Below, in pieces: positions 1 to 45,776 of a stretch of 45,776 nt of DNA (position 1 is the first letter of the stretch; each line of letters opens with the position of its first letter). The stretch is from Catajapyx aquilonaris. Its lineage: Eukaryota. A model generated the notes under the pieces. The model was not told where the DNA came from and did not search any database. It saw only the letters and a program-made list of their open reading frames with translations. The position numbers were made by a program, and so were the translations under genes. The DNA is taken from assembly GCA_000934665.2 (NCBI GenBank), contig JYFJ02003160.1:1-45776 (forward strand), given 5' to 3'.

Positions 1-42
1 TTGGTGGAGCAGAGTGTAGGGGAGGGGCCTCTGCTCCACCAA
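1..42. repeat. Inverted repeat / hairpin (14-bp perfect stem, 14-nt loop)
   Basis: ttggtggagcagag (1-14) is the exact reverse complement of ctctgctccaccaa (29-42). The stem may extend beyond the window edge. Confidence 0.8.
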
Positions 43-3000
43 TCCGAATGGTGGGTACAGTGTGGTCCATAAGAAATCCTGTTTTGAAACCCTACCGCGT
101 ATTGCTAGACCACAGAGGTTGCTATATTTAGGATGCATCTTTTTTCGGGTGGCTGGAGCCGCCTACTTTTTGAGAAGTTATGCTCTGGGTACTGTATAGC
201 CAGTATTTTGCTCATGAACTAGCCGTGTTTTCAGCAATGGAGAAACATCGGAGAACCGATTAAATTAACTCCCTAGAATAAATCACCACAGCATCACACC
301 GTGTACTCTATCTTATCATGGCGCAAATAAATCCCACGCGGCTCCGTAACCGACTCACGCTCTGGGGGAGGGTAAAACAGGTAACTTATAAAGCAGATGA
401 CATGTTTGCACTGATAGCATTTCCCGCTGGAAAGCGCGACGAAAATTGAATCCTTCTCCGGTGATACTAAGGGTCCCTTGCGAATAAAGGGGGAAGAAGA
501 GTCCAGGCCCAAGAAAGGAAGGTTGGAAGAAGAAGAGGAGGAGAAAAAAAATGGCAAGTCCCGAAGGAGAAGGGGGAGAGATAAGGGGAAAGATTCAAAC
601 GACTATAATATAGAGTCTAGGGGTTGCATCGGATCCGGGTGTTGTCTCTTTTTCCGGGAGGAGATTATGGAACTGTCCGGGTCCACCTTCTGCCCATTTC
701 CCTGGGCTGGAATAGAAGACGTCCCTCAGGATGAAACGCCTCACTTGCAACGCATGGACGACCTAACGACCTTTTCCCCCCATTCTCTTTTTCCCCTGCA
801 TGAAATTTCTCTCGGTTTACGACCATTACGAAAATCTGCGCAGGATTGAATTACTGCAGTGGGAAAAAAATTCATGGCAATGTCGCCCATTAATAATTGG
901 ACATAGGTAAGTGCAGTATTAAACTCGCCGACAATTACTACGCAGTGCACTTAACACTAACCTGTAGCACTGTAATTGCGTTAATGGACGTCCAACAATC
1001 ACCAAATTAGTACGGAAAAAATTTCTGACCATTACACACTTGCAGTGTACAAAGTGTCGGTTATAATTAAGTTCGATAATAGGCGCCTTAAGGGTAAAAG
1101 AAATTCGAGCATACACTGTACAAGTGTACAGTATATGTAATTACCCTTTCCAATCAGTTAAAGTATTAACTTGGCACACACATGATGCGAAGTTTGGTAA
1201 TATGTTTGCAGGAGCATCCATCCTTACAAGCCACCGACGCTATAATAATGAGTGAATAAGAATATTCAGCCCATATTAAGTCCAACAAGGCGTAAGACCA
1301 CGCAAAATTCAGGTATTGCGACGCAAACATTGCGATGGTTAAGCACATAAGACTTAAGGAATCACGCTGAGTAGACGATTTAAAGTGGTTTTTTTCTGGA
1401 TCTAAATCGCAACAGTGTTACAACTACAAAATTAGAAACAGCTTACTAGTGCAGACTTGTTGAACGTAGGCGAAAAGATTGAGTATAAAGAACGACAAAG
1501 ACATCAACGTAAAGTGGTTCGGTTTACTGCTCCATAAACTGTAAGGCAAAGCTTCCATCATGCATAAAACATTTGATCCGAGAAGCTCGTCATTAATCCA
1601 TCTCAGCAAGAAAAAAAAGGCGACTTGCTTATACCCGTACGTGCCATACCCTTGCATAATTTCAAAAAAATTAATTATATAGATAAATAAAAAGTTACGT
1701 AAACGTCTGAGCTTTTGAGGAATATTGAATTACGTTTAATCAAATGAAGTTAAGATGATCCAGCATAAATGTCTGAGACTCCATTTCCTCCTATGCAAGA
1801 CTTGTCAATGTCATTTTATTTTCACACAACCGCATTCCCTGGAGGCCCCACGTTCCACAAAACCACCGCTTCCATAACCGTACACACATTTTTGTGCCAT
1901 GCACTCAACAAAACTGCTGCTGCTCTGTACAAACGAGCTGGAAGTGGAAGGCAAATAAAGGAACACACCCTCGGCAATAAGCACTGAAAATTCGGCCTCC
2001 ACAAATTATGCTCTACATATTCCGCAAGGCCTTTGTGCCCCCACCTCAATGCATACCCAAGAGAATCAAGTGCCAATAATGGCCAACCGAACCAGAAGAC
2101 AAGACTGGTATAACATACACTATAAGAGCTGCAAACTCCATAGCTCGTTTTCTTAAAACCGAAGCACTAATTATTCAGATAAAATATACACGAAGCAAAC
2201 TTTACACTGAAACGTAACATTCAAATTGTGACTTGCAAGTCAAAGCCCCCTCAACAATAATTTTTCATTACAAAGCTTCCTGCCGCTGGCTTCACTGTTA
2301 TCCGCTCATCTTTCCTACAACTTTCGCAATAAAAAGCGACAGCCAGACAATCCCGTCGTACATGTCAGCACGAAGTTGTAGAGAGAGCAGGGGAAAAAAA
2401 ATAACAATTTTCTATCCATGTCCACGGGAGGCATTTCCTATTTGAGTTAGCCGTCCCTCCAGGCAAAGTTAAACAGAGCAGAAGCTTGATAAATCAGGTA
2501 TCTCTCCATTACATTTTTTTTTTCTTCTACCACTCAACCTCTTCGTTCAAAATCCTCCTGAGGGCAGATAGCCAGCACCTCCTCGAAAATTGGAAATGGC
2601 CGTCTTATAGCCTCCCTTACACTTCAAGAGGCCCTCCCCAATCTTTAACCCATCCATTTACTTGGGAGGAAACCTTGTTTAAACTCATCCGCCATCATGT
2701 CTGGATGTGTGGGGGCCAAATCCGTTTTTCATGTCACATTACGTGGCCTGATGCTATGCCAAGTCCTTAGGGGGATCCCGTGCATGTCCGCCCACCTCTC
2801 CCAAAATGGGTCATTTCAATTTGCATATACTCCGACCTTCGCATTCTATCCTAACACGTGTACACATTTTTGCCACAAAACGCTGCGGTTTTACCGCTCG
2901 TCATTGTCATATATGTCCGGAGAAGTAACGAGTTCGGTTTTTACCACAGTAATTGAAAGCGAAAAGAACCAACAGTAGTTCCAGTTATATCTCAAAGGTA

Positions 3001-3362
3001 ATGATTTTTCCCCACCGAGTTTCCAGCCCTAACGTCTGGAGATTGCGAAAAGGAACGTTCCCAAATTATTCAGACTCCTTGATAAGGCAACCCGAAATGA
3101 CCCACATTCAGGAAACATGAGTGGAAGCAAATAACCTGCTGTGGGGGTGCTAGAGACAACCATAATTAAGAATGCAGATTCCAATTAGCATCACGAATGC
3201 GCTCTTTTCGCGGTTTCAGTGACGTCTCACGCATCCCTATCCACGTGCGTTACCAACTGCGCTAATTGCTTTTGAAACATGCAATAATTGTCACACTGCA
3301 TATGCTTTATTCAGACCACATTGGACACAACCGCAACACCTGGACTTTGAGCACTCAAACGA

Positions 3363-3435
3363 AACTATTTGCATAAAAATTGTGTGCACCATGTATACAT
3401 TGTACATGGTGCATACAATTTTTATGCAAATAGTT
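3363..3435. repeat. Near-perfect 73-nt foldback (33-bp arms, one mismatch)
   Basis: aactatttgcataaaaattgtgtgcaccatgta (3363-3395) pairs with tacatggtgcatacaatttttatgcaaatagtt (3403-3435); one G-T mismatch and a 7-nt spacer. Confidence 0.9.
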
Positions 3436-6400
3436 GTACACTCCATAAGTAACTCAATTTCATGGACAGGAAATATCCACAGTGTCAAAAAAATCCGTTT
3501 TGAGATACATTTGACCTTGCTAGTGAATACAGAAAATTCTGGCTTGCTGGCTTCATTATGAATATTTCGAAAAGCTGTGGAGCAGAAAAATTTGCGAAAA
3601 GTTTTGTAAATAGGCTCAAAATTGGTCTCAGGTTTCTCCTCAGCAAGACAACGATTAGTGATGGACTTGGACGGTTCTTACCTTCCATACATCATTTGTC
3701 ACTCACGGTTACAGACTCGGGTGTGTAAAAGGAAAGGGAATCGATAAGTTAAGGGAATTGCGACTAGTTAAAGGTTACTACCAACTATCAATCAAAAAAA
3801 AAACGGAGTGAGGACTAATCGACGGTGCAAACAGAGCGCAGTGAAAGTGTCAAAGTAGCAGATTGAGAGAAGATTGGAAGGAGAGTTTGTCATTAATCGT
3901 AACGACACTTACTTCCCCAGGCAGCTTATCAACGACGCTGTTCGTTAGAAAACAGCTTCGGAATGAGGATGAAATGGATTTTAAGACTATCGATCCATAT
4001 AGCACCTCCACAACAAAATATTTTTTACCTACGTTTTTCGCTTCGTTTTCTTTCCCTTGTCTGGAGACACAATCAAACATATCCGCTGCAGCATATAATT
4101 TCCACTCGAGCGTGTTTTTTCCCCCATTGGAACGAACACAAAAAAACTGGTTCAGTTCTTCCGGATGAATCAATAGTCTCTGGCTGCCATTGACTTAAAA
4201 CCTGGAGAGGGTTTTTCAGATCAACAGGTTTTATCTGGTCACTTCGAAGCTAACGGCCGTGGAAGAAGTGCGCCAGACTCACACACACAAAAAAAGGTCT
4301 TCACGACTTGAAAAGCGGTTCATAAAAAGTACATGGAGCGACACCTGTAACTGGCTGGAGGTCTATTGTGAACACCTAGTGCATGAATAATATATATGTT
4401 GGGACCCAGTTTGCTCGCTAAAAAATGGGGGGGCCTCTCAGGAGGACAATGGCATTACAAAGTTTTTGTTCTTACTCTTTCCACCTTCCTTTTTTCCTAT
4501 AGTAATTAACTCAAAAGCTTCTCGCTGCATCACTTTCAATTGATCGGGAATTCAAAGAAAGCCGATGTTCGCAAATGACCCGGTCCAGAATCAATAAGTT
4601 GCTGATCAAAGCAGGCCCAATTCCGTATCACTGAACTCCAAACTTCCGCTGGGGACGGAATAAAAAATAAAATAAAAAAGGAAATGTGGCTGAATTCAAT
4701 TACTATAGGACATTGAATCGTTGCAACTCTTCAAAAGCATGACTTGGTTAATCACATTGCGTTTGCAAGCACTGGCATTTAAATAGTCCCCAGTATGTGC
4801 CAGTACTGTAAGCAAAATGTGCAGAACCAGTAATAATCTCAAATATTGCATACTAGACCTCAGGCGATGTGCTTTTGCCTCAAAAATAGAACAAGAACAA
4901 AGAATTGCGTACAATAAAAGAACTTCATACAGAAACATTATTGACAGATAGAATTTCCTACAAACCCAACAAAAAAGGTTTAAAGAGGGGATCCAATTCC
5001 GTATGATCACAAAAATAGACGAAAAATTTAATATCGAGGAGAAAAAATGCGGGCTTCGACTGTTTCGCAGAACACCATCAAGCTCGAATTTCATAAACCT
5101 CATATTTTGGTATTTTAAAAAACTTTAATGAACTCAAACTTACATCACATCAACGTTCCCTGAGAGGTTCGTCTCAGGTAAATGTTTAGTGTAAAACTAA
5201 AACTCAATCATGAAGGAAGGCTTCCTCGAAGCCGAAATAACTCGAGATTAACCACGTGCCTGTATATAATCTTATTGACTCAGTTAGTAAAGCACCAAAG
5301 TTTACGCCACATCTTTTCCGTTACTACATCCGCCCTATATATAAAGAGCTAACTTCTAAAGACACTCTTGAATTTTCCCAAGGGAAGCTCTACTAGTTAC
5401 GAAGGTATGTGGAAATCTTCCGAGTCATGCAAATACAAATTCATGAGGCCACAAGCAGTTTAAAGTGGTCAGATTCGACTCTGTGCTTAACCTGCATAGT
5501 AAAAAAAATTATGCAAAGTCAACATCAGCAATCTAACGTAAATTGTAAAAATAACAAGTCAGCAAAAATCTATTCCGTTTCTCAAGAGACACGTGCTCGG
5601 TACTGAGCAAACACGTTGCAGATATTTCAGGATGAAATTGGTGTCATTCTCTTCCATTATTTTGAGAGCCTCTTAGCTGATTAAAAAAAGGGGGTCTCGT
5701 CGTGATAACAGCGAACCAATTTTGTTACCCACCCAAAAAAAAAGTCGGTCCTAAATTCAAGTCTGGTATATTTTTGAAGCGTGCCGACAGAAGGAGATTA
5801 CATCCTGTAATTTCGGAGGCTGGCTTTGTTGTGTGTAGTCAAATTCACGGTATGATTGGCACAAGTGTACTCGTTTCAAGATGTGGCACGGATCAAAGGA
5901 TCCTTTGGCTGCACGAAACTGCGCGTACAGTACAGGATGAGTCAAAAATACTGCAGAAAATATTCTAGCAGGAGGTTCTGATTGTACTAGTCGCTGAAGG
6001 CCTTTTTTTCGGTGGTGGTTCTCCGTGCCAAGTGCACCCGCTGAGCCCAATAAATACAGCCTTATTTCCTTTTCTTCCTCAAGCTTTTGTACCACCTCAA
6101 CAAAGACACCTAGTTCTCTTTACACCCCTTTCCACATCTATATATAAAACTTCGGGAGAATTCCTTTTTAGCACTTCCTATTACCCAGATTGCAACACGA
6201 CCTGGACTCGACACTCTATCAGCAGATCACACGACAAATACGCGCCAATAATTCACCAGCAAACGACGACGGCTCCTTCAGAAACCGGGTTAAAAGAAGA
6301 AAATTCTCTTTTTTGAAGGCCACCCACCCACCCATCAAAAAAAAATCGGGTTGCTAACATAAAGCGAAACATGGAAACGGTTTTCCGCGAGATGAAAAGC

Positions 6401-9400
6401 TCGATTGGAAGCCCACAGGTTTGATTTACAGGACAGCTATTGTGGACACTATATGCAGCACTATATTTTGTGCCAAAAAAACCTATATATTTTATTCGCA
6501 TTTTTTTCGGGTGAACATAAGTGCGGATTCCCACGTGTCGAAAGAAGCAACGGCCAGCTCTCTTTCGCCATCGATCAGCAATAAAGAGGGTCGGACCTTG
6601 GGGAAAAAAAGACAAGGTAAAAAAAAGGGCTTCCAAATTAAGTTAAAGGTGCGGGGGTGCTGGAAACAAGAGGCACTTCTTCAGGCCATGAAAATTTCAT
6701 ACGACTCACTTCAGAGCAACCAACATGTTGGAACCCCCAGAATATTTTTTTTGCATGAATCATTTCAATGCCCTGAAACCAAAGCTTGCAAAATAATACT
6801 GACTTGGCTATCGGATAATTAATAAATTATTCGGGCCGTGCCATGATACCGAGGGGAACTCCCGGAGGCGCTGTAAATTTGCAATTCAACGCATTAAACA
6901 CGTCAAGGAATAAATGGCGCTTGGCTAAAATCGGATTCCGTTATTATATCTGAACCTGGGCTCGAGTTCCTTGGCCTAAGGTAACATTGTAACAGTTGGG
7001 GTCTTTTTCCCCCCCTCTCCAGCCCCCTTTTCCTTTTCGGCAATGGATCCACAAGAAAAGAACGCGTGATAAATTGCACCTGGGTCATGCAATATAATTA
7101 ATGGCCCCCCTAGACTTTGGGCTGGGAGCATGAAAAATCGTCTCTGGACCGGAAGGCGACTCCGGACAAAACTGGGCAGCTGTAATGACCTGGGAATAAC
7201 AGTCGAAAAACTTGTGGAAACCAAATGGGAGCTGACCTAAGCGTCTATGAGAATTTCCGGAAAATAACTGCGCAGAGTTCAGCAGGCAAAAACATTACTC
7301 GGATTTCTTCAAGCAATAAGAAAAGTGAAGACTACCAAAGATGGACCAAAGTATGCAACAATACCAAGCTAAAAATATGCTGAAGAGAGACCCTGCACAG
7401 TCACCCCTAACGATAATGGACAATTTGAACGCGAATATTAATCGCTAAATATAGTTAGTGGAAAATTCCTCCCAGAATTAATGTGTTGTATGCTGTATGT
7501 CAAAACACTAATGTTAATTGCGGCGGAAAATTCAATTTCAGTTGCATCTGCTTACGTGTTCATGAATACTCAACGCCCTATGGATGTTAATTTCGCATAT
7601 CGATACATGGTAAGCACCAGTCGTTTCAAAATGAAGGTCAAGTATGCAACGCACTGGATAAAACTTGCAGTGAAGTGGGTTTTTACTGCAGGTTCGTAAA
7701 CGGATATGATTTAGGCTTACATGATGCATAATTACAAAGCCACTAATTGGCCATGGTACGCCTTTTAAAAATATTCGAAACACTCAGTTTGCACAGTATT
7801 TCCATTCCAAGTGGTTTTTGGCTCGATTCCAGTGGTTTTTCCTATTTTCCCGTGAGTAATTTGATTATCGCAACTTCATTTTAGTGATGCGTTTCATGCA
7901 CATGTCACGTAACAAACAGTTCTCCCGTGGCAAAAATTCTGTTCTACAAAAGCTGGCCCCCCATGAATAGTTTCACCAACAAAAGTTTCGTATCCCAAAC
8001 TATTTGAACAAAAAAAATAAAAATCCTGCATTTTCTCTCCTGCAGACAGCCATTACTTTGCTGTACTTTCCTGTACCTTAATTAACAAATTTGTACAGTA
8101 CATTCGTGCAACAATTCTGGGGTCTACTTTTCGCATTATCCGCGGTTCTGTCTGATCCCATGTGCACCATCGGAACAATCACTCTGAAAGCCGAACCTTT
8201 TCTGCTGCATATACGCACATAGGACAATCGACGTGTTGCGCATTCCAGTGCACGTTCCGAGCTAATGTTTCCTCTTTCCAAAAGCCGGAATCGTTCAAAG
8301 CACTGTGCTGGGTCTGGGGTTGGAAAATAGCAAAAAGAGAACCGCTATTATTTTCCGCAGTCGGTGCGGAGGACTTGGCACTCTCAGGATTAATGAATCC
8401 CAGTGGGAGATCTGATGGAAACTCACCGATATACCAGTGAATAATTTAGTTACGCCCCCATGATGCTTGTCGTTGCGAACCGTTTTTGTGTGCTATCGGA
8501 ACCTCGTTGCTCATACTGACAGCACAGCAAACCGTGATCAAAATCTCGTCTCGGATTATGATCCGATTTTTTTTTTTAAGAAGAAGGTACAGTTCGACCC
8601 CACACAAAACCGATCAACGGGTTTTCTTCCCCCGAAAATGTTTGATTGCACCCGAGAGGAGCCCTGGGAAAAGAAGACTAAATTGTCCCACTGGGAACCA
8701 CATTTATCACTCTGAACTGGCACAGTAGCTAAGACCAATGCGGCCAGATTGAAAAAAAAAATAGGGTTGTAATGGAACATATATCAACCTTTTCTGTCCA
8801 AAGGTTTTGCTGTCTTCATTGTGCATGCTCCCCATGTATAGCACAAAATATGATTGCAATGGGTAGCAAAAATAATTATGAAGTGCCTGTGCAATGTTAC
8901 TCGCGGTTTTAATTAAAATTTTAGTACGCTGTTTGCACTCAGTCATCCATAAACTGGAGTGGTTTGTGCAGAAATTTCACGCATTTTTCTGCTCCCCGTG
9001 TTTGCTAATATGCTGGAAAGTGCTACATTTCTGAGTTGACGTATTCCACCAGCCAGTTATTTTTTCCCCACTTCAGACTAGTGTGCTTAGTATGAAATCA
9101 GTTAATTTTTTTTTGACAAAATTACTGCGAACTGGCGAGGTAAACAACTGGTTTGTTATGAAAGACGCGGATTCTCCATCACAGCCGATCGGGCCTACAC
9201 ACCTCCTTTTGGCCTCCATTTTTGGCTGTCACCTTTTCACCGCCTAAAAAGTCAAAAGATGGGAACTTCCTCATCATCCACTCCGGAAAACACGGCCCGA
9301 AGCCATCAATCACTCACAACGTCATCTTAAGCCACAAACGGTAGTCCGGCTTTCCTGTTCCCAAGGAAACCCACAGCCTGCCAACTATACTTCACCACCA

Positions 9401-11362
9401 GAGAGGGTAAAGGCCATAGGAAAAATAAAAAATAAAAAAAGAACTCTCGCATTATATCCAGCGATGATGGAAGAAGGAAATGAAAAAAAAAAAGCTTAAC
9501 GATATTTGGATTGAAATAGCCGGCGGAGATCCGATTCTCATTAGTGCGCTGTTTTTTTCAGGGTCCTCCATTGAGAGAAAAAGAAATGCGAACTATATAT
9601 TGCCCATGGAAAAATACATCGTCGTGTGTTATCACTGTGCGCAGGACTATCCCGTTTCAATTAACAAGAAAGCCTCATCTGGGAAGGAAAATTCGATGGC
9701 AAACAGGTTTATGCTCCAAAGACTACGAAAAGCGCTCATCTCAAAAACAGCAGTGCGAATTGGTCTTGTTTTCCTGCTGAAATGACGAGCAATTAAGATT
9801 GATAGGATCTGAAGAATTTCAGGCTATTGTTTTCTTGTGGAACGTTTGATTCTTCACTCGTGTAATTACGCGTAGTAATAGGTGCAATCGGCGACAACAG
9901 GCTTAATTTGGAGGGGTTGCGTCCATCTTAAGACGCACGAGCGACGGCAACAGACGCAATTTCCGGATCGTTGAAACCGTTAGTGATTAGTAGACCACTG
10001 AGCAACGGTTGGTCCAGGATTTGTAAGACCCAAGCAAAATTTTAGACCATCACTTTTTTCGAGAGAGAGAATCAACAACATCGTAGCTGAAAAAGGAAGA
10101 AGATTGATACCAATTTCCTTCCGAGTGAGTCGCCATACAGGTTGAAAGACGATTCGCTTACAAGTCCAAGTGGGCTGAAAAAGTCTATTAACCGGGGGTC
10201 CCACCCCATTCACACGAAAACGACGTTATTACTTCGCTGGTGTCAAATGTAGCGTGTAGTACTTTTAGATTAGGAAAAAAAAAGTTCAGGATCCTAATCG
10301 AAAGATCAGCTTCTCAAGTTCGATCTCAAACCGATCGATGTAGTGTTTTCTTTTCTCCGTTCCTCTCCTTGCTAGATCCTCCTAAGGGACGAAAGGCCGA
10401 AAACCAATCTCCTGTGATGTGTTGGGTTTTTTTTTGGGTGGGCTATCAGTAGTTACTCTTTACCGAACGAAGAAAAAATATATATACACATTGATCAAAA
10501 AGTAAGGGGTGCAGCAAAATTTAATTCCCTGAGTAATGTGGGCATAAAGCTGCTCGGGATTTCTTAAATCCTTTAGCTTCGCGAAAAAGAGGCCTGGAAA
10601 GTATTGATTTAGAGAACTACACAAGTTTTACTTTTCTCTCTTCCTCGCTCTCTTTTTTTTTGTTCGTCGACTGAGATTTCAAAGTAGCCTAAACCCCTTC
10701 GGTAAGTCAACGGCAAGCAAGGTCGGCTCTTTTTCCCCACTAAGAAGCTCAGCGCCACTAATAGTCCGATTTCAAAAGAGTTCATTTTCTGGGAGAAAAC
10801 GCATCCGAGGAGATCAGCCAAAGAAACCTTCCCTGATTGGAATGGCCAATGTTTCCGGAAGACCCACTTACATATCGCAGAACTATTTCCATGAGTTTTT
10901 TTTTTCGTTTGCTCGCTAACATAGGTCCCTCTCCGAATATTTTGTGATGAGTACATCAAACTCTTCTTAGCGTAATTTTTTTGATAAAAAATCGTAGGCC
11001 TTTTGACCCCCCCCCCNCCCCCCAAGCTGACCTCCTTCTCTTGCGAATGTAGGTCTTTGTGTCTCCGCCCAGGGCCATCCATATTTTTGGGTGCAGTAAA
11101 TCTCCAGTGGTGGCTCCCACTGAAACTAATTGCAGAAAGCTGTCCCCTCTCAATTAAACCCGCCCTTTCTTTCCAATTAATTTCCCTCGCCCAGAAACCC
11201 GGACCCCCCATTCCACGCTCGCCCAGCAAACCAACTCAATTTTCATTTCAACGCACGTCTCCATCAGCCTTAGTGGAAAAAAAAAGAGTCACATCCTGGC
11301 CTGTATGCAACCAAAGCGCCTCGATTGCTCTACATTTCATCTACATTTCAGGCGCAATGACT

Positions 11363-11538
11363 TTTTCTCCTAATAGGCTTATTCTCTCCGTCGGATGTTT
11401 GTCCGACGTGATAGTATCGCTATCTCTCGCACTATACCTGATGCGCCATCTATGCGTGAAGAATACTACTACGTGGTAAATCGGCGGGCATTGATTGTCA
11501 CTGTCATACTGATTACAGGTTTTGCCAAATTTTAGCTA
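11363..11538 (+). repeat. Dispersed repeat copy 1 (putative non-autonomous element fragment)
   Basis: Shares the blocks tttctcctaataggcttattctctccgtcggatgtttgtccga, gcgccatctat, tactacgtggtaaatcggcgggc and tcactgtcatactgattacaggtt with 13666-13878. Confidence 0.8.
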
Positions 11539-13665
11539 CATCTATAGTATAGACACATTTTTAGTCTCTCTCAGCACAATTTCCTGCATTAGTCTTCTTC
11601 GTTACAGCCATGACAGCCTCGCAACAAAATCTTCACATCTAAAACAAACAGAACCCAAGACTTTACTCGACGCCCGGATGAGCTCACAAAAGACTTTCCG
11701 CCCCATCCCCCTCGGTTAATCGAGTTTTCCTCCTCAAGACTCAGCTCGCAGGTGCCCTTATTCCCCCAGCAACAAACCCTGCACAAATGAAAATTGCTCC
11801 GAACTGTGAAATTGGCAAGACGTGAAGGTAAAGCGAGCGAAACACCTAAACAACACAAATATACAGGGTGATTTCAGAAGTTTGAAGTAGCCTCCCCACA
11901 AAAAAAAATCGAGTTGTGCTGAGGTTTATGGAGGGCATTAACAGCTAAAGGCATCCGTCAGACCCCGTTGTACTCATTCTGGTGTAAAAGGCTGCTGGTT
12001 CTCTCAAGGGGCGAAGGAAAGGAAGGTTTTCCTTTCATCACAGGCCCCTATTATTGCCACGGTTAGTTGTCCAAGTGGGCCGTTTATCTCGAGTCTGGAG
12101 ACCATGTCCGAGCCCTTTAAATGGCCACACCCCACGTCTCTCAAAACTATTCCGCCGAAAAGCACTGGGGCGGCTTCTAAGCAAGTTAAAGCTTCAACTT
12201 GAGTAAAGTGTGTGAATTATGCTTTCAGTAAAATTACTGTCAGAATTTATTGACCTTTTTGAGGGCATATCGAGTAGCTTCAATGGTAGTAAAAGTAACG
12301 TTTATTGCACGCATAAAACATCCGATCTGTCATGTGCGACATGTAAAACCTTGATTTACCAATTTTATTTTGTACCATTTTAATTTCGAGCGCACGTTAA
12401 AAACTTAGCTGTAATTGCTCTTGGTATCTATTTCATTATCAAAAAAAAAAGTCTCTCTTGTAACCGACCGCAGTTACATTTGGTCAGTTTTATCTCCTCG
12501 TACTCATTTGAATATCATTTCCCCCCACAAACCTCTGGTGCAGATCTGGAGATTATCTGGGCCACATTTTTCCCCCCTCTCGCCCCCGCGTAACACCAAG
12601 GGCTGCCCCATAAAAGCGAGGCCGTAAAAAGTTTTACGTCCAATTCCGCGAATGGATTCTGCGAATTAATTTCTCGCACAGTGTGAATGGGCATATATAT
12701 AATAGTAAAAAAAAAGGCGGGGCCGAATTTCAGAACTGCGGCGACATGAAATGTGATTTCTGATCCTGTTAACGCAACACCCGTGGTTTTGAAAGGCATA
12801 TATTATATTCCATTCGGGGGTCTTGAACTCGACACGTTCACATCTGAAAAGGTCTTGTTCAATGTTGAATATTCGCTTGCAACACAACGTAGTAAATTAC
12901 CCCCAGTTTGTGAAATAGAAATGACTGATTGCACTAAACTGTGTACATTACGAGCCCTGTAAAACGGTAAACAATTTAGCAAAACCTTTCGTGCCAAATT
13001 GAAATTCCCAGGTATAGTATACCAAACGGTCCACTTTAACGGGGACTGTAATTAACAATTTAAAATATAACTAGCATATAATTACTCTAGAGGGTTATTC
13101 CAAAACCTACAGTTTGCCGTAGAGAGTCGTTAGCATGTTGAAGCATTGTTGTGGCCCATATTATTTGCATACATTTAGGAAACGTATACTCCCAACCTTG
13201 GTTATGAATAACTTTAAAATCACAAGGAAAATGGCCCAACACAAAAGTACCTCATTTTTTACAACTTGGCTGTCTATACATAAATTACATGCGCTAAATT
13301 TTCGAGCACCTAGAGAAATCCTGATATTTAAATTCAAGCTCAATACGGCCAGGAACCAAAAGCCTGTGTCGCCACAAAGTTGCTTTAATGTTCCTATTTT
13401 TCCAGTGCGATTTTTTCTCTCTCTCTCTCTCCCCAGCACTGTGTATATATACACTTACTGTGCTCTTTTTCACCCTATAGTTCCAGCAATATTTCACTGT
13501 CAAGCCAGGCCTTCAAGACCTGTCGCCATATTGCAAAGATAAAAAATTCCGCCACATGTACTTTCTCTTCCATTCTGGAGTGGGAACAATTTACACCTGC
13601 ATACTTCATGTAAGTGTCTCCTTTATTTTTTTCGCAACAGCAGCTATATTAGATGAATGGTAATC

Positions 13666-13878
13666 TTTCTCCTAATAGGCTTATTCTCTCCGTCGGATGT
13701 TTGTCCGATCTGGTAGTAGCGCTCTCTCTCACGACCTGAAGTTGGCAGCAGTGTGCAGAGGAAGTGTGCGCCATCTATCAGGCAAGAATAGTACTACGTG
13801 GTAAATCGGCGGGCCATCTCATAACCGTTGTTCAATTTTCACTGTCATACTGATTACAGGTTCTGCCAAATTTTGCTA
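13666..13878 (+). repeat. Dispersed repeat copy 2 (putative non-autonomous element fragment)
   Basis: Direct diverged copy of 11363-11538 with two insertions. Confidence 0.8.
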
Positions 13879-16333
13879 ACGGGTTCACTTGTGTTCACAG
13901 GTTGGGCAAAAAGCTTTTCTGAATCTCCTGGAGGTTCAGTGTCCGCTTGGCAGCGCCAGAAACAAAATTATGCGGCCGGCATCCAGTGCTGCAGGTCACC
14001 AGAGTCATCGTACAAAGCTGTCATCTGCTGATGCAATTACGCCGTTCTGGATTCCTGGCTGGATGTAATTAAGCCATTGATCGACAGGAAGGCCCCGCCC
14101 CATTTATGCTGCTCTCGACTCATCACAAGGCTCCCCCACACCCTCTCCCTCCGAATTCACAGCCGCGCAAAAACCCGATTCTTCACTTTGCACCGCATAT
14201 TAATCATCCCCGTGGCACACAGGCACTGGGGTGGTTTTATTTCCTACCTTAGACACGGCTTCATTCCCCACCCCTTAGGAAGGAACCCTCCTTTATCGGT
14301 TTTCCGACTGGTTTTTGCTCCCTGATGAGAAACCCAGCTGCGAATTCGCAAGTCAGACTCGCAGACTAAGATGCAACTAAGATCCCAATTTTGCTACAAG
14401 TGCACCTGTGCAGTGTCAATTATCTCCATGTGCTGTACACTCATTTCCTGCAATTATTTTCATTACACAATTCAACATTAGTCACGTGGAAGCATCTTAG
14501 CTTCCCTCGTCTTAACACGTTTGTTTGTAAATTCCCAGCATCAATTATTGTGAAGTCTGGAGGTGCCTCCGTGTGAAGATATACCTTCGGGAAATGGCAC
14601 AGCATTTCGCAGGCTTCACACCCGCCTGGAATCCCCTCCGTTGTTTCGCATATGAATTAACAAGCCTGGGAAAATCCAGGGACAGCACCCCATCAATTTA
14701 GGTCCGGCCTTTTGTCTTCCCATCCTGCTGCCTCCCTGTCTTAATGGAGGATGCTAAGGGTGCTAATGTCTTTCAACTTGTGTTAAGGTGGGGGATGACG
14801 GTACAGCCACGATACTTACCGCGATACACAAGGTGGTACACTGTCCAAGTACACAGTAACACTAGAGAGTGTTGGTCGGTGTCTTTGGAAAATGGACCAC
14901 CCTGTAGGCATAAATGAGACCACCCTCCAAGTTTGATGAGGCCGACGAGGAATCCAATTAGCGCCCACTAAGAAGTGCATTGTTGGTCTAGAACAATGAC
15001 GTTCTTGGCTAGGACATCCCACCTATTTATGACAATTTTTTTTTGCAAAAATATTTGCAGCATGATGAGGCTGGTATGCGGTTTGTTAGCTTGCAGCGGG
15101 TCCAGTGTTTTTTTTTTTGCTGGAATTCGTAAATTTATGACGCCGTGTGTTAATCCTCTCTGGCGGATTCATGTCCTGCGAATCCTATTATGAATGTTGT
15201 TTCTTACCGCAATCTGTCGTCAGGGACGGTTCCTGTGGTCTGGCTCCACAAAAGGTGGTTTTCGCGTAATTACAAAATTGCATGCAGGCTGGTAAAACTG
15301 CGTGTGATTCGCCAAAATTCACGCCCGTAATGTTTCTACTAAAATGCTGCTAATTGGCGTAAGAGCATTCAATGCTCTTCAGCAACGCATTTTTTTTTTT
15401 TACCTACTACTCATGCCGTAGTCCTAGTACTTGTTATTAAGCAGCCTTAAGCAACAATTCATCCTGATATTATATTACAGTACCATATTTCATACAATGG
15501 GACAAATTACAACTTTTTTATTCATTTCAGATTTCACATACAGAGGCGCGAATATTGACATTCAGCAGATTCATCACAGCGGAAATTTACCTTTCTTAAT
15601 ACAAAATGAGGAAATTAAAAAAGAGGGTATTATCTACGGCTTGCCTTTTTGTTTAATAAAAAAAAAATCTCACGTCAGTTGGCGAGCACAACTCTCATTA
15701 CTTGTATGGAATACTGCTAATGAGAGCTGTGCGCTCCAATCCAGGCCAAATGCAGTCATGTGTCAGCTCGGGGGTTGACGCTGTGTGAACCATTGTTTCC
15801 CTCCGGCACAAACCATTGTTCAAAAGTTTAATTTGAAGGTATATGCAAATGGGGGAGGTCCACGTGAATAGACGACGATACCTCTAGTGAATGCCGGAAA
15901 CAAGCTTTGCATATATCCAAATGGGGAAAATACCGAGAGTGGGTCCTGCTCCCGTAATTATCCAAATGACATTTTGTAATCTATGACTCGACACCAGAGA
16001 CAAATCCATCCCGATTCCCAAACAAAAAAAAAACTAGTCTACACTGACACGGAATTACTCATGCGGTTGCGCTGTTCAATGTATTGCAACGGGGATCTAA
16101 TGGAGCTTGCAACTCGCCACATATTGAGTTATCACTAGGATTGTCATGTACCGCGGCTCTAAAAACGAGCGTGGGAAACTATGACTGCAGCTTTAATTTT
16201 CCGCTTGTTCCCGGATACACTCCCAAAATCACCATCGGATTTTAGCTCATTACCATGTAATTAATTTCATCCCCTGACTGCTGCCAAAGGATGTGTTGTT
16301 GTTGCCAGAAAAATTACGTCCAAAAAAAGGTGT

Positions 16334-16397
16334 CTATTGCTTCTTCGCACCATGGGCACTGACCTGATGTCGGACCAATGCATCAGACCGAGTATAT
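16334..16397 (-). CDS. hkb-like exon 4 (end of finger 4 and stop)
   Basis: Acceptor ttttcttacacttcag|a; reads (R)[20 protein letters not shown] with TAG at 16336-16334. Confidence 0.85.
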
Positions 16398-19300
16398 CTG
16401 AAGTGTAAGAAAACAGTATCATTTTTTTCCCCAACCATCATCCAGTCCCTATTGGCTTTATTAAAAAGCGATGGCACACCCTGCAGGCAAAAACCCAGGC
16501 ACAGAAGCAATTTGCATGTTCAAACCAAAAAAAAAAATGCATTCACATTGCTGGCAAGCATTTCGAAACGTGCCATAATTGCGCTCATTGGAACGAGAGA
16601 GCATATGAAAATGGGCAGGCCACGTATTATCTGATTTCACCACCGGATTTACAATGATACTAATTGATCACCCTGCAAATTCCGTCAGGCCACAGAATCC
16701 AATACCCGTCGAAATGAAGCTTCCCTCCTGATTAAAAAAAGCAGGACAACACACCTTGGAGCAACTGAAAGCAACCTCTATTCCCCATGATGTCCCCTTC
16801 AAAAAAAAAAAGGGTCAGGAAAATCTCTCTCTGGAGGCACCGGCCTGAAGCACCTTCCCTGAATCAACACCGCAGTGTTGTTTCTGGCCCCGAATTAAGT
16901 GCCAGCAGCCGCCACCCTGAAAGGTCACAGGGCTTTTACTTCAACCCCAACGGGTTCCCCGGTTAAAAAATAGGTCCGGAAAAAGTACGGCAAAGGCGTG
17001 TTACTGCGATGTTGGACAGGTCTTACAGCACTGGTCTACGGGCGCATTAGACGGTGATGCTAGCCCAAAGTTGCTCAAACTTGTCTGAGTCACGAACACA
17101 GCGAGTCGGAGGCAAACCCGTGGAATCCACTGAACAACACGCCCTTCAATTTTTCATGTAAATCTATACGCAATTATCATTAGGTGCAGTAGACAGCCGA
17201 GTGCAATAGGAGATGGGGTTGCTGCTCTCTTTAATTAGTGCTAATTATCTTCAGTAAGGAGGCTGACCAAATTACATCCTTACATAAAATGATCACCTGG
17301 TACCCAACACTTCCAGGAAGTTTCTCAGAATCATTACGAAACACCCTGTGTATTACATTCCGCGTTTTAATTCGCCAGTCCGTCCGGTTTGCTGGGTGTT
17401 TATACTGTTTATACGGCGTCGTAATGTCCGCTTCAACACCCCCCATTCCGCCGCAATTACGCTAAAAAGTTACAGCACGAGATGTGTTGGCCAGAGAAAT
17501 TGATACAACAGAAGCATGCGAACAACATTAACCCATCAGTAAGATTGGTGTAAGTGCACTCCAGACGAGTCCTAAAATCCGGCCACATTGCACTGTTAAA
17601 AAAAACCAGTGATGCTCTAACAGCACAGGATCGCCCAAAAAGTGATCTGTCCACCAAAAAATACAGTAGTTTTTTTCTTGGCTTGGGTCCCATTCCACTC
17701 ACGCCAAGCACGCAATTTAACCGCACCTCACACAATGTCCAGATTTTCCTCTCAGCACAAAGTGGATTTTCATTGCCCCCGGACCTCGTCCTAAAGAGGA
17801 TCCACAATGCATGAGGATCAAAAATTCAGGGAACTGGTTCTGACTGCCAAAAAAATGTGCTTGCATCCACTTCCGCATCCTAAAACCCAGCATTTTCTAT
17901 CACATTTCCGGGGCTTTTCTTATAGGGTAATCCCACAGTGCGTTGACAGATCAAACACAAGAGACAGACGGAATGTAAGGGGGATTGGAGGAAAGTGTCA
18001 ATAGTAGGCGACGGCAAGAGGCTTAAACTGAGAGCCTCTCCCTAGTTTCAAGGCAAGGAAAAAAAAAAAGGTTTTATTTTTTAAAACCCTTACCTATTTC
18101 CGCAGCCTGAGACGCTGCACAAGTAAATCCTCTTCTCCGAGGCTTTTAAGTGAGTCTTCTTATGCTTAGTTAGGTGATCCTTCCTGGAAAACGTCTTCTG
18201 ACAGTCCTGAAAACAAGACAGGAATCAATACATGCCACTTTGTCCGAAACAATTATTTTTTTAAAAAAACAATGAAGCGGCATATATATATCCCGCTTCA
18301 TTGTTTAAAAATGGTTTAAATGGTTTAAAAATATATTAGTATGAGATTTGGGAAATTAGCTAAACTATACCTACAATTCCACCACTTTTCAGCAACAAGT
18401 CGATAGGTTAGTCGATAGGTTCAAAAGTTACTCAAATTGGCGGGGGAAAAATTGGGCGTAGCCTAAGGGCTCATTCGGACTCCTGCCATCTGGGGGAGGC
18501 AACTATATATACGTATTTCTTCAAACAAAAAAAAACTGCAAAATTCATTTAAAAATATTGACGACTTTTTTTTTACATCTGTTTACACTATTTGGGCTAT
18601 AGGACCCCCATTGCATACTACATCGGACGAAAATGGTTGGAGCGAATATTAGGACCGTGTAATCATCAGACGTGGATCAAACGAGGTTCCAAATCAGTAG
18701 GGGGGTCAAGGCCTATCTGTTATGCATGCGATGCTGTCTGCACCAGAGGCGGATGCAGCGCCAAGCAAGAAGCAGCCTCAGAGTTCATCTAATTAGGAAC
18801 GGAGGAAATCCGGACGGACGTGATGTATGGGAGGGGCTATACCTGCCTTTTAGGATTAAAATATCAAAGAGGATATATATAGGCATGTAGGGTCTAAGAA
18901 CAGGTTACAGTATGGAGCAATCGATGTGCTGGAGGGGGGGCCAAAAACTGTTAAAATAATACATGCGAGGGTGAGGTCAGAGGGCAGAGCTCTCGAGGGG
19001 GGGTAATCCTCAGATCCGAATTTTCTAAAAATGCAAATGAGTCCGCTCATGAATGAATATGAATGCATCGGTCGATTCAAACCGGTTCACAGTTCATTCG
19101 CTGTGTGACAACCCAATCGGGAAAATAGTACAGTCAGAATAAAACTAACATTACTGTTAGAGGTACTTAAAAAAAAGTGTTTACATCACGCTGCTTGCCT
19201 CTAACAGTAAGTAAAAATTGGTGTTACAGCAAATTGATTCTCTTTGGAATATCGCTTTTTTGTGGCGCAGCTGTTCATAACTTTAATCAATCATTCTGCG

Positions 19301-22300
19301 CTCTGGTTACCCTTCAAATAACGGAATTTGCATGAGTAAATGGCCCGGAACATTCGCTCAGTAAAATCTAGCGGCGTATTTTGCGGCGATTGGCATCTTT
19401 GGTTGTCCCAAACAACAGAGTCCCTGGGCAACAATACAATGTTTACATGGTGACTTGTATTCTAAACAAGTCCCCCATCAGACCCTTGAAGTTACGGACG
19501 TGTCAGTCCAGGGCTCTACCTCTCTTTGCCCCCCGTCCAAACATCCGCAAAGAGCCATGGCTCCTAAGGTCAACTACAACCGGTTGATCCTGAAGGCCAT
19601 CTGCGGACTGCAGGACCGTGGAGGGTCATCCATGGCCAGGATCAAGGAGTATGTGGCATCCCACAACCAGGAGATGACCGAATCCCAGCTGAGCCGAGGA
19701 TTGGTCTTGGCTCTCAAGAGAGGGCTCGTCGACGGCCTGTACAGCCAGTCGGACAGGGGGTCATTCCGGGTCACCAGGAAAGGGGTCAGTTGCATTCACA
19801 ATTTGTCACCATTTCATTTTTGCGGAACACCATTGTTGCTAATGACTACTGTCGTCAACAACAGTTGGTAATAACATGGCCTGTTTTTCAGAGGCGCGAG
19901 TCGACGTCAACAGCCCTGGATCGTCGTACCGCTTGCAACGGGCACATCCACCACCACAAAAGGAAGAAGGGGAAGAAGGGGAAGAGACGTGGAGGATGCC
20001 GAGGACTAGGAGGAAGGAAGAGGAGGAAGGGAAAGAGGAGGAGGAAGGGAAAGAGGAGCAGGAAGGGAAAGAGGAGGAGGAAGGGAAAGAGGAAGGGCAA
20101 ACGTGGATGCGGATGCTAAGAAGGGCAGATGCGGACGTAAGTGTTCACACTGGCGTCCATGTCTTTTGGGGGGTGTCCATCGACCCAATGACAATTCTTC
20201 TCTTGATTTGGTCAAATTTCAGGTTTGACCCCTTGGAACCCCAGGAAAAGTGGCAACGACGAAGCAACATTGGTCCGCCTCAAGAGTCGAGGTATTTATC
20301 AGCATCCAGGCTTTTTTTTTACACCCGGAGGCACCAAATTAAAAGTGTGGAAGAAAGTGTCGCGATAGTAGATCTGGCAACAGAGCAACAACCTTTTCGA
20401 TCGGAATAAACTGATAAAATTCAACTGCGTAATTTTATTATTGAACTTGTAGGAACTTGCAAGTTGTTCCAACCTGCAGTTTGTTGACAGTCAGGTTGAG
20501 TTGGTACGGTTTGCATTTGGAGTTAGCGCAACTGGAAAACAACAATTACCATGACCACGGTAGCTAATCGCAAAATGGTTGCACGTTGACAAACGATAGT
20601 TTTTTTTTTTTAAATAAGCATATTACTTGCGGGGTCATTTCCGCTGAAATCTTGGTTCAGATGGTCTATACCATGCAGTGGGACGGTTCGGCGTGTGACA
20701 GATGATAATTTTATAAAATGAACTCATGAACGGAATTGCACAGTGAATGAACCTAGCTAAGAGACCTGACTCTTGCCCCCCATCCCAGACAATCCTAGAA
20801 TCGCCAAACTTGCAGCCATTCCGGGATAACTAGGGCTCATCGCAGATGCTGAGAGCCTACCTGACTTATCGAGCAATCCAGGGCACCCCCGAAAGGGGAA
20901 GGCCTGCAGCAGGAAAGTTGAAAACGAATGAGAACCTCTCTTCTTCCCTAACAACCCCCTGTTAAACATTGGGAGGGGGGGGGGGGTAACTGCCTTCCTG
21001 CTTGATGATGATGATGAGCCAGATAACGATGATGGCTGCGTAGATTGTGTTAAAAGATATTCCTCCCATGGGGAAAAGGACTGTGACGGTGTCGCCCCTT
21101 CTTAACCTCCCCAAGATGCTACTTCGCCCCGAACAAGAACATCCATTTGTAACTCAAAATGTCTTCCGCAAACCTCCTTTTTTCCAGTTTGTTTTACAAT
21201 AATAATAAAAAAACTTCATTCAAACGGTCGTTCAACCCCAATCACTCTATATAATGGCGCAGTATCCGACCAGTTCACGGCATGCAAATGAGCCGCGATG
21301 GACTTTCCCAGCATCGGTTTGCATTACCAGTAATTATTTACGCATACAGTGGAGAGTGGTACACTCTTCTTCGAGTTACAGTTTCATGAGTTGCGGTGTG
21401 ACACTCGCGGATAAACAGCAGTGGAGTGACACCGTCACAACAGTTTACATCCAACCAACCTCTTGAGAGCTTAGCGGCTAGCTGCAAGTGCCTCGAGTTT
21501 TAAGCATCACGTACAGTGCAGCTCCCCAAACTACTGTAATTACGGCGGTTTGTCCCCCTGGAAAGTGGAAGGCTTCTACTTTGAAGGAAGGAGAAAAAAA
21601 AAGTATATTGAGTTACTTAAAAGTTTGGAAAGGACATCTATGACAGACTAGGCCTGTGCGGATGTTCCAGACAGAAAACGCCACAAAATTCTGTCATAAT
21701 ACCACAAGTTTATCCTGACTATTCGGAGCAACCCTCCATACATGAGTGCTCAGCGGGCAGTCCGACTTGCAGGATAAACGTCCTGCAAATTTTATTATGA
21801 AAAAATATTGCTGTCATTTTATATCTCGTCCATCTCGTCCATGACCTCCAAGGCAACCGGGTTAAACTAAAATAATATATTGATTGAAAGATGACGCTTC
21901 TAACAATTCCAGTGCCACCTGCACCCTTTTTCCTTCCCTTCTGACACTTCAATATCACAGCGTCAGATCCAGGTTGGTCGCAGAAGGAAGAGAAATGTTC
22001 ATTTTCACCACCCCCGCAATCCTCTTCTTCTCCGATCCCAAAAAACTCATTTTTTTAACCAAAAAAAAATATGGGGTAGGGGGGAGGGGGGGTATAAGCC
22101 TTAGAGCAGATATAGAGGAGAGAAAAAAGCCGGCCTGGTGATGAATGGGAGCACTTCTCCGAACTCTCCCAAGTGTCTCCAGGCTGATAAATATTCATGA
22201 TACAATATGTGCTGGATTCCATTCCTATACCTTTACTCATTCACCTGCGCAATTTTTTTAAAAAAATTAATCGCCTTTTTAAAAAATTCCCCAATGCTCA

Positions 22301-25300
22301 TGTTACACCTGCAGCCCCGCCACACTTTTCGTATTAATTGGCAATTAATTGGCTCATTAACACTGATTAATTGTAAATATTCAATATAATGTACTACATC
22401 ATTTTGTACTAAATTGGTCATAATGGCTCGTAACGATATTCAATGCATATATCCACTTGTTACACTGTATTTAAGAAGCAGTTATTGGATGGAAGGTGTT
22501 ATGCAATAATGTGTCAACCCACGAAAAAATGTCAAAATTAAGTTAAGCCCAAAGGATCGTACTTAATTCAGTTAAAAATCAAGCTGGCGAAATCTTCATA
22601 CTTCTGCCATAAATGACCGAAAAGGACACTGTGTGACATTCAAAGCCCCTTTTCTCAGAACTGTGGGTTGACTCATTATTGTATAACCACCGTCCACATA
22701 ATCGAACTGATGAAAAAAAAAATTCCTAGTTTTTAACATATCGACCACAGTAATTGAATGAAAAACAAATTTTGCCTGCTGACGCCGCAAGCAAATGCTG
22801 GTTTTCCCAAGATTAGAAACATTGATGAGAAAATGAAGTGTTGGCAACGTCAATCTAAGAACCGCTAATTATTGGGTGTTGGCACAAGAAGCCCTGAGAA
22901 AAGTTTTTGGGACCTTGTGTGCTGCTTCCAGGGCAGTTTATACACACAACAAGTTTTCTTCCGACAGCCTCTCATCTGGGGCAGAACACGATGTCTGCAG
23001 CTAGCAGCACTAGTTCTCAACTTAAATATTTCATCTCAGCAGTTGGCTTGCTGCGGACAGAGAATGGCAACAACAAAATTGAGAGCAGAAAGAAAAGGAA
23101 AAAAAACTTGCTTCCGTACAACTACAAAAGCGGACTTCCACAGACGGATGCCTTAATGCATAATTAAGAGATCAATTAGGCAGCAGCCTGCCCCTCCCTA
23201 ATTAAACCCTTGTTATCGCCATTTCGCAACAAACTCTTGAGGAGCACTCGGGTTAAAACGCAATTACAACGTCTGAGTTGTGGGGGTTTTCAGCATTTTG
23301 GGGAGAGTTCAGTGTTTCTTTTTTTTTACAATTCTCCAGGATTAATCCCATGGCACTACACAAGCCAGGGAGTCACAACTTCCCTCATCTGTCAGTGCAA
23401 GTTTGGAAAAATATTGGCTTTTGGAGCTTAAGTGTGCCAGGAGCCAAAAATAAAAATCCCATTGAAGATCCCACCACCTTTTCCTGTGGTGTCAACATAA
23501 TCGATAAACGGTTTTCATCAGTTAGAAACACTGTTCCTTTTGGTTGCATACTGGAATATACTTAATTCTTTTCCAGTAATACAAAAAAGCAAAGTCATTT
23601 ATGTCTTTGTTGGTATTTAATGCATGCAAATGATCAAGTGTGACAGTAATAACTCCCTACAAGAAATTACTGGCAACGTGCTGATCTGTGCAATGTCCAC
23701 AACCATAAGCTTCAACTCTGCCTGCTAGAGCTGAAGCGCATTGTTTAGTATGACCTGGAAACAGGAAGTTAAGCAAATGGGTGGTGACATGTTGAGGTGG
23801 ATTATCTCCACACGTGTTGTTAGATTTTATCGGTAGCGATGGCGGAGTGAAATGCTTTCAACTGTGCACACATGGCTTGGCATGTCTCACTGAATTTCAG
23901 CACTCTCCTGAAGTGTAATGCACTTCAACACACCCACCAATAATGCCTTCCTGGCCCTTTCCTGCTATAAAAATAGGGAAACCGCGTCTCCAGGAATCAA
24001 TATCAAACATGTGGAATTGCCTGCAGGCATGCCATGTGTCAAGTGCTACCAGCTCGCAAAGTCATAAGTCAGCAATGAAAGTAATAAGTATATTACACGT
24101 ACCATAAAAATTATACATGACATGAAGTTGCAAAATAATCATGTGAGTCAACCATCATGCACGTTCAGCCAAATAATTGCATCAGTCCCTTCAAGGCAAA
24201 ATCCAATAGATAACTTTTTTGACCAAAATTGAATTGTTCGGGCCAATAAAACTTCCATATTGAATAATTTACGCTTCATAATAGGTACAGGCAGTTCAAG
24301 TAATAACAAGGAAAATTAAATATTCAAATTAGCAAAGGGAACTACTAAACTGTCAGGCTTAATTTATTGCACCAGTACTGGACTAAAAAGGAAGAGCTCC
24401 TGCACAGTACATTGCCTATTAATATTTCATTAATAATGCAGAATATTCAACTAACACGTTGCTAAAGTTTTAGTTGGTCACCTACTTCCCTATGAACTTA
24501 CGTGGCATATTTACAGGCGTGATCATTCAACAAGTTGGGAAAAATGGACAGTCAACCAGCGATTGCCAACAGAAAAACTATCAGCTTTACCTTTCTAATG
24601 ACCTTACACAATGTCTACATGCCAATCAATTGAAGTAACTTCATACCTGGCACAGAAATGGTTTGTCTCCGGTGTGGACACGGCGATGTCTAGTGAGTTC
24701 CTCGTTGCGTGCAAATGACCTTGTGCAACCAGAGACGTGGCACTGGAAGGGTTTTTCACCTGCAGAGAAACCACATAAATTGACGTTATAGAATATAGAG
24801 GGGTCATACACCTATAAGAAGTGGGACATATCTATTAAATTTTTTATGGCTTTACGTGGAAATTGCAAGGAGTGCAAGCGAGATACAGGTCTGAATTATC
24901 CCCCTGACTTTCTCTGCAGTGTCAGGTTTCCTTTTCAATAATATTCAGGCAGGGGGAAATTAGTTTTGACGGAATTCCTATATTGGCAAGTGAAGAGTCA
25001 TCTGGAAAATTGATAGGAAGGCTCTCTTGCCACTTTGATTATGCCAAGCTGAAATAAGGCTGGCAATTCACTCTTTGCAGTTTGATAAGAAATTTGAAAA
25101 TAAGCTTTCTTCTGCTGAGCTGTAGAAGAGAAAAAAAAATTCATTTAACATTTTTTTAGATAAACTGACGCTCGACTTGGCTCATTGCCTTTGAAGGTTT
25201 ATGAAAATTCGACAAAGCAATGTGCTAAGTGTTAATCTGCCAGGATGAAACACCCTGACGTCATTCACTCCCACTTCAAATCGCAATATTAAGAAATTCT

Positions 25301-25963
25301 GCTCCATCATAAACTCCATTCTTGTATCAAATCTTATGGAATACGACTCGCACTCAACAAATTCATCTGCCATTTCTTTCTTATTTTCCTTCAGTTCTTA
25401 GTACCTTCCCATTTTCTTCAATTCACTTCAGTTTGTCGGCTAATTATGCTTAAAATGCCAACCACTCCCCATTCAGTCATAAATTAATTCAGAACATATT
25501 AATTGCTGATCGCGGAACCAAATGCAGCCCATCCATAATCAGAAATTTTACACAGCACAGTTACACTGAAATGCACCATACCTGTATGAATACGAATGTG
25601 ACCCACAAGTTGAGCGTGATTATAACATGTGACATTGCATAATTTGCATGCCCATTTCCGCCTCATGGGCTGTGGCTTAGTTTCCTGCACATCCCCATCA
25701 GTTTCGAAAGGTCGCCAAAAACTGCCTGCACTAGTTTTTGTACTAGTTGTAATCTTGGGCAAAATGGGGCCGCAAGTGATGGATGGCTTCAGTTTCCTAG
25801 TAACTTCCAATTTCTTATAAGCTGTTCTAAGGCGATAGTCACACCATGCTTCTCTGCATGTAAAGTCTATGAGATCTCGTGTGGTGCACATGCAGTTAGA
25901 TTCAAACTCACTGAATCCATCACCCGGCTGGAATATGTTCACATGCAAGTACGTTGTGCACAT
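16334..25963 (-). CDS. hkb: Huckebein-like C2H2 zinc-finger transcription factor (4 fingers), spliced
   Basis: Hand-assembled complement(join(16334..16397,18094..18206,24647..24759,25582..25963)); start is ATG 25963 or 25891. All introns are GT-AG with matching phases 1, 0, 2. Fingers: [113 protein letters not shown]. Recognition helices (QLx[14 protein letters not shown], RxDHLxKH) match my recollection of Drosophila Huckebein; WRPF motif lies N-terminal to the fingers. The symbol is a family-level call. Confidence 0.8.
18094..18206 (-). CDS. hkb-like exon 3 (finger 3 and start of finger 4)
   Basis: Acceptor tgtcttgttttcag|gac, donor ag|gtaagg; [37 protein letters not shown](R). Confidence 0.9.
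19389..19454 (+). promoter_or_regulatory. Putative promoter of the protamine-like gene: reverse CCAAT plus three RFX X-box-like motifs
   Basis: attgg (19389-19393); gttgtcccaaacaac (19402-19416); gtccctgggcaac (19420-19432); gtttacatggtgac (19441-19454). All lie about 100-170 nt upstream of the ATG. Confidence 0.45.
19557..20119 (+). CDS. Histone H1/H5-derived protamine-like basic nuclear protein (winged helix plus Lys/Arg-rich tail), 151 aa
   Basis: join(19557..19784,19892..20119); start context gccATGg; intron gtcagt...tttttcag, phase 0. Exon 1 [37 protein letters not shown]...[22 protein letters not shown] has H15-domain hallmarks (AI..L.DR.GSS...IK.Y; ALKRG; GSFR). Exon 2 ends in a 53-aa tail with 17 K, 17 R, Gly and Cys. 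AATAAA at 20405-20410. Confidence 0.85.
24647..24759 (-). CDS. hkb-like exon 2 (finger 2)
   Basis: Acceptor tttctctgcag|gt, donor cag|gtatga; (G)[37 protein letters not shown]. Confidence 0.9.
25582..25963 (-). CDS. hkb-like exon 1 (N-terminus, WRPF motif, finger 1)
   Basis: Part of ORF 25499..25963; ends HIRIHT-g|gtatgg. The 5' boundary is uncertain (ATG 25963, or acceptor at 25928 with ATG 25891). Confidence 0.8.
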
Positions 25964-28900
25964 GCCGCTTGCTCTTGCACCTCAGGCATGAAAATTCACT
26001 CCATGCACTGAAGTGGTGCTTGCCTTGTTTTATCAACTCCAATGATAATCAAACATTACGCCCCTTTCAAATGTGGGAGGGTATCCCCATTAGGCCATCA
26101 GAGAATGGGCCCCCACAAAATAACATTAGGGCATCAATGTGAGAGTGTCAGCTATTTGCACATGAAAATATTTGCAATGCTGATACCACATGAATTTGTG
26201 GGTGCTTCATGTCTAAGCGAATAAAACTAACCCTCCAATTCTAATGGCATAGCCCTGGTAGAGCACACAGAACATTTTTTTTGTCTTCGTTAAGCAACTG
26301 CTGTTCGCGTGGCTGATCACTCGATTGCCTTGTAATCTTATCCTATGAACAATGGACCCACGCCTACCACTTCACAAATATCGCTACTGTCTTATTTGCA
26401 CACCATCAGGCACTCGACCTAAGGTCTTTTACACACACACACACATCCAAGGTTTGGCATAACCACAAAATGTGATTTAAACTATTTAAAAACATGTAAC
26501 ACATTTCCTTGCACTGAACTAGCATCTCCTAATGTCCAAGGCATAAAGAGATGTTCATTAAATCAAATGCTGGGAACAAGCATAAGGCTGACAGGCCATC
26601 AGGGGCAACCGCATGGTACCGCAAGTATAGGCATTAACTAGGACAGAGCAATTACAAATTTAATCCTTACCGAGCATGCAATACCATAGTTAAAAATCAC
26701 TTCCTGCACATGCAAGCCAGATTGCCATAACCAACAATCACTTCTTGTCGTATAAATGGCAGCGTTCACTTGCAGGTGACAGCTGATTCCTATCACCGCA
26801 ACCCACATGATGGTACCAAGGAAAATATTTTTTGCATCAGCCTTTTATGTACTAGTAGCGAGTAATCAACCCATATTCACATGAAGTATTTAATCATAAA
26901 GCACATCATCAGTTTACTACTGAGCCTTTGAAGCATTATGCAGCAACGCAACACATGACAAAGGATCAGTAGCTTACTATCTCAATGTCTGCTATTGCAC
27001 CATAGGCAAGGAATGTGCCTTTTAAAAATATCACATAAAAATTAATAATGTAGCTGTCAATTAGAAATTGCATTATTACTCATGTCAACAGGCTAAATTT
27101 GGGAGAAAAATAATTATTTCTTTGTCAATAAATTCCATGAAGTTGCTCTGAACAAATATGGATCCAGTGCGAATGGCAGCTAATTACTGAAAAGTGAGGC
27201 TTCAAACACAAGGTATCAAAATATACTGATATGTACGCATCCCTCCACACATAGGTGTTACCATGACTTCATTCTCATACAGTGCATGAGAGTGTCACCA
27301 AGTAGATCCAAGTGTCATATACATTATACGCACAGAGGGGTGCAAAGGTATTCTTTTATTAATGCTAAATCCGCACAGTGCAGATCAAAGTACAGCCATT
27401 CCCTTTGGCACATTTTCTCCTAAAGTTGAGCCGCACCGTTGATGACCATTAATTCAGTCTGCGTTAAATCTGATATAAAGTGAGAGCCTTTTAACCATTG
27501 CCCTAGCTGCCACGCATCAACTTGAAACTACGGAGTGATCACCCACTTTGTTATTAACCATAATGAGCCAGCACTTTCCTTTGTGTTGGTTTTATTTTTT
27601 ATTTTTTAAAGTGCATGTGGCCAGAATCACAAAAAGTTCACCCGTACAACATCAAGCCCACAACAAAAACTGTGGCTGAATCCGCACTACCCACAGGCTT
27701 GCAATAGCCGCTCTAATTACATTGTAATGCTCGTTATTTTTTATGACCTGTCTCACCTGATGTTTTTGCCGCCTGATTCACACGCACATGGCCACAACAA
27801 AGGACGATTTACACGTGTCGAATTTTTGATAAATAAGGACAAAAATTACTGTCCAATCAGACAACACCACTTGTCAATTACGACCAATTGAAATGCAGTG
27901 TGTTACATGCGCCTGCGTACACTAGATCATGCACGTGCATTGTTGTGCTGTGTACTTTAAACTGTTGTAGATTTAATACAACATGATAGTATTAATGTGG
28001 TATGATTGTTTAAAAAAATAACTTAACATTTGACAGTACATGTTGCCAGATGATGCGCATGATTTGAACTTCATATGCTGTACAGTTCACCGCAATACTT
28101 AGTATGCAGGTTGTGTACACTTTTACAATAATTTATCCTTGGTTTTAAAAAAAACGCACACACAGCATGCAAAAGCCTGCATATGAAAAACAGCTTAACC
28201 TTGAGACTTTTTTTTTTTTGAATTAATATTTTCTCCCATATTCACCATCATGCGAGTGCAATTACTAAATAATTTGTTCACAAACGGAGATGGTACGGCT
28301 TTCCGCTGAGTAACAGGAACAAAGTCTGCAAAATATTTACCAATGAACGATAAATTCCGATACCCAAGCATATTGTAAATCACACATAATTTCAGTCGAT
28401 ACCTGTAATAAAACAATTTTTTAAAAATTAAGGTCATTTAATCGCTCTTTTTCTCTTCTTTACATAATAGACAGATGCTGTGTTACTGCAATAATATAAT
28501 AGACACGCTAACCATTATCATCAACTGGTCCACATAATATGGTTTAGGTGTAAAGTCCCCGCCACTACACTTTTTTTTTTGAGACAACATTTGTTATAAT
28601 CTGCACAATTTCTCAACAATAAATAGTTCACTCTGAGCCTCCTACATTATTGCAACAAAGTAATAAAATAAAATAAAGCGTCCATTTTTTTGGGTAACGG
28701 AGCCAGGGAAGGAACTCTTCCGTCCTTTTCCTTTCTCCAAACAAATATCGAGAAGGGGTTGGGTTACCAAGCAACAATAACAACAGTTAAAAACAAAGAT
28801 TACCAAAAAAAAAAAAATTTACACACCATTTCCAACCAACAAGTTCAGTCTTCTTGTTTCCGTTTTGATCACTGCACAGGGGGGTAAAATTACTGACTCC

Positions 28901-30485
28901 ATCAATGTCTGTAACAATGACGCAAGGCAGATCGCGTCAACACACGTCAAGTTTAAAGGACGCTTATCATGCATCGACACAATCCAGCAGAGGGAATAAG
29001 TGAAACAAATTTTTAAACTCCCACTGCAACATCCCATTTCAACACGCACACAGCCTTTTCATGCACATTAACTATATGAAGACAGCGACGACACCAAGAT
29101 TTGCGTTACACGGTATTCTCGCATTTTTGTCATCTCAGCAAGCCAAGCTCCATGCTGATAAGGATACGACGTAACATCTGCTGCCTGTACAAGTGAAGAA
29201 ATCATGCCTGTAAAAAGAACATATTCTCCTTCCACGTCACAAAAAGCACAAGTTAAGCAAATTGCAGTAAAAACCCTTCTTTTCTGCGAGAAGGGGAACT
29301 ACCTGTGAGCAATAAAATGAAGCAATATTGCACTTGCGAGAACACGACTAATAATACCTGCAGATATAGCTTACGTCAACCTGGTTGCATCATCGGTGTA
29401 CAATTAACCGAGGCTTTGTTCTCAGTTTTGTTTACTTAGCCGTCACAAACAATAAGTGGAATGAACCTGCCAGCAATCGCGTACCTTCAGTGTGAAATGG
29501 GGTGTTACTCATACCTGACACAAATGTATCACACATGCCTTGTGATTATTTGAGAATCCTGCAATGATTTTTACCACAAAAACATCGCACTTAATTTAAT
29601 ACTCATAATTAAGTTGACTTCGCTTCACCTTAGAAGGCAAGCACAACTGATGTCTGCATGATGACAAGTACTCTGGTGGCCCACAATAACCAAATTCACT
29701 TGGTTTGTATCAATTACACATACATACCCGCAGAATATAAATGAGTGACAAATTGAGACTCCTTTTCCATATAATTATTAAGGTTGTAAATACCAGCATC
29801 TGATTAAATGCTTTGGATTCATAAGTTTTATATTCTGAATAAAACATGCAGGGCTTGGATTACTTTATATTATTTCTCAAGCTTTCTCTTCATTAGAATA
29901 ATAAAGCTTACACCACTTATTACAGCAGTAATTGAGCTTCCGTAATGTAATTAAGTGCTTATCAATTGAAATACCACAGCTGTTCAATTTAATTTGCAAG
30001 AATCCGAGGAAGCATTAACTGTCACGAAAATTGCCAAATATGATTCACAGCACTCGAAGCACTGCATGCGCCAAAAGACAGTAGTATATATTTGTACACA
30101 ATTACAACTATAAATTAATAATCTCTCAACAGCGCCTGACCCTTACATAAAATGACTTCATGGAGTCGGTAAGGTTAAATAGATAACTTTTTGCAAAGCT
30201 GAAGTACCATGACAGACAAGCACTCAAGCAAATCGGCTGGTTCACCCCATGCTGCATCATTGTTACAGACATAAATGACAGACCCAGTCAGCAACAATAA
30301 AGCTGTAAAAGACACTGGTGTGACTGGGATATTATTTTGGCACAAGATGCACTTGCCACATCTGCTTGCCAACTGCGGCCCACTTTCCAAGTGTAACGTA
30401 TTATTATCAGCAGTTATACAAGTACCGATGGGTACATGGGAGACGCCTGTAAACTGAACGGTTAAGAGAAGAGTTATTTGGCTTT

Positions 30486-33400
30486 TTAGCCAAACTCAGG
30501 TCCCAACAGCTGCTCCATATTCCCCGGATTGTTCTCTGGAATGCCACCTGGTGCTGACTCTGCCTTGGTTTCTCCCTCTGCCTTGTACAGAATTTCGTGG
30601 CATAACGGACACCTGTCCTGCACATACAGCCACTTTCTCAAGCAGATGCTGTGGAAGAAGTGTCGACAATGGGTGATTTTGGCTGATCGCATCTCCTGGT
30701 AGCATATTGCGCATACGTCATCCAGAGTTGCCAGCTGGTGTGCTGTTGCCTCCGGAAGGCTATTGATCTTGTTCACAGCTGTCCTTCGCTTCATAAACAC
30801 ACTCCAACCAGAGCGAGCCTCGCACCATATGTTGAAGTAAGCATGTATGCACATCATGATGGCACGTATGGTGCCACCTGACTCAAACAGTAGGATCCAG
30901 GCACCATTGAAGAACAGGAAGATTCCAAAGAAGAACTCCACCGTGTTGCCAAACGCACGTATGTAGTACACATAGTCATCCAAACCTTCCCAAAATGTTG
31001 CCCGCCAGGCATCAGCCAAGAAGAGAGCATATATGGCCAGAGAAACCAGCACTTTGACCACAACTTCAACACTGAAGGCTGATACAGCCAGTAACCAAGT
31101 GTTAACTGTGTGGTGTGTCCACAAATAAAATAGCAGCACAGTTGGTGCCACCAGCAGGAAGAGGCAGACCGACAATGCCCGCACGTGACGATGCATTGCC
31201 GGATTGTGCGATGCACTCAATGACATCATCAAGGGATTGACCATGTTGTGCACAAAATGAAGCAGGGCTGTAAACAGGAGGCAAAAGTTGCGACAGAGGC
31301 GCACAAACCTCTTCTCTGGCTCCAGAGTTGTTAACCCAGTTTGAAGTGCCAGTATGAAGAATAATATAGCTGACACTGTGCCTATACTCCTATCATCCTC
31401 CTCATCCACTAATAACAGCCGCTGTAATGCGCACCCTACAAAGTGACATGCACGTGATATGACACTAGTCATCCCTAAAACAGCAGTCAATGTCTCACAA
31501 CCACGAATCAGGGCTGACACAACAGCGCCACTTCCGGCCCCACTGCCAGCCCAAGTACTACCAGCTATCTGTTCCCCAACTCGCACCACCCAGAAAGTAC
31601 GAAGCACACACGGTACATTGATACGTGTCCATTCAGCTTCTAGTAAGTTGTGAAGCCCAAAGTTACGCACATACGCCCGTGTGTGGGAAACACCATGACG
31701 TAAGACATGAAGGCCAGATGGGGCACCAGTCCACAGGGAGTGCTTGACAACCAGAAGTGGGATTACAGTCGCAAAGGCAGGCAGGTGCTCCAATACAGAG
31801 GCTGGAAGAGGCAGGGCCGCTGCCACAGTTGGAGCTGCAAAGCAGCATACCACACAGAGATCCAGCACCTACAACATATAAGAAACCAATTTTGAGGGAC
31901 GATATCAAATTATTCACGGAGCCACGAGTTAAGATTCTTCTTCCCTGACCACAGGAATACAGAAATTGACCTTCATAAACATTTCTGAGTCATCTTTTCA
32001 CATAAGACAAGGTCATTCTAACCAGAATAACATTGTTTTCAACTAGTAAATAACTTATTCACATACGCTCAACTTCCACTACCAAGTTGAACGCAAAAAA
32101 ATATTACACCATTTGCACATTATTGGTAGTGGTGTGGTTTCTTCGGATGCATTTAAAGGTAAAAAATTGAGTACGAACAGCTAATTTTGAACCGAATTGA
32201 ACAGCGACTTAAAACTGCAACCTTGAAGATGAAAACATGTGCACTGCAGAAAATCAAGTATGTGCAATCACCAGCTTCCTGACTTTGCAAAAATACAAAA
32301 CTACATAAGAGGCAATTTGTGCAGCACAATACTATTCAAAGTCACTTCCTTCGACGTCTTGAAAACTGTGCACACTTATTGCAGTAGGAGTTTACTTTGG
32401 AAATTGCAACATTATTTTTCCACATAAAACTAATAATGAAGTATGATAATAATTACCATTTAATATCTACTAGTAGCACCCTTCATTTTGACTTGCATTC
32501 AATTTGACTTTAATATGCAATTAGTCAGTGTGTGCCATATTGTTGTCAATATGCCATATTGTATTGTATTATCATTTTGTATTATCATATTGTATTGTCA
32601 ATATGCCATATTGTTGTCAATATTTGCTCACCAAACTTTTTGCGATAGAAGACACGTATAAAAGGCTTACATGAATCCTAAACTAAGGAATAAAAATACT
32701 GTACTATTACCATGCAACAAAATATTTGTCACGTTGATAAAATTTACATTACCTGTTGCCTACCCGTCTGCCCTCCTCCCCCTGCATTCCCGCTCCCACT
32801 GCTGCTCCCTGCACTCCGGAGGTATCCAAACCCTACTCCCAACGCCATTTGCACTGCATAGTTGGCGACCATAGGCACCAGCACAGTGTTCGAGTCTAGT
32901 ATCCTCGAAGGACTGAGGGCTGCCATGGCCTCGGAAAAACTTCCTGGAACTTCTACTTGCGGTGTGACTGTTGCAGCATCCAGTCGAGAACCCAGGATCG
33001 CCCTGGTCATGTGCAGGTTGCTCCAGTAGGACAGTACCACAATCAGGGTGGACAGAAGATGGCAATACACTATCAGCAAGTGCCTGGTGTTCAGCAAGAA
33101 TGTGCACAATGCAGCACTAAAACCTGAGGAATAAATAAAATCACTAATCACAGCTGCTTATGATGCTGCTACACAATCTACAGTGTGTCCCAAAAATTCT
33201 GGTCCTCTTTGTTATCGTAAATTTTGCTCCTTGCTAGTTTTGCATGCTCCAATCAAGGTGTCATACATAATTGGACACCTCGATTAGGAGGACTGCTTCT
33301 GACAAAATTGCATCTCCCAAATGTTCATTAATTCTTTGGCATTTGCAGGCGAAAAGTATGAAATTCACAATCCAAATAAATGAAGATTTGGCACAACGTG

Positions 33401-34219
33401 GTTTTAACAATTTTGGCAAACATGAGCCACCGAATGTTCGATCAAATCCATGTCAAGCTTATGACCTAATAATATCACAAGAATATGCAATCTATTGGGA
33501 GGTACCAGATGTTCACATTTCTTACCAGTGAATAGAAAATGAGAATAGGAATGATAACTCTCTATCTCTCTCTATCACATAATGCAGCAGAAAAATGAAC
33601 CATTGTTGTAGTGTCTACATATCTCTGGCACGCAAGTCTCACCCCCTTTATCCCTTCTGGTCAGCTTCATTCATCGCAGAGAAAAAAAAAATCCCTGTGA
33701 CAATTTACACTTGTATAATCCATCACAACATGTAGCACAAGTATTGCGCCCGAGCTGCTCAAAATGATAAAAAATGAAAATAATATGAACAAGACATCCC
33801 GAGAGAATTCTGTTAACAAAATATCAACAATAAGAAGCATACACCTACTGACCCATCTCCTCAGAATATTTACACCTTCTTTTGTGTCTTCAAATTAAAA
33901 TTATATTGTCATTAAAACAACGTATTACATCAAAATACAGACCTAGACAGCAGAGGAAGAACTTGCAAAGCAGAGTAGTAACAGGTCGAGCAAAGAAGCT
34001 ATCTTGGAAGAGCTGCTGGGCTGCGGAAGCATTATTGAGCGCTGCAATGGTTGGGTGGAGGTTGAGTCCTTCGGGTCCGACTTTTGTGAAGGTGGTCTCG
34101 GTCAGGCCAAACCCTATCCGGAGAAACTCATCCATCACAAATAGAGGTGGGACGCGAAGGACAACGTCCAGCACGTCCACCAGCCGGTTCTGCATCACAT
34201 GGGCTGCTTCCACCTCCAT
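30486..34219 (-). CDS. Trc8: TRC8/RNF139 homolog, multi-pass ER RING-H2 E3 ubiquitin ligase (about 676 aa)
   Basis: complement(join(30486..31868,32753..33123,33943..34219)); phases 1 and 0, GT-AG. N-terminal VDVLDVVLRVPPLFVMD, many hydrophobic segments, LDDYVYYIRAFGNTVEFFFG, and RING-H2 CAICYQEMRSAKITHCRHFFHSICLRKWLYVQDRCPLC. Likely 5'UTR acceptor at 34247 and candidate upstream donor at 36254. Confidence 0.93.
32533..32623. repeat. Short AT-rich tandem repeat in a TRC8 intron
   Basis: Reiterated tgccatattgttgtcaata / tattgtattatca units. Confidence 0.6.
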
Positions 34220-34585
34220 CGCTAGGCTTGCCTTATGATCCTACGGCTGCAATAAATTGCTATTATATTACAAATTCATCAAGAAAACGCTAACCGTCAG
34301 TTACCTAAAAGCATGTCAACAAAATAGCGGCATTTTATGCTGAATATTCGCAAAGATTGCTCCAAGTGCAATTATCTAGTATTTACAAAATTATTACAGG
34401 CATGTAGCACTACTTAATATATATTAATGGCCGACAATCTAGTGTCTGTTATCTACTGTTGGTTAATCCCTGGCTAACAACTGATAGTATTTGCCAGCTG
34501 TTTCAGTGGCGCAACCAAAGATTACATACACCATCACATTTCTAGCTAGTTAAAGATGGTTTCAGCAATAACTTTCAGGTAATGA

Positions 34586-34660
34586 TACTGTGGAACATCG
34601 ATTATCCGAAACGACGGGGGACTGCGGGTGTTCGGATAACTGATTTTTCGGATAACAGAT
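34586..34660 (+). mobile_element. Pogo/Tigger-like (Tc1/mariner) MITE terminal remnant
   Basis: ta-ctgtggaacatcgattatccgaa followed by inverted ttcggataac copies resembles the TA-CAGTRGAACCTCGATTATCCG termini I recall for pogo-like elements. The partner end was not found. Confidence 0.45.
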
Positions 34661-35652
34661 CATTTCACTGTATTATCACAGGCCCACTGGCGTGCTTTTC
34701 CTACATGGTTACTTACTATAGTATGCCTTAGTACTCGTAACGGTTTGAGTGCTATTGATAGAACCAGGCCTAATAAGCTTCCACGCAATGAGCACTTGCA
34801 CTGTCCTTGCAGGGTTGAGAATAGCAATGATGTCACCAAAAATAAGCACACTACACTATTTCATGGCACGTAAAAATTAAATTTGCTTATTATAATAATT
34901 CAAAACACTTAACTTTGCTTTGAATTTTCGTTCCACTGCTAGCTACGGTTAAGTTAGCAGTACGTAGCAGTGCGACAAAAATTATACTGATTTAAGATGC
35001 AGCGTAATTGTGATTTCCTCGCTGCTGGCCACTTTACCTGCAGAGCAATCCTGTGAGGCGTTCAACGCAACGTACTGAGGCATTGCCATCACACCACGAA
35101 TTACCATGAAGTGTCTCTAAAATAACTTCTGTCACTAATAATTCATTCCTGGAATATAAACCAGCTCCCTTGGATCACCCAGAGGTCAGCCTGAGGGTGT
35201 GTTCCAACCAGTTCCAACCCGTTTACAAAGTTCGCAGTACTCCCAAAGCACCCAAACAAATGGGATGGGGGGAAAAAACCCCCCATTGGTAATTCCCCTC
35301 GAGGCGAAAGGTGGTTGCCCCAATGTGCCCCTCTGAACAGCAGCACATGGCTGGCACCCCTCCCCACGCGAAGTGGTACCAACCAGCAGCTGGAGGTGAG
35401 GTGCCACCGTTCGACGGCCTCTTCCCTGGTTGTCCGGCAGCAGCCTGGACAGCTCCATCGTCCCCGTCCGATCAGACGGAAGGGAAAGGTTGCTCTGCTC
35501 AGAGGAAAATGGCCGACATTTGGATCGAACTTGAACGAGACCATGGATTGTGCATTATGCTTGTACTTGCCACTACAAAACGACAGGTGGAGACATCGGC
35601 GCTCTCAGACAGGGAGATTTGAAAATCCGAGTGCGCACCACAGTTCGCGCAT

Positions 35653-36238
35653 ACAGCCAAAATCTTTTACCGCCAATTCCCTGACAGCCAAAAACAGCCA
35701 AAATCTTTTTCCGCCAAAACGGGTCCGCCAACGCCAAGGGTCGCCTGCCTGACAGCCAAAAACTTCTACCGCCAACACACATTTTCCTTTACCGCCTATT
35801 TCCCTTACAACCAATTCCCTTTACAGCAAAAACCCCTGACAGCCAAAAACTCTCACCGCCAATTCCCTTACCGCCAAATTCTTTTACGCCAATTCCCTGC
35901 CAGCCAATTCCCTTTACAGCCAAAACCCCTGACAGCCAAAAACTCTCACCGCCAATTCCCTTACCGCCAAAATATTTTACCGCCAATTCCATGACAGCCA
36001 AAATCTGTTTTCGCCAAAACGGATCCGCCAAGGGTCGCCTCCCTGACAGCCAAAAACTTCTACCACCAACACACCTTTTCCTTTACCGCCAATTTCCCTT
36101 ACAACCAATTCCCTTTACAGCAAAAACCCCTGACAGCCAAAAACTCTCACCGCCAATTCCCTTTACAGCCAAAAACTCCTGACAGCCAAAAACTCTTACC
36201 GCCAATTCCCTGACAGCCAAATTCTTTTACCGCCAAAA
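35653..36238. repeat. Complex tandem array of acagccaaaa / ccgccaattccc units with higher-order duplication
   Basis: Many copies of ctgacagccaaaaact and accgccaattccc; the block beginning ccaagggtcgcct recurs at 35734 and 36028 (294-bp spacing). Confidence 0.9.
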
Positions 36239-36654
36239 CAGGTCTGTCAACTACCTGAGCCGAAGAATATTCAGAGAGCTGTCACTGCTTATGAGAATAG
36301 TCGTGATATAAGCTGCTACTTTCAGCCCAACTTTCTACGTTACTTCATGAGCGAAGAACGGGTTCACTGCTAGTTCAATTATATAAGTTCTCTGTATAGT
36401 GAGTAGGCTGCACGCGACGTTGCCGAGGCTCCGATACGAATGACCACTGGAGAGTAACTCTGGCAACGTTGTCAAAAATATGGAGCTGCGCTAATGTGTG
36501 TGCGCGCTCGGTTGCGCTCGTTAAAAAAAATTAAAACAAGATTGGCAAATCATGCTCGCGAGCGTGATTCGAGTAGACTTTTCCCCCATTGGCAACGGAA
36601 ATTCAAATTGGACAAAAAAATGAACGAATGTTTTCAGTCTCACTTCTCATCGTT

Positions 36655-36910
36655 GCCAAGGGACCCAAGGACACCCGCCTGTATACTTGACCTTGGCGGA
36701 TATAGCTATATCCGGGGCCACTTCCGGTTTTCTGGGTACGCTAGCGTACCCAGAAAACCGGAAGTGGCCGCGGTCACCAGAAGTTGACCATGAACCCTAT
36801 TTTAGTGACGCTTAATCCGAATCCGAAAATTGTTTGTCGATATCTCTTGCGGTTTAAGCCTTGATACCTGTCCACAGACAGACGGACAGAGTCCGTTTCT
36901 ATAAGATTTT
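36655..36910 (+). mobile_element. Putative Helentron/HINE (DINE-1-like) non-autonomous element with internal palindromes
   Basis: Perfect palindromes at 36697-36714 and 36716-36769, tgacct/tgacca motifs, a short (ACAG/ACGG)n microsatellite acagacagacggacaga near 36873-36889, and a T-rich end. Boundaries are approximate. Confidence 0.4.
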
Positions 36911-36975
36911 TATGAGAAAAAGTCTAAAACGCTTTACCTAACGTGCTCACCGGTTACTGTAATGCTGGTAATATA

Positions 36976-37070
36976 CTACAGGGTGATTCTCTCGCTATAC
37001 GAAACCCAAACATTTCCCAATAACTTTTGAATTGTTGCATTGGTTCCCTATGAAAATTGACATGTTCTTA
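36976..37070 (+). mobile_element. Tc1/mariner-type MITE end remnant
   Basis: Begins ta-cagggtgattc, a typical TA + CAGGGTG terminus. Similar starts at about 11862 (tacagggtgattt), about 33179 (tacagtgtgtcccaaaa) and, on the reverse strand, about 17341-17353. Confidence 0.3.
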
Positions 37071-37969
37071 CCTTGTATGTTGCCAAACAAGGTATTGCCA
37101 AGAGCATGTCTCCTCCAGAATCCAAACAATTTTGTAGTCCTTGTGATTCTGCCTATATGCTAACATGTACTGTACCATACTCATTTTCAGTTGAACTCTA
37201 AGTAAGTGACGATTGTTCGTGAATACTTGGGAACGAGTTCAATTATTTAAGCAATGTAAAAGAGCATTTCTGGTGAAGAAAGTGTTACCTTCAAAATCCT
37301 GTATTCACAAATTGGCAAAAAATATATATATATGGGCATCAGGAAGTGTTGTGAATCAATATCATACATGTCAATTATCATAGGGATCCATACAATAATT
37401 ATTCAAAAGTTATTGAGAAATATTTGGGTTTCCTAGCGAGAGAGTATCATCCTGTACAATGCTGAAGAAAAATGATAAAAGATAAAGAATGTGTACTGGT
37501 CGGTTTACTGTGACCCCTTTCCCGAATGGATATATACAAAAGTCATGGATGAACCGAAATTGCTTTAATACCATATTGTTGTTGTCGTTGTTGTCGGTTT
37601 GTCTGATCCTCCCCACAGTAATACCTCGAGCGATGGAACAAGTCTTGGTGTTTTACCAGAGAAATCACCACAAGGACGGCTATACATAATTAAAAGGAGA
37701 AACAAAAGAGAGGGAAGAAGGGCTTCCTCTTCTGTCTCAAGTTATTATCATTATGTTTTTTTTGGAGAGAGAGGATTTGGATTCAATTCTCTTATTTTTC
37801 TTTTTAATAATAATAATGTGTGAGGAGCAGTTGCAACACAAAAAAATAGGGCGCATCTTTCACTTATGGTTTTTCCCACGAGTTGTTGAAATGGGCATCA
37901 TAATTTTGGTTTGTTGCTGTTATTACAATTCTGTTGATATTATTTGACATAGACCTCTTTTTATTACAT

Positions 37970-40201
37970 TTATGCAGCCTCGCCTTCGCCTTCCTCCTCC
38001 TTCTTGGCGGTGAGCAGACCAATCAGATGGTTCAGATCGATCATGTTGTTGTTGTCGATTTGCATCTGCTCGTAGGCGTCATCCACCTCGTCACTGGTGA
38101 ACTTGTCGCCGAAGGTCATCAGCTGTTGGCGCAGGCTGGAAACCACCAATTGGCAAAGTTCAATAGGATTTAAGATATGACTAGATTTGACAGCCGATAT
38201 TTAACTGATTATAAGAAGCCAATAGGAAATGACAATGGGCTGGATTTCGTTCACAAGCTGGTTGATTACCATTAACACTGATTAGTCAGACATTTGGCAA
38301 TGTAAGCCAGCAGATTTATGGCCATTATAATCAGGAGAATCAGCTGATCAACATATAAAGTTATCACTTATTGGTTTTTGGTCCCCGCATTTACCTATCG
38401 CCGTCCATCTTGCCCTTTCCGTTGTCGAAGGACTTGAAGGCGGCGACCACAACAGCGTCGTCGTCGGTGGCGCCTGAGCCTGACATGCGCTCTCCGAAGA
38501 GGGTGAGAAGCTGTGTGAAGGAGATGGGTCCAGGGGCCTCTGCCAGCATGTCATCCAGCTCCTTGTCGGTGGACAGCTTTCCGATGAGGTCGAAGGTCTG
38601 CCTCAGGTCGTTCTTGCCAAGGATGCCATCCTTGTCAGCGTCCATCATCTGGAAGCCCTCCTTGAACTCGGCCACCTGGGACTGGGAGAACATGGAGAAG
38701 ACATTGCTGGACGCCCTGGTTGCCTTCTTGGACCCCCTGGACCCTCGGGAACCACCGCCGCTCTCAGCTGCAGGGGCTGCAGCGGGTGCTGGGGCCTCCG
38801 CCTCCTTCTTGGACTTCTTCTTCTTCTTGTCATCCGCCTAATAGCCAAAGAAACAAAACAAAGGGAACAATCAGGGGAAACCGTGTCAGTGGCGCATTCC
38901 TGGCTTCAAGAAGCGCGATAGTCACTCGAGTCCTTATGCAAGGAGGCTATAAATAGATGGAGGTTGCGGATGCTAAAATAGTCCGTTCACAATCCTCCCC
39001 ACAATATCACGTATCCAGGCCCATTGTGGAGGGAAACAAAAATACCTTATGCCACGGTTGCACTAAGGTCTCAATACATGACAAATAAGCAAATTATATA
39101 GTCAAACACCTGTGACTATTAGAAGGAGGATGTTGCTATTGGACGCGGAAAAAGGAAGTGGAGTTGGCGCTAACCAAGAATTCCTACAGTGAGTATAGTC
39201 ATTACGTGATTAGTTAAGTTCAATGGGTACATCGGGTAAGATAGTACCGAAGTTCCAAATCCTATACAATTAAAAGTGAAAAATGTACTGATTTTGTTAG
39301 GGAAATCTCCACAGCAGCGAGTGGCGTCAATCAAAGGTTGGTGACATGACTCATGTTAATTAATTGGCTCTCCTGCCAAATATCATCCAATTGTAGACCG
39401 GGTCATCTACCCAACAGGATATTTCCTGTCACGGAAATTAATGCCAAAGATTCTCTTGAAATGGGGCAATGAATTCCTGAATGTTCCAATAACACGATAG
39501 TAACAAACCATTATGACTGTATGGAACCTACTTCAAAATTTGACCTCAATAAGGTAGGCCTAAACCAATTATGATAGGGACGAAATTCAAAGTAGGAATC
39601 TCCAATATCGAGTTATTTCGAAGACCGGCAAGAAAATTCTCCACTCGAAATAAAAAATCGTGGTAATCCACATTCTTTTAAATTGGTGTTTAATATTTTA
39701 AAAAATCTAATTTCACCGTGCAATGTAGTTCTGAAGTTCTCGATCTGCAGAAGTGAATCCAGATTCGCAATTTTTTTAAAAAAGAATATTGAAACCTGCA
39801 GCACTAACTTTAGATATTTTCTCTCTTCCCGTTCGGACTTAGATAAACAGGAATAAGTATCTCGCGATGGCGAATAACATGTTTTGCACACATTCCTGGC
39901 AACAAGTCACCAACTGACGTTAACGTAATAAAACGCCGCCGAAAAACACATTTCTCAAATAATTTAGGTTCATATTTCCACACTGGCAAATCCACACTGC
40001 ACTATGCCTACATACTTGTCAGTTTGTCAATATTTGTCATAAGTGTCCACAACCTGCAAATGGCCACATATTGTCGAAAACGAGACACTGGCAGGTCTGT
40101 TGCAGAAGGCAACTCACTAACACCCGAAGCACCAAGTCACAAGGGTCCAATAATGACAAAAGTGTGTCCGAAGTCCACAGGGCACCACATCCACTCACCA
40201 T
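37970..40201 (-). CDS. Mlc2: Muscle myosin regulatory light chain 2 (203 aa)
   Basis: complement(join(37970..38135,38395..38837,40199..40201)); ATG-only first coding exon (aaaATG|gtgagt). Protein MADDKKKKKSKKEAEAPAPAAAPAAESGGGSRGSRGSKKATRASSNVFSMFSQSQVAEFKEGFQMMDADKDGILGKNDL...MTFGDKFTSDEVDDAY...EGEAA*, with EF-hand and SNVF motif. Confidence 0.95.
38947..38956. promoter_or_regulatory. MEF2 site in Mlc2 intron 1
   Basis: ctataaatag matches CTA(A/T)4TAG. Confidence 0.55.
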
Positions 40202-40487
40202 TTTAGTTAGAGTATAAAGAAGGAGACCTCGACGACGACGACGACTGTTGGGTTGGTCAAAGCAGAGAGCCCAGTGAGCCTACCTGGTTCTTTTCATCTA
40301 CCCCCTGCTTCCTTCGGGTCCCACCCCAACCCCCACATACCCCCATCACCCATCCTCTCTTCTTAGTTCCCCTGCACACGCGCCTATTTCCAGCCAGGGC
40401 ATCACAGGAGCTGGGCCAACCTTATTTAGGCACGTGGGCCCCCCCTGCTCAAACCCTCTTCTGCCGCTCGCTTTTCGCCCAACACTA

Positions 40488-40497
40488 CTATTATTAG
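40488..40497. promoter_or_regulatory. MEF2 site upstream of Mlc2
   Basis: ctattattag matches CTA(A/T)4TAG, about 290 nt upstream of the ATG; E-box cacgtg nearby at about 40431. Confidence 0.5.
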
Positions 40498-41311
40498 CTC
40501 AGATCCAGCACATCCTATTCCACATCCCTGCCATATAGATTATACCTTGTGGAGAACCCACACCCTCCAAAAGTTATGCTAAGCTACAACCACTGGAGAT
40601 ATGATGCATTTTTTTTACATGACAATTTAACATGAAGACGTAATGTGGACAATACTGTGTGTGAGACAGCAGGGAGTGACCATGTTGAGTCACGCTGCGA
40701 ATGCGCAACGAAAATAGTATACAGGTCTACGGCAGCAAAACGAAACCACAACTCGGTTAAGTTGGCTTTACCTCGCATAATAGGGAGTGGAATGTTACGT
40801 GATACGTGACACTCGTTCAAACTCATTCGCACTATTACGAGTATGGCTTATCTGATTGCTGTAATTTGCGATAAAAATTAAATCATTCTGACAATCAGCT
40901 TCAGTGGGCCTATTTGTCGCCCCGGTTGGATGCAATTTAATAACAGTGAGTGTCCAAAAGAGACATGCACAGAAGAAGAAGAAGAAGAAAAAAACTTCAA
41001 GAGTCGCCAAACATTTCAAGCATTTTTTATACACAGGAAAGTGAATTCCATCAGTCTCTCATACATAATATGTAATAGCACTTACGACTAAAGTGTTATT
41101 GCCAGCGAAACTTGAAGTAGATAGAATCTCTTGCTGAGTGAAATATTTTCTTCACTGGTAATGAACACGTTTCGCCAAATCATTCATTCTTTATTGACAT
41201 GTTTAAATGCACCGTCGGGCCCAGATTATCTGTGGTTTCAAAATATAAAGTAAATATTAAATAAATATTATATTTAAAAAATCCAACACGTGTTTTTATT
41301 GCAAGTAGAGG

Positions 41312-41769
41312 AAAGGCGCATAAATGTCGGACCACCAAAGTTACTATTGATTTCTCACCAGCTGCCGAAAGATTCTTTTTTAAATTATCTGCGAGCTATC
41401 ATGTCAGAATCAATGTAAAAAAAAAATTAGTAAATTGCATTTTTGAATGTAGTAAATGTGTAGAAAATGATGCCTTTTTGAAAAAGTTCTCCAAATTCGG
41501 ACCCCCAAATACTATAAGTAATTATCCAGGGAAAAAATGAGAAAAACAAATTATATTATGGTACAATGGAATGATTTATTGAAACAAAAAATTTTTGAAA
41601 CCCATTTTAAAATAGTCAGAACATTGCTTTGATGTTCTTATTATGAATGGTCCATGCCTTATAATTAAATGAAAGGGTTTCTTTGGTTAATATTTATTTA
41701 ATAATATTTAATATAACATTTAATGAATAATATTTGGCGAAAAGTGGTGGTCCAACTTTGGAACGCTTT
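41312..41769. mobile_element. Degenerate AT-rich MITE-like element
   Basis: Imperfect terminal inverted repeats aaaggcgcataaatgtcggaccacc ... ggtggtccaactttggaacgcttt around a very AT-rich interior. Confidence 0.35.
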
Positions 41770-43043
41770 AGAGGACGGAATTAGGTTACGGGAATATATT
41801 GCTTTTGTAAACTTGGCGTCGTTTATTATTATACGTACGAGAACCTGTAAGTAGCATTTAAATAACCACATAACTTAGATTCTTATTTCTACTCAACTTC
41901 TCGAAATCAGTAGTGAGATACAAACTCTGATCAATTTCGAAGTCAAGCTATCTACTCACTTCTCTGATGGATAAAGGTTATGTCTCTCTTTTTTTTAGAT
42001 GCTGCCGATGTGAGGGGCGAACATACTCGTCGTACACGATATATGCCTAACAAATGCATGCAAGGATTGCTCGCCATCATTATCATCATTAAGCCAACCT
42101 ACTTAAAAACCTAAGAATTTATTAAAATTAAGAAACACCCTGATGAGGTTCACTGATATGATACACCAACAATTGCTGATAACAAGTCCCGGGAATTTGC
42201 AGTCGTTGTGTATGCAGTACTTCCGAGATGTCGTAAAGAATCGACTTATAGAAACTGCTACATCGAAAGTAGTTTTACTACTATACAGCAACTGGGATGC
42301 AAAGTGGCTCAGACGGGAAGCAAGTGCAGTAGGCCTACTGTATACAACTGGCGATCGGTGCCTACGACACGGAATTTAGTATGATGCCAGTATAGACAGG
42401 TTATCGCCTTGTACGACTTTGCAGGTTGTCAAACTTTTAGAACCTGCTGCTGCTGTACTCACCAAACCGGTGCAATAAACTGTGACGCAACCTTTAGGAA
42501 ATACCGGAACATGAATAAACATTGACAATAATAATGCACCGGCCCAAGTCCATTTCTCTCCATTCCTACTTGAACTTATTGCGTAGGATCATGAAGATCA
42601 CAATCTGTACTCTTCCGTATTTCAATTTACAATAATTCATGCAAACATGTCATTGGTATTTTCAAACAACCATCCATATAATTACAGTATGTTGGTGGGT
42701 AGTTTTGTAAACATCGCAATAAAACGTCATATAGTTTATTATTACAATCATACAGTCCCCCAACTGCGAATCTTACATACAGCACTCTTGTCGTCGTGTA
42801 TATGAAAGTCAAAGCCGCGTTTTATCAAGTGCACATGTTACTGATTAGTATTTCCAGGCTCACGTAATGTCCTGGTTATTGAGCAATGCAATCCAAGCCA
42901 TATCCAATTCGTGGCAAACAATGTGGTGTATGTAGCGCACTGCCAAGACCCAATTGGGCCTGCGCCATTCTGGCTCCAATCCAAAACTGATATTCCGCAT
43001 GTGTCCTCTTCCCTATACATTTTTGCCTGTATATAGGAGGGTG

Positions 43044-44726
43044 ATGGCGCATGAGGCATCGCGTCACCAGCATGGGGCATCACCCGATTCATCCAGAATT
43101 GGCCGACTCTCTGCCCTCTTCCTGCTCTACTTTGTCCAGGGCCTTCCATATGGCTTCCAGGACAAGCTTCTGCCCGTCCTGCTCAGGAAAGGTGGAAAGA
43201 CTTACACCCAGTGAGTCACATTATTTATACTCATTGCAGCATAGAGGTGGCAGCACTGCACAGCCACGTTGCCTTATTGAACAACACAATACCGTATCCT
43301 AAAATCGTATGTAATAAAAATACTGCATACTCAATAATACTACTTGATGTACATGATAAAAAAATATTTCAGCTGATAAATGCAAAGCAAACACCTTACT
43401 AGAAAAATTATAGTGCCACTTATTTGGTATAAACGACAACTTGTCTTAGGTTACGTACTGTACATGTAACGTACTTATACTGTACAGTAATACCAAAATG
43501 AGCCAGAAAAGCAATTTAATACATATTGTTTCAGATTGTCCCTCCTGAAGTTGCTGTTTCTTCCTTGGCTCTGTAAGCCGCTATGGGCACCACTGGTAGA
43601 CGGCTATGCCACCCGTCGCTGGTGGATCTTGACCAGCATGTCGTCAATGGCATGCTGCTGCTTTTTAAGCAAGTATATGCTGCGACTGAGGTCATAACAC
43701 CACAATGCAGGTTCGCTTTTGTCTCCTTCCAGCGACGGTGCCCTCTGGTCATTGGGAGTGAGCCTTCTGTTTCTAAATATGGCCTCGGCCACTCAGGATA
43801 TTGCGGTGGATTCCTTGTCCATATCCGTGCTGCCGCCCAGTGATCTCGGAGTTGGAAGTGCAATACAGGTTGTGGCTTACAAGGCTGGAGTTTTCTTCGC
43901 TGGTGCTGTGCTTCTATGGATCCAGATATGGCTTGGATGGTCCTGGATGTTCATTGCTTTTGGCACCGTATACCTAGCATCAGTTATATGCACTGGAAGA
44001 CTTCGCATTGTTTCTAAGGACCGCCGGCCGGAACGGAGCACAAAAGGTAAGTCAACACACTTTTGCGGTTTGATGCATCAGCTCACTTTATATATTTCAG
44101 CTGGATTTTTGGACATCTACCGCAAGGTCATCAGTGTCCCAGGCACCTCCTGGCTGGTGTTGTACCTCCTCCTGTACAAACTGGGTGAGAGAGGGAGCGG
44201 TGCGAACTTCCCACTATTCCTCCTGGATTCCGGTGCCTCAGTAGCCAGCCTCGGGTTCTGGAATGGCATCGTGGTTCAAGCTGCTTTGATAGCCGGGTCC
44301 ATCTATGGCGGACGTTGCAATAACCTGATGTTATATTCCACGTGGCGAAGTGTGGCCATATTGATAGAACATGTACTGATATTTGTGATCGGCTATTCTG
44401 GAACAAGTCTGAGCGAAAGACCTTGGTTGCTGATTGCATGCTTCGTGTCACATGCGTTTCTAAATTTTCTGGCTGGTGTGATTACAACGGCTACTTTTAC
44501 AATGCTAATGGCACAGAGCCAATCCAATGCACCTCCAGACATAAGTGGGACACACTATGCTACGCTTGCGGCTCTGGAAGTTGCAGGAAAGCTCATATTT
44601 GTGTCGTGCCTTGGACCACTGTTGGATAGAGCCGGGTTTTTCATGTCGTACTTCCTATTTTTCACTCTGTCCGTCCTGGTGCTGCCAGTGTTGAAATATC
44701 AGCCTCCACTGAAAAAGCAGGACTGA
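43044..44726 (+). CDS. MFSD3: Major facilitator superfamily domain-containing protein 3-like (AmpG/acetyl-CoA transporter-related)
   Basis: Exons 43044..43210, 43535..43668 or 43672, 43711 or 43733..44046, and 44101..44726. Motifs LFLLYFVQGLPYGFQ, LPWLCKPLWAPLVD, NMASATQDIAVD, YLLLYKLGERG, GTHYATLAALEVAGKL. Boundaries of the second intron are ambiguous. Confidence 0.88.
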
Positions 44727-44877
44727 TGATCTGTTCGAGGTGCATGTACATACACAAGTTGGCTGTGAAGAAATTGTTATGGCCTTTATTTTTTTACTTC
44801 CCTGTGTGAACTGCTACAAAAAAAAATAGCACTTTTAAAAATATAAGGGTTCACCACTACTTGAGGCCCCTTCTTCC

Positions 44878-45127
44878 AAAACCCGACAAATCCAATTTCC
44901 AAAAAAAATGAGTTAAGGGTGGAAATATGTTCTTCAAGATGTGTTTCATCACGTAACGACAAAATATTCAGCAAACATCGACAAATGCGGCTGTAATGGC
45001 CCGAAGAAAAGTGGCCTATCATGCAAAACCCGACAAATGCAGGCAGGAAGTTCATATTCTATGTTTCTAAAACCGACAAATCCACCGAATCATCCATAAC
45101 CCGACAAATCCAGCGTGAACAGCTCTA
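44878..45127 (-). mobile_element. DNA-transposon end fragment (hAT-like) with subterminal repeats
   Basis: Motif (aaac)ccgacaaat(c/g)ca repeated at about 44880, 45027, 45069 and 45098; the minus-strand terminus reads TAGAGCTGTTCACGCTGG. Confidence 0.35.
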
Positions 45128-45710
45128 GTTGGCCTGGGATATCTTTCGTACTCAGACAAATCCATCTCTAAGCTACACATGGCACCACAGTGAGTCGTGC
45201 TTCCTCCCGTACGCGTTCTTCGTCAAGGCAGTCGTCTGGCAGTCAGACTACATAGGTTCCTGGTCCAAGATGTACGTGCCGGACGAACCCGCGGCGGGAC
45301 CCAGGTAAATGAAGACTCTATACATAAAAATACCAGTTATGCTGGTAATGCTGTTATGATACGTGACTGAAATATTCACAATGATTATCATAATCACTCC
45401 GACTCCGCTTCACACCACTTTCAGCCACGACCCTGAAGCTGATGTTCCTGTAATGGAGCCACCACTGGGTTTTCAAAGGATGAGGCACAAAATATATAGG
45501 CGAGTGGCCTTCCATTCGATTTGCCTGAAAATGGGATATGTTGTAGCCCAGACCATCCTGATCAATGTTGGATAGGGACATTAATTTTCGAGGTAGGACC
45601 TACAGGGAGCATGCTAATGACCTCCGGAGGTAATAGGGGGAGTAGTAGACTACAATAAGACTCCGGAACTCAATGGTTCTTGCATTAAATTATCTATTAA
45701 TCTTTATTAC

Positions 45711-45776
45711 CTATTCATCTGGTTCAAATTCTACTCCTTGAAGGTTGTCATCTGGAGTTTCCTCCAGCAGCACTTC
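45711..45776 (-). CDS. Probable C-terminal end of a gene entering from the right edge (product unknown)
   Basis: Minus frame reads EVLLEETPDDNLQGVEFEPDE*, followed within 3 nt by AATAAA (45708-45703). Confidence 0.4.
   Translation of the reverse strand, partial: EVLLEETPDDNLQGVEFEPDE

Follow-up and report, generated by a model that had tools for sequence, protein, structure and literature searches.

A linker-histone-domain gene, probably of protamine-like type, nested antisense within a finger-splitting intron of a four-finger C2H2 gene

The 45,776-nucleotide stretch of Catajapyx aquilonaris DNA analysed here (the window) contains two genes arranged one inside the other, since a plus-strand gene for a linker-histone domain lies, with all of its coding sequence and its probable 3′ terminus, within a single intron of a minus-strand C2H2 zinc-finger gene (Table 1). 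We regard this arrangement as probably an ordinary nested pair, in which a four-finger C2H2 host carries on the opposite strand a gene for an H1-derived, protamine-like sperm nuclear basic protein.

Table 1. Features of the host and nested genes, in coordinates of the window.
Feature	Position	Strand	Description
Host exon A	25582..25963	−	open frame from first ATG (25963) through finger 1 (C-x2-C)
Host exon B	24647..24759	−	linker EKPF, finger 2 (C-x4-C), linker TGDKPF, first Cys of finger 3
Host intron 2	18207..24646	−	6440 bp, GT-AG, phase 0, between both cysteines of finger 3
Host exon C	18094..18206	−	second Cys and helix of finger 3, long linker, cysteines of finger 4 (C-x4-C)
Host exon D	16334..16397	−	finger 4 helix and histidines (H-x4-H), five further residues, TAG
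Nested exon 1	19557..19784	+	76 codons, linker-histone (H1/H5) winged helix (Pfam and predicted fold)
Nested-gene intron, predicted	19785..19891	+	107 bp, phase 0, GGG/GTCAGT ... TTTTTCAG/AGG, from sequence only
Nested exon 2	19892..20119	+	75 codons and TAA, basic tail
Purine-rich tandem repeat	20012..20093	+	18-bp unit, 4.6 copies, 93% matches
AATAAA	20405..20410	+	likely polyadenylation signal (motif only), 286 nt past nested stop codon

Splicing of the host gene, as predicted from its sequence, joins four exons through three junctions, all of which have canonical splice sites and matching phases and restore a linker or a finger. If the first ATG of the open frame is used as the putative start codon, the product would be a small DNA-binding protein with four C2H2 fingers and a length of about 223 residues; no coding-looking ORF that might represent further 5′ exons was seen between 26.0 and 30.5 kb. 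Exon A breaks off one base into a Gly codon, at a CAG/GTATGG donor, and its residues 104-126 match Pfam zf-met (E 1.5e-4) and also zf-C2H2, the latter family being matched likewise by exon B (E 9e-7), whose last codons on the minus strand (24759..24647) read F-L-C-Q. Exon C opens with D-C-Q-K-T-F, continues to the H-x3-H of finger 3 and the finger 3-4 linker L-K-A-S-E-K-R-I-Y, and ends in phase 2; its zf-C2H2 match (E 5e-5) covers profile positions 5-23 only, from which it follows that the finger in this exon begins mid-way. For exon D, a PDB search with an E limit of 10 gives nine matches, which are all WT1 chains and all weak (best E 0.044).

At the donor of intron 2 (CAG/GTATGA, GT at 24646-24645), read-through meets a stop after one codon, and the acceptor is formed by a pyrimidine tract followed by CAG/GAC (AG at 18208-18207); once joined, exons B and C yield a regular C-x2-C-x12-H-x3-H finger. 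Residues 1-37 of exon B and 2-30 of exon C align without gaps to residues 34-70 and 72-100 of the WT1 chain 6blw_A, and on the EGR1 chain 4x9j_A the two exons occupy residues 1-37 and 39-67. Because these alignments run on residue by residue, the two peptides abut on real finger arrays. A six-frame scan of the whole window for C-x12-H-x3-5-H returned 11 stop-free matches, five of them in host exons, where they mark fingers 1, 2 and 3, since two pairs overlap. Among minus-strand matches downstream of exon B, only that at 18203-18150 has the finger consensus, which another at 21439-21386 lacks. There is no N between 16 and 26 kb, the only one of the window being at 11017. The position of the intron and the complete antisense nesting described in the initial annotation are thereby confirmed: finger 3 is split between its cysteines by a 6.4-kb phase-0 intron, and the nested coding sequence (19557-20119) and its AATAAA (20405) all lie inside 18207-24646, leaving 1350 bp to the acceptor and 4527 bp to the donor. 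None of the six ORFs of intron 2, among 14 ORFs scanned, carries a Pfam domain, and no Rfam family was found in the window at gathering score. A transposon origin was considered and rejected, as the nine ORFs in or near the introns, out of 14 scanned, have no Pfam domain and no repeats of at least 30 bp were found between 15 and 28 kb.

The host has four fingers with a Cys spacing of 2-4-2-4 and a long linker between fingers 3 and 4. Sp/KLF proteins have three C-terminal fingers with a spacing of 4-4-2, and the label "hkb-like" originally attached to the host is not supported, given four fingers instead of three, the different spacing (set against this general definition of Sp/KLF) and the failure of our searches to find an ortholog. 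What the host does share with Huckebein is that its C2H2 fingers fall in the broad Sp/KLF-EGR class, among them a C-x4-C finger whose recognition helix is rich in Arg. Hkb has been placed in Sp/KLF, and WT and klumpfuss are described as having four fingers rather than three (PMC2889900). The host is nearer to this WT1/klumpfuss layout than to the three-finger, Sp/KLF-type Huckebein, as it has four fingers, of which fingers 2-4, of the EGR/WT1 kind, show a spacing of 4-2-4 and RSD-type helices. In addition, its finger 3-4 linker aligns without gaps on 6blw_A and is three residues longer than that of EGR1 or KLF4; for EGR1 this is deduced from exon C residues 2-33, which align to only 29 EGR1 residues (39-67). 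EGR1, as judged by the sequence of the chain, has three fingers, a spacing of 4-2-2 and short canonical linkers, and membership of the EGR family was rejected in view of the fourth finger of the host and the C-x4-C of its last one. The likeness to WT1 and Klumpfuss also has its limits: finger 1 is C-x2-C and closest to the Ikaros type (best PDB matches Ikaros, HIC2 and ZNF64), and the host protein is small, with neither a long N-terminal region nor an ortholog found. WT1 introns fall in the finger linkers, and the intron positions of the host differ from these.

In the nested gene, the open frame has its first ATG at 19557, directly before the winged-helix domain, which begins at residue 6 and leaves almost no N-terminal tail. 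Splicing of this gene is likewise predicted; if exon 1 were left unspliced, translation would end at a stop codon at 19869-19871 and the protein would lack the basic tail, the reading frame of which hangs on this one predicted splice. The spliced product has 151 residues and a pI of 11.87 (12.0 for the exon 2 part), and its last 54 residues include 17 Arg, 17 Lys, 14 Gly and 3 Cys. Most of this Arg/Lys/Gly tail is encoded by the 18-bp repeat, several frames of which stay open, and the exon 2 tail matches no Pfam family. The nested coding sequence forms a GC island (58.8% in exon 1 and 57-59% over the reading frame, against 42.8% for the intron). No parent copy of the gene is detectable in the window. 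An Inr-like TCAGTC is found 54 nt before the nested ATG, but was given no weight because the plus strand of the window contains 30 copies of this word.

Exon 1 is assigned to the linker histones by Pfam PF00538 (E 3.1e-10, 40.5 bits against a cut-off of 22.4), with a match that covers profile positions 3-73 of 74. Its AlphaFold2 model (pLDDT 82.6) consists of three helices (residues 7-18, 26-36 and 42-59) and a hairpin (strands 62-64 and 69-72), and the top ranks of a Foldseek search of the PDB are the globular domains of H1.0, H1 and H5 (TM 0.77-0.82, rmsd 1.2-1.9 Å over about 73 residues). The top three matches of an ESM Atlas feature search are likewise all Linker_histone clusters (scores 0.83-0.89). 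Together with the composition of the tail, the Pfam match and the predicted fold bear out the initial description of the nested gene as H1-like with a protamine-like basic tail. Canonical replication-dependent H1 genes have a 3′ stem-loop, no intron, an N-terminal tail and a Lys/Ala/Pro-rich C-terminal tail, and canonical H1 tails are not known to contain cysteine. This identity was rejected for the nested gene, which combines a downstream AATAAA with a predicted intron and an Arg/Lys/Gly/Cys tail; Rfam gave neither a histone 3′ stem-loop nor any further family in the window, and a replication-dependent H1 is thereby excluded.

Insect protamine-like (PL) proteins provide the closest architectural parallel that we considered for this combination. 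According to PMC13148410, Nv-PL1/2 of Nasonia and Am-PL1 of Apis carry a winged helix like that of H1 at the N-terminus and an unstructured basic C-terminal half with several cysteines, and the nested protein shows the same succession of a winged helix and a disordered, basic, Cys-bearing C-terminal half. Like the hymenopteran proteins it is short and very basic, with an H1-like N-terminus and an Arg/Lys half containing several cysteines, but it has 151 residues as against 216 for Nv-PL1, the comparison being one of descriptions only. Since the wasp PL genes are reported to be absent outside Hymenoptera (PMC13148410), the likeness is one of architecture and not a demonstrated homology, and a role of the candidate in testis and sperm is suggested by analogy. 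In such a role, the winged helix would dock on DNA or nucleosomes, while the disordered Arg/Lys/Gly tail would neutralise DNA charge and condense chromatin in spermatids, where its cysteines may cross-link. The protein may also be cleaved to free a basic peptide, as has been reported for PL proteins of bees and wasps, and insect sperm nuclear basic proteins (SNBPs) are made as cleaved precursors according to PMC12216123.

The arrangement of the two genes is of a familiar kind. About 10% of Drosophila melanogaster genes are nested, 71.27% of the nested ones lie on the opposite strand and 43.91% peak in testis, as stated by Lee and Chang (2013; PMC3814207), figures which agree with the earlier remark that opposite-strand nested genes of insects are often testis-biased. 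Nesting has furthermore been linked to transcriptional interference (Assis, 2016, PMC5174743). Head-on interference between the host and nested transcription units, or mutually exclusive expression of the two genes, is conceivable here. As in the Drosophila pairs, a short gene lies wholly within a long intron, on the strand opposite to a transcription-factor-like host, and it is of a fast-evolving, probably male-germline type. Unlike them, it comes from another, poorly sampled insect in which the pair is known from DNA sequence, keeps an intron and has no parent copy that could be detected in the window. A bolder version of the same proposal, which we consider conceivable but doubtful, is that an H1-derived PL sperm protein has arisen or been kept far from Hymenoptera, with no detectable sequence relative, head-on within a DNA-binding-domain intron of a lineage-specific WT1/klumpfuss-like factor, so that bursts of transcription in spermatids would collide with host transcription and shut off the full host protein.

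Our searches found no ortholog of either gene. A HMMER search of the nested protein against 1.84 billion representatives gave 21 matches at E up to 0.001 (best E 2.3e-13, identities 24-47%), and the 10 of these that were looked up belong to scattered taxa, none being named as a PL protein. As these matches are few, distant and scattered, there is no ortholog that supports or dates the nested gene model. A word-based search of longer proteins gave no ortholog of the nested gene, and none of 508 pattern matches in metagenomes was confirmed as one. For the host, a word search with exon C, extended by three in-frame intron codons, yielded no candidate with three 5-residue words in common, and in the ESM Atlas exon C finds generic C2H2 clusters only. 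The neighbouring TRC8 ORF has 63-71% identity to the proteins listed (at least 120), among which every one with a named organism is from an insect, many orders being represented; this places the window in an insect without a close relative in the protein collection searched. Used as an anchor in metagenomes, the same ORF led to 26 loci, and tblastn of six exon peptides against these revealed no relative of the host or of the nested gene, the only matches below E 0.001 being two generic finger matches in one locus (L016), where the TRC8 match lies on the other strand. L016 is also the only locus that reaches 10 kb downstream, the others ending 0-3.9 kb past the match, and for this reason the synteny search is hardly informative on when the nesting arose.

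Three other explanations were weighed against an ordinary nested pair with a sperm protein gene. That the nested gene encodes a replication-independent H1 variant of embryonic, oocyte or somatic chromatin, whose tail serves general compaction or nuclear targeting, seems to us unlikely, although the only firm evidence, an H1 winged helix with a basic tail, is common to all linker histones. The tails of canonical H1 are rich in Lys, Ala and Pro and are not known to contain cysteine. The nearly equal Arg and Lys, the many Gly, the terminal Cys and the missing N-terminal tail of the nested protein are traits of insect PL proteins as described in PMC13148410; the enrichment of Drosophila nested genes for testis expression (PMC3814207) also argues against a non-sperm variant. 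We think it quite improbable that the plus-strand frame is not a working gene at all, being instead a decaying H1-type duplicate or a domain remnant beside an open purine-rich microsatellite. It is true that HMMER found no homolog above 47% identity, and that over a short stretch, and that several frames stay open across the purine-rich repeat, but a 76-codon domain is intact over nearly the whole Pfam profile, with a confidently predicted fold and the first ATG right before it, an in-phase GT/AG intron leads exactly into the basic frame, an AATAAA follows, and GC content is 57-59% as compared to 43% around.

The remaining alternative, concerning the host, is that the 24.6-25.9 kb exons and the 16.3-18.2 kb exons come from two finger genes or were brought together by misassembly, so that no single host intron exists. 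No annotated ortholog with contiguous sequence was found that would speak for the join, but we judge this alternative extremely improbable. Exon B stops after the first Cys of a finger, with a stop codon just past its donor, and exon C cannot stand alone, since it has an in-frame stop seven codons upstream and its Pfam match covers only the later part of the finger; the two halves abut exactly on the WT1 and EGR1 chains, the pattern scan offers no other consensus second half of a finger downstream, and no N interrupts the interval.

As nested layouts are routine in insects, the pair described here would serve at best as a further case for testing whether a germline gene and its host interfere with each other. 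For annotation, the results replace an hkb-like gene by a four-finger host and draw attention to a nested gene that gene finders could easily miss. Insect sperm nuclear basic proteins are known for very few species and, if the proposed sperm role is true, the candidate would contribute one observation to the question of how frequently protamine-like proteins have been derived from H1.

The predicted exons A to D of the host gene, a minus-strand C2H2 zinc-finger gene, join into a spliced frame of 672 nt with no internal stops. Exon A ends in I-H-T followed by base 1 of a Gly codon (donor CAG/GTATGG). Exon B completes this Gly; a classical linker leads into finger 2 (C-x4-C), after which come T-G-D-K-P-F as the next linker and L-C-Q. 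The second Cys of finger 3, its helix and H-x3-H are provided by exon C. A linker nine residues longer than minimal (L-K-A-S-E-K-R-I-Y) then leads to C-x4-C, the cysteine part of finger 4, and the exon ends in phase 2 at TAG/GTAAGG. The initial annotation had proposed that an intron at 18207-24646 splits finger 3 and carries an H1-like gene on the opposite strand. Both the splice sites (GT at 24646-24645, AG at 18208-18207) and the phase (0, over 6440 bp) match its coordinates exactly, and the antisense nesting of the predicted exons is confirmed from the sequence.

Predicted features of the nested pair and of neighbouring genes (slashes mark splice junctions)
Feature	Position	Strand	Description
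Host exon A	25963..25582	minus	open frame of ~100 codons, then finger 1 (C-x2-C)
Host exon B	24759..24647	minus	acceptor TCTCTGCAG/GT; donor CAG/GTATGA
Host exon C	18206..18094	minus	preceded by TTGTCTTGTTTTCAG; first residues D-C-Q-K-T-F
Host exon D	16397..16334	minus	preceded by TTACACTTCAG; finger 4 helix and H-x4-H, five residues, TAG
Nested exon 1	19557 to donor at 19785	plus	first ATG of the open frame; 76 codons; donor GGG/GTCAGT
Nested-gene intron (predicted)	ends 19891	plus	107 bp; ends with CCTGTTTTTCAG
Nested exon 2	19892-20119	plus	75 codons and TAA
TRC8/RNF139-type RING gene	30489-34240	minus	TRC8_N (E 6e-147) in largest ORF (large last exon); RING domain
EF-hand exon	38394-38837	minus	Pfam: EF-hand only; Lys-rich and Pro/Ala-rich N-terminal extension
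MFS/acetyl-CoA-transporter-like ORF	43698-44723	plus	342 codons; MFS_1 (E 1.6e-10); weak Acatn match

Four points argue that the predicted exons B and C belong to one finger gene, and are neither a chance pairing nor parts of two genes. The frame of exon B meets a stop one codon beyond the donor, and that of exon C is closed seven codons upstream. A six-frame scan of the whole window for C-x12-H-x3-5-H returned 11 stop-free matches; of the minus-strand ones downstream of exon B, only that at 18203-18150 has the finger consensus, which the match at 21439-21386 lacks. On solved finger arrays the two peptides abut, since exon B residues 1-37 correspond to 34-70 of the WT1 chain 6blw_A and to 1-37 of the EGR1 chain 4x9j_A, and exon C residues 2-30 to 72-100 and 39-67, respectively. 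Fourthly, no N bases occur between 16 and 26 kb; the single N of the window is at 11017, far from the nested pair. In Pfam, each of exons A, B and C matches C2H2 fingers, the match in exon C being confined to positions 5-23 of the 23-position profile, as expected because the start of this finger sits in another exon. The stretch from exon A to the TRC8 gene showed no more coding-looking ORFs.

The name "hkb-like", initially given to the host gene, found no support in an indirect test by finger number, Cys spacing and linker length: the host has four fingers with Cys spacing 2-4-2-4, as against 4-2-2 in EGR1. In Sp/KLF proteins the fingers number three and their Cys spacing is 4-4-2. Alignment of exon C with EGR1 and KLF4 requires a three-residue gap in the linker between fingers 3 and 4, and alignment with 6blw_A proceeds without a gap. 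All nine PDB matches of exon D at E up to 10 are WT1 chains, although these are weak (best E 0.044). Finger 1 of the host is not WT1-like, its best PDB matches being fingers of Ikaros, HIC2 and ZNF64. Among longer proteins, the exon C search gave no candidate with three common 5-residue words, and in the ESM Atlas exon C retrieved generic C2H2 clusters only. Seetharam et al. (PMC2889900) place Huckebein in Sp/KLF, and count four fingers, not three, in klumpfuss of Drosophila and in the Wilms tumour gene. We read the host as a small four-finger factor, lineage-specific or fast-evolving, whose fingers 2-4 share the WT1/klumpfuss layout, a likeness of layout and not a family assignment.

The nested gene, present as a single copy in the window, encodes a predicted protein of 151 residues (pI 11.87). 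Exon 1 has a Pfam Linker_histone match (E 3.1e-10; 40.5 bits, with the cut-off at 22.4) that spans positions 3-73 of the 74-position profile. An AlphaFold2 model, whose alignment took in 13 of the 21 distant HMMER matches, has a pLDDT of 82.6 and the order helix-helix-helix-hairpin; its top Foldseek matches in the PDB are the globular domains of H1.0, H1 and H5 (TM 0.77-0.82, rmsd 1.2-1.9 Å, ~73 columns), together with one MORF winged helix. By ESM Atlas features, the best three matches are Linker_histone clusters, scoring 0.83-0.89, under the 0.9 mark. The coding exons form a GC island (58.8% and 57.0% vs 42.8% in the intron), AATAAA lies 286 nt downstream of the stop, and no Rfam family, the histone stem-loop included, was found across the window. 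Note also that an arthropod cluster of ~167-residue proteins, combining Linker_histone with DUF4777 (57% of members), ranks 15 in the ESM Atlas and may lead to further short H1-domain arthropod proteins; the nested gene itself has no DUF4777 match.

Of the 75 residues of exon 2 (pI 12.0), 21 are Arg, 17 are Lys, 15 are Gly and 4 are Cys, with Arg and Lys accounting for 63% of the last 54; the exon has no Pfam family. A purine-rich tandem repeat with an 18-bp unit (4.6 copies, 93% matches) supplies most of its coding sequence. The repeat is open in several frames and the frame of the tail depends on one predicted splice; unspliced, exon 1 would continue to a stop at 19869-19871. At 19839-20409 the repeat keeps three plus-strand frames as well as minus-strand frames open (Glu-rich; Gly/Arg/Glu; antisense Ser/Phe/Pro-rich), among which gene finders could choose wrongly.

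Nv-PL1 and Nv-PL2 of Nasonia and Am-PL1 of Apis are described (PMC13148410) as H1-derived protamine-like proteins with an N-terminal winged helix and a basic tail. In the nested protein, too, a winged helix would stand at the extreme N-terminus, and the tail that follows would be disordered, with about as much Arg as Lys, abundant Gly and several Cys. Because of this layout, and of the report by Leyden et al. (PMC12216123) that sperm nuclear basic proteins of insects arise by cleavage of precursors, we favour a role of the product in sperm chromatin as a protamine-like protein, at about even odds. The wasp genes are reported as absent outside Hymenoptera (PMC13148410), and we therefore claim likeness of design, not homology. 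No ortholog was found by HMMER among 1.84 billion representatives: the 21 matches at E up to 0.001 have identities of 24-47%, with one at 1e-10 or below and none at 1e-30, and the ten that were looked up come from a nematode, a beetle, a scallop, an alga and metagenome records. Taken whole, the explanation by a nested pair with a protamine-like member appears moderately probable.

The TRC8/RNF139-type gene, with further TRC8_N exons at 32747-33157 and 33893-34240, lies directly upstream of the host on the same strand and served as synteny anchor for dating. Its 460-residue ORF matches 1051 proteins at E up to 1e-20 (8000 candidates scored); the 120 listed are 63-71% identical, and every organism-named one among them is from an insect (Hemiptera, Orthoptera, Blattodea, Lepidoptera, Hymenoptera, Odonata, Coleoptera, Trichoptera, Phasmatodea). 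The eukaryotic window is therefore assigned to an insect without a close relative in this protein collection. In 26 TRC8-anchored metagenome loci (best-segment identity 32-83%), tblastn with six exon peptides detected neither gene, a negative that says very little on the age of the nesting, 10 kb downstream being reached in L016 alone. This 47-kb metagenome contig is a distant relative (TRC8 homolog 52% identical), in which neither the four-finger nor the H1-like gene was detected; at 14890-15480, ~3-4 kb downstream and on the strand opposite to the TRC8 match, it has an unrelated gene of five or more C2H2 fingers in tandem.

Regarding origin, the predicted intron of the nested gene argues against a retrocopy. 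There was no sign of a transposon vehicle (Pfam domains in none of nine ORFs in or near the introns), nor were repeats of at least 30 bp found flanking the nested gene. Elsewhere in the window, the EF-hand exon presumably resembles insect myosin regulatory light chain, of which we take its N-terminal extension to be typical. Several overlapping long plus-strand ORFs at 35100-36200, repeating one short peptide pattern many times, suggest a tandem or low-complexity DNA repeat, and a Glu-, Lys- and Arg-rich open frame at 418-849 (+) has no Pfam family and is unlike the nested gene by tblastn.

Host transcription would run from 24.6 kb to 18.2 kb and that of the nested gene in the opposite direction, so that polymerases would meet head-on in the predicted pair. 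That the intron cuts a zinc finger is not known to have any consequence for the nested gene. According to PMC3814207, nearly 10% of D. melanogaster genes are in nested structures; the nested ones evolve fast, 71.27% lie on the opposite strand, and testis is the tissue of highest expression for 43.91%. The hosts are conserved and often brain-expressed. Transcriptional interference has been proposed for nested pairs from RNA-seq (PMC5174743). Since Drosophila nested genes are mostly opposite-strand and often testis-highest, a gene that is probably of the male germline and lies antisense within a long intron of a host resembling a transcription factor would be the textbook case. The interest of the pair is modest: it adds a candidate protamine-like gene of H1 type from an insect lineage that has been little sampled.

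Follow-up and report, generated by a model that had tools for sequence, protein, structure and literature searches.

The window, by which we mean the whole 45,776-nt stretch of DNA analysed here, carries on its plus strand a candidate two-exon gene (19557–20119) for a small basic protein with a linker-histone (H15) winged helix and a tail rich in Lys, Arg and Gly. The predicted spliced product has 151 residues, a molecular weight of 17.1 kDa and a pI of 11.87; the two exons were analysed separately for fold and in searches. An initial annotation of this DNA had proposed the same two-exon, 151-residue model (ATG at 19557, exons 19557–19784 and 19892–20119), which was reproduced here together with all the other sequence-level statements of that annotation. 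The features of the locus are as follows.

19503..19508, plus strand: initiator-like TCAGTC, about 50 nt 5′ of the ATG; a possible but weak transcription start
19557–19559, plus strand: start codon ATG in good context (GCC ATG G)
19557..19784, plus strand: exon 1, 228 nt and 76 codons, translated as five N-terminal residues and an entire H15 winged helix
19785..19891, plus strand: predicted phase-0 intron, 107 nt, GT..AG, read from consensus signals only
19892..20119, plus strand: exon 2, translated as 75 codons plus TAA
19958..20116, plus strand: polycationic segment, the last 53 residues; proposed DNA-condensing protamine-like part
20012..20093, plus strand: 18-nt tandem repeat, 4.6 copies with 93% matches (Tandem Repeats Finder)
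20338..20410, plus strand: candidate poly(A) signals from a pattern search, ATTAAA at 20338 and AATAAA at 20405, 219–286 nt past the stop codon

Gene model and surroundings

The intron is in phase 0, since the 228 nt of exon 1 make up 76 whole codons. Its donor (GGG/GTCAGT, at 19785) sits exactly at the end of the H15 domain, and its acceptor consists of a pyrimidine tract followed by CAG/AGG, with exon 2 running from 19892. The first AG past the pyrimidine tract opens the basic frame, an outcome with a chance of one in three. Retention of the intron would lead to a stop codon at 19869–19871 and to a 104-residue protein that lacks the basic tail. Openness of the exons is by itself weak evidence for coding, because stop codons are likewise absent from 90 of 2000 mononucleotide-shuffled versions of exon 1 and from 175 of 2000 of exon 2. 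Moreover, the purine-rich DNA of the tail is long-open in two of the three plus-strand frames, so that the open tail frame is no evidence when taken alone. The splice that would join the H15 exon to the Lys/Arg frame is predicted from its GT and AG consensus signals only. The TCAGTC hexamer upstream of the start codon (19503..19508) is presumably a match to the arthropod Inr consensus; any 6-mer may also occur by chance.

A search of positions 18500–21500 (E ≤ 1) assigned neither a histone 3′ stem-loop nor any other Rfam family to the gene; a SCARNA7-like match in the same interval was discarded as sub-threshold and outside the gene. A Pfam scan of the 138 ORFs of at least 75 residues in the window detected no core histone gene or ORF, and the Linker_histone match is unique to the exon 1 ORF among them. 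A second H15-like stretch at 15062–15277 (tblastn E value of 0.27) has no convincing ORF and no Pfam match and was rejected as a chance similarity. The locus thereby differs from a replication-dependent histone gene in its predicted 107-nt intron and its poly(A) signals, as well as in the lack of a stem-loop and of core histone ORFs, and a transcript would probably be polyadenylated. No other Pfam domain occurs on the plus strand between 13.3 and 30.5 kb (138 ORFs of at least 75 residues windowwide and 86 ORFs of 40–74 residues), and for this reason the candidate, isolated in its position, is judged not to be an exon of a larger gene. The flanking TRC8 is 64–65% identical to hymenopteran TRC8, and its best listed protein, at most 71% identical, is hemipteran, which suggests that the host is insect-like and probably not hymenopteran. 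A myosin light chain gene also lies near the locus.

The winged helix and the basic tail

The initial annotation had described a divergent H15 winged helix and had named Pfam Linker_histone (PF00538) as the check on exon 1. The result was positive: the score of 40.5 bits exceeds the cut-off of 22.4 (E value of 3.1e-10 for a single protein), and the match spans residues 6–72 and profile positions 3–73 of 74. This match leaves five residues at the N-terminus, with helix 1 beginning at residue 7, in keeping with the near absence of an N-terminal tail in the original description. The AlphaFold2 model of exon 1 (pLDDT of 84.8) contains helices at residues 7–18, 26–36 and 42–59 and strands at residues 62–64 and 69–72, so that the predicted fold comprises three helices and a β-hairpin wing. 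The best Foldseek matches of the model are globular domains of H1.0, H5 and H1.x (TM scores of 0.78–0.80, r.m.s.d. of 1.4–1.8 Å), the PDB sequence matches are to H5 and H1.0 (E values of 0.002–0.004), and the top Atlas clusters for exon 1 all carry Linker_histone.

On the profile match and the model, the H15 domain is real but divergent, since its 40.5 bits compare with 65–111 bits for the five library H15 proteins that were rescanned on Linker_histone, and since it keeps few of the basic positions of chicken GH5. Over the aligned stretch of the PDB sequence match, four of these 13 positions are kept and nine are lost. We take the equivalents of R42, R73 and R94 to be kept and those of K40, K52, K69 and K85 to be Q, E, V and D, in the numbering that we assume for GH5. 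The domain has a net charge of +7 and is 37% identical over 67 residues to a canonical-looking library H1 (P0017).

A phmmer search of exon 1 against 1.84 billion representative proteins returned 21 matches at E ≤ 0.001, all of them generic or multi-H15 proteins with 24–47% identity. No ortholog was found among these representatives, none of the 21 matches has a similar tail and a self-match was also absent. With respect to the Nv-PL1/Nv-PL2 (PpH1V1/PpH1V2) orthogroups, the same 1.84 billion representatives yielded no specific similarity beyond generic H15, and a word-indexed homologue search of exon 1 against longer proteins gave none at E ≤ 0.001.

The 75-residue tail encoded by exon 2 contains 21 Arg, 17 Lys, 15 Gly, four Cys, four His, two Ala and no Pro (51% Lys + Arg). 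It begins with a 22-residue spacer that includes Ser, Thr and His, with one R-R-x-S site and an H-x-H-H-H run, and continues with the polybasic segment. These last 53 residues comprise 17 Lys, 17 Arg, 14 Gly, three Cys, one Leu and one Ser, end in G-C-G-C, and have a mass of 6160 Da, a pI of 12.0 and a net charge of +34. Lys and Arg account for 51 of the 151 residues (34%) of the whole protein and for 64% of the segment. The composition bears out what had been read from the sequence at the outset, namely a tail without the Ala/Pro character seen in somatic H1 (no Pro and two Ala in 75 residues) in which 34 of 53 residues are Lys or Arg in equal number, with Gly and a cysteine-containing end.

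At the DNA level, the coding strand of the segment is 90.6% purine, and the tail uses AGG for 14 of its 21 Arg and AAG for 15 of its 17 Lys codons. The 18-nt tandem repeat lies inside the polybasic segment and encodes a repeated Lys/Arg/Gly hexapeptide. Contigs assembled from the source DNA runs cover the locus but break inside this repeat, and 33-nt purine look-alikes of it occur at at least two other loci in the same genome. One further sequencing run lacks the gene and contains such look-alikes only. Exon 2 matches no Pfam family, interpretations of the tail as AT-hook or HMG were dropped for want of a Pfam match, and an ESM Atlas search with the tail gave no usable match. Polybasic tails of Lys, Arg and Gly are also found in proteins of the nucleus and nucleolus that have no connection with sperm.

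Relation to linker histones, protamines and protamine-like proteins

A canonical linker histone is tripartite: its globular part is flanked by an N-terminal tail and by a long C-terminal domain rich in Lys, Ala and Pro. The candidate shares the fold and family of the globular domain with somatic H1, H1.0 and H5, but it departs from the somatic layout in its 5-residue N-tail and in a C-terminal tail that has lost the Ala/Pro character (no Pro and two Ala, next to 21 Arg, 17 Lys, 15 Gly and four Cys). It also differs from somatic H1/H5 in keeping only four of the 13 GH5 basic positions, in its predicted intron, and in having neither a stem-loop nor a histone cluster nearby. True protamines (P type) are small, arginine-dominated and devoid of a globular domain, and the compositional range of protamine-like (PL) proteins is intermediate between histones and protamines. 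In the candidate, Arg makes up 17 of the last 53 residues (32%) and a folded domain is present in the precursor; as Lys equals Arg in the tail, it is not an arginine-rich protamine. An H15 domain combined with a Lys + Arg-rich composition (34% overall, 64% in the last 53 residues) corresponds to the PL type.

An H1/H5-type globular domain followed by a Lys/Arg-rich tail is common to the candidate, to PL-I/PL-II* of bivalves and to the H1-related sperm nuclear basic proteins (SNBPs) of tunicates and annelids. The bivalve, tunicate and annelid proteins belong to other phyla, are usually larger and have longer tails in which Ala, Ser or Pro are still present, whereas the tail of the candidate is built on a short Lys/Arg/Gly hexapeptide repeat with Cys. 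In Mytilus, post-translational cleavage gives rise to the small basic peptide PL-IV of 6.5 kDa, as cited in the arthropod PL papers.

The initial annotation had assigned the PL layout to molluscs, tunicates and fish and had set it against the mostly HMG-box-derived SNBPs of Drosophila. The architecture, a winged helix with a Lys/Arg/Gly/Cys tail, was upheld, but H1-derived PL-type SNBPs are already described in arthropods, in reports on Hymenoptera (PMC13148410, PMC10264595, PMC12216123) and on spiders (PMC11607694). An H1-derived PL layout is published for Nv-PL1/2, PpH1V1/2, Am-PL1, the spider precursors and Drosophila Mst77F. In two of these reports (PMC13148410, PMC10264595), Nv-PL1 and Nv-PL2 of Nasonia, PpH1V1 and PpH1V2 of Pteromalus and Am-PL1 of the honey bee are testis H1 variants or PL proteins. 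Like the candidate, the hymenopteran PLs have an N-terminal winged helix and an unstructured basic C-terminal part with Arg, Lys and Cys (PMC13148410). Their genes have introns, and the mRNAs are polyadenylated (PMC13148410, PMC10264595). PpH1V2, with 147 residues and 16 kDa, is intron-containing, polyadenylated and testis-predominant (PMC10264595) and is paralleled by the 151 residues, 17.1 kDa, single predicted intron and poly(A) signals of the candidate, which has no stem-loop. The same report describes the published testis H1 variants as rapidly evolving (PMC10264595). PMC13148410 places the hymenopteran PL genes across Hymenoptera and reports them absent elsewhere; the candidate is unlike them in that its host is probably not hymenopteran, and its likeness to them is one judged from published descriptions. 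The expression and function of the hymenopteran PLs were demonstrated by RNA-seq, mass spectrometry and RNAi, whereas those of the candidate are predicted from sequence.

The H1/H5-like protamine precursor of spiders (Araneidae/Theridiidae), for example that of Araneus ventricosus, has a C-terminal protamine region with an Mr of ∼6200, up to 6.5 kDa, and a pI of ∼12 (PMC11607694). The candidate resembles it in its H5-like winged helix and in a C-terminal block of 6160 Da and pI 12.0, and this 6.16-kDa block is within the size range of the spider region, of bee P1/P2 (5.5–6.6 kDa) and of Mytilus PL-IV. In the spider winged-helix domain the C-terminal hairpin is reportedly missing, whereas the model of the candidate keeps it (strands 62–64 and 69–72), and the spider products are termed protamines, whereas Lys equals Arg in the tail of the candidate (PMC11607694 for the spider proteins). 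The host here is insect-like, a further difference from the spider system. Exon 1 passes the Linker_histone cut-off of Pfam, whereas the similarity of Drosophila Mst77F to H1 is weak. Mst77F, discussed as a WH-type PL in PMC13148410, is male-specific and has a WH-like head and an unstructured basic C-terminal half; according to the same text it is cleaved and its C-terminal part enters sperm chromatin.

Interpretation of the locus

We read the locus as a stand-alone, intron-containing linker-histone (H1/H5) variant gene in which remodelling of the C-terminal domain has produced a protamine-like polycation, an interpretation in which our confidence is about evenly balanced. By analogy with the published proteins, a role as a sperm protein is plausible, and we infer male-germline expression, cleavage and a function in sperm chromatin. 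In such a protein the N-terminal winged helix would bring the molecule to chromatin or DNA, and the 53-residue Lys/Arg/Gly tail (net charge of +34) would neutralise DNA phosphates and condense spermatid chromatin; disulfide or metal bridges formed by the three to four cysteines of the tail could lend stability to the condensate. Phosphorylation and proteolytic cleavage would be likely to occur in the Ser/Thr/His spacer. A cut in this region would set free a peptide of ∼6.2 kDa, and release of a peptide in this way has been reported for mussel, spider, bee and wasp PL precursors.

The complete H15 domain with its wing would suit ordinary nucleosome binding as well as it suits a PL precursor, and its best PDB matches, H5 and H1.0, are replication-independent somatic variants. 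The gene might then encode a replication-independent linker-histone variant, or a chromatin or nuclear protein of another kind, that plays no specific part in sperm (a somatic, embryonic or stress-related H1-like protein, for instance), its Lys/Arg/Gly tail serving in general DNA/RNA binding or in nuclear/nucleolar targeting. We consider this unlikely in view of a tail that is unlike somatic H1 (no Pro, two Ala, no S/T-P-x-K-type motifs) and carries Cys and a Lys/Arg/Gly hexapeptide repeat, an N-terminal tail of just five residues and the loss of nine of the 13 GH5 basic positions; in addition, the nearest published architectures in size, intron, poly(A) and combination of winged helix with a basic Cys tail are testis-specific. 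That exon 1 encodes the H15-like winged helix at the N-terminus of a KAT6/Enok-type (MOZ/MORF) acetyltransferase, or of another multi-domain protein, is highly improbable. The WH domain of MORF/KAT6B is the second-best PDB match (E value of 0.0019, TM score of 0.78) and likewise lies near the N-terminus of its protein, but the H1.0/H5 matches are equal or better, the Pfam family is Linker_histone, and no PHD, MYST or other domain was found on the plus strand from 6 kb upstream to 10 kb downstream.

The gene model itself may be wrong or the locus non-functional, a possibility that we rate as somewhat unlikely. Exon 1 would then be an H15 relic or pseudogene, would yield the intron-retained 104-residue product alone or would have another splice partner, and the Lys/Arg tail would be an accident of a downstream purine-rich microsatellite. 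Such an accident is consistent with the 90.6% purine content of the tail and its 18-nt repeat, with the paucity of stop codons in purine-rich DNA (175 of 2000 exon 2 shuffles are open) and with the similar 33-nt purine stretches at at least two other loci of the genome; the missing self-match among 1.84 billion representatives and a splice read from consensus signals point the same way. Against it, the H15 ORF is intact from a good-context ATG through the whole domain and its product folds at a pLDDT of 84.8, the donor lies at the domain end, and the first AG gives the basic frame, for which the chance is one in three. The basic frame also closes with a stop codon, and two poly(A) signals lie in the next 290 nt; the 10 kb downstream contain no other coding exon in which a Pfam domain was recognised.

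Beyond the remodelled linker-histone gene that we favour, a more specific history can be tentatively proposed, although we regard it as doubtful. A non-hymenopteran insect-like lineage may independently have turned a replication-independent H1 into a protamine-like precursor: slippage of an 18-nt purine repeat (AAG for Lys, AGG for Arg, GGA for Gly) would have generated a young polycation in place of the original Lys/Ala/Pro tail, and a ∼6.2 kDa Lys/Arg/Gly/Cys peptide would be cleaved off and pack sperm DNA.

Arthropod sperm nuclear basic proteins are poorly catalogued; Leyden et al. (PMC12216123) state that SNBP genes have hardly been annotated at all in insect genomes, and attribute this to the short, repetitive and fast-evolving nature of the proteins. 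A gene that is somatic or unexpressed would be merely another divergent H1 variant or relic. If the locus does encode a PL protein, H1-derived PLs would be represented in an insect-like lineage other than Hymenoptera, the idea of recurrent H1-to-protamine transitions in arthropods would gain support, and the repeat-built tail of the protein would offer a simple model for the origin of a polycationic DNA condenser. Should the independent origin also be true, H1-derived SNBPs would have a third documented origin in arthropods, in addition to those in spiders and Hymenoptera, and one in which the route from H1 to protamine would be visible at the DNA level.

Gene model and H15 domain

The two-exon, 151-residue reading frame at 19557–20119 (+) claimed in the initial annotation was reproduced from the sequence, with the splice as a prediction. 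The predicted spliced protein has a molecular weight of 17.1 kDa and a pI of 11.87. The gene model contains the following features.

19557 (+): start ATG, context GCC ATG G
19557–19784 (+): exon 1, 76 codons
Directly after 19784 (+): predicted intron donor GTCAGT (sequence signal)
19880–19891 (+): predicted intron acceptor, pyrimidine tract then CAG (sequence signal)
19892–20119 (+): exon 2, phase 0, 75 codons, then TAA at 20117–20119
20338 and 20405 (+): candidate poly(A) signals ATTAAA and AATAAA, respectively, after the stop (pattern search)

Exon 1 matches the Pfam Linker_histone profile with 40.5 bits (cut-off 22.4 bits; E = 3.1e-10; profile positions 3–73 of 74) and is the sole such match among the 138 window ORFs of at least 75 aa that were scanned. 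A phmmer search against PDB sequences places the globular domains of chicken H5 and human H1.0 on top (E of 0.002–0.004). The AlphaFold2 model (mean pLDDT 84.8, pTM 0.70), which rests on a 13-row alignment, has three predicted helices and a two-stranded wing, and Foldseek relates it to H1.0/H5/H1.x globular domains (TM 0.78–0.80, r.m.s.d. 1.4–1.8 Å). Since the profile match, the PDB search, the predicted model and its structural neighbours all support it, we regard the H15 assignment as solid.

The domain is divergent, as had been proposed, scoring 40.5 bits against 65–111 bits with the same Pfam model for five H15 proteins from the library search; it shares 37% identity over 67 residues with one canonical-looking H1 (P0017). 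In the PDB phmmer alignment, exon 1 has a basic residue at four of the 13 positions that are basic in GH5. In GH5 numbering, exon 1 keeps equivalents of Arg42, Arg73 and Arg94 and has Gln, Glu, Val and Asp for Lys40, Lys52, Lys69 and Lys85, respectively. The net charge of the domain is +7, and it may bind nucleosomes less well in the canonical on-dyad mode.

Basic tail and search for relatives

The composition first described for the tail was also recovered: the last 53 residues (19958–20116) comprise 17 Lys, 17 Arg, 14 Gly, three Cys, one Leu and one Ser, and the entire 75-residue tail contains no Pro and two Ala. This polybasic block has a mass of 6.16 kDa and a net charge of +34. The tail also contains a Ser/Thr/His spacer, in which a single R-R-x-S site and a run of H-x-H-H-H occur. 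The tail DNA is 90.6% purine, with two of the three + strand frames long-open, and 175 of 2000 shuffled versions of exon 2 were free of stops. It carries an 18-nt tandem repeat (20012–20093; 4.6 copies, 93% matches). As to the origin of the tail, Lys and Arg can presumably interconvert by single transitions because Arg is mostly AGG (14 of 21) and Lys mostly AAG (15 of 17), and tail length can vary by whole repeat units because the codons sit within a slippage-prone repeat. The purine-rich repeat core (20015–20048) has look-alikes of at least 90% elsewhere in this genome, at no fewer than two loci with differing flanks. A sequencing run of uncertain kind (X5) contains only such look-alikes of the repeat, 33 nt long and from other loci.

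When exon 1 was searched exhaustively with phmmer against 1.84 billion representative proteins, 21 matches reached E ≤ 0.001 (24–47% identity), mostly multi-H15 or ordinary H1 proteins; none of the 21 has a comparable basic tail, and a self-match was absent from the set. A word-indexed search with exon 1 for longer proteins returned none. The nearest ESM Atlas clusters are all Linker_histone, two of them arthropod clusters, and an ESM Atlas search with the tail returned nothing. With generic matches, no self-match and no match to the tail, the gene therefore appears to be unannotated and either lineage-restricted or fast-evolving.

Genomic surroundings

The Pfam scan of the 138 ORFs picked up no core histone genes in the window, and 18500–21500 contains no histone 3′ stem-loop at E ≤ 1, which gives the gene the look of a replication-independent variant. 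Few genes seem to lie upstream of the H15 gene, as no ORF of at least 75 aa in 1–19000 has a Pfam domain; a single N is located there, at 11017. The other genes recognized in the window are the following.

30489–34240 (−): TRC8/RNF139-type RING E3 ligase gene, at least three exons
38394–38837 (−): myosin regulatory light chain-like exon that encodes an EF-hand and an N-terminal extension rich in Ala and Pro
43698–44723 (+): MFS transporter frame, 342 aa, MFS_1 40.9 bits

A 460-aa TRC8 exon scores 490.9 bits with Pfam TRC8_N and also carries a RING finger; one intron runs from the donor CAG|GTAATG at ~32752 to the acceptor TTGTAG|GTG at 31869. Among the matches listed, this exon is closest to Hemiptera (at most 71% identity), with Orthoptera at 66–67%, Hymenoptera and Lepidoptera at 64–65% and Diptera at 60–65%. 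These identities point to an insect-like host that is probably not hymenopteran and lacks close annotated relatives in the protein collection searched. The EF-hand scores of the light-chain exon fall under the curated Pfam cut-offs; the encoded protein may resemble insect flight-muscle Mlc2. The MFS frame has a weak acetyl-CoA transporter family match and probably represents one exon of a transporter. Between the TRC8 and light-chain genes lies a tandem array (35788–36221; periods of 93, 31 and 49 nt, 72–92% matches) traversed by long spurious ORFs. An ORF at 25502–25981 (−) has a borderline match to a C2H2 zinc finger (zf-met, 20.9 bits; cut-off 21.2), and a weak SCARNA7-like Rfam match at 21124–21259 (−; 21.7 bits, gathering score 65) is probably due to chance.

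Interpretation

Our best reading, to which we give an even chance, is that the gene encodes the precursor of an H1-derived protamine-like (PL) sperm nuclear basic protein (SNBP). The winged helix would target chromatin and the 6.16 kDa, +34 tail would condense DNA; its cysteines may cross-link the condensate, and the Ser/Thr/His spacer is a plausible phosphorylation and cleavage site.

The tail is less well supported than the H15 domain. A wrong gene model or a dead locus is an unlikely alternative. An intron-retained version would stop at 19869–19871 and give a 104-aa protein without the basic tail. Geometry is the argument for the tail: the predicted donor is placed at the end of the H15 domain, the first AG past the pyrimidine tract yields exactly the basic frame, and this frame closes with a stop codon ahead of ATTAAA and AATAAA. 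The four sequencing runs listed for the stretch are DNA runs from one sample, which may be the source of the window; their contigs span the locus and end within the 18-nt repeat. An H1 variant or other nuclear protein with no role in sperm is likewise unlikely. The second-best PDB match of exon 1 is a KAT6/Enok-type winged helix, and we considered whether exon 1 is the N-terminal domain of such a protein. We rejected this idea, now hardly credible, because the + strand shows no other Pfam domain from 6 kb upstream to 10 kb downstream of it in ORFs down to 40 aa.

The PL-type SNBP interpretation of the initial annotation is partly supported. Its domain and architecture hold, and the testis-specific expression it proposes is a prediction; its claim of novelty for arthropods is outdated, as the layout of winged helix and basic tail is already described in Hymenoptera and spiders. 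The two most strongly expressed testis-specific basic proteins of Nasonia are Nv-PL1 (216 aa) and Nv-PL2, Nv-PL1 RNAi impairs fertility, both genes occur across Hymenoptera with none found elsewhere, and Drosophila Mst77F is treated in discussion as a winged-helix-type PL (PMC13148410). In Pteromalus, PpH1V1 (216 aa) and its companion PpH1V2 (147 aa, 16 kDa) evolve rapidly; their genes have introns and their transcripts are polyadenylated and predominantly found in testis (PMC10264595). Spider protamines of ~6.2–6.5 kDa are reported to map to the C-terminal end of a precursor that is H1/H5-like (PMC11607694), and bee P1/P2 (5.5–6.6 kDa) and other insect SNBPs to be cleavage products of precursors (PMC12216123). 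The Catajapyx gene adds no new principle; it would be a useful and testable SNBP candidate for a lineage without documented ones.
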